64,000 nt of DNA from Gammaproteobacteria bacterium (GCA_033344735.1 JAWPMW010000001.1:2270171-2334170), one strand, 5' to 3'. Counted from the first letter of the stretch, positions 1 through 64,000 are shown. The notes: generated from the sequence alone by a model not told the origin. Program-made: numbers and translations.

Positions 1-9490: not shown

Positions 9491-11125
9491 TTATAGTGGT
9501 TTTTGTGCAAAGCGAATACGAAAACAACTGCCTGTTTCAATGGAATTAGAATAAGTTAAGTCACCTCCGTAGCTAAGGCAGAGTTCTCTAGAGATATACA
9601 GGCCTAATCCAGTGCCAGTTGTGCTTGTTGTATAGAATGGCTCGAACAGTTTCTCTTGTTCCACACTATTTATGCCTGGACCGTTATCTACAACATCTAA
9701 GTAGCTTGTGCTGCTTGTGTTATCTGTATATGCGTTTAATGTAATACTTGATTGCTGATTCTTATTTGCAGCATATTTGATAGCATTTGTACATAAATTC
9801 CATAGTACTTGATGGAGGTGATTTATATCCGTGTATACAACTATATCTTCTTCTGCAAGATTAATTTTGCACCAATTTTCATCAACCTCATTGAACTCTT
9901 GAAATTCGCTGACGAATTTATTTAGCCATTGATCTAGCGCAACTGGCTCAATGGAAGCGCTTTCTTTTCTTGATAAACGAAGCACGCTCTCTATAATCTT
10001 ATTTAACCTATTTGTTTGGTCATAAATAATATCTGCTAGCCGTTTATTATCTGCTGATAAATTATCAGATTCATCCAAAAGCTGTGCCGCATGACTGATT
10101 GCACCAAGTGGATTTCTTATTTCATGGGCAATACTAGCCGTTAGTCTACCTAAAGAAGCCAGTTTGCTTTCTTGAATTTGCCTGTTTAAATCTGACGAAT
10201 CAGATATGTATATTACCGAACCCTTGTCTTCGACACGTGCGCCAACTTTTGTTATGCGTGCTCGTAGTGAGGATAAATTTTTTCTTTTGATTTCGAAGAA
10301 GTCTTGACTAGAAATACTAGAATCATTATTGAGCCAGTTGCTATGGATCTCCAGCAATTCTCTAGATGTGTCTCCGAGTTTAATATTTTGAGTGTTTTGA
10401 CGTATACCCAATAATTCTGTTGCTGCCCGATTCATGAGCTTAATCGAATTGTCTTCATCCACGACAATTATTCCGGATTCGATGCGATTGATTAAATGGT
10501 CATTTAATTGAGAAAGATTTGCTAGATCTATACCGCGTTTTTCTGCAAGCGCTGTACTTTCTGTGACCCGTTTTGCTAATGATATTGCAAGAAAAGCGAT
10601 TGCAAATAGAGCAACACCCAACAGACCAGATTGAGTGTAGGATGTGTTAATAATTACACCTGATAAATCCCCATAAAGCTCTTGTAAAATTAGACCTACA
10701 GTCCCATAGGATGCAAACAATAATGCAGTTTGACCTGGTAATAATAGAGAAGCTCCAGCGATAGGGGCTAGAATTAATGTTCCCCAGCCACTATCAATTC
10801 CACCAGCATTTAGAGTAAATAGTGTGGTTAGTATCACATCAACTAATACATTTATATGTACTTGAGTGTTTAGTTTTAATAGTTTGTTGGTGCTAACAAT
10901 GAAAGCAGAAACTGAGTAAATGAGATAAAATGTACTTAAAGAGAAAAATAGCTGACTCGGTTCTATACGCCCAATAAAGCTAATCTCTATAAAATTAAAA
11001 CTAAATAATAATGCTGCGATTATTAAACGATAAGCATTGAGTAGTTGTAATGATCGTGACTGAAGAGATTTTTTTTGGTCGCCTTTGCGGCGAATATGCT
11101 GATTTTTTAAGTTCGAATTAGTCAT
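9491..11125 (-). CDS. pilS: Sensor histidine kinase PilS
   Basis: Six N-terminal TM helices, HisKA (ASIAHEIRNPL) and HATPase_c domains; upstream of pilR. Confidence 0.8.
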   Translation of the reverse strand: MTNSNLKNQHIRRKGDQKKSLQSRSLQLLNAYRLIIAALLFSFNFIEISFIGRIEPSQLFFSLSTFYLIYSVSAFIVSTNKLLKLNTQVHINVLVDVILTTLFTLNAGGIDSGWGTLILAPIAGASLLLPGQTALLFASYGTVGLILQELYGDLSGVIINTSYTQSGLLGVALFAIAFLAISLAKRVTESTALAEKRGIDLANLSQLNDHLINRIESGIIVVDEDNSIKLMNRAATELLGIRQNTQNIKLGDTSRELLEIHSNWLNNDSSISSQDFFEIKRKNLSSLRARITKVGARVEDKGSVIYISDSSDLNRQIQESKLASLGRLTASIAHEIRNPLGAISHAAQLLDESDNLSADNKRLADIIYDQTNRLNKIIESVLRLSRKESASIEPVALDQWLNKFVSEFQEFNEVDENWCKINLAEEDIVVYTDINHLHQVLWNLCTNAIKYAANKNQQSSITLNAYTDNTSSTSYLDVVDNGPGINSVEQEKLFEPFYTTSTTGTGLGLYISRELCLSYGGDLTYSNSIETGSCFRIRFAQKPL

Positions 11126-11200
11126 GCAGCATTTAGATGTGATAAACAGGCTATTATAGTAGCAAGGTTTTTCAACTATATCATTTACTCAACAACTATA

Positions 11201-12868
11201 TTGTTGTTACTTATAGATGAGGTTTCTTTGTCAAATTCAAGTTTAAAGATTGCTATCAGTCAGCTTAATTTCTTGGTGGGTGATGTGGAGGGTAATTGCG
11301 AGAAAATTATCACCAGTATTCGAGATGCCAAGTCACGCTTAAATGTTGATTGCATTATATTTAGCGAGCTTGCATTGACTGGCTATCCACCTGAAGATTT
11401 ATTGTATAGGTCTAACGTGCTGCGTCGTGTTGAAATGGCCATTTCTAAAATAGAGGAGGAAACAGCTGGAATAACGGTTATTTTGGGGTCGCCCTGGACT
11501 GAAGATGATACACAATATAATGCAGCCATTGTAATTCAAGACAATCATGTGTTAGCAAAGTACTACAAAATAGCACTACCCAACTACGATGTATTCGATG
11601 AAAAGAGATATTTTGTTTCAGGTGCTAGCGCATGTGTAGTCGATATAAAAGGTGTGTTGTTGGGCTTGACTATTTGTGAAGATATATGGAGTGCTGAGCC
11701 TGCGAGATTAACAGCAGAAGCTGGTGCGCAAGTAGTCATCAATATAAATGCAAGCCCATACCATGTTGGGAAACAAGTTCAAAGAGAGTCTGAAGTAGCT
11801 AAGAGGGTCCAGGAAAATGATTTGCCAGTGATTTACGTTAATCAAGTTGGCGGGCAAGATGAACTAGTGTTTGATGGTGGTTCATTTGCTATGGACCGGC
11901 ATCAAAATATTGTGATAAGAGCTTTTGAATGTGAGCAGAATTTGTCATTGGTCGAGTTTGATAAAAATGTTGAGGACTTGGTAATGCATCGACCCGTTCG
12001 TCCTTTAAGAAGTGATCATGAAACTGTTTATAAAGTGCTAGTTTATGGGCTTCAGGAATATGTTAATAAAAATGGATTTAATGGTGGGTTAATTGGTCTT
12101 TCGGGAGGAATAGATTCTGCGCTTGTATTGGCATTGGCGGTGGATGCATTGGGTGCTGAGAAAGTGCACGCAGTAATGATGCCATCCAAATACACCTCAG
12201 AAATGAGTTTAGAAGATGCACGAGAATTGGCGCAAAATTTCGGTGTTAAATATTCTGTAGTAGAAATAGATAGCTTGGTAAATGCTTTTGAAGGCTCTCT
12301 TGGATCTTTGTTTGATGGCGTTAAGAAAGATACGACAGAAGAGAATATTCAAGCACGAATACGGGGTGTATTATTAATGGCGCTTTCAAATAAATTTGGC
12401 CAAATGGTAATTTCTACCGGCAATAAAAGTGAAATGGCAGTGGGCTATGCAACACTTTATGGGGATATGGCTGGTGGTTATGCGCCATTAAAAGATGTGC
12501 CAAAGACATTGGTGTATGAGTTGGCAAATTATCGAAATAAATTAGCTAACGTCATTCCGAACAGAATTATTGATCGGCCGCCGAGTGCAGAATTAGCGCC
12601 TAATCAAAAAGATGAAGATAGCTTGCCACCTTATGATGAGCTTGATGAAATTCTGAAGATGTTTATTGAGCAAGATAAAAGCCGTAATGAAATTGTGTCG
12701 CAGGGTTTTGATGAAGAAACGGTGTCACGTGTTATCAAAATGGTATTTCAAAATGAATATAAACGTCGCCAAGCCCCACCAGGAATTAAAATTACTAAGC
12801 GAGCATTTGGTAAAGATCGTCGATATCCGATCACGTCGGGCGTACTTAGATATTTGAATAATGATTAA
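11201..12868 (+). CDS. nadE: Glutamine-dependent NAD+ synthetase (nitrilase domain + NAD synthetase domain)
   Basis: CN-hydrolase N-domain; SGGIDSA PP-loop. Likely true start is the TTG at 11228 (GAGG 7 nt upstream), giving MSNSSLKIAISQLN. Confidence 0.85.
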   Translation: MLLLIDEVSLSNSSLKIAISQLNFLVGDVEGNCEKIITSIRDAKSRLNVDCIIFSELALTGYPPEDLLYRSNVLRRVEMAISKIEEETAGITVILGSPWTEDDTQYNAAIVIQDNHVLAKYYKIALPNYDVFDEKRYFVSGASACVVDIKGVLLGLTICEDIWSAEPARLTAEAGAQVVININASPYHVGKQVQRESEVAKRVQENDLPVIYVNQVGGQDELVFDGGSFAMDRHQNIVIRAFECEQNLSLVEFDKNVEDLVMHRPVRPLRSDHETVYKVLVYGLQEYVNKNGFNGGLIGLSGGIDSALVLALAVDALGAEKVHAVMMPSKYTSEMSLEDARELAQNFGVKYSVVEIDSLVNAFEGSLGSLFDGVKKDTTEENIQARIRGVLLMALSNKFGQMVISTGNKSEMAVGYATLYGDMAGGYAPLKDVPKTLVYELANYRNKLANVIPNRIIDRPPSAELAPNQKDEDSLPPYDELDEILKMFIEQDKSRNEIVSQGFDEETVSRVIKMVFQNEYKRRQAPPGIKITKRAFGKDRRYPITSGVLRYLNND

Positions 12869-13749
12869 TTGCAGTAGTACGTTTTTAAATTGAGTTTTTC
12901 TAATACTCTATCCCATACATTTGTTGCGCAACTTATCTTGGTTGTAGCGTAGTTTGGGTCTAGTAATTTACCATCTTTTCCTAGAAAGTTAGCGGCGTAT
13001 ACTTTGCGAGTGTCATAGGCTAAGTCATTAATGCCTAATTGCCGATATGCAAGTTCAAGTGTGTAAACAGCTTGAGGCATTGCGGGTGCTCCTTGATATT
13101 TTTCCATAACATACTTAGCGCGATTGGCGGCAGCAACATAAGCACCTCTGCGCATGTAAAAATCTGCAACTGTTAGCTCATATTCTGCTAATTCATTGCG
13201 TAAATATATCATGCGTTGCTTGGCATCTTCCGCATAATAGCTATCTGGGAATTTCTGTATTAAATTATTGAAAATGTCAAAAGATGCCATTAGAGGTGCC
13301 GGATCTTTATCTGAAGGATTACGAGGCAGTATGTAGTTTAAAAATGACTTGCTTTTATCGAAATTGGCCAAGCCTTTCATATAGTGTGCATAATCCACAT
13401 TGGGATGCTGTGGATTTAGTTTGATAAAACGGTCAGCACTACTGATTGATGCATCCATATTGCTTTGTCGATAGTAGAGAAAAGTAAGTTCAAGTTGAGC
13501 TTGTTGTGCATAGCGACCGAATGGATAGCGTGATTCTAAAAGTGTATAGCTTTCGATAGCATCTGCGAATTGATTTCTCTGCATCTCACCATTCGCTTTT
13601 TGGTAAAGTTGACGTGCAGATATGTCCTCACTTATCGTAGGATCTTCATCTTCATCATCGCCAAATAATCCTTTGACGGTCGAGCAACCTGATATCAGGA
13701 TCAGGCATAGGATACAAATTAATTGCAAATATCGAATGTTATGGAACAT
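12865..13749 (-). CDS. bamD: Outer membrane protein assembly factor BamD (lipoprotein, TPR)
   Basis: Lipobox LISGCS; TPR repeats; divergent from rluD as in conserved bamD-rluD-pgeF-clpB synteny. Confidence 0.8.
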   Translation of the reverse strand: MFHNIRYLQLICILCLILISGCSTVKGLFGDDEDEDPTISEDISARQLYQKANGEMQRNQFADAIESYTLLESRYPFGRYAQQAQLELTFLYYRQSNMDASISSADRFIKLNPQHPNVDYAHYMKGLANFDKSKSFLNYILPRNPSDKDPAPLMASFDIFNNLIQKFPDSYYAEDAKQRMIYLRNELAEYELTVADFYMRRGAYVAAANRAKYVMEKYQGAPAMPQAVYTLELAYRQLGINDLAYDTRKVYAANFLGKDGKLLDPNYATTKISCATNVWDRVLEKLNLKTYYCN

Positions 13750-13811
13750 GTTAGATAAAAAGTTAATTATTTTAATGGTAAGTATACATTACACAGGCGT
13801 TTACTAGCGAT

Positions 13812-14768
13812 ATGTCTGAGCAAATTAAGCAAACAATAGTGATTCCCATGGATCATGCTGGGTTAAGACTTGACCGTTCGCTAGCAATGTTATTCCCTGA
13901 ATACTCTCGTGCCAAGATACAGTCTTGGATTACTCAAGAATTAGTCACTGTGAATGGCAAATTCCAAGTTGGGCGATTTAGTGTTACAGGGGGTGAGGAG
14001 GTTGAGTTACACCCCGTTCAGGAAGACCAAAATACTCAACATCTTGCTGAGAATATCCCCATCAATATTGTTTTTGAAGATGAACATATTATTGTGATCA
14101 ATAAGCCAGTAGGCTTAGTAGTGCATCCTGGAGCGGGCAATCACACTGGGACACTAATGAATGCATTGCTTCATCATGATAAGAAGCAGTCGTCTTTGCC
14201 ACGCGCAGGGATTGTTCATCGTTTAGATAAAGATACTAGTGGAGTAATGGTTGTAGCAAAATCTTTGGTTGCCCACGCAGCGTTAACTAATATGTTACAA
14301 GAGCGCAAAGTGGAGCGACGTTATTATGCTGTTGTACGTGGGCAGATGATTTCTGGTGGGACGATTGACAAACCTATTGGTCGTCACCCACATGATCGGA
14401 CTAAAATGGCGATATCTGAAAAAGGTAAGCCAGCATGTACGCATTACAAAATAGTAGAGAAGTTTAAACGTCATACATGGGTTGAAGCTAAATTAGAAAC
14501 CGGACGTACTCATCAAATTCGAGTGCATTTTTCTGCAATTAAATATCCACTCATAGGTGATGCAGTGTATGCGCCACGTATGCAAAGAGTAGCGAATGTG
14601 CCGGAAGAACTAAATGAATGTTTATGCTCATTTCCTCGCCAAGCATTGCATGCCTTTGAGCTTGCTTTTGAGCATCCTATAACACATAAAGCAATGAAAT
14701 GGAGTACTGATATGCCTGATGACATGCAGGGTTTGTTAGAGACACTTAGACAACACACTTCTTTATGA
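13812..14768 (+). CDS. rluD: 23S rRNA pseudouridine synthase RluD
   Basis: S4 domain plus RluA-family catalytic motif HRLDKDTSG. Confidence 0.85.
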   Translation: MSEQIKQTIVIPMDHAGLRLDRSLAMLFPEYSRAKIQSWITQELVTVNGKFQVGRFSVTGGEEVELHPVQEDQNTQHLAENIPINIVFEDEHIIVINKPVGLVVHPGAGNHTGTLMNALLHHDKKQSSLPRAGIVHRLDKDTSGVMVVAKSLVAHAALTNMLQERKVERRYYAVVRGQMISGGTIDKPIGRHPHDRTKMAISEKGKPACTHYKIVEKFKRHTWVEAKLETGRTHQIRVHFSAIKYPLIGDAVYAPRMQRVANVPEELNECLCSFPRQALHAFELAFEHPITHKAMKWSTDMPDDMQGLLETLRQHTSL

Positions 14769-15502
14769 ACATGCGGCTGATTGAGCCTAATTGGCCATTG
14801 CAAGGTAAAGTTACTGCATTCACTACAACCAGAGTCGGAGGATGTAGTGCGAGTCCATACGATGAGTTTAATCTTGCACTGCATGTTGGTGATAAGAAAC
14901 AAGATGTATTGAGAAACCGCCATCAACTAGATGAGTTTCTTGGTGTGGATTATACAACAAAATGGCTGAGACAAACTCATAGTACAATCACTGTAGATGC
15001 ATCTGTTATCGATGCTGATGTCATTGAGGCAGATGCATCGTTCACAAGTTGCAAGAACATTGCTTGTGCCGTGTTGACGGCAGATTGCTTGCCATTGTTG
15101 TTTTCTGATGAAAAAGGAGAATGTGTCGGCGCGACTCATGCTGGTTGGCGAGGGCTGGTGGACGGTGTTATAGAAAGTACTATCGGCGCAATGTCGCAAA
15201 TAAAAAAGCCAGAATATGTCTGGTTAGGGCCCGCCATTGGTCCCGATGCATTTGAAGTGGGGAGCGATGTTTTTGAGGCTTACATGTTACGTAATAATGA
15301 ATTTGAGCGATGCTTTAAAGTTAAAGAATCAGGTAAGTGGATACTTAACATTTATCAAGCCGCAAAGATTGTTCTCAAAGCGGCCGATATAGAAAATATA
15401 TATGGTGGGGACTATTGCACTTACGGTGACGAGCAGCAATTTTTTTCATATCGGCGTAATTCAGTGACAGGAAGAATGGCAACAATTATTGCTCGACATT
15501 AG
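14765..15502 (+). CDS. pgeF: Purine nucleoside phosphorylase / laccase-domain protein PgeF (YfiH)
   Basis: YfiH/DUF152 family; 4-bp overlap with rluD; conserved position before clpB. Confidence 0.8.
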   Translation: MNMRLIEPNWPLQGKVTAFTTTRVGGCSASPYDEFNLALHVGDKKQDVLRNRHQLDEFLGVDYTTKWLRQTHSTITVDASVIDADVIEADASFTSCKNIACAVLTADCLPLLFSDEKGECVGATHAGWRGLVDGVIESTIGAMSQIKKPEYVWLGPAIGPDAFEVGSDVFEAYMLRNNEFERCFKVKESGKWILNIYQAAKIVLKAADIENIYGGDYCTYGDEQQFFSYRRNSVTGRMATIIARH

Positions 15503-15511
15503 AAATTTGCC

Positions 15512-15542
15512 CTTGAAGTTACTCATAGCTACCCCCAAATAT
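15512..15542 (+). promoter_or_regulatory. Candidate sigma-32 (RpoH) heat-shock promoter of clpB
   Basis: CTTGAA (-35), 14-nt spacer, CCCCCAAATAT (-10 resembling CCCCATNT), ~30 nt upstream of the clpB ATG. Confidence 0.55.
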
Positions 15543-15571
15543 AGATCATCTTGAATGAATATTTGAAGCAT

Positions 15572-18148
15572 ATGAGAACAGATAAGCTAACTACAACCTT
15601 TCAATCAGTCTTGCAAGAAGCGCAGTCTTTAGCTGTGCGTCAAAGTCATCAAATGCTAGAAGCATCGCATGTATTGTTAGCCATGCTCGAGCATCAAGGC
15701 AGTGGTGTTTACAACATTTATGCAAATGCAGGGATTGATGTAGATCAATTATCTTCTCGATTGCAGCAGCAAATTGAATCTTTACCTCAAGTTAGTGGTG
15801 TGGGCGGAGAAGTTCATGTGTCTTCAAGTTTGTCGGGCTTGTTAAATCTTACAGAAAAAATTGCTCACGAATGGGGTGATGAATACATTGCATGCGAAGC
15901 ATTTGCACTGGCAGTGTTAGAAGATAAGCATGCTGTCGGTGAAGTATTAAAGCAGTTAGGCGCGAATAAATCTAATGTACAAAAGGCAATTAAAAAATTA
16001 CGCAAAGGCGAAGCTGTGAATAGCCAGAATCAAGAGGAACAACGCGATGCCTTGGATAAATATACAGTTGATTTAACTGAGCGTGCAGAACAGGGTAAAT
16101 TAGATCCGGTCATTGGTCGAGATGATGAAATTCGACGCTCAATTCAAGTATTGCAGAGACGTACTAAAAATAATCCGGTATTAATCGGTGAGCCGGGTGT
16201 AGGTAAAACTGCGATTGTTGAAGGCTTGGCACAAAGAATTGTTGATGGAGAAGTGCCAGAAGGAATTAAAGGTAAACGACTACTTTCTTTAGACTTAAGT
16301 GCACTAATTGCTGGTGCAAAATTTCGTGGTGAATTTGAAGAACGCTTAAAAGCGGTTTTGAATGATTTGGCCAAACAAGAAGGGCAAATTATATTATTTA
16401 TCGATGAATTGCATACTATGGTTGGTGCGGGTAAAGCAGAAGGTGCGATGGATGCAGGTAATATGTTGAAGCCAGCATTAGCAAGAGGTGAGCTACATTG
16501 TTTGGGCGCAACAACGCTAGATGAGTATCGTGAATATATCGAAAAAGATGCAGCGCTGGAAAGACGTTTTCAACAAATTATTGTAGATGAGCCTTCGGTA
16601 GAAGATACCATAGCCATTCTGCGCGGACTTAAAGAACGTTACGAATTACACCATGGTGTCGAGATTACTGATCCTGCTATTGTGGCGGCAGCAACATTGT
16701 CGCATCGATATATTTCTGGCCGTCAGCTACCAGATAAGGCCATTGACTTAGTTGATGAAGCTGCTTCAAAGATTCGCATGGAAATCGATTCTAAGCCAGA
16801 GCAAATGGACAGAATGGACAGGCGTCTTATTCAGTTGAAAATTGAACGCGAAGCGTTGAAAAAAGAGTCTGATGATGCATCACTTAAGCGTTTAGAGATT
16901 CTTGAAGATGAAATAAAGCAGCTATCAAAAAGTTATTCAGACTTGGAAGAAATTTGGAATGCTGATAAGGCAACATTGCAAGGAACGCATCACGTTAAAG
17001 AAGAGCTAGAACAGGCGCGGATTCAACTCGATTCTGCACGCCGCTCAGGAGATTTGGCAAAAATGTCTGAGTTGCAATATGGCGTAATTCCAAATTTAGA
17101 GAAAAAAATTCAGGATGCTGCAGGTAACGAAAATAGGCAGACACAGTTATTGAGAAATAATGTCAGCGACAATGAAATCGCTGAAGTCGTCTCTAAATGG
17201 ACAGGCATTCCCGTTACTAAAATGCTTTCAGGTGAGCAACAAAAATTATTGGAGATGGAAAGTTATCTTCAACGTAGAGTGGTTGGCCAAAATGAAGCAA
17301 TTACAGCGGTATCAAATGCAGTCAGGCGATCTCGTGCTGGCTTGGCTGATCCCAATCGACCCAATGGCTCATTTTTAATGTTAGGTCCAACCGGTGTGGG
17401 TAAGACAGAACTGACTAAAGCGCTCACGGAATTTTTATTCGATACTGAAGAAGCAATTGTTCGCATCGATATGTCAGAATTTATGGAGAAGCACTCTGTT
17501 GCTCGGCTAGTTGGCGCACCACCAGGTTATGTTGGTTATGAGGAAGGTGGTTATTTAACTGAGGCTGTTAGGCGTAAACCGTATAGTGTCGTGTTACTTG
17601 ATGAAGTAGAGAAAGCGCACCCAGACGTGTTTAATATTCTACTTCAAGTGTTAGATGATGGTCGTTTAACTGATGGGCACGGGCGCACAGTAGACTTTCG
17701 AAATACAGTGATAGTGATGACATCTAACCTTGGGAGTGATCGCATACAAGAATTATCGGCATCTCAGAACTATGATGAAATCAAGTCAACAGTGATGGAA
17801 GTTGTAGGGCAACATTTTAGGCCTGAGTTTATAAATCGAATTGACGACACTATAGTATTTAAGCCATTAACTAAGCAGCAAATTCAAGAAATTGCTAGGA
17901 TTCAGTTGAACCGATTACAGCAGCGATTAACAGAGCGTGAAATAAGTATCGAGATATCAGATGAGGCACTTGCGTATCTGGGTAATGCTGGTTTTGATCC
18001 AATCTACGGAGCGCGGCCATTAAAAAGAGCAATACAGCAATACTTAGAAGATGCGTTAGCAAGAGATTTGTTGCAGGGTAAATATATCTCAGGTGATGTA
18101 ATACAAGTTGAGATTAAGGATGGCAGTCTAAGTTTTTGTAAAAAGTAA
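15572..18148 (+). CDS. clpB: ATP-dependent chaperone ClpB
   Basis: Two AAA+ modules ([16 protein letters not shown]) and coiled-coil M domain. Start set to [11 protein letters not shown] (track ORF begins at TTG 15551). Confidence 0.9.
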
Positions 18149-18149
18149 T

Positions 18150-18992
18150 TTAGCTATTAGATATTTTCAACAGAATTTTGTCTAGGTGTTTGCTGCTTAA
18201 TGCACGTTTTAAATAACCTAAAGCATATGTTGGCTTAGTGACGTAGTAACGTGCTTTTGGCTGACTGCTTTCAAGGGCGTGAATGACTTTGGGTGTTATT
18301 GCAGAGGCGGGAAGGGTAAAAGGTGCTGCTGCACCTTTTTTAAGTAAACGTTTTTCTGAATTTAAATATTCTAGTTTAAACGGGCTGCTATCTCGATCGA
18401 CATATTTTTTATACATCTGATAGCTATTAGCTCTAAATTTGGTTTCTATTGGGCCAGGTTCAATTAAACATGTTGATATCTTTGTATCCTCTAGCTCTAA
18501 CCTTAATGTATCTGCAAATCCTTCGATTGCATATTTACTCGCTGTGTAAGCGCCTCTGAATTTTAATGCGATAAATCCGAGGATAGAACTGTTGAAAATA
18601 ATGCGTCCCATGTTTTGTTGGCGCATTATAGGTATGGCTAAATTTGTCAGCTCCATGGTGCCAATTACATTGGTTTCAAACTGTAAAGTCATTGCTTCGC
18701 GCGTAAGGTCTTCTACAGCGCCTGCTTGTCCATAAGCTCCATTATTAAATAATCCGTAAAGTGAGCCTTGTGAGTATTCTAGGCAAGCTTCAAAAGCATT
18801 TTGAATACTTTGAGAGTCTGTTAAATCAAGTTGTAAACAAAATATACCTTCCTTGTTTAGGCGTTTTACATCTGCATTATTTCGAGCGCTTGCTATCACT
18901 TGATAACCATGTTTACTCAAGTCTTTTGCAACTTGATAGCCAATACCTGACGAACACCCGGTAATTAATATTGAACGTTTATGAGAAGACAT
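18150..18992 (-). CDS. SDR-family short-chain dehydrogenase/reductase
   Basis: TGCSSGIGYQVA Rossmann motif; YxxxK catalytic motif. Confidence 0.8.
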   Translation of the reverse strand: MSSHKRSILITGCSSGIGYQVAKDLSKHGYQVIASARNNADVKRLNKEGIFCLQLDLTDSQSIQNAFEACLEYSQGSLYGLFNNGAYGQAGAVEDLTREAMTLQFETNVIGTMELTNLAIPIMRQQNMGRIIFNSSILGFIALKFRGAYTASKYAIEGFADTLRLELEDTKISTCLIEPGPIETKFRANSYQMYKKYVDRDSSPFKLEYLNSEKRLLKKGAAAPFTLPASAITPKVIHALESSQPKARYYVTKPTYALGYLKRALSSKHLDKILLKISNS

Positions 18993-19046
18993 GTAGTTAT
19001 TTAATATAAGAGATTCTAAGTGTTACGTCAGCACTAAAATGCAGAC

Positions 19047-19077
19047 GAAAAAAAACCGGGCTAAAAAGCCCGGTTTT
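19047..19077 (-). terminator. Rho-independent terminator after the substrate-binding-protein gene
   Basis: A-run, CCGGGCT-aaaa-AGCCCGG hairpin, T-run; perfect bidirectional terminator. Confidence 0.8.
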
Positions 19078-19100
19078 AATTTGATTACGAAGTCGACTTC

Positions 19101-20444
19101 TTAAAGGTCGAAGTCATCGTCGTTGTTGCTTGCATCACAAGGACGTCTCTCGATGCCATTGTCTGCTGCATACTTCTCTGCACCTGCATCAATGATTGCT
19201 TGTGATAATGGTACATCACCTTCAATCCAATCTGACACAATGTTCCACTGACGTGCACTCGCATCCCATTGCTGGAATTTCGCTAAGTGACCGCCTACAT
19301 GGTCCATACAGCTCAAGTTCAACTCAGGCACTAAGCCAGTTGCGCCTAACTCTTCAATGCGTGCTGCAGTTAGAGTTAAGTTCTCAAAGCCCCAACGAGC
19401 TTCTGAGCTAGTTAACGCACGGTTACCAAATCGCTCTTGAGCAATTCTTAGTGCTTCTGTGTGAACAACACCAGCTAGTACACCTAAGTTCCAATATACA
19501 GAACCTAAACGTGACTTATCCTGAAGGTCGCCGTTACCTGCGCCATACACGTCAGAAATGATGTCTTGAACCACTTTGAAGTCTGTGCCCGCAGGGTGAG
19601 TTGTAATCGCTTGGTAGCCATCTGCTGCACTACCTGCTGGAATTACGTCCTCATCTGAGTTAGACCAGATGTTTCCGATTAATCGGCTTACTGGATAACC
19701 CATACGCTTAGCAGTCTGCATAGCCACTGGATTCATCACACCCCAGCCACGTAGTAATACGTAGTCAGGCTTTGATTTACGAATCTTCAACCATTGTGAT
19801 TGCTGCTCGTTACCTGGGTGAGGTACTTCGATTGCTTCATGTGAACATCCGTGCTTCTCACACATGCTGTCCATGAAATCAATTGCTTCACGACCATACG
19901 GTGATCCGTGGAACAACATCGCAATCTTCTTACCTTTAAGATTGCTCATGCCACCTTCTAAACCACCAATGTAGTGCACCATAATTGAGTGCTCATCATA
20001 TGTGTTGATGCCTGGCATAAAGTAGTATGGGAAAATATCGCCACGTTGACCGGCTGTTTTACCATGGTTCACTGCGATGATTGGCATCTTGTCTGCGCGA
20101 CCTGTTTCGATCAATGCAGTTGAGATACCTACTGATAGTGGATCAAAAAATACAGCGCCACCTTCACGATCTTTCAATCGCTTGTAGCACTCTACTCCAC
20201 GCTCTACTGAATACTCAGTTTCACACTCAGACCAAATTAGCTTAACTCCGCCGATACCGCCACGTGAGTTCAACAAATTATAATAGTCTAAGATTCCACC
20301 AAAATATCCTGTACCACCCGCTGCATATGGGCCCACACGATAACTTGGGATTGGAACGTACATCGTATCTTCTGCTACGACTACGCTACTGGTGCTGACC
20401 ATCGCAAATAATGCGGCTGCCAGTATCATTACTCTCGTCTTCAT
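19101..20444 (-). CDS. Periplasmic ABC-transporter substrate-binding protein, LivK/amide-binding (type I PBP) family; orphan
   Basis: Signal peptide MKTRVMILAAALFAMVSTSSVVVA; type I PBP fold-like sequence; no permease or ATPase genes adjacent. Confidence 0.6.
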   Translation of the reverse strand: MKTRVMILAAALFAMVSTSSVVVAEDTMYVPIPSYRVGPYAAGGTGYFGGILDYYNLLNSRGGIGGVKLIWSECETEYSVERGVECYKRLKDREGGAVFFDPLSVGISTALIETGRADKMPIIAVNHGKTAGQRGDIFPYYFMPGINTYDEHSIMVHYIGGLEGGMSNLKGKKIAMLFHGSPYGREAIDFMDSMCEKHGCSHEAIEVPHPGNEQQSQWLKIRKSKPDYVLLRGWGVMNPVAMQTAKRMGYPVSRLIGNIWSNSDEDVIPAGSAADGYQAITTHPAGTDFKVVQDIISDVYGAGNGDLQDKSRLGSVYWNLGVLAGVVHTEALRIAQERFGNRALTSSEARWGFENLTLTAARIEELGATGLVPELNLSCMDHVGGHLAKFQQWDASARQWNIVSDWIEGDVPLSQAIIDAGAEKYAADNGIERRPCDASNNDDDFDL

Positions 20445-20710
20445 ATTTTTACTCCTGTTAAGAAAAATGGAAGTGTTTAAGTGTTTACTTTAAATTGCTA
20501 ATTATTATTGCATGCAGCGTTAACTACACACGTCTTATTAAACACCTACTGAAAGGAACAACAGATGTCATGAGTCGCAGTTTATTCGCAAAATGACAGG
20601 AATGCCAACATAAAATGTCTTGTATATTAGTAAATTAGAGTATTGTGAATTTGTAGTTCCGTAACTCTAAAAATTAGTGTGTGAACTTATTCTGTCGAGA
20701 CTAATTGAAT

Positions 20711-22429
20711 TTAACCAACAAAGTTTGAGGTTATTAACTTAACTAAGAAGGTTTCAACATCTGATACTTCAATATCTTTGCTGTCTTTATCAGTACGATA
20801 TTTGTACTCCAGCCGGCCTGCTTTTAAGCCACGTTCACTGACGACCAAACGATGCGGGATACCAATTAGTTCATGATCCGCAAACATCATTCCAGGACGC
20901 AGATTACGGTCATCGAAAAGTACTTCGATACCTTTCTTACTCAAGCGCTGATAAATATCTTCACAGTAGGATTTTACCGTTTCTGATTTAGACATATTGA
21001 TTGGAATCAGGGAAAGCTGAAACGGCGCAAGCGACAATGGCCAAATAATTCCGTGGTCGTCGTAATTTTGTTCGATGGTCGCAGCTACGATGCGCGAAAC
21101 GCCAATACCATAGCATCCCATCGTCATAATTTTTTCTTTGCCGTTTTGATCTAAAACAGATGCATTGAGTTCGCGACTATATTTATCACCAAGCTGAAAA
21201 ATATGACCAACTTCTATACCACGTTTGATTTGAATAGACCCATTGCCGTCCGGGCTTGGATCGCCTTGCTGGATATTCCTCAGATCTGCGTGCTCTAGTG
21301 CAGTTTTTTGCGGCCAATTAGCATTCTTAATATGAAATCCTGCTTCGTTTGCACCACATACAAAATTTTCTAGTATGGCAGCTGCGTGATCTACTATTAC
21401 CCGACAATTAAGATCAATTGGGCCTATAAAGCCAGGCACAGAATTAGTTGAATTTTCAATTTCTTCATTGCTGGCAAAAGTGAGCGGACTAAATACGCCA
21501 TCAATTTTTTCTACTTTTACAGGATTTAGTTCATGATCCCCTCTAATAGCTAAGGCAATTACACCATTATCTTCAGATTTGACGATAAGCATTTTTATGC
21601 ATTGTTTTGTTTCAACTGCAAGCGCCTGACTGACTTCATCGATGGTTTTTTGTGTGGGTGTTGCTACTTTTTCAGAGCTTAATTTTTCGCCTAAATTGGT
21701 GTTTTCTTGATATGCGATAGGCGCTAATTCAACGTTGGCTGCGTAATTACTAGCGTCTGAAAAGGCAATGGCATCCTCACCTGACTTAGCAAGCACATGG
21801 AATTCATGAGAGCTATTACCACCAATAGATCCGGAATCGGCTTCAACAGCGCGGAACTCTAAACCTAGTCGATTAAAAATTTTTGTGTAAGCCTGGTGCA
21901 TGCATTGATATGTATTTTCCAGGCATTGCTGAGACTCATGAAAAGAGTAAGCATCTTTCATTATGAACTCACGTGCTCGCATGACGCCGAATCTAGGGCG
22001 AATTTCATCACGGAATTTTGTCTGAATTTGGTAGTAGTTGACTGGTAATTGCTTGTAAGAGCGAATTTCACGACGAGCAATATCGGTGATTACTTCTTCA
22101 TGCGTAGGGCCATAACAAAATTCGCGTTGATGGCGATCATTAAAGCGAAGCAGTTCTGGGCCATATTGCTCCCAGCGTTTTGATTCCTGCCATAGTTCCG
22201 CGGGTTGCACTGAGGGCATTAGTAGCTCCAGTGCGCCAGCCTGATTCATTTCTTCGCGGATTATAGCTTCCACTTTTCTTAGTGTGCGTAGCCCTAATGG
22301 CAGCCAGCTATACATACCAGAGGCCAATTTTCGAATCATTCCAGCTCTAAGCATTAGCTGGTGGCTGATAATTTCAGCGTCAGCAGGGACTTCTTTTAGT
22401 GTAGAAAGTGGGAAGTTGGAAACGCGCAT
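20711..22429 (-). CDS. proS: Proline--tRNA ligase
   Basis: 572 aa class II aaRS with INS editing domain; strong similarity pattern to bacterial ProRS. Confidence 0.9.
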
Positions 22430-22542
22430 TTGTAACGTATACTTGTAGTTGTTGGCGTAATGCGCGCCAGTAAATACCAGATTTAGCTTCTAAGCAAGTA
22501 CATCCTTGAAAATGTTAAATTAAGTCAGCAATTAGTTAAGTG

Positions 22543-22992
22543 TTAGTTGCAAAATTCTTCGATACTTTGATTGGCTGATGTGATGCGTTCTTGTCGTTCT
22601 TCTTCAGTCAGTTTGCGATAAAGACCGCCTTCTTTAATAGTGACTTGGCCTCTGCTTGTTAGAGAAGTAAGGTTTGTTTTCGCCTGTGCGCAATTTTCTT
22701 TTTTGATCTGATTGCTTTCGGCAAGTTGCTGTTGCTCATTTTTTTTCTTTTCACGAGCTTCACGTGAAGCATCTAGGCTTTTATTCAATTTCTTAGTCTT
22801 AGATATACTGTAGTTAGAAGCGGCAATGCTTTCGTCATCTACTAATTCAAAAGGAGTTCCTATCGGAGGCGGTGTTTGACTATAGATGGTATTTCCCGTT
22901 GGGCTGACCCATTTATATGCTTGTGCATTAACATTGCTAGCAATTAAAATTGATACCAAGGCTATCCCAACAATTGTTCCTGATTTCCACAT
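22543..22992 (-). CDS. DUF4124-domain secreted protein
   Basis: Signal peptide then YKWVSPTGNTIYSQTPPP (DUF4124 signature). Start set to internal Met (GGAG RBS); track ORF extends to 23190. Confidence 0.55.
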   Translation of the reverse strand: MWKSGTIVGIALVSILIASNVNAQAYKWVSPTGNTIYSQTPPPIGTPFELVDDESIAASNYSISKTKKLNKSLDASREAREKKKNEQQQLAESNQIKKENCAQAKTNLTSLTSRGQVTIKEGGLYRKLTEEERQERITSANQSIEEFCN

Positions 22993-23218
22993 GATAAAAA
23001 CTCCATTAGCGTAATGATTAAATTGTAGCAGAAGCATTGCTAATCCCAATGATCCACATGTCGATAAAATGGGGTGCATACGACGGAGCTGTCGATATCG
23101 GCGATAAGAGTAGCTAACAAAGCCGCTATCGCGGCCTAAGGCTGGATAAATATCAAGCATCATATACTGTGTCGAGAGTGATATACTCACAATTACACAG
23201 GTAATCCACTAAGGATCA

Positions 23219-24130
23219 TTGTTTATGGCTGATCGCAGGCTCCAAGTATTTTATACCGTTGCACGATTACTCAGCTTTACCAAAGCTGCAGAAACGTTGC
23301 ATATGACTCAGCCAGCGGTGACCTTCCAAGTGCGCCAGCTTGAAGACCATTTTGATACACGTCTATTTGACAGAACTCATAATCGTGTTGCATTAACAGA
23401 AGCTGGGCGTAAAGCATACGAGTATGCAGAAGAAATTTTCTCCTTGTATGCTGAAATGGAAAATACAGTAAAAGAATTAACGGGTGATGTCAGTGGTGCG
23501 CTAACCATGGGGGCTAGTACTACTATTGCAGAGTATATGTTGCCGGCCTTGTTGCGTGGTTTTACCGTTGAATTTCCAGATATTAATTTAAGGCTTAAAG
23601 TTTCAAATACTGAGGGAATAGTGTCTATGGTCGAAAATAGCATGATCGATCTTGGCGTAGTTGAAGGACCGGTGGCGAATAAAAATTTATTGGTAGAAGT
23701 GTGTCGAGTAGATCAGCTAGTTGTTGTTGTTCCGCCAGGGCACGAAATTGCCAATCGAGAATCTATTTCTCTGGAAGAGGTGATGAACTATCCGTTTATT
23801 TGCCGAGAAGAAGGATCTGGGACTCGCGAAGTGATACTGGATCATATGGTGGGACTGGGTTTGGATCGTAATAATCTCAATGTATCGCTTGAGCTTGGTA
23901 GTCCTGAATCAATTAAAGGGGCGGTTGAAGCTGGGATGGGTATTTCAATAGCGTCACTGGCGACACTGGAAAAAGAATTGAAATTAGGCACATTGGTTGC
24001 GGTGACTCTAGATCCTCCTATGGAAAGATCATTCTCTTTTGTTCGTCAGCGACAAAAATTTAGATTACGTGCAATGGAAAAACTGCTCGACTATGCACGT
24101 ACTTATTGTAGTGATGCATCAAATCATTAG
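23219..24130 (+). CDS. LysR-family transcriptional regulator
   Basis: N-terminal HTH (LSFTKAAETLHMTQPAVTFQVRQLE) plus LysR substrate-binding domain. Confidence 0.85.
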   Translation: MFMADRRLQVFYTVARLLSFTKAAETLHMTQPAVTFQVRQLEDHFDTRLFDRTHNRVALTEAGRKAYEYAEEIFSLYAEMENTVKELTGDVSGALTMGASTTIAEYMLPALLRGFTVEFPDINLRLKVSNTEGIVSMVENSMIDLGVVEGPVANKNLLVEVCRVDQLVVVVPPGHEIANRESISLEEVMNYPFICREEGSGTREVILDHMVGLGLDRNNLNVSLELGSPESIKGAVEAGMGISIASLATLEKELKLGTLVAVTLDPPMERSFSFVRQRQKFRLRAMEKLLDYARTYCSDASNH

Positions 24131-24191
24131 GTGAGCTAAAGTTTCAAAACTAGAAATTGTATTGCTACTTTTTTAAAATTGTTAGTCTTTT

Positions 24192-25274
24192 ATGTTTGAT
24201 TATTTGCGTGCTTGGTATGATCGTCACTTTTCAGATCCACAAGTTGTAATTTTATTATTATTTTTGCTGGGCGGATTCGCTGTTGTCATATTCGCTGGTA
24301 AAATCCTAGCGCCACTATTTGCAAGTATTGTGATAGCCTATTTGCTTGAGGGTGCGGTCTCGCTCCTTCAAAAAAGCAAAAGCCCAAGAATAATTGCTTT
24401 ATTTATTGTGTTTTCTATATTTATGGCAGTACTTCTTTTACTTTTATTTGTATTTATTCCCGTACTGTCAAAACAACTCTCAGAATTTTTCAAAGACCTG
24501 CCAATTATGGTTAGCCAAGGGCAGCAATTACTAATGCAGTTGCCGGAAAGATTTCCAAGTTTGATCAATCAAGAACAAGTGGACGATATGATGAAGTTTC
24601 TTGGCGGCGAACTAGTTAATTTTGGGCAAGCGCTTATTTCTCGTCCATTGGCCTCCGTGGTTGGGCTAATTACTATTCTGGTGTATTTAATTTTGATGCC
24701 ATTGCTTGTGTTCTTTTTGTTAAAAGATAAGTCAATAATTCTTCAGTGGTTGGAAGATTTTTTGCCTGGCGATCGGGATTTAACTAATGAAGTATGGTTT
24801 GAAGTTAATCAAAAGATAGCTAGCTATGTGCGCGGCAAGTTTATTGAGATATTTATTATAATGTCGGTAACTTACGTGACATTTACTTTTCTAGATTTGA
24901 ATTATGCAATGTTGTTGGCAGTGCTAGTTGGCTTGTCGGTGATTATCCCATACGCAGGTGCTGCCGTAGTCACATTACCGGTTATGTTTGTTGCTTATGC
25001 ACAATGGGGGATATCTAGCGAATTTGCCTATGTGCTAATTGCATATAGCATCATTCAATTTATAGATGGAAATATTTTAGTTCCGCTATTATTTTCAGAG
25101 GTAGTTAATTTACACCCAGTAGCAATTATTGCCGCAGTACTATTCTTTGGGGGTATTTGGGGTATTTGGGGAGTGTTTTTTGCTATTCCGTTGGCAACAC
25201 TAATCAACGCTGTGATTAATGCTTGGCCTCAAGTAGATATCGAGCAAAGCACAGATATTAAGGCTAATGATTAA
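24192..25274 (+). CDS. AI-2E family transporter (PerM/UPF0118)
   Basis: 360 aa, 7-8 TM helices, characteristic AI-2E family layout. Confidence 0.7.
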   Translation: MFDYLRAWYDRHFSDPQVVILLLFLLGGFAVVIFAGKILAPLFASIVIAYLLEGAVSLLQKSKSPRIIALFIVFSIFMAVLLLLLFVFIPVLSKQLSEFFKDLPIMVSQGQQLLMQLPERFPSLINQEQVDDMMKFLGGELVNFGQALISRPLASVVGLITILVYLILMPLLVFFLLKDKSIILQWLEDFLPGDRDLTNEVWFEVNQKIASYVRGKFIEIFIIMSVTYVTFTFLDLNYAMLLAVLVGLSVIIPYAGAAVVTLPVMFVAYAQWGISSEFAYVLIAYSIIQFIDGNILVPLLFSEVVNLHPVAIIAAVLFFGGIWGIWGVFFAIPLATLINAVINAWPQVDIEQSTDIKAND

Positions 25275-25389
25275 TTTGGTTGTAGTTTCAATTTGGGTTG
25301 AAATGGCCGCTCATTGAGTAAGATGAGCTTGTAAAGGCGAATGTGGCCGATTACTATTCCCTGCTATTTTATAGCGCACGGAGAGATGA

Positions 25390-26265
25390 ATGTTTAAAGG
25401 CAGCATGGTCGCGATTGCCACGCCAATGCAGGATGATGGTTCAGTTGATTTTGAATCGTTAGATAAATTGGTCGATTTTCATCTAGATAACCAAACTGAT
25501 GTCATTATACCCGCTGGTACAACCGGTGAATCTGCAACTCTAGATCACCAAGAGCACTGTGAAGTGATTAAACGCGTCGTTGATCGCGTCAAAGGCCGTG
25601 TGCCAGTAATAGGCGGCACAGGGGCAAATTCTACTTGGGAGGCGATTTCACTTACGCGCTGCGCAGCTGAGGCTGGTGTAGATGCATGTTTATTAGTCAC
25701 GCCTTATTACAACAAACCTACGCAAGAAGGTTTATTTCAACACTACAAAAAAGTCGCTGAAGAAGTTGATATTCCTCAAATCTTATATAACGTGCCTGGT
25801 CGTACCGCTTGTGACATGCTCCCTGAAACAGTAGCACGTCTGTCTAAAATCAAAAATATTGTGGGTGTTAAAGAAGCTTCCGGCGAGTTAGCGCGCGGTA
25901 TAAAAATTAGAGAATTATGTGGTCCAGATTTCATGATTGTGAGTGGCGAAGATTTTCAGGCGATGGAATCTATCTTAGCTGGTGGCCAAGGTGTGATTTC
26001 AGTGACTGCTAATGTAGCGCCAAAACTCATGCATGAAATGTGTCAAGCGGCACTAGCGGGTAATCGTGAAAAAGCACAAGAAATAAATGCTAAAATAGAG
26101 GACCTGCACCGTGATTTGTTTATTGAATCGAACCCTATTCCAACAAAATGGTCTCTACATGAAATGGGCTTAATTCCCCCAGGGCTGCGATTACCCCTTA
26201 CGCCTTTGGATAAGCAATATCATGATGTCATGCGCAGTGCATTGAAAAAAGCTGGCTGTATTTAA
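25390..26265 (+). CDS. dapA: 4-hydroxy-tetrahydrodipicolinate synthase
   Basis: MFKGSMVAIATPM N-terminus; DapA/NAL family. Confidence 0.9.
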   Translation: MFKGSMVAIATPMQDDGSVDFESLDKLVDFHLDNQTDVIIPAGTTGESATLDHQEHCEVIKRVVDRVKGRVPVIGGTGANSTWEAISLTRCAAEAGVDACLLVTPYYNKPTQEGLFQHYKKVAEEVDIPQILYNVPGRTACDMLPETVARLSKIKNIVGVKEASGELARGIKIRELCGPDFMIVSGEDFQAMESILAGGQGVISVTANVAPKLMHEMCQAALAGNREKAQEINAKIEDLHRDLFIESNPIPTKWSLHEMGLIPPGLRLPLTPLDKQYHDVMRSALKKAGCI

Positions 26266-26287
26266 ATATAATTACACAAATAAAAAC

Positions 26288-27337
26288 ATGAATAGAAATT
26301 TAATTAATATCTGTGTGTTAGTTTGTTCTCTGTCAGCGCTGCAATCATGCGCTTATGTGAAAAATATTGTTGGTACGAAATATGGTGAAGCTGGCAGTGT
26401 TGGAGGGCTTGAGGCGCCACCGGAATTAGTTACTCCAGAATGGGATGAAAGTTTAAAAATTCCACAAACTGCGAATGATCGTGTCAGTGCTATAGAAACA
26501 TATGGAAAAGCACTAGACGCAAGTGTTGCGCCAGAATATGTTGATGTATCTTTACGCCGTGAAGGTGACTTGCGTTGGTTAGAAGCAGAAGTCGATCCAG
26601 TTAATGTGTGGCCATTGCTACGTTCATTTTGGGCGAATCAAGGTATCGGCTTAGATAAAGATCTTCCGTCTACCGGGATAATGGAAACGGATTGGATCGA
26701 GCAAATTGATTCAAGTAATAGTGGCATTACCGGTGGGCGAGAAGTGGCTGCATCACGAAGTAAGTTTCGTATTCGCTTAGAGCGAGAACCTAATGCGGTG
26801 ACAAACATTTTTATTAGCCAGCGTAAAGCAGACTTACAAGCCATCACCGATCAGGGTGGTGTTTGGGCGGCAGCAAAAAGTGATCCTGAAGCTGAAGCTG
26901 AAGTGATGGTGAATTTGATGGAGCATATGGGTAAGTCACGCCAAGACGCTTTATTTGAAGTGGCTAATGCGCAAGGTCCGCGCTTATATATAGATTTGAA
27001 AGATGTAGATGGAATACCAGTTCTATTTGTTGGTGATCAATATAGTCGAGTATGGCGCCGTACAGGCATTGCTTTAGATAGAACAGGGTTAACTATATTT
27101 GAGCAAAGTAGAACGAAGGGTGTCTATTTTATTGACACTAGCAATTTAGACTTGCCTGATGGAACAAGTTTGCAAAGTTCTCGTTATCAAGTGCATTTGC
27201 TTCCACAAAGCGCACAAACTTTAATTACAGTGCATTTCGCAGATGATGCTGAGGGCAGAGTGGTTTCAGAATATGATGCTCGATTAATTTTGAATCAGAT
27301 TCTTAGCGCTTACCAAGTATTCCGTACCACAGGTTAA
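26288..27337 (+). CDS. bamC: Outer membrane protein assembly factor BamC (NlpB) lipoprotein
   Basis: Lipoprotein signal; conserved dapA-bamC adjacency. Confidence 0.6.
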   Translation: MNRNLINICVLVCSLSALQSCAYVKNIVGTKYGEAGSVGGLEAPPELVTPEWDESLKIPQTANDRVSAIETYGKALDASVAPEYVDVSLRREGDLRWLEAEVDPVNVWPLLRSFWANQGIGLDKDLPSTGIMETDWIEQIDSSNSGITGGREVAASRSKFRIRLEREPNAVTNIFISQRKADLQAITDQGGVWAAAKSDPEAEAEVMVNLMEHMGKSRQDALFEVANAQGPRLYIDLKDVDGIPVLFVGDQYSRVWRRTGIALDRTGLTIFEQSRTKGVYFIDTSNLDLPDGTSLQSSRYQVHLLPQSAQTLITVHFADDAEGRVVSEYDARLILNQILSAYQVFRTTG

Positions 27338-27347
27338 GTAATTTTAT

Positions 27348-28157
27348 TTAAGTGCGTTTGTCTTTTTCGATATATGCGTAAGCAGAGTGATTGTGAATAG
27401 ATTCAAAGTTCTCTGATTCTACTGTGTACGCATCGATGCGATCATCGTTATTCAGTTGTGTAGCGATATCACGCACTAAATCTTCAACAAATTTAGGATT
27501 ATCATAAGCGCGTTCAGTGACATACTTTTCGTCAGGTCGTTTTAATAATCCATATAGTTCGCAAGAAGCTTGTTTCTCAACCATTTCGATTAATTCTTCA
27601 ATCCATACAAAATCTTGGATACGCACGGATATAGTGATATGCGAACGTTGATTATGTGCGCCATAATCTGAGATGCTTTTTGAACACGGGCATAAACTAG
27701 TTACAGGAACAAGAACAACCACATCAGTACGGGCTTGATTATTATTAATCTCACCGCGAAAACATACTTGGTAGTCAAGTAAACTTTCTACACCGCTAAT
27801 AGGTGCCGTCTTTTTAACAAAGTAAGGAAATGTCATTTCAATATGACCGGAATCTGCTTCGAGACGCTCAGCCATTTTTTCTAACATATCGTTAAATGAT
27901 TTAACTGAAATCTCACGCTCGTATTCGTTAAGAATTTCTACGAAGCGCGACATGTGTGTGCCTTTGAAATTATGTGGCAAATTCACATACATGTTGAATT
28001 CCGCAATGGTATTTTGCTCGCCACCTGAACGATCTAATACACGAACAGGGTGTTTAATCCCCTTAATGCCGACTTTATCAATCGGTATTTGGCGGGTGTC
28101 AGCTTTATTTTGTGTATCTGGAATTGGTGTAACAACATCGCCAGCACTTGCGCTCAT
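27348..28157 (-). CDS. folE2: GTP cyclohydrolase FolE2 (type IB)
   Basis: [30 protein letters not shown] and [13 protein letters not shown] motifs, typical of COG1469/FolE2. Confidence 0.8.
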
Positions 28158-28208
28158 GTTTCTAACCTCTTGATTAACATATAAAATTTATGGGGGTTTA
28201 TTTTCTTG

Positions 28209-30110
28209 TTACCCAGATACTACGTGAGCACTTTTGGCTTCGCAATCCCTCAGCGGATATATTTTGTTGATTCTGGCAGTGATTGATGCACTGTCTAAGC
28301 CGGCATCTGCAAGTAATTCTTCACGTGTGCCGTGCTCTTGAAAATGGTCAGGAAGACCTAAGTTCAATAATTTCACCGATATTTGTTGTGCAGCTACAAC
28401 CTCATTGACCGCGCTACCAGCTCCACCCATAACGACATTGTCTTCGACGGTTACTATTAAAGTATGGCTGTTGGCGATACGCACTATCATTTCATCATCA
28501 ATTGGCTTAACAAAACGCATGTTGATGACAGTGGCATTAATTTGGTTGGCTGCATCTAATGCACTGGCTAAGGTACTGCCAAAAGATAGTATCGCAATAT
28601 TTTTGCCTTCTCTAACTTGATCAGCCCGACCAATTTCTAATGTTTCAAAATTATTTCGTACAGTACTTCCAGGTCCGATGCCGCGAGGATAACGAATAGC
28701 GCTTGGGCCATTGATTTCAAATCCCGTTTGTAGCATTTGTCTTGTTTCGCATTCATTTGCTGGTGCCATGATAGTCATATTAGGAATGCAGCGCAGGAAA
28801 CTTAAATCGTAACTGCCAGTATGTGTCTTTCCATCTGGGCCCACCACGCCCGCCCGATCGATTGCAAAAAGAACAGGAAGATTTTGAACTGCGACATCAT
28901 GAATCAGTTGGTCATATGCACGTTGTAAAAAAGTGGAATAAATAGCCACAACAGGTTTATGTCCAGCAATTGCTAAACCGGCACCTACTGTGACTGCATG
29001 TTGTTCCGCGATAGCTACATCATAATAGCGATTTGGGAACTCTTTTTGAAAGCGTACTAATCCGGAACCTTCACGCATAGCAGGAGTAATTGCCACTAAT
29101 CGCGAATCTCTATAACCCATATCGCAAATCCAGTCGCTAAATACTTGGGTGTATGTTGGTTTTTTATTAGGAGCAGATGTTTTTTTAATACCAAGATTAG
29201 GGTTGAATGTTGGTACTGCATGATAGCCAACAGGATCCTGTTCCGCTGGCAAATAACCTTTGCCTTTTTTGGTGATGACGTGAAGAATTTTTGGGCCTTC
29301 GATTTGCTTGATATTGCGTAAAGTTTTAATAAGCGAATTTGAATCGTGACCATCCACTGGACCAAAATAGCGAATACCCATTTCTTCGAACAAAGTGCCT
29401 GGCGCAAACATACCTTTTACGTGTTCTTCCGTGCGACGAGCTAATTCCCACATTGGAGGCATAGGTTTGAGCAGGCGTTTGCTGCTTTCTCTTACGCTGG
29501 AGAATACGCGTCCTGATAACATGCGTGTTAGGTAGTTAGTCATTGCGCCGACATTTGGCGATATAGACATTTCGTTATCATTAAGAATGATTAACATGTT
29601 TGCGCGAATGTCGCCGAGGTGATTAAGTGCTTCATAAGCCATGCCAGCAGTAAGGCCACCATCACCAATAATTGGTATCGCTTGTTGAGCTCGATTATCT
29701 AATTGGAATGATAAATTCATTCCAAGTGCAGCACCTATAGAGGTGCTTGAATGGCCTACAGTAAAACAATCGTATTCACTTTCCTCGGGGCAAGGAAATG
29801 GGCCTAGGCCACCTCGTGTGCGAATCGATTCAATCTGATGCTTGCGCCCTGTAAGAATTTTATGCGGATAGCTTTGGTGGCCTACATCCCAGAGTAATTT
29901 ATCATTTGGTGTATTGAAGACATAATGCAATGCCACAGTTAACTCTATAACACCAAGACCAGCCGCAAAATGACCGCCGCTTTTAGAGACTGAATCAAGT
30001 AAATAATTTCTTAAGTCCTTGCAAACGTTCGGTACCTGTATCAGAGGCAAGTCGCGTAAATCTGCAGGAAACTCAATTTTGTCAAGAGTCGGATATTCTT
30101 TAGTGTCCAT
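28209..30110 (-). CDS. dxs: 1-deoxy-D-xylulose-5-phosphate synthase
   Basis: 633 aa; TPP-binding GDG...N motif; transketolase-like domains. Confidence 0.9.
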   Translation of the reverse strand: MDTKEYPTLDKIEFPADLRDLPLIQVPNVCKDLRNYLLDSVSKSGGHFAAGLGVIELTVALHYVFNTPNDKLLWDVGHQSYPHKILTGRKHQIESIRTRGGLGPFPCPEESEYDCFTVGHSSTSIGAALGMNLSFQLDNRAQQAIPIIGDGGLTAGMAYEALNHLGDIRANMLIILNDNEMSISPNVGAMTNYLTRMLSGRVFSSVRESSKRLLKPMPPMWELARRTEEHVKGMFAPGTLFEEMGIRYFGPVDGHDSNSLIKTLRNIKQIEGPKILHVITKKGKGYLPAEQDPVGYHAVPTFNPNLGIKKTSAPNKKPTYTQVFSDWICDMGYRDSRLVAITPAMREGSGLVRFQKEFPNRYYDVAIAEQHAVTVGAGLAIAGHKPVVAIYSTFLQRAYDQLIHDVAVQNLPVLFAIDRAGVVGPDGKTHTGSYDLSFLRCIPNMTIMAPANECETRQMLQTGFEINGPSAIRYPRGIGPGSTVRNNFETLEIGRADQVREGKNIAILSFGSTLASALDAANQINATVINMRFVKPIDDEMIVRIANSHTLIVTVEDNVVMGGAGSAVNEVVAAQQISVKLLNLGLPDHFQEHGTREELLADAGLDSASITARINKIYPLRDCEAKSAHVVSG

Positions 30111-30137
30111 TGTAAATAATGTTCATTGTGCTAATCG

Positions 30138-31076
30138 TTAGTGCTTTCGGCACACAATGTGTTCTGCAAGCATATGTAGCCACTTTGTAGGACTGTCTAA
30201 ATTTTCTAAACAATCCAGAGCTTGCTGGTAAAAGTTATCACAGCGTCGTTCAGATTCTTCTATACCTAAAATACTTACATAGGTAGGTTTATTCTGATCA
30301 CTATCTGAGCCCTGAGGTTTGCCTAATGTATCAGTGTCACTGATTACATCTAAAATATCGTCACGTATTTGGAAAGCAATACCAAGGTGCTCACCGAACT
30401 GTAACAGACTTGAGCGTTGCTGTTGGCTCAGTGTTGTACAGCATGTTTGAGTCATATCTATACATGCACGAATTAAGCAGCCGGTTTTTTGTCGATGTAT
30501 ATATTCCAATGCTTCAATTGAAATGTTTTTATCAACTGCTGCTAAGTCCATTGCTTGCCCACCAGCCATGCCCAAGGAGCCCACAGCATGTGCGAGCTGG
30601 TTAGTGAGTTGAGATCGTATCGCTGCTTCAGGGCCGTCTATAGATAAATTAGTTAGAAATGAAAATGCCAGAGCTTGCATAGCATCACCTGCAAGTATTG
30701 CTGTAGCTTCATCGTAAGCTCTGTGACAAGTAGGTTTCCCACGCCTCAAGTCATCATCATCCATGGCAGGTAGGTCATCATGAATTAATGAGTAGCTGTG
30801 CATGAGCTCTATTGCACCTGCAATACAGTCTATTTCAATTGGATTTATACCCAATGCTTCACCTGTAGCATACACAAGAGCAGGGCGGATACGTTTGCCT
30901 CCATTCATGGCTGAATAACGAATAGCGCCATGTAAGGTGGTTGGTGCTTGGTCTTTGCTAGGGAGGTTGTTATCGAAAAATAATTCTACTCGTTGGCTAC
31001 ATGTGGCTAAATACTCAGTTATCTCCGTCAAGAAAATCCCCCGCTGATTGTTCTGAATCAGGAAGCCATTCTTCAT
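30138..31076 (-). CDS. ispA: (2E,6E)-farnesyl diphosphate synthase
   Basis: FARM (LIHDDLPAMDDDDLRRG) and SARM (FQIRDDILD) motifs. Probable true start is the TTG at 31031 (track ATG at 31076 would overlap xseB by 62 nt). Confidence 0.85.
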   Translation of the reverse strand: MKNGFLIQNNQRGIFLTEITEYLATCSQRVELFFDNNLPSKDQAPTTLHGAIRYSAMNGGKRIRPALVYATGEALGINPIEIDCIAGAIELMHSYSLIHDDLPAMDDDDLRRGKPTCHRAYDEATAILAGDAMQALAFSFLTNLSIDGPEAAIRSQLTNQLAHAVGSLGMAGGQAMDLAAVDKNISIEALEYIHRQKTGCLIRACIDMTQTCCTTLSQQQRSSLLQFGEHLGIAFQIRDDILDVISDTDTLGKPQGSDSDQNKPTYVSILGIEESERRCDNFYQQALDCLENLDSPTKWLHMLAEHIVCRKH

Positions 31077-31278
31077 TTTCTTGGCTTAGAAAGGTAATTT
31101 TTTCTTCTGCCTGCTTGAGAGCATTTTGGCAGCCACGTGTTAGTGAAATTCCCTCTTCAAATAATTTTAGCGATTCATCTAATGATTGGTCGCCCGACTC
31201 TAGCTTTTCTACGACTTGTTCGAGTTTGGCCAATGATTTTTCAAAGTCTATTTTTGGGGTCGCTTTTTTACGAGGCAC
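31015..31278 (-). CDS. xseB: Exodeoxyribonuclease VII small subunit
   Basis: 87 aa; conserved xseB-ispA-dxs operon order. Confidence 0.85.
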   Translation of the reverse strand: MPRKKATPKIDFEKSLAKLEQVVEKLESGDQSLDESLKLFEEGISLTRGCQNALKQAEEKITFLSQENEEWLPDSEQSAGDFLDGDN

Positions 31279-31380
31279 AGTCTCTCCAAAATTTTGTTTA
31301 ATGGGTGTATTGTTAAACGGGTAGTTTTGCAGCGCAATAATGTTGACAAGTATTTTTACTTATTCTAGTCTTGCGCCACT

Positions 31381-31397
31381 TTTAGAATGATTCTAAA
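31381..31397 (+). promoter_or_regulatory. 17-bp palindromic candidate operator (Fur/PerR-like) upstream of rubrerythrin gene
   Basis: TTTAGAAT-G-ATTCTAAA, perfect 8-1-8 inverted repeat ~50 nt upstream of the rubrerythrin ATG and just downstream of a TTGACA -35-like hexamer. Confidence 0.45.
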
Positions 31398-31447
31398 TCA
31401 GAACGTTTCTCATTTAACTAAATATATATTAACTGGAGGTCATCCGA

Positions 31448-31867
31448 ATGTCTCTTAAAGGTACAAAGACAGAAGAAAATTTAAAGGCCGCATTTGCAGG
31501 AGAATCACAAGCAAATCGTCGCTATCTATATTTCGCTGCAAAAGCTGATGTTGAGGGATACAACGACGTAGCGACTGTATTTAGATCAACCGCTGAAGGT
31601 GAGACAGGACATGCTCACGGTCACCTGGAATACTTAGAAGAGTGTGGTGATCCAGCAACAGGTCTTCCATTTGGTGGCACAGACGACAATCTTAAAACAG
31701 CTATCGCTGGCGAAACTCATGAGTACACAGATATGTACCCAGGTATGGCTAAATCAGCACGTGATGAAAGCTTTGATGAAATTGCAGATTGGTTTGAAAC
31801 TCTTGCCAAGGCTGAGCGTTCACACGCGAATCGTTTCCAGAAGGCTCTAGATAACTTAGACGGTTAA
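31448..31867 (+). CDS. Rubrerythrin-family diiron protein (no rubredoxin domain)
   Basis: 139 aa ferritin-like; two ExxH motifs ([10 protein letters not shown]..., AGETHEY); GGAGG RBS. Confidence 0.75.
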
Positions 31868-31946
31868 GTTATTTGCGCTGCACATTGAGAATTTACTCAG
31901 TGTGCAGCTATCGCTTCGTTAATTTGAAATTTAAAAGGACAAACAC

Positions 31947-33272
31947 GTGGCAACATCTGGTTCGCGTGAAGGTAGCTTAGAAGCTCCTACAAGACACCCC
32001 ATTGATTGGAATAACCCAGACTTTTACAACGAAGAATCACTTAATACTGAGCTTGAGCGAGTATTTGATATTTGCCATGGTTGTCGACGATGTGTGAGCT
32101 TATGTAATTCATTTCCAACTTTGTTCGACTTGGTTGATGAATCAGACACCATGGAAGTTGATGGTGTTGATAAAAATGATTACTCCAAGATTGTGGATCA
32201 TTGTTATCTTTGTGATCTATGTTATCTGACAAAGTGCCCATATGTGCCACCTCATGAATGGAACGTGGATTTTCCACACCTTATGTTACGTGCCAAAGCG
32301 ATCAAATTTCGCAAAGGTAATATTAAAAAGCGCGACAAAATTTTAAGTAGTACTGACACTGTTGGAAGTCTAGCGGGTATACCCATTGTTTCTCAGTTTG
32401 TTAACTCTGCTAATGGGACAAAAATAGGTCGTAAAGCATTAGAGAAGACTTTAGGTGTACATGCTGAAGCCAAAATACCTAAATACCACGCCAAGACCGC
32501 ACGCAAAACGTTATCTAAGAGAGCGCTTCCTATTGATATGCAGGCTGAAAATAAGGTTGCATTATTTATCACTTGTTATAACAATTTTAATGAGCCTGAA
32601 ATAGCCACCGACCTAGTGAAGGTGTTTGAACACAATAAAATTTCAATTTCTATTATGGAAAAAGAAAACTGTTGTGGTATGCCTAAGCTCGAGCTAGGAG
32701 ATTTAGAGGGTGTAGCGAAATTAAAAGATGCCAACATTCCAACTATGCTTAAGTGGATTGATGAGGGGTGGGATATTGTTGCACCTGTCCCTTCATGTGT
32801 ACTAATGTTTAAGCAAGAGTTACCTTTAATGTTTCCTGATGATAAAGATGTTCAGCGGGTTAAAGACCATATCTTTGACCCATTTGAATACTTGCATAAG
32901 AAACATAAAAACAAGCAGTTGAAAATTGATTTTAGCAAGTCGCTAGGTAAAGTTTTTTACCATGCATCATGCCATTTACGAGTACAGCGGATTGGTTTGA
33001 AAACGCGTGATGTATTGAATCTTATTCCTGATACACAATTGGAGGTGCTAGAGCGTTGCTCCGGACATGACGGCACCTATGCAGTGAAAAAAGAGTTCCA
33101 TGAAATATCAATGAAGATTTGTAGACCTGTGGTTAGCAAACTTCAGAAAGCAGAAGCAAATTACTACAGCAGTGATTGTCCAATGGCAGGCCATCAAATT
33201 TCTAATGGAATGAAGGATGATTCGGATGCGACTCACCCAATGACGCTATTAAGAATAGCTTACGGGCTATAA
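31947..33272 (+). CDS. HdrD/GlcF/GlpC-like iron-sulfur protein (two 4Fe-4S ferredoxin motifs + CCG domains)
   Basis: CHGCRRCVSLC and CDLCYLTKCPYVP cluster motifs; CCG-domain signature ENCCGMP, with a second CSGHDG variant. Confidence 0.7.
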   Translation: MATSGSREGSLEAPTRHPIDWNNPDFYNEESLNTELERVFDICHGCRRCVSLCNSFPTLFDLVDESDTMEVDGVDKNDYSKIVDHCYLCDLCYLTKCPYVPPHEWNVDFPHLMLRAKAIKFRKGNIKKRDKILSSTDTVGSLAGIPIVSQFVNSANGTKIGRKALEKTLGVHAEAKIPKYHAKTARKTLSKRALPIDMQAENKVALFITCYNNFNEPEIATDLVKVFEHNKISISIMEKENCCGMPKLELGDLEGVAKLKDANIPTMLKWIDEGWDIVAPVPSCVLMFKQELPLMFPDDKDVQRVKDHIFDPFEYLHKKHKNKQLKIDFSKSLGKVFYHASCHLRVQRIGLKTRDVLNLIPDTQLEVLERCSGHDGTYAVKKEFHEISMKICRPVVSKLQKAEANYYSSDCPMAGHQISNGMKDDSDATHPMTLLRIAYGL

Positions 33273-33287
33273 GAAAATCGAAGGGAA

Positions 33288-33878
33288 TTGATTATGCAAA
33301 AGCTAACTAAAGAAGATCTCTACTCATTAGAAGAATACTCTGCTATGCGTAGTGAGTTCCGAGCAAAAATGATTGAACATAAAAAAAGTCGTGTGTTACG
33401 TCTAGGTGAGCATGCGACAGTTCATTTTGAAGATCGTACGTTGATGCATTATCAAGTCCAAGAAATGTTACGTGCTGAAAAGGTATTTGATGCTGAAGGT
33501 ATTCAAGAAGAAATTGATGCATATAACCCGTTGATTCCAGATGGTAGTAACTGGAAAGCAACATTTATGCTTGAATATGATGATGAAGAAATTCGTCGTA
33601 AACGGTTAGGTGAATTAATTGGTATAGAAAAAACTGTATGGGTTGCCGTGGATGGCTTTGATAAAGTGTACCCTATATGTAATGAAGATTTAGAGCGTGA
33701 AACTGAAGATAAAACTTCATCAGTTCATTTTATGCGTTTTGAGCTGAATGCAGATATGGTAAAAGCGGTCAAATCAGGCACCGCGATTGCTGCCGGTATA
33801 GAACATGAAAAGTATTCTGTAAAAGTGGATGCTGTAACAGATGCAATGCGTACCTCTCTAGCGGGAGATCTCGATTAG
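33288..33878 (+). CDS. DUF3501-family protein
   Basis: ~195 aa; I recognise it as the uncharacterised family that commonly neighbours rubrerythrin and HdrD-like genes. Confidence 0.5.
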   Translation: MIMQKLTKEDLYSLEEYSAMRSEFRAKMIEHKKSRVLRLGEHATVHFEDRTLMHYQVQEMLRAEKVFDAEGIQEEIDAYNPLIPDGSNWKATFMLEYDDEEIRRKRLGELIGIEKTVWVAVDGFDKVYPICNEDLERETEDKTSSVHFMRFELNADMVKAVKSGTAIAAGIEHEKYSVKVDAVTDAMRTSLAGDLD

Positions 33879-33897
33879 TTAATTAGTCCTATCTGAT

Positions 33898-34752
33898 TTA
33901 CTTGTGTGGCTTGTCTGGCTTCTTATCATAAATAAGATTTTCGCTACCATTATAAACCAGAAAAGCTTTACCTTTGGCGCGCGCTATCATGGTAACGCCT
34001 AAGTCTTTTGCTAGTTCTAACCCCATATGAGTGACGCCAGAACGCGATAACAAAATAGGTATCCCCATGTGAGTGACTTTCATAACAATTTCTGAAGTTA
34101 GCCTTCCCGTTGTGTAAAAAATTTTGTCTGCTCCTTGAATATTGTCCATCCACATTCTTCCTGATATAGCATCAGCTGCGTTATGGCGTCCAACATCTTC
34201 AATGAAACTGATAATATTGGTTTCTTTGCATAATGCGCAACCATGTACAGCACCAGCTTGTTTGTAGATCTCGTTATGTTGTGTGATATTTTTTAATAAC
34301 TCATACAATAATGACTGCTTCACTTGCACCTGTGGTAATTTATGGTCATAAAGTTTGTCTAAAGTGCAGCTAAATACAGTGCCTTGACCGCAACCTGTGG
34401 TTACAGTTCGTTTGCTTAATTTTTCTTGCCAGTCATTAATGCCCTTTCCCTGTCTTGTGCTGACTTGAGCAGTTTCTTTTTCCCAGTCGACATGAACAGA
34501 CTTAATATCAGAGATATCTTCAATTAACCTTTGATTGCGCAAATAACCTAAGGCTAATAATTCTGGATTGGTTCCAAGCGTCATTAGTGTGACCACTTCG
34601 CGATCGTCTACTTTTAATGTAAGAGGTGATTCCCCTGACACTCGCACATCACGAATGTCACCGAATTGATCACGTGCTTGCACAGCGTGGGTTGGTGCGA
34701 GTCCTTCAGTAGAAAGTGTAGGGCGCTGTAGTTCTGGAGTTGCTGCTGACAT
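33898..34752 (-). CDS. fdhD: Formate dehydrogenase-family accessory sulfurtransferase FdhD
   Basis: TGCGQG loop and EDVGRHNAADAISGR motif matching FdhD (HEDVGRHVALDKL in E. coli). Confidence 0.75.
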   Translation of the reverse strand: MSAATPELQRPTLSTEGLAPTHAVQARDQFGDIRDVRVSGESPLTLKVDDREVVTLMTLGTNPELLALGYLRNQRLIEDISDIKSVHVDWEKETAQVSTRQGKGINDWQEKLSKRTVTTGCGQGTVFSCTLDKLYDHKLPQVQVKQSLLYELLKNITQHNEIYKQAGAVHGCALCKETNIISFIEDVGRHNAADAISGRMWMDNIQGADKIFYTTGRLTSEIVMKVTHMGIPILLSRSGVTHMGLELAKDLGVTMIARAKGKAFLVYNGSENLIYDKKPDKPHK

Positions 34753-34820
34753 TAATTAATTAAGAATAGAATGCAATAAATGCACTCTAGACTGGAAGGG
34801 TATAGATATCTAGTGCTGTT

Positions 34821-36194
34821 TTAGGATATTAAGGACAACATTTCATTGACTGAGGTTATTTTTTCGCGAGGTTTTCCTTTTGCTTCGCCTCGCTCAACTT
34901 CAACTTGGTCAATAGTTTTCCACTGTTGGTAGTTAATATATTGAACGTCGCGACTATTAAGAATGGAATACACTTTTTCCCTGCCGGCTTTTACGGTAGA
35001 TTCCATATTCGAGACGTCTTCAATTAGAGCATTCACTGTACTCACAGCACAGGCGCGATTTGTTCCAATAATTCCTGAGGGACCACGTTTAATCCAGCCT
35101 GCGGTATACATTTGTGGCACGACTACGTCGTTGTCGGTGATTCGTCCATCCTGGTTGGGGAATACACCCCAGCTCTCATGGAAGGGGACGCCTGGCATTT
35201 CTACTCCACGATATCCAATGCTTCTGAATAGAATGCCTGTGTCAAGTTCATAGAGGTCACCTGTGCCACGTGCAGATTGTTTGAAAGCATCACCAGAGAG
35301 TTGATTGTGTTCAATGATGACCCGTTCTAACCTGCTATCTCCTTGCAACTCAACAGGACTGCGGAGGAATTGAAAATAACATTTTCTAGATTTGCCAGTG
35401 GGTTCACGTTGGGAATAGTTTACAAACAAATCAAAAATTTTCTTGCTGCCTGCATTGGTTTTTTCAGCAAGTTCTGCTTCACTGGCTGTATTTAATGCCA
35501 ATTCTTTTGGGTCAACTATAGGATCAGAATCTGTTAACTCACCAAATTCTTTCAATTCTTTTGAGGTGAACTTTGCTTGCGCAGGACCGCGACGACCTAT
35601 AACGTAAACATTTTTAATTTTACTGTCTGCAAGCGCGTCAAGTGCGTGTTGTGAAATGTCTGTTTCTTTAAGTTCGTCAACTGTTTTAGAAAGGATTCTG
35701 CTTACGTCAGCGGCGACATTACCCTGGCCGATAATCACAGCTGTTTCGTGTGACAAATCAAACTGCCGATCTCGGTAGTCAGGATGACCATTATACCAGG
35801 CGACAAATTCAGTTGCTGTGTAACTGCCCAGTAAATCCTCGCCTGGAATGCCTAGGCGGCGGTCAGTTTCGGCACCACAAGTAAATATCACTGCGTGATG
35901 AGAGTCTTTTAATTCATCTACGGTGATATCTTTACCAACCGTTACATTGCCAATGTAGTTGAGTTCAGAATTCTCACTAGCAATCTTGTCATACACTTTG
36001 ATGGCTTGTTTGAGTTTAGGGTGATCAGGTGCGACGCCGCTACGAACCAACCCATAGGGTGCTGGTAAACGTTCAATTAGATCAATTTCTACATGAAGGT
36101 CAGACCGGATTAATGCTTCGCTGGCATAAAATCCACTTGGACCTGCGCCGACAATTGCTACTCGTAGTGGGTTTTTTTCTGTGCCTAAACTCAT
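34821..36194 (-). CDS. fprA: NADPH:ferredoxin (adrenodoxin-type) reductase, FprA family
   Basis: 457 aa; VAIVGAGPSGFY FAD motif, LVRSGVAPDHPK, NADPH-binding GQGNVA; closely parallels mycobacterial FprA. Confidence 0.8.
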   Translation of the reverse strand: MSLGTEKNPLRVAIVGAGPSGFYASEALIRSDLHVEIDLIERLPAPYGLVRSGVAPDHPKLKQAIKVYDKIASENSELNYIGNVTVGKDITVDELKDSHHAVIFTCGAETDRRLGIPGEDLLGSYTATEFVAWYNGHPDYRDRQFDLSHETAVIIGQGNVAADVSRILSKTVDELKETDISQHALDALADSKIKNVYVIGRRGPAQAKFTSKELKEFGELTDSDPIVDPKELALNTASEAELAEKTNAGSKKIFDLFVNYSQREPTGKSRKCYFQFLRSPVELQGDSRLERVIIEHNQLSGDAFKQSARGTGDLYELDTGILFRSIGYRGVEMPGVPFHESWGVFPNQDGRITDNDVVVPQMYTAGWIKRGPSGIIGTNRACAVSTVNALIEDVSNMESTVKAGREKVYSILNSRDVQYINYQQWKTIDQVEVERGEAKGKPREKITSVNEMLSLIS

Positions 36195-36211
36195 AATTGC
36201 TACCTGCCTGA

Positions 36212-36517
36212 CTAAAATCCTAATTCAGTTTTACGCTCTTCAGCTCCATCTAACGGATCCATTTGTTCGGTAATTAATGGAAGGTCAGGAGCTTTCTCGG
36301 CGTTGATTTCAATCCATTTTTTTTGATCATCTGGCATGTCGTCTTCTTCGAATATTGCCTGCACTGGACATTCAGGAATGCATGCGCTGCAATCAATGCA
36401 AACATCGGGATCGATATACAACATCTTGTCGTCATAATGAAAACATTCCACGGGACATACAGCGACACAGTCTGTGAATCTGCAGCCATTACAATTATCA
36501 GTTACTACGGTTGTCAT
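36212..36517 (-). CDS. fdxA: 7Fe ferredoxin ([3Fe-4S][4Fe-4S], FdxA/Azotobacter FdI type)
   Basis: TDNCNGCRFTDCVAVCPVECF...CIDCSACIPECP cysteine pattern; acidic C-terminal tail. Confidence 0.85.
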   Translation of the reverse strand: MTTVVTDNCNGCRFTDCVAVCPVECFHYDDKMLYIDPDVCIDCSACIPECPVQAIFEEDDMPDDQKKWIEINAEKAPDLPLITEQMDPLDGAEERKTELGF

Positions 36518-36567
36518 AATTATGTACTCCTCACGTTACATTCAATTATCAGATTTTTTTATTGTAA

Positions 36568-37377
36568 TTAACGGTTAAAAAGTAATACTTCCCCTCGATT
36601 TAATTCGATACTATCTCCACTCCATCTATCGTAACGACCATTTATATATCGGTCGTCAATATCGAATCCTTGATCCCTTAAATGCTTTAAATAAAATCGT
36701 AGAAATACAGGGTGATATGTACAGGCATATTCGAAAGTAGGCAGCATTTCAGCATCACTGAATGACACAATGGTCCCTCGTTTCATGCCTGCACCTGCAC
36801 GGGCTCCCATTTCGCCGCAAACAATGACACTTCCAGCTAGCAAATTCACACCGGTAAAATCTCCAGCGTTTCCTCCTACCGCGATCAGGCCACGGCGCAT
36901 GGAATTGCCAGCTTCATTTTTCACATTGCCATGAACAAAAATTTCTCCGCCTAATATTCCTGTCGGCTGACCACGGTAAGCACTGCCTACCATATGACCC
37001 GCGTTACCTTTAACTACAATTTGTCCTCCGGACATCTCAGGTCCAACCCAATCGCCTGCATTTCCTTTAACGGTAATTTTGCCCCCAGTCATTGCGCAGC
37101 CTAAATGCATGCTTACGTCACCATCGATAATTACTTCACCTTGGGTCATGCCAGCGCCGAGGTATTTAACGTTTGAAGTATCCCCTTCAACGTGAATAGT
37201 GTCGTGTCCTTTACCTTTAACTGTAAAGAAATCACCTAATCGAGCAGTTTCATTGCCATGAATGACTTCAAGGTGTTCAACACCGGATTGTGATAAATGT
37301 TTAACCGTATCTGGATTAATGCACTGTGCTTCTAAAGGAACATTGGTACGAGTACGTAATGTAAGTTTTATGCTCAT
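36568..37377 (-). CDS. fwdC: Formylmethanofuran dehydrogenase subunit C homolog (FwdC/FhcC)
   Basis: 269 aa beta-helix with repeated GxGxxG (GNAGDWVG, GNAGHMVG, GGNAGDF), GltB C-terminal-like. Confidence 0.8.
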   Translation of the reverse strand: MSIKLTLRTRTNVPLEAQCINPDTVKHLSQSGVEHLEVIHGNETARLGDFFTVKGKGHDTIHVEGDTSNVKYLGAGMTQGEVIIDGDVSMHLGCAMTGGKITVKGNAGDWVGPEMSGGQIVVKGNAGHMVGSAYRGQPTGILGGEIFVHGNVKNEAGNSMRRGLIAVGGNAGDFTGVNLLAGSVIVCGEMGARAGAGMKRGTIVSFSDAEMLPTFEYACTYHPVFLRFYLKHLRDQGFDIDDRYINGRYDRWSGDSIELNRGEVLLFNR

Positions 37378-37381
37378 TACA

Positions 37382-38272
37382 TTAACCCTCTAATATTTTG
37401 TTTAAATGAAAATGATATTTGCCAAGATCACCGCCATAATTTCCTGCAGATATTAACGTAGCGCCTTTTTCTGCAGCAGTGTGCATTCCGCGCTTCATGG
37501 CTTCAGCGACTGATTCTTCATCTAGACCATCGACAACAATCTCATAAACAGCTTCAATACCATCGGGGATTTGAGTTTTGGGTGCAAAGCCACGCAGAGT
37601 AGGGCAGTACTCATCATTGGTCGATGCTATCAAGCCTTTATATTTTGACCCTACTTTACTGCCTGATCTAACAACACCTTGTGGAAATGGAAGAAAAACA
37701 CCTGAGATTTCTTTCATCGCATCGGCTGCGGCTAACGATGCGCGTAAAGTTGTTGAACGGTTGGGCCCATATATTAATAAATTACCTCCGCCCACTGCAG
37801 GTTGAACACCAAAAGAATCATCGACAACAAATTCTCCCTCCATGACTGGAATGCGCCAAAGTTTTCTATCGCCCACTTTTTTGGAGATTTGGTAGCCATC
37901 ACCAAAATAGCGTAAACGTCCGCCAACAGGGACAGTGTCTTCCGAAGGTATTCCGTTATAACAAGCGGTGGTAGGACAGGTCATGACACATTGGCCAATT
38001 CGGTCCACTAAACGTGCGCTCATATTGTCTTTTGCCATGGTGAAAAGAAGCACGCTAATACCAGGTCTCCCATCGGGAGTGTCTTCTCTTGCAATTTCAC
38101 ATTCAACCGCAGCTTCACATTTACATCGAATTACAGATGTTGCGAATCCTGTCATTGATTGAGCTGCAGCTCGCGCCCATCCTAATGTGTCAGCAGTAAT
38201 GATGACGCGGGAACCCCACATTTCAAAAGCTTCAGCAAACGTATCAACAATTTCTGTTTTTTTTATCTTCAT
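37382..38272 (-). CDS. ftr: Formylmethanofuran--tetrahydromethanopterin N-formyltransferase (Ftr/FhcD)
   Basis: N-terminus KKTEIVDTFAEAFEMWGSRVIITA... and RIGQCVMTCPTTA match archaeal Ftr. Confidence 0.85.
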   Translation of the reverse strand: MKIKKTEIVDTFAEAFEMWGSRVIITADTLGWARAAAQSMTGFATSVIRCKCEAAVECEIAREDTPDGRPGISVLLFTMAKDNMSARLVDRIGQCVMTCPTTACYNGIPSEDTVPVGGRLRYFGDGYQISKKVGDRKLWRIPVMEGEFVVDDSFGVQPAVGGGNLLIYGPNRSTTLRASLAAADAMKEISGVFLPFPQGVVRSGSKVGSKYKGLIASTNDEYCPTLRGFAPKTQIPDGIEAVYEIVVDGLDEESVAEAMKRGMHTAAEKGATLISAGNYGGDLGKYHFHLNKILEG

Positions 38273-39912
38273 GATTTTTGCGCGGGTATAAATTCATGGT
38301 CATGTAGGTACGCGTCACTTACCGCGTAGTTATCAAATCGAATTGAATAATAATCATCAAAGAACGGGCGGATAATGTCTTCAATTGCGGGGTCATATTC
38401 TTGAGTCGAGTGTAAAGTTTTGCCATAAAAATCAGTGGTAAATTCATAATCGGCAATGACGGCATGTCCTGATTTGATTACATAGCGCGGTGCGTTGAAC
38501 ATTAACTCTTTATCGTCTTGCTCGTCGTAGATAGTAATATCTGCGTCAGCACCTATACCTAGGTGCCCTTTATTTTTTAAGCCCAAACATTTTGCAGGTC
38601 CTGCGCGAGTTATGATGGCGATTTCGCTAAGTGTATATTCTCGGTCAAGCTCTCCGAGGAATGTTTTTGCCATTGCTTTTTGGTTTACGCGTTTCATTTC
38701 TTCATCACGGAAACTTTTATCCATAAGCAATTTTATTAACTTCGGATAACTCATAAATGATCCACCATTTGGATGGTCAGTCGATAATACAACCCGCCAA
38801 GGATCTTTTGATAATAAAAATATTTCTAGGCCAATCGCCCATTGCAATGCGTGCGTGTAAATATTTTCTTGGTAATTGAAAGGTGCGATACCGCAGCCCG
38901 ATTCACATTCGGTGTCTACATTGACCCACTTAGCATGGGTATAACCTTTAAGCATGTAAGCGAGTGGCGCGTCTGCTGTCATAATTGTTGATTTACCAAA
39001 CATGACCTGTCCGACATCACAAGAGATATTAGGGTGATCATTAATGTATTCGATGATCTCTCTACCTGCAGATAAAGGATTTTTGCCTACTTCGCCGGCG
39101 TAACTATTAAATTGGATATGAGCAATATGTACACGTCGATCACCAGCTGTTTTCATTGTTTCTATGGTTGTTTCAAAATTACCACTATGGCCTAAATTGT
39201 TACAATGAACATGAGGAGGGTGTGGCAAACCTAATTCACTAGCCACATCAATAAACGTATCGATAATTGTGCGCGGAGAAATTTCAAATTCATCGCTCTT
39301 TTCGTCAATATCTTTGACGTTTGAATTCTTTCTACCTTTCCATGGTTCGTCGCCACCAGGGTTCACCAGTTTGCAGGTGTAACCTTTAGAAGCATGTAAC
39401 CACCATGCTACCGCTTGAGTAAGTTCTTCTTTTCGTCCTTCTTTGATTAAATTCTGTAAGAAAATATTGTTGCCTAACAGAATGTAATAGCCTTTATCAA
39501 TTACGGGGGTGTCATGTAATTCTTCTAGTACATGGCGTGCAGCTAAAGGCGGGACAGCTGCATCAAAGGCGGTTGTGTAACCCAGAGTTGCGTACCGATA
39601 ACCTGTTGCAAAAGTTGAAGGCACAATTCCTCCTGTACCTGAGCGTGTGTGTTCTGTCGCGGGATGTGGATCTAGACGATGGTCTTCAGGTTGAAGTTTG
39701 CGCGCCAGATTAACTTTAGGGCCAGCAATATGACAGTGAATGTCAACGCCACCTGGCATGACAATATTGCCATGAGCATTGATTACAGTGGCACTATCGC
39801 TGACGGAGTCAACGATGCGACCATCTTTGACGCAAATATCGCGAACCTCTCCATCAATATTATTAGCAGGATCATAGACCTTGCCATTCGCAATACGAAG
39901 CTCGTTTGTCAT
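38269..39912 (-). CDS. fwdA: Formylmethanofuran dehydrogenase subunit A homolog (amidohydrolase; FwdA/FhcA)
   Basis: 547 aa; ANGKVYDPANNIDGEVRDICVKDGRIV; metal-binding HCH motif of the amidohydrolase fold. Confidence 0.85.
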   Translation of the reverse strand: MTNELRIANGKVYDPANNIDGEVRDICVKDGRIVDSVSDSATVINAHGNIVMPGGVDIHCHIAGPKVNLARKLQPEDHRLDPHPATEHTRSGTGGIVPSTFATGYRYATLGYTTAFDAAVPPLAARHVLEELHDTPVIDKGYYILLGNNIFLQNLIKEGRKEELTQAVAWWLHASKGYTCKLVNPGGDEPWKGRKNSNVKDIDEKSDEFEISPRTIIDTFIDVASELGLPHPPHVHCNNLGHSGNFETTIETMKTAGDRRVHIAHIQFNSYAGEVGKNPLSAGREIIEYINDHPNISCDVGQVMFGKSTIMTADAPLAYMLKGYTHAKWVNVDTECESGCGIAPFNYQENIYTHALQWAIGLEIFLLSKDPWRVVLSTDHPNGGSFMSYPKLIKLLMDKSFRDEEMKRVNQKAMAKTFLGELDREYTLSEIAIITRAGPAKCLGLKNKGHLGIGADADITIYDEQDDKELMFNAPRYVIKSGHAVIADYEFTTDFYGKTLHSTQEYDPAIEDIIRPFFDDYYSIRFDNYAVSDAYLHDHEFIPAQKS

Positions 39913-39967
39913 TACTACACCCTGATTATTTTATAGTTATAGCGAGCGTTGTTAACTTGGTTTTATT

Positions 39968-41308
39968 TTAAGCGCTTGCTCCTGATTGAATGTTCCTTTT
40001 CTCTTTTACGAGTTCGTGAACCCGTTTCCTTATTCCTACTAGAATCTCCTGGTCCGATGGGAAAGGAGACTCAAATGCTGGACGTAATGTAATAGGTACA
40101 TCGTCCATGCGATAAACTGTTCCGGTGGTGTTGATGCCATAAGTTGAAGTTGCAAACGCAACATGGGCAAGCTTACTTGTGACTGTTTGCTTGGTATCAA
40201 GTGAAATGATCGGAATGCGGTGCATATGATCAATCGCAGCTTTTGGAAAGTTAGACGCCGGGTCGCTGGCAATAATCATGGCAGCATCAGCATCGCCTCG
40301 CGATAAAACATCAACAGTGGTGAATTCGCCAGGGTTAAAGCGGGGGAAGCCATGACTAAAATTAACACCAAAAGGATAACCAGTTTGCCATGAGACAACG
40401 TTGTCTGCACCGGTAACGTTTCCGTGGCCACGTACTGGTTTTGCGACAAAGTGGGTGAATTCATTCAAGTCTGATGCTAAAGAAAGTAGAGCACCCGAGT
40501 TGAAGTGACGACCTCGCGTCATGGTTAACCCCATGCCAAAAAACAAAACACCAAAACGACAGTTTTTCATTCTGTCGACAAGCTCTTCGATTGTTTGCAA
40601 AGAAACGCCAGTGATTTTTTCTATGTCTTTACTGACTTTTTTGCCTTTAACTAAAGCACGCAATGCCCACAGTAGTTCAAAATCTTTACCTGGCTTGGGT
40701 TGAATGAACTGGTCACAAACACCTGCGCTTTTTGTTTTTCTAACGTCGACCATAACTATGTGTCGATCTTTTTTGCCATTAGGAACAAACATGCCTTTAG
40801 GCATCACTGAATAACGACCAAAATGACGCGGGTGACTTTCGGCAGGATTACCACCCCAATAAATGACTAAATCAGCTCTGTTTTTTACCTCACCTAGAGT
40901 CATTGTACTTTCACCAACGCCCTGAAAAGCCATACCTGAAGGGCCATGACAAACAGAAGTGGTGGTATCGATACAGCCCTTGATTAGATCAGTTATTGCT
41001 ACAGCTTCTTTCTGTGCTTCACAGGTTGTGTCGCTAAGACCATAGGTAATAGGGAATTTAGCTTTTGTCAGTGTCTGAGCAGCTTCTTCTATAGCATCTT
41101 CGACAGGAACTTCTTTGCCATCAATCATTGCTTTCGGGCGATCATGATCAATGGTGTGTTCGAAAAACCAGGCTTTACCTAATATGCAGGCATTTTTGGC
41201 TTTAGTGATTTTCTTTTCATCCATATCAATGGTGAGATCCATGTCATCACACACACAGCCACAAAATGTACACGTTGCGCTTTCTACTGTTTTTATGTTT
41301 TCACTCAT
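39968..41308 (-). CDS. fwdB: Formylmethanofuran dehydrogenase subunit B homolog (FDH-family catalytic subunit lacking cap domain)
   Basis: N-terminal CTFCGCVC...C Fe-S motif; SVCHGPSG...GGNPAESHP aligns with the FdhF VUHGPSV...GYNPADSHP active-site region. Confidence 0.8.
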   Translation of the reverse strand: MSENIKTVESATCTFCGCVCDDMDLTIDMDEKKITKAKNACILGKAWFFEHTIDHDRPKAMIDGKEVPVEDAIEEAAQTLTKAKFPITYGLSDTTCEAQKEAVAITDLIKGCIDTTTSVCHGPSGMAFQGVGESTMTLGEVKNRADLVIYWGGNPAESHPRHFGRYSVMPKGMFVPNGKKDRHIVMVDVRKTKSAGVCDQFIQPKPGKDFELLWALRALVKGKKVSKDIEKITGVSLQTIEELVDRMKNCRFGVLFFGMGLTMTRGRHFNSGALLSLASDLNEFTHFVAKPVRGHGNVTGADNVVSWQTGYPFGVNFSHGFPRFNPGEFTTVDVLSRGDADAAMIIASDPASNFPKAAIDHMHRIPIISLDTKQTVTSKLAHVAFATSTYGINTTGTVYRMDDVPITLRPAFESPFPSDQEILVGIRKRVHELVKEKRNIQSGASA

Positions 41309-41342
41309 GATGAACGTCCACCAATTGATATAATTTTATTCG

Positions 41343-41690
41343 TTAGGGTTTAATTTTTTCGATATCGACTTCCATGTGTTTTGACATAGGCATTCCAGTG
41401 CCTGCCGTGTCACTATCCATCAATTGACTTGATGGAGGACCATAAGGGATGAACAGCATGCCTTCCGGCAAGTCTGCAGCTTTTTTCCCGATACACGATA
41501 CGATGGTTTGACCTGTATCGTTACTGAGTCTTACTTGATCGCCATTTTCCAAGCCAAGACGTTTCATATCATCTTCATTCACTTCCAGGGTGGAAGTGAC
41601 TTCAATGTATTCTTCTTTTAGTTTGCCTTTATTTAACGAGGTGCCTTGTTTGCTCGATCGGCCGGGAACCAAAATCATCTTGTTTGTCAT
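41343..41690 (-). CDS. fwdD: Formylmethanofuran dehydrogenase subunit D-like (molybdopterin dinucleotide-binding cap domain)
   Basis: 115 aa; LVPGRSSKQGTSLNKGK...FIPYGPPSS...TAGTGMP parallels FwdD (LNTGRTIWQGEAIESGK...FIPMGPWAN...THSTGMP). Confidence 0.65.
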   Translation of the reverse strand: MTNKMILVPGRSSKQGTSLNKGKLKEEYIEVTSTLEVNEDDMKRLGLENGDQVRLSNDTGQTIVSCIGKKAADLPEGMLFIPYGPPSSQLMDSDTAGTGMPMSKHMEVDIEKIKP

Positions 41691-41824
41691 GCTGTAAAAT
41701 TCAAAATCCGTTTTGGATATTTATTAGTCTTAAACTAAATGCATGATTACCGTAAATACAGGCATAAAGCAAATTAATATAAATAGTCACTACAAGAAAA
41801 AATCAGCTAAAAATTATAATAACT

Positions 41825-41851
41825 ATATGAATATAATAGAAATATTCATAT
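41825..41851. promoter_or_regulatory. Perfect 10-bp inverted repeat (ATATGAATAT-N7-ATATTCATAT) in fwd operon upstream region
   Basis: Lies in the 240-bp AT-rich leader between radA and the fwdD-like gene, ~135-160 nt upstream of the fwdD-like start. Confidence 0.35.
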
Positions 41852-41929
41852 AAATTATTAAAAATAAAAACTAAACAAATATCTGGAGTGAATAATTTGC
41901 GTACAGAAACAATGCAATCTAAGTGGGTG

Positions 41930-43291
41930 CTATTTGTACTTATTGAGCGTTAAATCCACAGCATCAGCAAGACGTGAAACTGGGAAAATTTCTAATCCTT
42001 TAATGGGTTCTTTGGGAACATTGGAAGCAGGAATGATTGCCTGGGTAAATCCGTGTTTGGATGCTTCCCTGAGTCGTTCTTGTCCATTGGGAACTGGACG
42101 AATCTCTCCAGCTAATCCTACTTCACCAAAGACAACTAGCTCTCTAGGTAATATGAAGTCTCTAAAACTAGATAAAGCTGCTAGAAGTAAAGGCAAATCG
42201 GCAGCAGGCTCATTAACACGCACGCCTCCAACAACATTAACAAAGACGTCTTCATTATGAAGGGATACCGCTGCGTGTCTGTGGAGTACTGCTAACAGCA
42301 TAGATAGGCGATTTTGATCTATGCCCTGGGCTAGCCTGCGAGGATTATTGGAAGGATTGTCATCCACTAAAGACTGTACTTCGATCATTAGTGGACGCGT
42401 GCCTTCTCGCGTTACCATCACAACACTTCCTGCGGCGGGTTTTTGGTGATGCGATAAAAATAATGCTGATGGATTTTTTACACCTTTGAGCCCAGTTTCC
42501 TGCATCACAAACACGCCAAGTTCATTAACTGCGCCAAAGCGATTTTTAGTGGCACGTAATAAGCGGAAGCGATCACTACTGTCACCTTCAAAGTACAAAA
42601 CGGTATCAACCATATGTTCAAGCACGCGAGGTCCAGCCAACGTGCCTTCTTTGGTGACATGGCCAACAACAAATAATGTTGTATTAGTATTTTTTGCATA
42701 TTGAACAAGCTGACCGGCACATTCTCTTACTTGAGAAACGGATCCTGCTGCAGAGTTGAGCTGTTCACTGGCTAAGGTTTGAATTGAGTCAACTATTACA
42801 AGTTTGGGTTTTGATGCCTGTAGTGTTGATAGCACTTCTTCTAAGGAAACACTACTGAGCAAGCGAATATTGTCTTTATTTAAAGCTAAGCGTTCTGCGC
42901 GTAAAGAAATTTGTTGTGCTGATTCTTCGCCGCTAATATACAAAGTTTGGTATTGTTCTAAGGAGGCTAACATTTGTATAAGTAATGTTGACTTGCCTAT
43001 TCCAGGGCTTCCTCCTACCAAAACAACAGAACCATGAACAATACCCCCGCCAAGAACGCGATCAAGTTCACCAAGATTGGTTTGAATTCTAGGATCAGTA
43101 ATTGCGTCAACTTCTGCAAGCGGAATAACTTTGCTGCTAGTTTTAGGTGTAATGGATCTAACTTTGCCGCTAGTTTGAATAGTGCGAGTTTCTTCCAGCG
43201 TATTCCATGCATTACATTCAGGGCACTGTCCGCTCCATTTGTTAAACGCATGCCCGCAGGCATCACATTGATATTGTGTGGCTTTACTCAT
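41930..43291 (-). CDS. radA: DNA repair protein RadA (Sms)
   Basis: N-terminal C4 zinc finger (CDACGHAFNKWSGQCPEC); RecA-like ATPase GSPGIGKST; Lon-like C-terminal domain. Confidence 0.9.
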   Translation of the reverse strand: MSKATQYQCDACGHAFNKWSGQCPECNAWNTLEETRTIQTSGKVRSITPKTSSKVIPLAEVDAITDPRIQTNLGELDRVLGGGIVHGSVVLVGGSPGIGKSTLLIQMLASLEQYQTLYISGEESAQQISLRAERLALNKDNIRLLSSVSLEEVLSTLQASKPKLVIVDSIQTLASEQLNSAAGSVSQVRECAGQLVQYAKNTNTTLFVVGHVTKEGTLAGPRVLEHMVDTVLYFEGDSSDRFRLLRATKNRFGAVNELGVFVMQETGLKGVKNPSALFLSHHQKPAAGSVVMVTREGTRPLMIEVQSLVDDNPSNNPRRLAQGIDQNRLSMLLAVLHRHAAVSLHNEDVFVNVVGGVRVNEPAADLPLLLAALSSFRDFILPRELVVFGEVGLAGEIRPVPNGQERLREASKHGFTQAIIPASNVPKEPIKGLEIFPVSRLADAVDLTLNKYK

Positions 43292-43366
43292 TGAAGTGCT
43301 GCTGTTAGATATAGTGTGGAGAGTGTGTCGTTATGCGCACAAAAAATCAATTTCAGTGGGTATAAA

Positions 43367-44638
43367 TCATTCTACCTCTTGGGTGACTTTGGGTTGAATG
43401 CGCACTGTGCGTATAGAATTATTTAGTATGCGAATAATCTCAATTGGATGTCCGTCTATTAATACAGAAGTTCCTGTCTCCGGGATGGTTTCTAAATGTT
43501 CAAGTACAAGACCATTTATTGTGCGTGGACCTTCTTCCTGTAATTCCCATTTAAGTGCTTTATTTATATCACGTACGTGAGTGCTGCCATCAATGACATA
43601 ACTACCATCTTCCTGGGGATGAATGTCGGTTGTTAGTGTGGCGGGATCATTTGTGAATTCTCCAACAATTTCTTCAAGTAAATCTTCAAGAGTGACTAAG
43701 CCCTGGATGTCGCCGTATTCATCAACTACTAATCCGATACGTCTTTTTTCTCTTTGAAAATTTAGCAATTGCTTATTTAGACTAGTACCCTCTGGGATAA
43801 AGTAAGGTTCTCTAACATTGGTTTTGAGTTCATCTAGAGAAATTTCATTTTCTACAATACGTGAGAAGATTTTACGTAAATGTAAAAAGCCAATAATCTT
43901 GTCAAGATTTTCGTGATAAATCGGCATGCGAGTAAATGGTGCATTAGAAATTTGTGATCGGATATCTTCCCAGTCACTGTCAATATCAACACCGATAACC
44001 TCATTACGCGGAATCATAATATCTTCAACGGTGATTGATTCTAAATCTAAAATACCAATCAACATGTTTTGGTGGGTGCGAGGAATTAATCCTCCGGCTT
44101 CTTGTACTACTGTGCGAAGTTCATCTCGGCTAAGTGAGCTAAGTCCGGTTTCTGTTAAGTTCACACCACAAAGTTTAAGTAACGTATTTGCAATTGCATT
44201 AATTAATAAAACGATCGGGTAGGTAATATATTGCAGGGGTGTATAAATATATGAGGCCGGGAATGCAAATTTCTCTGGATGCATTGCTGCCAATGTTTTT
44301 GGTGTTACTTCTGCAAAAATTAGTACCGAGATAATAAATAGTATGGTGGCAGAAAAAACACCGACATCACCATATAAACGATAACCAATATATGCAGCTA
44401 ATGGGGACGCTAAAAGATTAACAACATTATTGCCGAGAAGGATGAGCCCAATCAGGCGGTCGGGTTTTTCAAGAAGGTTTTGTGCGAGCCGCGCGCCACG
44501 ATGGCCTTTGTTTGCGAGATGGCGCAGGCGGTAACGGTTTAAAGCCATTAAGGCAGTTTCTGAGCCAGAAAAAAACGCAGAAAGAAATAGCAGTACTCCG
44601 AGAACTATCAGTAGAGTACTTATCGAATAATCGTCCAA
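43367..44638 (-). CDS. HlyC/CorC-family transporter (DUF21-CBS pair-CorC_HlyC)
   Basis: 423 aa; N-terminal 4 TM DUF21; CBS pair; C-terminal transporter-associated domain. Confidence 0.8.
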   Translation of the reverse strand: MDDYSISTLLIVLGVLLFLSAFFSGSETALMALNRYRLRHLANKGHRGARLAQNLLEKPDRLIGLILLGNNVVNLLASPLAAYIGYRLYGDVGVFSATILFIISVLIFAEVTPKTLAAMHPEKFAFPASYIYTPLQYITYPIVLLINAIANTLLKLCGVNLTETGLSSLSRDELRTVVQEAGGLIPRTHQNMLIGILDLESITVEDIMIPRNEVIGVDIDSDWEDIRSQISNAPFTRMPIYHENLDKIIGFLHLRKIFSRIVENEISLDELKTNVREPYFIPEGTSLNKQLLNFQREKRRIGLVVDEYGDIQGLVTLEDLLEEIVGEFTNDPATLTTDIHPQEDGSYVIDGSTHVRDINKALKWELQEEGPRTINGLVLEHLETIPETGTSVLIDGHPIEIIRILNNSIRTVRIQPKVTQEVE

Positions 44639-44729
44639 GAGCTTTTGAGCTCCCCCAGGTAGTCAAACACAGTTCCGTTTTACGGAAACTAGTTGAGGGT
44701 TGTCAAGAGTGAAGGGTTAGATTGCCTAT

Positions 44730-45518
44730 TTAAAGGACTAATTCTAAGACGAACTTACTTCCAAAATAGGCAAGTATTAAAAACGTGAATCCTGATAAGG
44801 ACCAGCGAATAGCAGTGGTACCCCGCCATCCAAATTGCATTCTGCCCCAAAGGAGAATAACGAAGACAAGCCAGGCAAGGGACGATAATGCAGTCTTATG
44901 TGCCAGATGTTGAGCAAAAATATCTTCTAGGTAAATAAAGCCAGTGATTAGTGCGACTGTGAGAACGGCAACGCCCAAGCTTATCGATTGAAATAATAAG
45001 GTTTCACTTTCATGTAACGAGGGAAGTGCTCGTAAAATACCGGTGTTGCTGTGGCCTCGCAACACTCTATCCTGGAAAAATAATAATATGGCTTGCACAG
45101 CTGCTAAGCCTAAAATACTGAATGCAATTATTGATGTGATTATATGAGCTTGTATACCTGGACTTAAGCTAACTTGTGAGCCAGGTTTGAAGAATAATAT
45201 ATTCAGCACGATACATAAAAAGGTCACAGGTAATACAATCAGACCTAGATGCTCCACGTGCTTAAATAGGCTTGTAAAATATAATATTGCGCAAATGACA
45301 AATGCAGCGATGAATAAAGAATTATAGAAGTAGAAATTTATTCCATTTTCAGTGAAAAGACGTGACCAAACCATCAGGGTCATCGCAGCCATGGTCAGCG
45401 TCCAAGGAGCGATAAATTTAAAGCGAGTAGACTCATGCCCACTTGCTTGAGTTTGCATGTGGTACCAAATAGCCCCAGAAGTGATGGCACAAAGTATTGC
45501 TGATATGAATCCAATCAT
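44730..45518 (-). CDS. ypjD: Inner membrane protein YpjD (CcsA-like cytochrome c assembly family)
   Basis: 262 aa, 8 TM helices; divergent upstream of ffh as in E. coli ypjD-ffh. Confidence 0.6.
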   Translation of the reverse strand: MIGFISAILCAITSGAIWYHMQTQASGHESTRFKFIAPWTLTMAAMTLMVWSRLFTENGINFYFYNSLFIAAFVICAILYFTSLFKHVEHLGLIVLPVTFLCIVLNILFFKPGSQVSLSPGIQAHIITSIIAFSILGLAAVQAILLFFQDRVLRGHSNTGILRALPSLHESETLLFQSISLGVAVLTVALITGFIYLEDIFAQHLAHKTALSSLAWLVFVILLWGRMQFGWRGTTAIRWSLSGFTFLILAYFGSKFVLELVL

Positions 45519-45702
45519 TATTGAGATATTAATTAGCCCTGAATACGCTTCGTGTCAATCGAATTATAGTTCGATTACTGATTTAGATGAATTATCTGAA
45601 GGAATTCAGTGCATTGCGATGGATTAGACATTTCGTCTAAAACGCCGATGCTAGCATCAGCATGCATTAAAATGATCATTAAAATAATATTATAATAGCC
45701 CT

Positions 45703-46476
45703 ATGAAAATAAATGTTTTGGGTTGTAGCGGTGGGATTGGCAGCGGATTGCGTACAACGGCATTGCGCGTTGACATGAACACATTGCTTGACTGTGGTAC
45801 TGGCGTGGGCGACTTGCCATTAGATGACTTATTTCAAATTAAACATGTATTTATCACTCATAGTCATTTAGACCATGTTGCTGGGTTGCCTCTACTAGTT
45901 GACACTATTTACGAGAGTTTAATTAATGAACCGTTAACAGTTCATTGCCAGTTAGAAACTTACCAAGTATTAATGGATCATATCTTTAACTGGAAAATAT
46001 GGCCTAATTTCTTCTGTCTGCCAAACGATGAAAATCCTGTGGTACGTTTTGCACCCATGCAGCCTGGAAAGGATGTGATTATTGATGACAAAACATTCTC
46101 CATGGTTGAAGTTGAACACACTGTGCCTGCGGTAGGTTATATGGTTCAAGACTCAAGCACAGGTAGCAGCTTTGCTTTTAGCGGCGATACTGCTTCAGCA
46201 CCAAAATTATGGAATATGCTTAATCAGCAAAACAAGGTCGATTTGCTGATTGTGGAGTGCGCATTCGCTGATGAGCGATCTGAAATAGCCAATCAGGCCA
46301 AGCATTTTTCTCCACAGTCATTAGCTCGCGAGTTGACTTCGTTAACACATCAGCTGCAGGTGTGTGTCTCGCATTTACAGCCTGGAGAAGAAGAAAAAAT
46401 CATGCAAGAATTACGTCTAGCCATGCCGGAAAGGGACATAAGGTCAATTGTCAGCGGCGATATTCTTGTTCTATAG
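45703..46476 (+). CDS. MBL-fold metallohydrolase, class II 3',5'-cyclic-nucleotide phosphodiesterase-like
   Basis: HSHLDHVAGLP (HxHLDHxxG class II PDE signature); 257 aa. Confidence 0.55.
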   Translation: MKINVLGCSGGIGSGLRTTALRVDMNTLLDCGTGVGDLPLDDLFQIKHVFITHSHLDHVAGLPLLVDTIYESLINEPLTVHCQLETYQVLMDHIFNWKIWPNFFCLPNDENPVVRFAPMQPGKDVIIDDKTFSMVEVEHTVPAVGYMVQDSSTGSSFAFSGDTASAPKLWNMLNQQNKVDLLIVECAFADERSEIANQAKHFSPQSLARELTSLTHQLQVCVSHLQPGEEEKIMQELRLAMPERDIRSIVSGDILVL

Positions 46477-46606
46477 CTTCATCCATAACCTTTGAGTGAA
46501 CCTGGTTTAATAAACAATCAGTCGATTGCTTAGTTTTCCATAGATCGTTAATTGCTAAGCCGTTAAACTAAGGTCTTAGATTAAGATTCAATATAAGCGA
46601 GTAAAC

Positions 46607-47968
46607 ATGTTTGATAATTTAACCAAGCGTCTTTCCGATACGGTTGGAAAGCTGCGCGGTCAAGCACGATTAACAGAAGATAATATCCAAGAAGCTTTAC
46701 GCGAAGTGCGTATGGCGCTGTTGGAAGCTGATGTAGCTTTGCCAGTAGTAAAAACATTTATTGAGCGTGTACGTACAGCTGCAGTAGGAAAAGAGGTGAT
46801 TGAAAACATCACTCCTGGTCAAGCGTTTATTAAAGTTGTTCAAGATCAATTAGTTCATCTGATGGGTGATGCCAATGAAGGTTTACAGCTTAATACACAA
46901 CCCCCGGCCATCGTACTAGTTGCAGGTTTACAAGGCGCAGGTAAAACCACCACCATTGCTAAATTGGCTAAGCGTCTCACGGATACAGAAAAGAAGAAAA
47001 TTAGCGTCGTCAGTTGTGACGTTTATCGCCCTGCAGCAATAAAACAATTAGAAACGCTCGCTAATCAAGTAGGCGTACACTTTTTTCCTAGTGAAGTTGA
47101 ACAGACTCCTCTGACAATTGCGAAAAATGCGATTAGTCACGCTGAAACTAATCATGTTGATATTTTGTTTGTCGATACTGCAGGCCGTTTGCATGTTGAC
47201 AATGAAATGATGGAAGAGATTAAAGCTCTTCATAGTGCCGTTAACCCTGTGGAAACATTGTTTGTAGTCGATAGTATGAGTGGCCAAGATGCAGCATTGT
47301 CTGCGCAAGCATTTAATGACGCGCTACCTTTAACGGGTGTCATTCTGACTAAAACTGATGGTGACGCACGAGGTGGTGCTGCACTATCAGTGAGAGAAAT
47401 TACAGGGAAGCCAATAAAGTTCTTAGGGACTGGAGAAAAAGTTGATGGTTTAGAACCTTTTCATCCCGATCGAGTTGCCTCAAGAATTCTAGGTATGGGC
47501 GATGTGGTGTCCTTGGTTGAAGAGGCGCAGCAAAAAGTTGATCATCAAGAAGCGGGTCGATTAGCTAAGAAACTCAAAAGCGGTAAGGGATTTAGTCTTA
47601 ATGATTTACGCTCTCAGTTGGTACAAATGCAGAATATGGGCGGGGTAAATAGCTTGATTGATAAACTCCCTGGTGCTGGCAATATTTCTGAGGCGATGAA
47701 ATCGCAAGCCAGCGATAAGTCAGTGATTCATATGGTGGCGATGATTGACTCAATGACACGAAAAGAACGTCGATTCCCGGATATTATCAAAGCCACGCGT
47801 AAACAGCGCATCGCAGCTGGCTCAGGGATGCAAGTCCAAGATGTTAACAGGCTGCTGAAACAATATACTCAAATGCGCAAAATGATGAAAAAAATCTCGA
47901 AGAAAGGCGGCATGAAAAATATGATGCGAGCCATGCAAGGGAAAATGCCACCAAATATGCCGATGTAG
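46607..47968 (+). CDS. ffh: Signal recognition particle protein Ffh
   Basis: N domain, G domain (GLQGAGKTTT), Met-rich M domain at the C-terminus. Confidence 0.95.
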   Translation: MFDNLTKRLSDTVGKLRGQARLTEDNIQEALREVRMALLEADVALPVVKTFIERVRTAAVGKEVIENITPGQAFIKVVQDQLVHLMGDANEGLQLNTQPPAIVLVAGLQGAGKTTTIAKLAKRLTDTEKKKISVVSCDVYRPAAIKQLETLANQVGVHFFPSEVEQTPLTIAKNAISHAETNHVDILFVDTAGRLHVDNEMMEEIKALHSAVNPVETLFVVDSMSGQDAALSAQAFNDALPLTGVILTKTDGDARGGAALSVREITGKPIKFLGTGEKVDGLEPFHPDRVASRILGMGDVVSLVEEAQQKVDHQEAGRLAKKLKSGKGFSLNDLRSQLVQMQNMGGVNSLIDKLPGAGNISEAMKSQASDKSVIHMVAMIDSMTRKERRFPDIIKATRKQRIAAGSGMQVQDVNRLLKQYTQMRKMMKKISKKGGMKNMMRAMQGKMPPNMPM

Positions 47969-48080
47969 GTAGGATAATTGGATGAATTTTAGCTTTAAAT
48001 TTCCTGTAAATTCCGTACAATGCGCGGTTCGCCGCCGTCGGAAGCGGTTCGATAAACACAGCTGAGAATAAGCAAATAAT

Positions 48081-48329
48081 ATGGTTAGTATAAGATTAGC
48101 TCGAGGTGGCGCTAAAAAGCGTCCTTTTTATCACATTGTTGTGACAGACTCTCGTAAGCGCAGAGATAGTGGATATATTGAGAGACTTGGATATTTCAAT
48201 CCGCGAGCAACTGGGCAAGAAGTCCGATTACATGTAGATATGGAGCGCGTAAACTATTGGCAGGGTGTTGGTGCAAAGTCATCTGAGCGCGTTGAGACAC
48301 TTTTAAAGGGTGCAGATTCAGCAGCCTAA
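48081..48329 (+). CDS. rpsP: 30S ribosomal protein S16
   Basis: [22 protein letters not shown]-terminus. Confidence 0.95.
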
Positions 48330-48379
48330 CAAGATAGCTGAGAGTTATTTAGCATGAGCAACCATCGGTCGTCTCACGC

Positions 48380-48889
48380 TTGAAACAAAAAGAAAAAGTT
48401 TTATTAGGCCTAATTAATGGCCTGTTTGGCGTTAAAGGTTGGGTCAAAGTGTATTCCTACACAAGGCCACGAGCCAAAATTGTTGAATATAAGCACTGGT
48501 ATTTGGGTGAAAATTTTGATCAACCAATACGAGTACAACAAGGTCGCTCGCAGAAGGGTGGAGTTGTTGCGAAGCTAGAAGGAATAGATGATCGTGAAGC
48601 AGCAGTCGAACTTCTAGATAATGAAATCTGGGTGGCTGGAGACCAGTTGCCTTCGCTGCCAAAAAATGAGTATTACTGGTATCAGCTAATTGGCCTTGAG
48701 GTACTGGGGAAAGATAATAAGCTTCTAGGTTCGATTAAAGGTCTGATTGAAACAGGGGCTAATGATGTCATGGTGGTAAGTGGTAAAGACAAGATTGAGC
48801 ACTTAATTCCATACATTCAAGGGCAGGTGATAAAGTCCATCGATTTAGAGCAGAAGCGCATGGTGGTAGATTGGAATACTGATTTTTAA
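48380..48889 (+). CDS. rimM: Ribosome maturation factor RimM
   Basis: Conserved rpsP-rimM-trmD-rplS operon; PRC-barrel family. Confidence 0.85.
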   Translation: MKQKEKVLLGLINGLFGVKGWVKVYSYTRPRAKIVEYKHWYLGENFDQPIRVQQGRSQKGGVVAKLEGIDDREAAVELLDNEIWVAGDQLPSLPKNEYYWYQLIGLEVLGKDNKLLGSIKGLIETGANDVMVVSGKDKIEHLIPYIQGQVIKSIDLEQKRMVVDWNTDF

Positions 48890-48931
48890 TCAAATAATCT
48901 CAATTTAGCATCAATTTAACAGGGGCAAGAC

Positions 48932-49690
48932 ATGCGAATTGATGTCATTACATTGTTCCCCGAGCTGGTGTCGACCATGCTAGACCACGGAGTTGTGGGG
49001 CGAGCATTGCGAGCCAAGCAGGTAGATTTAGAGTTAACCAATCCTCGAGATTTTGCAGACGATGCAAATAATCGAGTAGATGATCGTCCTTACGGGGGTG
49101 GTCCTGGGATGGTGTTGCAGTATGCTCCATTATCCAAAGCGCTAGAGCATGTGAAATCCCAGTTGGATTCCAGTGTGAAAGCCAGAGTTGTATATTTAAG
49201 TCCTCAGGGGCAAAGACTAAATCAAACAGCGGTAAGACGTTTAAGTCAAAGCGAAAATTTGGTTTTAATGTGTGGGCGCTACGAAGGCATCGATGAACGT
49301 TTTATCGAAGCTAATATAGATGAGGAATTGTCGATCGGCGATTATGTCATTAGCGGTGGAGAACTTGCCGCAATGGTATTAATTGATGCCATGGTGCGAA
49401 CGCTTCCGGGAGTGCTGGGAGATGATCAATCCGCTGAGCAAGAATCATTTGAGCACGGACTATTGGATTGTCCGCACTACACTAGACCAGAAAGTATTGA
49501 TGGCAGTAAAGTGCCAGAAGAATTACTAAGTGGTGATCATAGTAAGATTGCAACTTGGAGATTAAAACAAGCGTTAGGACGAACTTATTTACGCCGTCCT
49601 GACATGATTGAGCAGCAACACTTGAGTGATCAAGAACAGCAACTATTAAAAGAATATTTAGTTGAAGTAAAAGCGAAAAACGAGAGATAA
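48932..49690 (+). CDS. trmD: tRNA (guanine37-N1)-methyltransferase
   Basis: [12 protein letters not shown]-terminus, SPOUT fold motifs. Confidence 0.95.
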
Positions 49691-49694
49691 AGCC

Positions 49695-50042
49695 ATGAGC
49701 AATATAATTAGTGAATTAGAAGCAGAACAACTTAAAACAGGATTCCCTGAGTTTTCTGCAGGTGACACCATTGTTGTACAGGTGAGAGTTAAAGAAGGCG
49801 ATCGTGAGCGTCTACAGGCATTTGAAGGTGTTGTTATTGCTAAGAGAAATCGTGGAATTAACTCTGCATTTACTGTCAGAAAAATTTCTCACGGTGAAGG
49901 TGTAGAAAGAGTATTTCAAACCCACAGCCCATTGATTGCATCGGTCGAAGTTAAACGCCGCGGTGATGTGCGTCGTGCAAAACTATATTACTTGCGCGGA
50001 TTGACAGGTAGGGCTGCAAGAATTAAAGAAAAGCTTGGTTAA
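49695..50042 (+). CDS. rplS: 50S ribosomal protein L19
   Basis: 115 aa; FxxGDxxxV and the RVFQTHSP region of L19. Confidence 0.95.
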
Positions 50043-50069
50043 CATAGAAAGATGTTTCGATAGTTAAAT

Positions 50070-50103
50070 AAACGCCTCATTTAATATGGGGCGTTTGTTA
50101 TTT
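50070..50103 (+). terminator. Putative rho-independent terminator after rplS
   Basis: AAACGCCTC-loop-GGGGCGTTT hairpin followed by a T-rich tail. Confidence 0.5.
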
Positions 50104-50116
50104 GGGAGGCTAATAA

Positions 50117-50614
50117 ATGACAAAAAATTCCTTCGATTACATTCTGCCATCTCCGATAGGTTCGCTAGGGTTAAATATTTCAGTGAATGGAATACAACGT
50201 CTGTTCTATATTAAAACAAAGCAAGAATCATATATCCCTACCGGTGGATTTGCGGCAAAAGTGCATCAGCAAATCATGGAATATTTTGAGTTGCAAAGAA
50301 CTGAGTTTGATTTGCCTGTCGATATTCAAGGTACAGCTTATCAAAATCGAGTATGGAATGAAGTGGCTAAAATTCCATATGGAGAATCATTAACTTATGG
50401 CGACATTGCTAAGGTGATCAATAGTGGTCCGCGTGCAGTTGGTAATGCTTGCCGTCATAATCCAGTCCCTATAATTATTCCCTGTCATCGTGTTGTGAGG
50501 AAGGGTGGTATTGGTGGCTACTGTGGCAGCGTTATGGGTAAACAGGTTCAGCAAAAAGACTGGTTGTTAAGGCATGAGATAGGTACGCCAGTAACTAGTG
50601 AGATTTTTGTATAA
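50117..50614 (+). CDS. ogt: Methylated-DNA--protein-cysteine methyltransferase
   Basis: IPCHRVV active-site motif; 165 aa. Confidence 0.85.
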   Translation: MTKNSFDYILPSPIGSLGLNISVNGIQRLFYIKTKQESYIPTGGFAAKVHQQIMEYFELQRTEFDLPVDIQGTAYQNRVWNEVAKIPYGESLTYGDIAKVINSGPRAVGNACRHNPVPIIIPCHRVVRKGGIGGYCGSVMGKQVQQKDWLLRHEIGTPVTSEIFV

Positions 50615-50628
50615 ATATAGGAGATTGT

Positions 50629-51063
50629 ATGGCATTACATAAAATAACTTGGCAAGGTGTATTGGTTCGCTTTTTAGTGGCGCTCGCATTAGTATTTTGC
50701 ACTTACAACCCTCACGGTTGGTCTTATTTTGATTGGTTGCAATCATATTTAAATCCTGTGGGTGACGATACTACTAGTCTGCCATTGCTATTGTTAGCAG
50801 GGATTGTCTTGCTAATTGTTTGGACAATATATATTCGCGCAACGATGCGATCGCTAGGTATGTTTGGATTACTTCTGGCGGCTGCATTTTTTGGTGTGCT
50901 TCTTTGGTTGGCAATCGATTTTATTCCATCGTTGACCGATGATATGAAAATTCTAATCGATCTAGTGCTTGTAGTGTTAGCAGGAATTTTGGCAACAGGA
51001 ATTACCTGGTCGCATATCCGTAGAAGAGTCACCGGCCAAGCTGATGTGGATGATGTTGAGTAG
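50629..51063 (+). CDS. Hypothetical inner membrane protein (4 TM)
   Basis: 144 aa, four hydrophobic helices; no recognisable family. Confidence 0.5.
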   Translation: MALHKITWQGVLVRFLVALALVFCTYNPHGWSYFDWLQSYLNPVGDDTTSLPLLLLAGIVLLIVWTIYIRATMRSLGMFGLLLAAAFFGVLLWLAIDFIPSLTDDMKILIDLVLVVLAGILATGITWSHIRRRVTGQADVDDVE

Positions 51064-51145
51064 AAAATATATCTACAGCTGTTGAATTTAAGGTGATTCG
51101 TCACTATTTATAAAGTTATCGAATATTAATTGGAGTTAAGCAGTA

Positions 51146-53068
51146 ATGAGTGAGCAAGCACAAGCAGAAAATAATAAAGAAACCCTAAAGTTTGAGTCAG
51201 AAGTCAGTCAAATCTTACATTTGATGATTCATTCCTTGTACTCAAACAAGGAGATCTTTTTAAGAGAACTAGTTTCAAATGCTTCAGATGCTTGCGATAA
51301 GCTTCGTTTTGAAGCGTTGTCAAATGCTGACCTTTTAACTGACGATACAGATCTTAAGATTCAAATCGAATACGACGAAGAAAATAAAACCATCTCTGTT
51401 CGCGATAATGGTATCGGCATGACGCGAGAGGAAGTGATTGAAAATATTGGCACTATTGCCAAGTCTGGCACAAAAGAATTTCTAGAAAATCTTACTGGAG
51501 ATCAGGCAAAAGATTCCAATCTTATTGGCCAGTTTGGCGTCGGGTTTTATTCTGCGTTTATTGTTGCAAAAAGAGTGGAGTTAAAAACGCGTAGTGCGAC
51601 TGTAGAGGCTAAACATGGTGTGCATTGGCAATCTGAAGGCACTGGTGAATATGACTTAGCTGAAATTGAAAAAGCAGATCGAGGCACTGAGATTATACTC
51701 CATCTTAAAGAAGAGGAAGTAGAATTATTATCCGGTTGGCGTTTACGCTCAATTGTAACTAAGTACTCTGATCATGTTCCGTTGCCTATCGAAATGCTGG
51801 AAGAAAAGCAGGATGACGAAGAAGAAAAATCAGATGAAGAAGTTAAATGGGAAATTGTCAATAAAGCTTCTTCTTTATGGACGAGGGCAAAGTCAGAAGT
51901 AAGTGAAGATGAGTATAAAGAATTTTATAAGCATGTCGGCCATGATTTTGCTGATCCTTTGGCTTGGTCTCATAACCGTGTTGAGGGTAAGACAGAATAT
52001 ATTTCGTTGCTATATATTCCAAGTAAAGCGCCATTTGATTTGTTTGAGCCAAATCAAACGCATGGTTTAAAGCTTTATGTACAGCGAGTTTTTATTATGG
52101 AAGATGCGGAAAAATTACTGCCTCGCTATTTGCGCTTCGTGCGAGGTGTGATTGATTCTAGTGACTTGCCATTAAATGTTTCTAGAGAAATTCTACAAGG
52201 TAATAAAGTAATTGATTCAATCCGTTCCGGATCTGTTAAGAAAGTGCTCGGCTTATTAGAAAGTATTGCTAAGAGTGATCCAGAGAAATATCAATCATTT
52301 TGGCAAGAATTTGGAAAGGTCATTAAAGAAGGTCCTGGCGAAGACTTTGCAAACAAGGAGCAGATTGCCAAGTTATTAAGATTTGCATCTACTGAAGCAG
52401 ACAAAGAGGATCAAACAGTTTCTCTAGATGACTACATTGGTCGAATGAAAGAGGGTCAGGAATCTATCTACTATATAACTGCAGATAACTTTAACGCCGC
52501 TAAAAATAGCCCGCATTTAGAAATCTTTCGCAAGAAAGGCATTGAAGTTATTTTGATGTATGACCGTGTAGATGAGTGGTTGATGGGTTCTTTAAATGAA
52601 TACGATGGCAAATCTTTTGTTTCTGTTGCAAAAGGCGAATTGGACCTAGATAAACTTTCTGATCAAGATGAGAAAGAGCAACAAAAGAAAGTTGAAGAAG
52701 AGTCAGCGGATATTGTCAAACTCATTAAAGAGAAGCTCGAAGACAAAGTGGAAGATGTGCGTGTATCGCATCGCTTAACGACTTCTCCTGCTTGTATCGT
52801 GTTGAATGAGCATGATATGGCACTTTATATGCAGAATTTGCTGAAACAAGCAGGTCAACAAATGCCGAGCACTAAACCAACTTTGGAAATTAATCCATCG
52901 CATCCTATGCTAGTTAAAATGAATAATGAGACCGACATTGATCAGGTTGGAGAATGGTCAATGTTGTTATTTGAGCAAGCGATACTAGCTGAAGGTGGAC
53001 AATTGGAAAACCCGGCTGATTTTGTTGCGCGACTGAATAAAATCATGCTTGATCTTGCTGGCAAGTGA
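51146..53068 (+). CDS. htpG: Molecular chaperone HtpG (Hsp90)
   Basis: 640 aa; GHKL ATPase motifs (NKEIFLRELVSNASDA, GQFGVGFYS). Confidence 0.95.
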   Translation: MSEQAQAENNKETLKFESEVSQILHLMIHSLYSNKEIFLRELVSNASDACDKLRFEALSNADLLTDDTDLKIQIEYDEENKTISVRDNGIGMTREEVIENIGTIAKSGTKEFLENLTGDQAKDSNLIGQFGVGFYSAFIVAKRVELKTRSATVEAKHGVHWQSEGTGEYDLAEIEKADRGTEIILHLKEEEVELLSGWRLRSIVTKYSDHVPLPIEMLEEKQDDEEEKSDEEVKWEIVNKASSLWTRAKSEVSEDEYKEFYKHVGHDFADPLAWSHNRVEGKTEYISLLYIPSKAPFDLFEPNQTHGLKLYVQRVFIMEDAEKLLPRYLRFVRGVIDSSDLPLNVSREILQGNKVIDSIRSGSVKKVLGLLESIAKSDPEKYQSFWQEFGKVIKEGPGEDFANKEQIAKLLRFASTEADKEDQTVSLDDYIGRMKEGQESIYYITADNFNAAKNSPHLEIFRKKGIEVILMYDRVDEWLMGSLNEYDGKSFVSVAKGELDLDKLSDQDEKEQQKKVEEESADIVKLIKEKLEDKVEDVRVSHRLTTSPACIVLNEHDMALYMQNLLKQAGQQMPSTKPTLEINPSHPMLVKMNNETDIDQVGEWSMLLFEQAILAEGGQLENPADFVARLNKIMLDLAGK

Positions 53069-53502
53069 AATCAGCCACACCAGATTGGATAAATAGCTCT
53101 TTATCTGAGTTAACCGATGCTCAGTGGGAATCTTTGTGTGATGGTTGTGGCAAATGCTGCATGGCCAAATTGCAAGATTCAGATACCGGAAAGATATACT
53201 ATACTAATGTTGCCTGTAAGCTATTTGATGAGAATACTTGTCGTTGTACTGACTATAATAATCGTACATCGCAAGTACCCGAATGTGTACGAGTTTCTCT
53301 GCAAAACCCTGAGGTTTTTTCATGGTTACCGAATTCCTGTGCCTATCGCTTGAGATACGAAACCAAACCTCTGTTTAATTGGCACCCTCTTGTAAATGGA
53401 GATGATGGTCTTATGCACGATAAAAACCATTCTGTGCAAAACAAGACCGTATCCCCATTAGATGCTGGGCCACTAGAATTTCATTTAGTTAACTGGGATT
53501 GA
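53065..53502 (+). CDS. ycgN: YcgN/UPF0260-family cysteine-cluster protein
   Basis: ESLCDGCGKCCMAKL...YTNVACKLFD...CRC closely parallels E. coli YcgN; overlaps the htpG stop. Confidence 0.75.
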   Translation: MKSATPDWINSSLSELTDAQWESLCDGCGKCCMAKLQDSDTGKIYYTNVACKLFDENTCRCTDYNNRTSQVPECVRVSLQNPEVFSWLPNSCAYRLRYETKPLFNWHPLVNGDDGLMHDKNHSVQNKTVSPLDAGPLEFHLVNWD

Positions 53503-53838
53503 CATCAAAGATTGATAATTTAATCGATATAATCTTGTTATTGTTAGAATATCAGCAAGCCAAGCAAGAAATTTCCCACAATAAATAATGAAAAGATAAA
53601 GAATTCTTTCCAGTATGGGCAGATTAGTGAATTATCGTGAGTATCCAGTATAGACATTATAAATCTCCAATAGTGAAGTGAGAATAGAATTAAAATTTGT
53701 GCGCACGGTATTGAAGGAATCTTTCAAAAGTATTTCATCTTTTTTCAAATCGACGAACTGTGTAATTTCTATTTTAAGTGGTAATTATCAGGTTTATATG
53801 CCATAAAATTTAAACACTCTTTAACACAATGTACTTAG

Positions 53839-54225
53839 ATGTCGACTCCGGTACGTATTGATAAGTGGCTATGGGCTGCGCGATTCTATAAAACTCGCAG
53901 TATGGCGAATAGTGCTGTCGTGGGAGGAAAAGTCCATGTCAATACAAAGAGAATTAAGTCTTCATATAGAGTGAAACTAGATGATGTTATTGTGCTGACT
54001 AAGGCGCAATTTAAGATAGAAGTGGTTGTGCTCAAATTAATGGATCAACGCAGGTCTGCCAAAGAAGCACAAGAATTATATTGTGAACGTGAAAACAGTG
54101 TTGCGCAACGAGAGTTATCTGCTGCGCAACGTAAGATTTTGAACCAATCTATGCCTCGTTCTATTAAAAAGCCCAATAAACATGAGCGTCAAAAAATTAG
54201 AGCATTGTTGGGTAAGTCTAAGTAA
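53839..54225 (+). CDS. hslR: Ribosome-associated heat shock protein Hsp15 (S4 RNA-binding)
   Basis: VRIDKWLWAARFYKTRSMA S4-domain N-terminus; basic C-terminal tail. Confidence 0.85.
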   Translation: MSTPVRIDKWLWAARFYKTRSMANSAVVGGKVHVNTKRIKSSYRVKLDDVIVLTKAQFKIEVVVLKLMDQRRSAKEAQELYCERENSVAQRELSAAQRKILNQSMPRSIKKPNKHERQKIRALLGKSK

Positions 54226-54235
54226 CCTTTATTTT

Positions 54236-55321
54236 TTACTCGCTTGCTTCTACCTTCTTAGAGCGTATGAATCTTAATTTGTCGCCATCATTTAAACTGG
54301 TGACTTTTTGAGGAGCAGACTTTGTATTGGTTGTTGCAATTAGCTCGTCTTCTTCATTTTTCATGAAGGGATTTTTGCTTTGCTGTGTGGCGAATTCAGG
54401 TTCTTCCTTTGCTACACTTTCTTTGACATTTTGTGTTGTTAAGCGTGGAGTCAATTGCATTGCAACACGTGGATCTTGTTGCCAATGATCGTACATCTCT
54501 TCGATGATAGTGTTGGATCTAATTAAATCTTCAAGACTTGTAGTTAACTGACGCTTAGCTAATGCAGCTTTTTCTTTCTCAATTCTGCCTGTATTAGCCA
54601 GCTCTTCAATGCGTTCAAGAATTGGTAGTGACTTTAGAATTAATTTAAGCTGTTCACTTAGATATTGGTTGTGTGACGGCAAAACTTGCATCCAAACGCC
54701 ATACAGTAGTTCCTTCATTTTTTCTAGAACGATACTTTCACCTGTTAACTCAATTGATTTTTCATTGCCAGAGTCCATTCCGATAATGGTAAGTTCTTCA
54801 GGATTATCAATGTGCTCGAGTGTAACGAAGCAATTATAGAGTTGTTGAATGCTTTCAAGTGTGGAAGCGATTTTCTTAGGTGTATCTTTGGTATTTTCAT
54901 CTGCCAGCAACAAAATAGAAATGGTTTCATCTTCGCCAGTCAGTGTTGTAAGTTCATCGTGGCCTATAGAGATTACTTTTTGAAAGTATCCAAGACTTGA
55001 ACGCAATCTACGTAAATTGCTAAAAATGCTTTTAAGCAACTCTGGTTGATCTGTTGAAATTAGTTTTGGCCAGTTCTTGGGGTCATTTAAGTAATGCAAA
55101 TCTAGTTGCTTAAGAACTTCTTTCTCTGCGTCTGATAGCTTGCTGGTTGAAATAGAAAATTTGTTGAGCGCTGCTAAAAGGTCACCAACATTAGGGATTT
55201 TCTTCCCTTGTTTGCTTAATGCAAGAATGCGGACATGCAATCGTTCAAGCAGCTCGCTGTCGGAAATGGCCTGTTGGATTTTATCGGTTGTATCTATTAG
55301 TTGTTTACGTCGCATAGTCAT
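54236..55321 (-). CDS. Hypothetical alpha-helical protein (361 aa), no recognisable domain
   Basis: Long ORF with good coding character; acidic/low-complexity C-terminus; converges on hslR. Confidence 0.5.
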   Translation of the reverse strand: MTMRRKQLIDTTDKIQQAISDSELLERLHVRILALSKQGKKIPNVGDLLAALNKFSISTSKLSDAEKEVLKQLDLHYLNDPKNWPKLISTDQPELLKSIFSNLRRLRSSLGYFQKVISIGHDELTTLTGEDETISILLLADENTKDTPKKIASTLESIQQLYNCFVTLEHIDNPEELTIIGMDSGNEKSIELTGESIVLEKMKELLYGVWMQVLPSHNQYLSEQLKLILKSLPILERIEELANTGRIEKEKAALAKRQLTTSLEDLIRSNTIIEEMYDHWQQDPRVAMQLTPRLTTQNVKESVAKEEPEFATQQSKNPFMKNEEDELIATTNTKSAPQKVTSLNDGDKLRFIRSKKVEASE

Positions 55322-55662
55322 TCACTTCAATGTTAGGCTCTTATATAGAGCGTAGTTTCTCTGAATCTGTTGGTGACTATAGTATTGCTGAATGAAGTGC
55401 TTGCCCGTGATGAGCGTCATAATTTAACGAATAAACGGTCGCCTGAAAGTTAAATTAGGCAATATTCTGTCGCTAAATGTGAACTGAAACGAAGCTTTGA
55501 ATTTTTTAGTGCTTGAGTGATGGTAAGTTCAATGAAAGTGGAGTTTATACATTTTGTCCCCTTAATTTGTTGTTGGGGTAATCAATATTGATAATAATGC
55601 CTCAGAATGCGGCTATAAATTAAGTTTCTGTGATGTGTTGGCTAAAATATAAGGCTAGAAAT

Positions 55663-56286
55663 TTAGCTGATGGTGAAGCGCACAATAAAGTCTTTATCAA
55701 TATTGGAAGGTTTACCTAAACTTAGGACACCTGATCCGCTGAGGATGCATTCGTCACGACAAATGTGAGTGGTGCGCCCATCGTCGAAATCGATGTAAGT
55801 TCCATTAAAACTATGATCGCAGAAGTAGAATTGGCCGTTACGCCATTCTAGCCGACCATGACGGCGTGAGGAGAAGCGATTTAATATCACCAAATCACAA
55901 TTTTGATCTCTTCCTAGGCTACAACGAGGTTCCTGTACTGATAACGAAATTTTCCACTTTTGAAATGATAATTCCATATTTTGCACAAGCGAGGTGGATG
56001 TTTCTAATGTAGGAATGGCCGCGTTTGTGAGGTCATTATCTCGAAGAATAGAAGGTAACTCAGGTGCTGTGTCTGAGTTATCTAGAATTTCTTTATCGCT
56101 GGCTCTACGGCCTGATATCTGGGCCTGCTCTTTTTGGTTTTCTGCATCATCGCGGATATCAATAGACATGCGACGATTTTTTGTGACGAGCACGCCTGTA
56201 CTATCCACGAATGGATAGGTTGGTCGTTTTCCCCATTTTCGACGCTCTGCAGGCTTTTCGTCAGATTTGAATTGTTTTTGAGACAT
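55663..56286 (-). CDS. FHA-domain protein (paralog 1) with N-terminal Arg-rich YPF-DS motif
   Basis: C-terminal FHA signature (LGRDQNCDLVIL...SRRHGRL...NGTYID); N-terminal RRKWGKRPTYPFVDSTGVLVTKNRR. Confidence 0.7.
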   Translation of the reverse strand: MSQKQFKSDEKPAERRKWGKRPTYPFVDSTGVLVTKNRRMSIDIRDDAENQKEQAQISGRRASDKEILDNSDTAPELPSILRDNDLTNAAIPTLETSTSLVQNMELSFQKWKISLSVQEPRCSLGRDQNCDLVILNRFSSRRHGRLEWRNGQFYFCDHSFNGTYIDFDDGRTTHICRDECILSGSGVLSLGKPSNIDKDFIVRFTIS

Positions 56287-56410
56287 GCGCTGAAGTATGA
56301 ATCAAGCCGAAAAAAACTGCATGAGCAATAAAACAAAAAGCCGAAGAACGGTTAAATGTAGCCGATAAATTTAGCTTAAATTTAGAAGTAGCTTTAGACG
56401 AGTTTAATTG

Positions 56411-56932
56411 CTAACCAATGAAGAAGTGGATTAAGTCACTTTCTGAGTGATCTAAAGGTACGCCGAGACTAATAACGCCACTCCCTTTAACGGCTACTTT
56501 GCCTTTAGTTATAAAGGTTTCACCATCATCATTTTTAATGTAGGTGCCGTTAATGCTGTCATCCTCTAGGTAATATGCGCCGTCCTCAAAATATAGCCTT
56601 GCATGTTGGCGTGAGACGAATCTAGAGGAGAAACTCGCTAAGCAATCAGAGGATCGCCCTATCCATACATTATCATCTTCACGTTTGATCTCATGGATCT
56701 CGTCCTGAAACCAAATGAATAGACGTTTATTGCCTAGTTCCCCGTCGATATTGCCGATTTCTTGTTTGGCAGGTTCTTCTAGAGTGATATTGTTTAGTCG
56801 ACGCTCAGGTATGAATCTGCGGTCCTGCCTGACTAGAGTGTCATCAGAGTCGAAAAACGGATACAAAGGCGTCGCAATCATAGTGCGACGATCTTCAGAA
56901 CTTCTACGTTCTTGAGTAATCACTGTTGACAC
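56411..56932 (-). CDS. FHA-domain protein (paralog 2) with N-terminal Arg-rich YPF-DS motif
   Basis: C-terminal FHA (IGRSSDCLASFSSRFVSRQHARL...INGTYIKNDDG); N-terminal DRRTMIATPLYPFFDSDDTLVRQDRR; GTG start with GGGGA RBS. Confidence 0.7.
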   Translation of the reverse strand: MSTVITQERRSSEDRRTMIATPLYPFFDSDDTLVRQDRRFIPERRLNNITLEEPAKQEIGNIDGELGNKRLFIWFQDEIHEIKREDDNVWIGRSSDCLASFSSRFVSRQHARLYFEDGAYYLEDDSINGTYIKNDDGETFITKGKVAVKGSGVISLGVPLDHSESDLIHFFIG

Positions 56933-56955
56933 TTTTTTCCCCGTCTACAAAGAGC

Positions 56956-57114
56956 TTAAATGACTGTGAGTTTTTCAATCTCAGGTAGCCAGACTGTAAA
57001 CAGAGCAAATGCATAGGTTGCCAGTCCTAGAATTAGCCACAACGCAAATAATACCGATAACGATATATCGTGAGTGGAAAGCCCTTCTTCAACTTTACTA
57101 GATATTACTTCCAT
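56956..57114 (-). CDS. Unannotated small membrane protein (52 aa), candidate
   Basis: Not in the ORF track (<60 aa). Encodes MEVISSKVEEGLSTHDISLSVLFALWLILGLATYAFALFTVWLPEIEKLTVI, one clear TM helix with Trp/Ala/Gly composition atypical of random AT-rich ORFs. Its stop is 23 nt before the FHA paralog 2 start. Confidence 0.3.
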   Translation of the reverse strand: MEVISSKVEEGLSTHDISLSVLFALWLILGLATYAFALFTVWLPEIEKLTVI

Positions 57115-57315
57115 AAAATATGTATGTAGTTCTCAAAATTACCTTCTGGTGAATAGGATACTACCTTACAGCCGATAGTTCCCTATATTTTTTGATAACT
57201 GTGCTTATACAAAAGTCTTTTATAAAAGTGCTTGAATAAGCATAAGTAACTTACTGTAATAGAGTTAAAGCAGAATTAATTTATGACAAATTGCTGACGC
57301 AAAATTTAATGCTAC

Positions 57316-58548
57316 TTATTTGATCTTATAATTTTCGTGAACATAATCTGTGACAATTTGTTTGAATTCATCAGCGATATTGTCGCCACGTAGCGTACAT
57401 GATTTCTCCCCATCAATATAAACAGGCGCGACAGGCGCTTCTCCGCTGCCAGGTAAGCTAATACCAATATTTGCATGTTTGCTTTCCCCTGGACCATTTA
57501 CCACGCAACCCATGACCGCGACGGATAAATGTTCTACTCCAGGCAGGGTTTGTTTCCATTCCTGCATGGAATTGCGTAAATATAACTGAATATCATCAGC
57601 CAATTTTTGGAAGTAATCACTGGTAGTGCGACCGCACCCTGGACATGAAGTAACCGCAGGACTAAATGCCCTTAAATTGAGTGATTGAAGAATTTCCTGC
57701 GCTACTAGGACTTCCTCTGTGCGAGAGCCCCCTGGTTGTGGTGTTAGAGAAACGCGAATGGTGTCTCCAATACCCTGCTGAAGTAATATGGCAAGTGCGG
57801 CGGCTGAGGCCACTGTCCCCTTTATACCCATACCTGCTTCGGTTAAGCCTAAATGTAATGCATAATTACATCTTTCAGACAGTTGCTTGTATACGTCTAT
57901 TAATTTAGGTGCGTTACTGATTTTGCATGAAATAACAATTTTATCGGCACTAAGACCAAGCGATTCTGCGTAACCTGCACTATTTAAAGCAGAGGTAATT
58001 AAAGCTTCTTGCATTACTTCGTCAGCAGATTTGGGTTCAGCTAGCTGTTGATTTATATCCATTTGTTCAGCCAGTATTTGCTGATCGAGGCTTCCCCAGT
58101 TAACGCCTATTCGCACGGGCTTTTGATATTTACATGCGGTTTCAATCATTGATGCAAATTGGCTATCGCGTTTACTCCCACGACCCACATTTCCAGGGTT
58201 AATTCGATATTTGTCTAAATGTTCAGCGCATTCTGGCGCTTCGCTAAGCAACTTATGACCATTGAAATGGAAATCACCCACAATTGGCACGGAGATATCC
58301 ATACGTGCAAGTTGTTCTTTAATATAAGGTACCGCACGTGCTGCTTCTAGATTATTAACGGTGATGCGTACCAACTCGGAACCTGCTCTGGAAAGATCTG
58401 CAATTTGAGTAGCCGTACGTACAATATCAGCAGTGTCAGTGTTGGTCATTGATTGCACGACTATGGGAGAATTATTACCCATAGTGACGTCACCAATTTT
58501 AACTGCGGTAGTCTTTCTTCTTAGTACTGAATTGGAATTTGTTTGCAT
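57316..58548 (-). CDS. ispG: 4-hydroxy-3-methylbut-2-enyl diphosphate synthase (flavodoxin)
   Basis: 410 aa GcpE; C-terminal CPGCGR...C 4Fe-4S motif. Confidence 0.9.
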
Positions 58549-58632
58549 ATGTGTGAGTGCATTTTGTTACTATTTAATTGTGCATAGTGTAACTAACATC
58601 TGTCGTTTTAACGAAGCAAGATTTACAAAACA

Positions 58633-59070
58633 ATGTCTAAACCAGCCGGTTATTTTCAGCAAACTTTGCGATTTTCCACATCTGGGCGTGGGACCATTGA
58701 AATTACTGGTGATATTCAATCTGTAGTTAACACTACTGCTATTACCACAGGTATTTGCCATGTATTTGTACACCATACCAGCGCATCATTAATTATTTGC
58801 GAAAATGCAGATACTGATGTGAGGGTAGATTTAGAAACGTTTATGAAACAGCTAGTACCAGACGGTGATCCTATGTTTGTACATACCTGTGAAGGTGAAG
58901 ATGATATGCCTGCCCATGTACGTTCAGTGATTACACAAACAGAGTTAACTCTACCTGTGACAGAGGGGCAACTGGTTTTAGGCACATGGCAAGGCATATA
59001 TTTGTGGGAGCATCGCTGCCAAAGCCATGTACGTCAAATCACTCTGACAATACATGGAAACATTAACTGA
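58633..59070 (+). CDS. yjbQ: YjbQ-family (UPF0047) secondary thiamine-phosphate synthase enzyme
   Basis: HHTSASL...GEDDMPAH...GTWQGIYLWEHR closely parallels E. coli YjbQ. Confidence 0.8.
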   Translation: MSKPAGYFQQTLRFSTSGRGTIEITGDIQSVVNTTAITTGICHVFVHHTSASLIICENADTDVRVDLETFMKQLVPDGDPMFVHTCEGEDDMPAHVRSVITQTELTLPVTEGQLVLGTWQGIYLWEHRCQSHVRQITLTIHGNIN

Positions 59071-59773
59071 AATGAAAACACCGATTCAATTTGAAAACAT
59101 TAAATGTATCACCTTGGATTTGGACGATACACTATGGCCCGTCGGTCCTACTATTATTAAAGCCGAGACTGAGCTCTATTCTTGGATGAAAAAAAATTAT
59201 CCTGAAGTAAGTAATACTTATACTCATCAGCAATTAACGGAAAAGAGAATGGTGCTACAAGCTAGTCGCAAGGATATTTCACATGATGTTACTGAGGTAA
59301 GATATTGTTCATTGCTTGAGCTTGGCAAAGAGTTTGGCTACGACGAAGAATTTGCAAAACAAGCGATGACATTGTTCCGCTATTATCGCAATCAAGTTGA
59401 ACCCTATGAATCTTGCGAGTCAATATTATCAATTTTAAAACGACACTTTATATTGGGTGCTATAACTAACGGTAATGTACAGTTAGATCAAATACCTATT
59501 GGAGAGTATTTTGATTTTGTGGTTACCGCAGAAGAAGTCGGGGTATGTAAACCCCATTCAAAAATGTTTGAGGTCGCTTCACAATTTGCTGATGTTCCTT
59601 TGTCTGATATTTTACATATAGGAGATTCTGTGAAAACAGATGTGATAGGTGCTATGGATGCAGGCTGCAAAGCAATTTGGTTTAACGATAAGCGTGCACC
59701 CTGGCCTGGTGGGCAAAATCCTCACCATGTGGTTCATTGCCTTACTGAACTGCCTGCAGTACTTAATATTTAA
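59054..59773 (+). CDS. HAD-superfamily hydrolase (subfamily IA)
   Basis: DLDDTLW motif I; GDSVKTDVIGAMDAG motif IV. Confidence 0.75.
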   Translation: METLTEMKTPIQFENIKCITLDLDDTLWPVGPTIIKAETELYSWMKKNYPEVSNTYTHQQLTEKRMVLQASRKDISHDVTEVRYCSLLELGKEFGYDEEFAKQAMTLFRYYRNQVEPYESCESILSILKRHFILGAITNGNVQLDQIPIGEYFDFVVTAEEVGVCKPHSKMFEVASQFADVPLSDILHIGDSVKTDVIGAMDAGCKAIWFNDKRAPWPGGQNPHHVVHCLTELPAVLNI

Positions 59774-59803
59774 AGTAATTATATGGATAACTAGGAGGTT
59801 TTA

Positions 59804-60214
59804 ATGTCGGAGAATGCAAAACAAGGTAAAACTTTAGAAGAACGAATAAAGTCACTTGAAACTCTGCAACGCAATACGCGCATTGCTATTATTATCTTGG
59901 TTGGTTATTCAATCTACGATGTAATTTCAGTTGATAGCGGCGAGGATATTGTGTTCGCGCGAAAAGTTAAGGCGCTTGAGTTCCAGTTAATTGATGGACA
60001 AGGTGGAGAATATGGGAGTTGGAAAGTCCCTGAAAAGTCAGCTGCAGCATTAGTGATACAAAGCACTAATGGTAATCGTATGACAATGACTGCTAATGAA
60101 ATGAAGTTTACTAGCGACCGGATCAATCCATACCCAAGAATGACATTGGATGATCGGGGCATTCGCATACATGAAAATACAAATTCAGCATCAGCCGACA
60201 CCGATGCTGAATAA
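59804..60214 (+). CDS. Hypothetical protein with single TM segment (136 aa)
   Basis: GGAGG RBS; one hydrophobic helix (IAIIILVGYSIY); no known domain. Confidence 0.45.
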   Translation: MSENAKQGKTLEERIKSLETLQRNTRIAIIILVGYSIYDVISVDSGEDIVFARKVKALEFQLIDGQGGEYGSWKVPEKSAAALVIQSTNGNRMTMTANEMKFTSDRINPYPRMTLDDRGIRIHENTNSASADTDAE

Positions 60215-60228
60215 GTGGAGAATCTTTA

Positions 60229-61752
60229 TTATTTGTTTTTATCTAATTTGCGCGCCTTTTTGACCCAGTCATCGCGAGAAATTCTATCCTTAAAACTGCC
60301 TAACTTAGAGGAAATTTCATCGATATCTTTTTGTTTCCAGGCGGCAATCTGAGAGAATTTGTAAATACCTAAATCATTTAGCATCCCCTCTATTTTAGGA
60401 CCCACACCTTTAATTAATTTTAAATCGTCAACAGCTGAATCGGTTAGTGTCGGGATCTTACCTTCAGTTGTAGTTTCTGGGCTCTGAATTCTTTGTGTGA
60501 ATAATTGATTTTTTGTTTCACTCAACTTAGAGCGGTAAGCATCAATAGTAAATCTATGCTCGCGAATCTGGTCTTCAAGCTCGGTATGTGATTGTGACTC
60601 AGCCTTGACCTGTGCTAATTCTGATTCAAGTTCTTTAATTTTGACGCTTTGATCTAGCTGAACAACCGGTGCTTTTTGTGCGCGATTTTCGGTTTTTCGC
60701 AGCTGCACGCGAAGATCATTAATGATTGCATCTTTTTCTTCACAACTATCAGTAAGAACACGTTCGGTCTCAATTGTCTCTAATCGTGCTTCGCGGATCT
60801 GGTTATGCATGCGGCCATATACTTCTTTTTTAGAGGTGCCTAGTAGGCGAATACGGTCAACTAAACGCAATGTTTTATTGTCACTGACATCCACGGGTGG
60901 TGGTAATGGCGGCATAGGATTATTTCTACGGTCGCGCAAATTCTGAAGTTCATTGGTGACTTCAGATAATCTGGTGTGAGTGCGATTAAGGTTATCTTCA
61001 TTTGCACTTAATGAGGTTTGGATGTTGTCTGCATAACTACGTAATTGATTGTAGTCAGATTTAGTCTTCATTAATTTAGTCTGGAAAACTCGAATCCAAG
61101 TTCGTAAAGGCTGTTGTTTGTTTTCAATCTCAGTTAGGCGATTATGCGCGCGCGCTAAATTATCTCTATGAGCGCGATCACTCTGTGCTACTGCATTAGC
61201 ATAACTGCGCAATTGACCATAGTCGGTTTTAGTTTTCAATAGCTTAGTTTGGAACACTGACACCCAATCTTTCAAATTAGATACTTTAGTGTCTACTTCA
61301 GTGAGTCGAGTATGAACGCGTGTAAGATTTTCTTTAGTAGCTTTGGCTTCCCATGCTTTAGCTTCTGCAAACTTTCGATTCTGCGAAAGCTGAGTCTTTT
61401 TGTCTGCTAACTTTACTTGTAAGGATTGGATCCACTTTAGTTGATTAGGTGTCTGTCGTGCTTGTTTTAGGGTGCTTTGCCAGCGAGAACTCATTAGGTG
61501 CGCATTACCTTCGGCAATTGCTACATCACTGCGTAACTGCACAACAGAATTTTGAGATGCCGTTAGTTGTTGTTGTGTGGAAGCAAGTTCGCCTTTTACG
61601 GAATTAAATTCACTAGTTAATGCTTGTTTTTGTGATTCAATTTCGGCAATTGCTTTATTGCATTTGCATCGACTTAAAAACCAACCTATTAGTACTCCAA
61701 TAACTGCTGCAACTAATAAGTAGGCTCCCATTTCGCCTACAAGATAAGACAT
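60229..61752 (-). CDS. Membrane-anchored coiled-coil protein with ~57-aa tandem repeats and C-terminal helix-hairpin-helix motif
   Basis: N-terminal TM (LLVAAVIGVLIGWFL) followed by positive residues (C-terminus inside). Repeats NLTRVHTRLTEV...FQTKLLKTKTDYGQLRSYA / NLARAHNRLTEI...FQTKLMKTKSDYNQLRSYA, mirrored by ~171-bp DNA repeats at ~60850-61350. C-terminal LKLIKGVGPKIEGMLNDLGI HhH. Confidence 0.6.
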   Translation of the reverse strand: MSYLVGEMGAYLLVAAVIGVLIGWFLSRCKCNKAIAEIESQKQALTSEFNSVKGELASTQQQLTASQNSVVQLRSDVAIAEGNAHLMSSRWQSTLKQARQTPNQLKWIQSLQVKLADKKTQLSQNRKFAEAKAWEAKATKENLTRVHTRLTEVDTKVSNLKDWVSVFQTKLLKTKTDYGQLRSYANAVAQSDRAHRDNLARAHNRLTEIENKQQPLRTWIRVFQTKLMKTKSDYNQLRSYADNIQTSLSANEDNLNRTHTRLSEVTNELQNLRDRRNNPMPPLPPPVDVSDNKTLRLVDRIRLLGTSKKEVYGRMHNQIREARLETIETERVLTDSCEEKDAIINDLRVQLRKTENRAQKAPVVQLDQSVKIKELESELAQVKAESQSHTELEDQIREHRFTIDAYRSKLSETKNQLFTQRIQSPETTTEGKIPTLTDSAVDDLKLIKGVGPKIEGMLNDLGIYKFSQIAAWKQKDIDEISSKLGSFKDRISRDDWVKKARKLDKNK

Positions 61753-61756
61753 ATCG

Positions 61757-62617
61757 TTACTCTCCGTTTTTAACTTTAATTTCTATGCGTCGATTTTTGA
61801 TTCGACCTGCTTTTGTATCATTAGGAGCAATAGGGAATTGGTCGCCAAACCCATTCGCTTCAATACGCGAGCCATCAATGCCAGCGCTGACTAAATAGTC
61901 AAATACTGATTTAGCTCGTTTTTTACTGATTTCTAGATTTAATTCAGGATTTCCAGAGCTATCAGTATGTCCATTTACGCTGATGCTAACACTTGGATTT
62001 TCATTAAGTGTATTAGCTGCGCTATCCAGTGTTTGCTGTGCGGTAGTGGTCAGTGCTGCTGAACTTTTTTCAAAAGTAATATTGCTGAAATCTAATTGTT
62101 TAAATTTTTCTTTAGCGATTTCTATCGCTAGTGTTGCTTCATCCTCTAGCGGTGCAAATTCGGCCGGCATTGGTTCTACTTTAGCATTCAAGATTGGTAA
62201 CTTGCTTGGTGCCGATTCAGAGATTCCCGGTGAGACTTCCTCAGAACTGATAGCCTCAGGTACGATAGTCTCTTGCACCTCTATCTGATTGTCTACAAGC
62301 CTGACGCCAACGGTACTTAAGACGATTTTCTCAACGCTGCTACGCTCATCTTGGCTATTTACTGAGCCTTTAAGGGTCACATCACGCCCGTCAGTTGCGA
62401 CTTGAACTTTGCTGTTTTGACCGGATTCAAGCAAATTTTTCGTAGAGCGGACTTGAATATCTTGTTGAATTTCCTGTGCTTTTTCTGTTGTTGCTCGAGA
62501 ATAGAGAAAATAGAGCAAAATCAGGCCGACTAGCAAAATTGCCCAAATCCATAACGGGCATTGGGGTTGTCTATTCTGTGTATTTTCAGGCATAAGCTTA
62601 ATTAACTTGGGAGCCAA
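61757..62617 (-). CDS. Membrane-anchored BON-domain / OmpA-family peptidoglycan-binding protein
   Basis: N-terminal TM; BON-like segment (VQVATDGRDVTLKGSVNS...); C-terminal OmpA_C motifs (NGHTDSSGNPELNLEISKKRA...RIKNRRIEI); 4 nt upstream of the coiled-coil gene. Confidence 0.7.
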   Translation of the reverse strand: MAPKLIKLMPENTQNRQPQCPLWIWAILLVGLILLYFLYSRATTEKAQEIQQDIQVRSTKNLLESGQNSKVQVATDGRDVTLKGSVNSQDERSSVEKIVLSTVGVRLVDNQIEVQETIVPEAISSEEVSPGISESAPSKLPILNAKVEPMPAEFAPLEDEATLAIEIAKEKFKQLDFSNITFEKSSAALTTTAQQTLDSAANTLNENPSVSISVNGHTDSSGNPELNLEISKKRAKSVFDYLVSAGIDGSRIEANGFGDQFPIAPNDTKAGRIKNRRIEIKVKNGE

Positions 62618-62799
62618 GTTATCGTCTGTCTATTATTATTAGTTATGGTGTAAGTATTGCCTGCTTGCGGCAAAGAAGCAATGTTCTCTACACATCCCAA
62701 ACACAATGTGCCTCAGATATGAATCAAGGATGACGAATTAATTAACTAATTAGAATTATTGAGAGTATCTAGATTAACTGAGATATCTATGTGCTTAAT

Positions 62800-63270
62800 C
62801 TATCGAGCGATTTTTTCATTTAGATTGTCTTTGATTACATCTAGTAACTCAAATGTACTTGCCACTTGTGAATTGGATAGATCTGAAGTCACAGATTGGA
62901 CTATTTGTTCTAGGCGCTGGACACCTAATTGTGCAATCTTTCTACCCTGTGCTGTAACCTGGATTTCGACCACGCGCCTATCAGTCAGATTATGAGTACG
63001 GCTGACTAAGTTGCGCGATTCTAAAATATCTAAACTACGACTGACGGTTGCCCTTTCCATTCCTAACTGAGATGCAACTTTAGAGGGGTTATCAACTTGT
63101 TCCTGAGTTAAACAATCTAATATTAACCACTGACTATATTTCACATCATATTTAGATAAACGATTATTAACTTCTAATCGGCATAGCGTGTGTAAATGAT
63201 CTCCGCATTGAAGGAAGGATCTAGTAAAAGATTTTAACTCTGTGTTGGTGAGTTTCTTTAATTTACTCAT
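62800..63270 (-). CDS. MarR-family transcriptional regulator
   Basis: 156 aa; winged-helix region (ATVSRSLDILESRNLVSRTHNLTDRRVVEIQVTAQGRK). Confidence 0.8.
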   Translation of the reverse strand: MSKLKKLTNTELKSFTRSFLQCGDHLHTLCRLEVNNRLSKYDVKYSQWLILDCLTQEQVDNPSKVASQLGMERATVSRSLDILESRNLVSRTHNLTDRRVVEIQVTAQGRKIAQLGVQRLEQIVQSVTSDLSNSQVASTFELLDVIKDNLNEKIAR

Positions 63271-63665
63271 TATCTTTGTTTCGGCCTCGTCTATAAAATA
63301 ATGTCATATTTATGTTTTGATGCGGATAGACCCAGCCAAAACTAGCCGCCAATTATTTTGTTGAAGCGTTATAGCATTCTTTTTTTTAAAACAAAGCAAT
63401 TGTTAACAGTAACAATAGTATAAAAATTGACCGATACCAAAAGACTGTATACGACAAGAATTAAATTAAGTAGATTGATACTCTAATTTGATTGAATAAA
63501 TGCATTAAATTCAAAGACTTTGATGGAGGCTTACTGTCTTAGTAGTCATATAATTATTCAATTTTATTTGTCGTTAACGTCAATACAAAGTGATAAGAAT
63601 TGTAAATTATATTTGTATAGGCATTAGATAACTTAATGATTCTATTTAAATATTTATTTGGGGGT

Positions 63666-63742
63666 TGGCGCCCCGAGCACGATTCGAACGTGCGACCTTC
63701 CCCTTAGGAGGGGGACGCTCTATCCAGCTGAGCTACCGGGGC
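63666..63742 (-). tRNA. tRNA-Arg (anticodon CCU)
   Basis: Cloverleaf folded by hand: acceptor GCCCCGG/TCGGGGC, D-arm GCTC-AGCTGGATA-GAGC, anticodon loop CUCCUAA, T-loop TTCGAAT, 3' GCCA. Confidence 0.8.
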
Positions 63743-63897
63743 CATTAGAGTTGCTGAGATATTTTAACAGGCAGTTAGCCAAGTGATGAAATTAGGGATT
63801 GTATTGCCAATATGGGTGGAGGTAGACAAATTGTGTGATTTGAAGTTACAGACCACATTGTTGTCCTACGCTCTCTTTTAGAGCGATGGACATGACA

Positions 63898-63982
63898 TGG
63901 TGCCGAGGGCGAGAATCGAACTCGCACTTCCGAAGAAACCGGATTTTGAATCCGGCGCGTCTACCAATTCCGCCACCCCGGC
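63898..63982 (-). tRNA. tRNA-Leu (anticodon CAA)
   Basis: Acceptor GCCGGGG/CCCTCGGC, anticodon arm CCGGA-UUCAAAA-UCCGG, long variable arm (class II tRNA), T-loop TTCGATT, 3' ACCA. Confidence 0.8.
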
Positions 63983-64000
63983 ATATGTTAAGGTTCGCGA

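What the first reader, a model, noticed from the sequence alone, without database searches (positions are those of the whole stretch)
33898..41690. Eight-gene cluster looks like a complete pterin-dependent, NADPH/ferredoxin-linked formylmethanofuran dehydrogenase, not the metal-free Fhc hydrolase
The minus strand carries, in order, fwdD-like, fwdB-like, fwdA, ftr, fwdC, a 7Fe ferredoxin (fdxA), an FprA-type NADPH:ferredoxin reductase and FdhD. In aerobic methylotrophs the known FhcABCD complex hydrolyses formyl-methanofuran to formate, and as I recall its FhcB lacks the Mo/W-ligating residue and has no FwdD partner. Here the FwdB-like protein keeps the N-terminal Fe-S cysteines and the FDH-family active-site block SVCHGPSG...GGNPAESHP. 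That block is read directly from the sequence and aligns with FdhF VUHGPSV...GYNPADSHP. A separate FwdD-like cap-domain protein is encoded 35 nt upstream. FdhD, the sulfurtransferase that sulfurates bis-MGD cofactors of FDH-family enzymes, closes the cluster. A ferredoxin/NADPH-reductase pair is co-encoded as an obvious electron module. Together this predicts a redox-active Fwd/Fmd enzyme coupling formyl-MFR/CO2 interconversion to NADP(H) via ferredoxin, an arrangement I do not recognise as described.
Basis: partly seen in the sequence, partly recalled or inferred. Interest (0 to 1): 0.72.

Follow-up and report, generated by a model that had tools for sequence, protein, structure and literature searches.

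The report
Bacterial formylmethanofuran dehydrogenase with ferredoxin/NADPH module
A gammaproteobacterium carries a conserved seven-gene cassette that looks like a working, metal-dependent version of the archaeal CO2-forming enzyme formylmethanofuran dehydrogenase, joined to a formyltransferase and to a ferredoxin plus NADPH reductase. Textbooks give bacteria only a metal-free, formate-releasing relative of this enzyme.

Summary
The FwdB-like protein matches solved archaeal FwdB over its full length (E 1e-100 to 1e-119). It matches M. extorquens FhcB only partly (E 2e-10). It keeps the four Fe-S cysteines and the Cys118, His119 and Arg288 equivalents, and a separate FwdD cap gene precedes it. 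In 80 related genomes, all uncultured Gammaproteobacteria MAGs, the order fwdD-fwdB-fwdA-ftr-fwdC-fdxA-fprA is conserved: FwdD in 73/74 loci, FdxA plus FprA in 50/51. In 29/48 loci a second, catalytically dead fhcB(ADC) set follows directly, an internal control: Cys/His/Arg are invariant in 72/72 module FwdB and replaced in 35/35 paralogs. FdhD is not part of the module. Close relatives have radA-fdhD-ispA with no cassette, and a 75%-identical FdhD sits in an ordinary formate dehydrogenase cluster. The best reading is an oxidative formyl-H4MPT to CO2 complex passing electrons through 7Fe ferredoxin and FprA to NADP+. I found no paper describing it; a 2016 review states fwdD is absent from Proteobacteria. 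Function is inferred, not shown. Verdict: real, a new variant of a known kind, interest about 0.7.

The parts
41691..41929 (-). AT-rich intergenic region between radA and fwdD; the likely promoter or regulatory region of the cassette
   Evidence: Promoter-like hexamers lie at 41861-41833. A block around 41785-41750 (ATATTAATT...TTTATGCCTG.ATTT) is conserved with the syntenic relative L085. The function is inferred.
41343..41690 (-). fwdD: cap (fourth) domain of the pterin-binding dehydrogenase
   Evidence: Pfam Molydop_binding 3.5e-12. NCBIfam FwdD scores 82 bits, below the 175 cutoff. Solved FwdD chains 2ki8, 8rja_D and 5t5i_D match at 3e-20 to 4e-15. It lies upstream of fwdB in 73/74 related loci.
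39968..41308 (-). fwdB: Mo/W-bis-pterin catalytic subunit with an N-terminal [4Fe-4S] site
   Evidence: It matches archaeal FwdB over its full length at E 1e-100 to 5e-119, against 2e-10 for a partial match to FhcB 6s6y_B. C13, C16, C20 and C41 plus C120, H121 and R293 correspond to the Fe-S cysteines and to Cys118, His119 and Arg288. 76% of the positions invariant in four solved archaeal FwdB are retained.
38269..39912 (-). fwdA: amidohydrolase that hydrolyses or forms formyl-methanofuran
   Evidence: TIGR03121 scores 708 bits. The score is 494 bits to archaeal FwdA against 358 bits to FhcA. The metal-ligand motifs H59, H61, K181, H234/236, H262/265 and D379 are invariant in 67 module homologues.
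37382..38272 (-). ftr (fhcD): formylmethanofuran:H4MPT formyltransferase, overlapping fwdA by 4 nt
   Evidence: NCBIfam scores 430 bits. The best solved match is FhcD 6s6y_D at 312 bits; archaeal Ftr 1ftr scores 298 bits.
36568..37377 (-). fwdC (fhcC-like): GXGXG beta-helix scaffold
   Evidence: TIGR03122 scores 258 bits. Archaeal FwdC aligns only to residues 3-217, whereas FhcC aligns over 6-265. The C-terminal 70 aa match only FhcC residues 197-261, E 0.0027.
36212..36517 (-). fdxA: 7Fe ([3Fe-4S][4Fe-4S]) ferredoxin, the proposed electron acceptor
   Evidence: NCBIfam FdxA_Protbact scores 120 bits (cutoff 135). It matches Azotobacter ferredoxin I at 1e-31 with the same cysteine pattern. It is linked to the fwd genes in 50/51 loci.
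34821..36194 (-). fprA: adrenodoxin-reductase-type NADPH:ferredoxin oxidoreductase
   Evidence: It matches M. tuberculosis FprA 1lqt at 2.6e-109 over the full length, and bovine adrenodoxin reductase at 5.5e-98. It is linked to the fwd genes in 50/51 loci.
34767..34789 (-). Hairpin at the 3' end of the cassette, between fprA and fdhD; a weak terminator or attenuator
   Evidence: The terminator-like scan finds 9 pairs. The stem is kept with compensatory changes in the relative L085. The function is inferred.
33898..34752 (-). fdhD: sulfurtransferase for FDH-family cofactors. A backbone gene next to the cassette, not part of the conserved module, but a possible maturase for it
   Evidence: Pfam FdhD-NarQ scores 251 bits. 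It matches 2pw9 at 1.8e-25, with the Cys of TTGCG aligned to the catalytic loop. It is absent next to the module in 80 loci. Relatives have radA-fdhD-ispA without the cassette. A 75%-identical orthologue sits in a conventional FDH cluster.

Best explanation
The seven genes fwdD-fwdB-fwdA-ftr-fwdC-fdxA-fprA encode one oxidative enzyme system, a bacterial formyltransferase/formylmethanofuran dehydrogenase.

Proposed steps (all inferred from homology and linkage):
1. Ftr moves the formyl group from formyl-H4MPT to methanofuran or methylofuran.
2. FwdA hydrolyses formyl-methanofuran.
3. The formate is not released, as it is in Fhc. It passes to the FwdB/FwdD Mo- or W-bis-pterin site and is oxidised to CO2.
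4. The electrons leave through the FwdB [4Fe-4S] cluster to the 7Fe ferredoxin FdxA.
5. FprA passes them on to NADP+.

Shown here: gene content, catalytic-residue retention, and conserved linkage across many genomes. The reaction, its direction, the metal and the electron path are inferred. FdhD next door is a pre-existing backbone gene that may sulfurate the cofactor but is not part of the cassette.
For: 1. FwdB matches solved archaeal FwdB at E 4e-109 to 5e-119 over its full length, against 2e-10 over the C-terminal half of M. extorquens FhcB.
2. The Fe-S cysteines and the Cys118, His119 and Arg288 equivalents are present and invariant in 72/72 module homologues. They are replaced in 35/35 FhcB paralogs encoded in the same loci, usually directly downstream of the cassette.
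3. Of 107 positions invariant in four solved archaeal FwdB, 76% are retained in the window protein, against 42% in the paralogs.
4. FwdD is present in 73/74 loci.
5. FwdA metal-ligand motifs are intact.
6. The gene order B-A-ftr-C is the same as fhcBADC (PMC6926001). The FwdC C-terminus matches only FhcC.
7. FdxA plus FprA are linked in 50/51 loci that share no other synteny with the window. This includes one locus, L065, where the pair has moved upstream of fwdD.
8. In most genomes the module sits in an H4MPT/methanofuran island with fae, mtdB, mch, mptG and MfnD/F-like genes.
9. Thermodynamics: formyl-MFR/CO2 has E0' of -0.53 V (PMC11656701). NADP+ at about -0.32 V and the 3Fe cluster of 7Fe ferredoxins at about -0.42 V are from my own knowledge. 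Oxidation towards NADP+ is therefore downhill.
Against: - There is no biochemical, metal or expression evidence.
- All homologues found are from metagenomes or MAGs.
- There is no FwdF/FwdG-type polyferredoxin, so the electron exit route is inferred only from gene linkage.
- One locus, L067, has the five fwd/ftr genes without fdxA-fprA nearby.
- The window itself holds no other H4MPT, methanofuran or molybdopterin-synthesis gene in 64 kb. Pathway context for this organism is therefore unknown.
- NCBIfam FwdD and FdxA scores are below the curated cutoffs.
Confidence: 0.66

Rival explanations
1. This is just another Fhc formyltransferase/hydrolase isoform. FwdB/FwdD are structural scaffolds that still look catalytic, and the product is formate.
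For: The gene order B-A-ftr-C and the FhcC-like C-terminus resemble Fhc. Bacterial H4MPT pathways are described as ending in formate (PMC6926001).
Against: Cys/His/Arg and the Fe-S cysteines are invariant in 72/72 homologues at 75-93% identity. The co-resident true FhcB paralogs have lost Cys/His/Arg in 35/35. A separate FwdD is maintained in 73/74 loci. It is hard to see why genomes would keep two hydrolase sets side by side (29/48 loci) if they did the same thing.
Confidence: 0.12
2. The system runs reductively. It fixes CO2 to formyl-methanofuran and then formyl-H4MPT, using ferredoxin reduced by NADPH through FprA.
For: Archaeal Fwd works in this direction, and the enzyme chemistry is reversible (PMC11656701).
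Against: NADPH at about -0.32 V cannot drive a -0.53 V couple without bifurcation or an energy input, and no such module is encoded. The neighbouring genes in related genomes are the oxidative set fae, mtdB and mch. No mer, mtr or CODH/ACS genes were seen in any locus examined.
Confidence: 0.05
3. FwdABCD-Ftr is a real dehydrogenase, but FdxA and FprA are not its electron chain to NADP+. The ferredoxin could feed other acceptors, or FprA could serve reductive activation or an unrelated enzyme.
For: One locus lacks the pair (L067). FprA/7Fe-ferredoxin pairs serve other enzymes elsewhere, such as P450 systems in actinobacteria (own knowledge). No physical interaction has been shown.
Against: The linkage holds in 50/51 loci across genomes with otherwise unrelated flanks, and it survives a rearrangement in L065. 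Intergenic gaps are short: median 57 nt for fwdC-fdxA and 37 nt for fdxA-fprA.
Confidence: 0.15
4. FdhD is a dedicated eighth component of the cluster.
For: It is co-oriented and 68 nt downstream of fprA. The same arrangement is found in the close relative L085. FDH-family sites with a sulfido ligand need FdhD (own knowledge).
Against: It is not adjacent in any of 80 related genomes. Relatives L086 and L092 carry radA-fdhD-ispA without the cassette. A 75%-identical orthologue lies in a canonical FDH cluster. A conserved hairpin separates it from fprA.
Confidence: 0.1

Closest known systems
Archaeal tungsten/molybdenum formylmethanofuran dehydrogenase FwdABCDFG / FmdABCD (e.g. Methanothermobacter wolfeii, PDB 5T5I)
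   Same: The FwdB, FwdD, FwdA and FwdC homologues are all present. FwdB is 39-44% identical over about 425 residues. It has the Fe-S cysteines and Cys118, His119 and Arg288. FwdA has its metal-ligand motifs.
   Different: The organism is bacterial. A formyltransferase gene is embedded in the operon. There is no FwdF/FwdG polyferredoxin, Hdr or F420-reductase module; a 7Fe ferredoxin plus an FprA-type NADPH reductase stand in their place. The FwdC C-terminus resembles FhcC. The predicted direction is oxidative.
Bacterial formyltransferase/hydrolase complex FhcABCD (Methylorubrum extorquens, PDB 6S6Y)
   Same: The operon order B-A-D(ftr)-C is the same. Ftr is most similar to FhcD (312 bits). The FwdC C-terminal segment matches FhcC. 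It belongs to the same H4MPT/methanofuran pathway context in related genomes.
   Different: FhcB lacks the Fe-S domain, Cys118 (Ser62), His119 and Arg288, has loops occluding the pterin site, and has no FwdD (PMC6926001). The window protein has all the catalytic features and a FwdD gene. Related genomes carry a separate Fhc-type set beside it.
FprA / 7Fe-ferredoxin redox pair (Mycobacterium tuberculosis FprA, PDB 1LQT; Azotobacter ferredoxin I)
   Same: FprA is homologous over its full length (2.6e-109), and the ferredoxin has the 7Fe cysteine pattern.
   Different: Here the pair is genetically tied to a formylmethanofuran dehydrogenase. It is predicted to run from ferredoxin to NADP+, rather than supplying electrons from NADPH.
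F420-coupled formylmethanofuran dehydrogenase of Ca. Ethanoperedens (PDB 8RJA)
   Same: It is an FMD used in the oxidative direction with a non-polyferredoxin electron module. FwdB matches at 3.7e-112 (PMC11656701).
   Different: That system is archaeal and anaerobic, and F420 is the acceptor through a bound reductase. Here the proposed acceptor is NADP+ through soluble-type partners.

Membership tests
Formylmethanofuran dehydrogenase (Fwd/Fmd) | Subunit B with the metal-ligating Cys/Sec followed by His, and the catalytic Arg (Cys118, His119, Arg288 in 5T5I numbering) | tested here: met
   C120, H121 and R293 align with them. They are invariant in 72/72 module homologues.
Formylmethanofuran dehydrogenase (Fwd/Fmd) | N-terminal four-cysteine [4Fe-4S] site in subunit B | tested here: met
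   C13, C16, C20 and C41 are conserved with archaeal FwdB and in 72/72 homologues.
Formylmethanofuran dehydrogenase (Fwd/Fmd) | Subunit D (Molydop_binding cap domain), separate or fused | tested here: met
   Pfam PF01568 scores 3.5e-12. Solved FwdD chains match at 3e-20 to 7e-11. The NCBIfam FwdD score of 82 is below the 175 cutoff.
Formylmethanofuran dehydrogenase (Fwd/Fmd) | Subunit A amidohydrolase with binuclear metal ligands, and subunit C GXGXG beta-helix | tested here: met
   TIGR03121 scores 708 bits and TIGR03122 258 bits, both above their cutoffs. The ligand motifs are invariant.
Formylmethanofuran dehydrogenase (Fwd/Fmd) | Polyferredoxin (FwdF/FwdG) or another described electron module (Hdr supercomplex, F420 reductase) | tested here: not met
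   No such gene is in the cassette or in related loci. FdxA (7Fe) and FprA take that position.
Formylmethanofuran dehydrogenase (Fwd/Fmd) | Mo- or W-bis-pterin guanine dinucleotide content, and formyl-MFR dehydrogenase activity | not testable with these tools
   This needs purified protein, metal analysis and enzyme assays.
Formyltransferase/hydrolase complex (Fhc) | Subunit B that has lost the pterin and metal ligands, and no subunit D | tested here: not met
   The window FwdB keeps all the ligands and has FwdD. It matches FhcB 6s6y_B only at 2e-10 over residues 249-437.
Formyltransferase/hydrolase complex (Fhc) | Formyltransferase (FhcD) encoded within the operon in the order B-A-D-C | tested here: met
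   The order is fwdB-fwdA-ftr-fwdC, with fwdA and ftr overlapping by 4 nt. This is the same as fhcBADC in PMC6926001.
Formyltransferase/hydrolase complex (Fhc) | FhcC-type C-terminal segment (helix-loop-helix) that goes with formyltransferase docking | tested here: inconclusive
   The C-terminal 70 aa match only FhcC residues 197-261, but weakly, at E 0.0027. No structure was modelled.
FprA / adrenodoxin-reductase family of NADPH:ferredoxin reductases | Full-length homology to FprA/AdR (FAD and NADP domains) | tested here: met
   1lqt matches at 2.6e-109 over residues 9-454, and 1cjc at 5.5e-98. Nucleotide specificity was not tested.
7Fe ferredoxin (FdxA / ferredoxin I) | The cysteine pattern CxxCxxxxCxxxCP...CxxCxxCxxxCP, with a C-terminal extension | tested here: met
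   It aligns with Azotobacter FdI at 1e-31 with all cysteines conserved; Pfam also finds DUF3470. The NCBIfam FdxA_Protbact score of 120 is below the 135 cutoff.
FdhD sulfurtransferase as a component of this cluster | Conserved linkage of fdhD with the fwd genes | tested here: not met
   There is no FdhD next to the module in any of 80 loci. Relatives have radA-fdhD-ispA without the cassette. The protein itself is a bona fide FdhD.

The most novel reading that the evidence does not exclude
A previously undescribed bacterial enzyme system: a Mo/W-dependent formylmethanofuran dehydrogenase physically combined with the formyltransferase. It oxidises formyl-H4MPT straight to CO2 without free formate and yields NADPH through a 7Fe ferredoxin and FprA, a new electron module for this enzyme class. 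It would be a living intermediate between archaeal Fwd and bacterial Fhc, with the formyltransferase already recruited and the dehydrogenase not yet lost. It is widespread in uncultured Gammaproteobacteria: close relatives of the window FwdB in at least 557 species-level genomes, the cassette itself confirmed in the 50 best-matching loci with enough flank, including an upland-soil-cluster-gamma MAG.
Probability: 0.45. Interest if true: 0.82.

Novelty: new variant of a known kind. Interest (0 to 1): 0.7.

Why it matters
Bacterial H4MPT-linked C1 oxidation is taught as ending in free formate made by the metal-free Fhc complex, with separate formate dehydrogenases finishing the job. A 2016 review states that fwdD is absent from Proteobacteria (PMC5020050). 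The Fhc structure paper calls Fhc the only known bacterial methanofuran-using enzyme (PMC6926001). A 2024 review of formylmethanofuran dehydrogenases lists only archaeal enzymes and no NADP-linked electron module (PMC11656701).

If this cassette works as predicted, three things follow.

- Many environmental Gammaproteobacteria would have a second, formate-free exit from the pathway that yields NADPH. They come from marine plankton, sediments, sponges and soils, and include a USC-gamma MAG. That would change carbon and reductant budgets in models of methylotrophy and formaldehyde detoxification.
- It would offer an FMD from oxygen-exposed organisms for CO2-conversion biotechnology.
- It would make the proposed stepwise evolution of Fhc from Fwd directly testable. 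Many of these genomes carry the putative intermediate and the derived form side by side.

Tried and rejected
1. FdhD as part of the cluster: rejected.
2. A second fhc set, other H4MPT/methanofuran genes, a formate dehydrogenase or molybdopterin-synthesis genes in the window: none found. All larger ORFs were scanned.
3. Signs of a mobile element at the cassette borders: no direct or inverted repeats of note, and no composition anomaly.
4. Flank synteny between the window and the 80 genome loci: none, even at 88% FwdB identity. Synteny was found only with metagenome contig L085.
5. Exact look-up of the window FwdB in public assemblies: not on record. The nearest protein is 92% identical, on a 3.4 kb contig. 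The source organism therefore stays unidentified beyond Gammaproteobacteria.
6. Literature searches for a proteobacterial fwdD, for Fwd plus Fhc paralogy, or for an FprA/ferredoxin-linked FMD found no description. The library lacks most subscription journals, so absence is not proof.
7. A search for a cultured isolate carrying the cassette: all named hits are MAGs.
8. The 11-bp palindrome upstream of fwdD is not conserved in L085.
9. No structure prediction was run. Full-length E-values of 1e-100 or better to solved FwdB made it unnecessary, and it could not show cofactor binding.

Full report
**Observation**

Profile searches identify them as follows.

- FwdD-like cap domain: PF01568, 3.5e-12.
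- FwdB: TIGR03129, 520 bits against a cutoff of 328.
- FwdA: TIGR03121, 708 bits.
- Ftr: 430 bits.
- FwdC: TIGR03122, 258 bits.
- A FdxA-type ferredoxin.
- A pyridine-nucleotide flavoprotein.
- FdhD: PF02634, 251 bits.

Against solved structures, the flavoprotein is a full-length homologue of M. tuberculosis FprA (2.6e-109) and of adrenodoxin reductase. The ferredoxin matches Azotobacter 7Fe ferredoxin I with all cysteines conserved (1e-31). FdhD matches 2PW9 and E. coli FdhD, with its loop cysteine aligned. The quoted block SVCHGPSG...GGNPAESHP is present. Gene spacing is tight: 34, 55, -4, 4, 50, 17 and 68 nt.

**Is FwdB a real dehydrogenase subunit or an Fhc scaffold?**

The 446-aa protein matches five solved archaeal FwdB chains over its full length, at E 1e-100 to 5e-119. 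It matches M. extorquens FhcB (6S6Y_B) only at 2e-10, over its C-terminal half.

The Fhc structure paper lists what FhcB has lost (PMC6926001):
- Cys118 is replaced by Ser62.
- His119 and Arg288 are not conserved.
- The N-terminal [4Fe-4S] domain is missing.
- FwdD is absent.
- Loops occlude the pterin site.

The window protein keeps C13, C16, C20 and C41, and C120, H121 and R293 align with Cys118, His119 and Arg288. Identity to the archaeal proteins is 39-44%. Of the 107 positions identical in four solved archaeal FwdB, 76% are retained. The 115-aa upstream protein matches solved FwdD chains at 3e-20 to 7e-11.

**Comparative evidence**

A protein search found more than 5,900 relatives; the best 120 are 78-92% identical and come from metagenomes. 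A scan of one genome per species found at least 557 genomes with a close relative. The best 80, at 75-93% identity, are all uncultured Gammaproteobacteria MAGs. They include a USC-gamma MAG, 'Thiotrichaceae' UBA973, a Ca. Oxydemutatoraceae MAG and MAGs from sediment and other environmental samples.

ORF-level comparison of these loci gave the following.
- The order fwdD-fwdB-fwdA-ftr-fwdC-fdxA-fprA is conserved almost everywhere that enough flank exists.
- FwdD is present in 73/74 loci.
- FdxA plus FprA are present in 50/51.
- In L065 the fdxA-fprA pair has moved upstream of fwdD but stays attached.
- None of these loci shares any other gene with the window, so the linkage is not inherited synteny.

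In most genomes the module sits beside a classic H4MPT/methanofuran island: mptG, mtdB, mch, fae, mptN and MfnD/MfnF-like genes.

**An internal control**

In 29 of 48 loci with enough flank, fprA is followed directly by a second set, fhcB-fhcA-fhcD-fhcC. These proteins are 25-29%, about 45%, about 50% and 30-35% identical to the module proteins. In the 35 second-set FhcB proteins recovered from these loci, the Cys118, His119 and Arg288 equivalents are replaced in 35/35. In the module FwdB they are invariant in 72/72. Retention of archaeal-invariant positions is 42% against 74%.

Many of these genomes therefore keep a catalytically equipped form and a degenerate form side by side. This argues strongly that the equipped form is under selection for catalysis. 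FwdA metal-ligand motifs are intact in both sets.

**Mixed character**

- FwdA is closer to archaeal FwdA (494 bits) than to FhcA (358 bits).
- Ftr is marginally closest to FhcD (312 against 298 bits).
- Archaeal FwdC aligns only to residues 3-217 of the window FwdC, whereas FhcC aligns to 6-265.
- The last 70 residues match only FhcC 197-261. This spans the segment that differs structurally between FhcC and FwdC, in a subunit that serves as the formyltransferase docking platform (E 0.0027; PMC6926001).
- The operon order B-A-ftr-C equals fhcBADC.

The cassette thus combines an archaeal-type dehydrogenase core with Fhc-type formyltransferase integration. Hemmann et al. proposed that Fhc arose from Fwd by three steps: loss of the dehydrogenase, recruitment of the formyltransferase, and a methanofuran-binding site. 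This cassette looks like the second step without the first.

**FdhD**

FdhD was found next to the module in none of the 80 loci. A metagenome scan with the window FdhD gave three informative results.
- Contig L085 is fully syntenic with the window: radA, the seven genes, fdhD, DUF3501, CCG, rubrerythrin, ispA, dxs, folE2.
- Contigs L086 and L092 share the same backbone at about 80% identity: rplS, trmD, rimM, rpsP, ffh, ccsA-like, CNNM and radA. There radA is followed directly by fdhD and then ispA-dxs-folE2, with no cassette.
- Contig L090 has a 75%-identical FdhD inside a conventional formate dehydrogenase cluster: a 973-aa molybdopterin oxidoreductase, an Fe-S subunit, a TorD-like chaperone, DUF3305, DUF3306 and MoeA.

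A hairpin between fprA and fdhD keeps its stem through compensatory changes in L085. So fdhD is a backbone gene, and the seven-gene cassette lies inserted between radA and fdhD, or was deleted in the relatives. FdhD may well mature the FwdB cofactor, but its adjacency is not evidence for that. The unit is seven genes.

**Mechanism (inferred)**

1. Ftr transfers the formyl group from H4MPT to methanofuran or methylofuran.
2. FwdA hydrolyses formyl-methanofuran.
3. Formate is oxidised at the FwdB/FwdD Mo- or W-pterin site, the reverse of the archaeal two-step mechanism.
4. Electrons pass through the FwdB [4Fe-4S] cluster to FdxA, and through FprA to NADP+.

The formyl-MFR/CO2 couple is about -0.53 V (PMC11656701). 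From my own knowledge, the [3Fe-4S] cluster of 7Fe ferredoxins sits near -0.42 V and NADP+ at -0.32 V. The oxidative direction is therefore downhill at each step. CO2 reduction by NADPH is not feasible without an energy-coupling device, and none is encoded. FdxA may occupy the place of FwdG. FprA with 7Fe ferredoxin is a known redox pair in mycobacteria (own knowledge). Keeping both complexes could let a cell split formyl-H4MPT between free formate through Fhc and direct oxidation to CO2 with NADPH gain.

**What is known**

- Wells et al. 2023 counted bacterial members in the FwdB family and attributed them to transfer from Archaea, without functional analysis (PMC10100899).
- The 2024 FMD review lists polyferredoxin, the Hdr supercomplex and F420 reductase as electron modules, and only Fhc on the bacterial side.
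- JGI pipelines already label these genes 'formylmethanofuran dehydrogenase subunit B/D', so the annotation exists.
- I found no paper that recognises the gammaproteobacterial cassette, its ferredoxin/FprA partners, or its coexistence with Fhc. The library lacks most subscription journals, so this is not proof of novelty.

**Limits**

- Everything functional is inference from sequence and linkage.
- All relatives are MAGs or metagenome contigs.
- ORFs in the loci were called with a simple longest-ORF rule.
- Only the 80 best of at least 557 genome hits were examined.
- The window has no other C1 or cofactor genes, so the pathway context of this organism is unknown.
- One related locus, L067, lacks fdxA-fprA next to the fwd genes.

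**Verdict**

It is corrected in one part: FdhD is not a cluster member, and the direction is probably oxidative only. It is a new variant of a known kind, with interest about 0.7.

Noticed in passing
window 31448-33878 (+ strand): A trio of rubrerythrin, a CCG-domain (HdrD/GlpC-like) Fe-S protein and DUF3501 lies between fdhD and ispA. It is present in the syntenic contigs L085 and, in part, L096. It is absent from the otherwise syntenic relatives L088 and L092, where fdhD is followed directly by ispA. This is a second insertion or deletion difference at this locus.
   Followed up: partly
L011:16885-18162 and 34 other loci (second-set FhcB): The gammaproteobacterial Fhc-type subunit B (about 425 aa) has lost Cys118, His119 and Arg288. 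It still keeps the N-terminal Fe-S cysteines in at least 33/35 cases (three of the four sites in 35/35), unlike M. extorquens FhcB, which lacks that domain. It scores higher against archaeal FwdB (136 bits) than against 6S6Y_B (81 bits). It may be an intermediate stage of decay, or may retain an Fe-S cluster.
   Followed up: partly
L065:7664-14769: In this MAG, fdxA-fprA lie upstream of fwdD instead of downstream of fwdC. The pair moved but stayed attached to the fwd genes.
   Followed up: no
L067:335-10761: This is the only locus with enough flank that lacks fdxA-fprA. Here fwdC is followed directly by mptG, mtdB, an ATP-grasp gene, mch and a RimK-like gene. Other loci at similar identity (e.g. 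L052 USCg_Taylor, L058) end too soon to tell.
   Followed up: partly
L090:144-10628: A 75%-identical FdhD orthologue sits in a formate dehydrogenase cluster with DUF3305, DUF3306, a TorD-like chaperone, a 564-aa polyferredoxin-like protein and MoeA.
   Followed up: no
window 41750-41785 (- strand), upstream of fwdD: A block (ATATTAATT...TTTATGCCTG.ATTT..GG.AA) is conserved with L085 in an otherwise diverged AT-rich intergenic region. It is a possible promoter or operator. A perfect 11-bp palindrome at 41824-41852 is not conserved.
   Followed up: partly
window 582-11125: A type IV pilus gene set (PilB-like ATPase, pilin, PilS/PilR-like two-component system) is interleaved with two family-2 glycosyltransferases. 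A 647-aa ORF (5338-7281) and a 204-aa ORF (2563-3177) have no Pfam match.
   Followed up: no
window 22543-23190, 54236-55321, 59804-60214, 60229-61752: Four ORFs of 215, 361, 136 and 507 aa have no Pfam match at the thresholds used (1e-5 or 1e-6). Two FHA-domain proteins lie nearby at 55663-56932.
   Followed up: no
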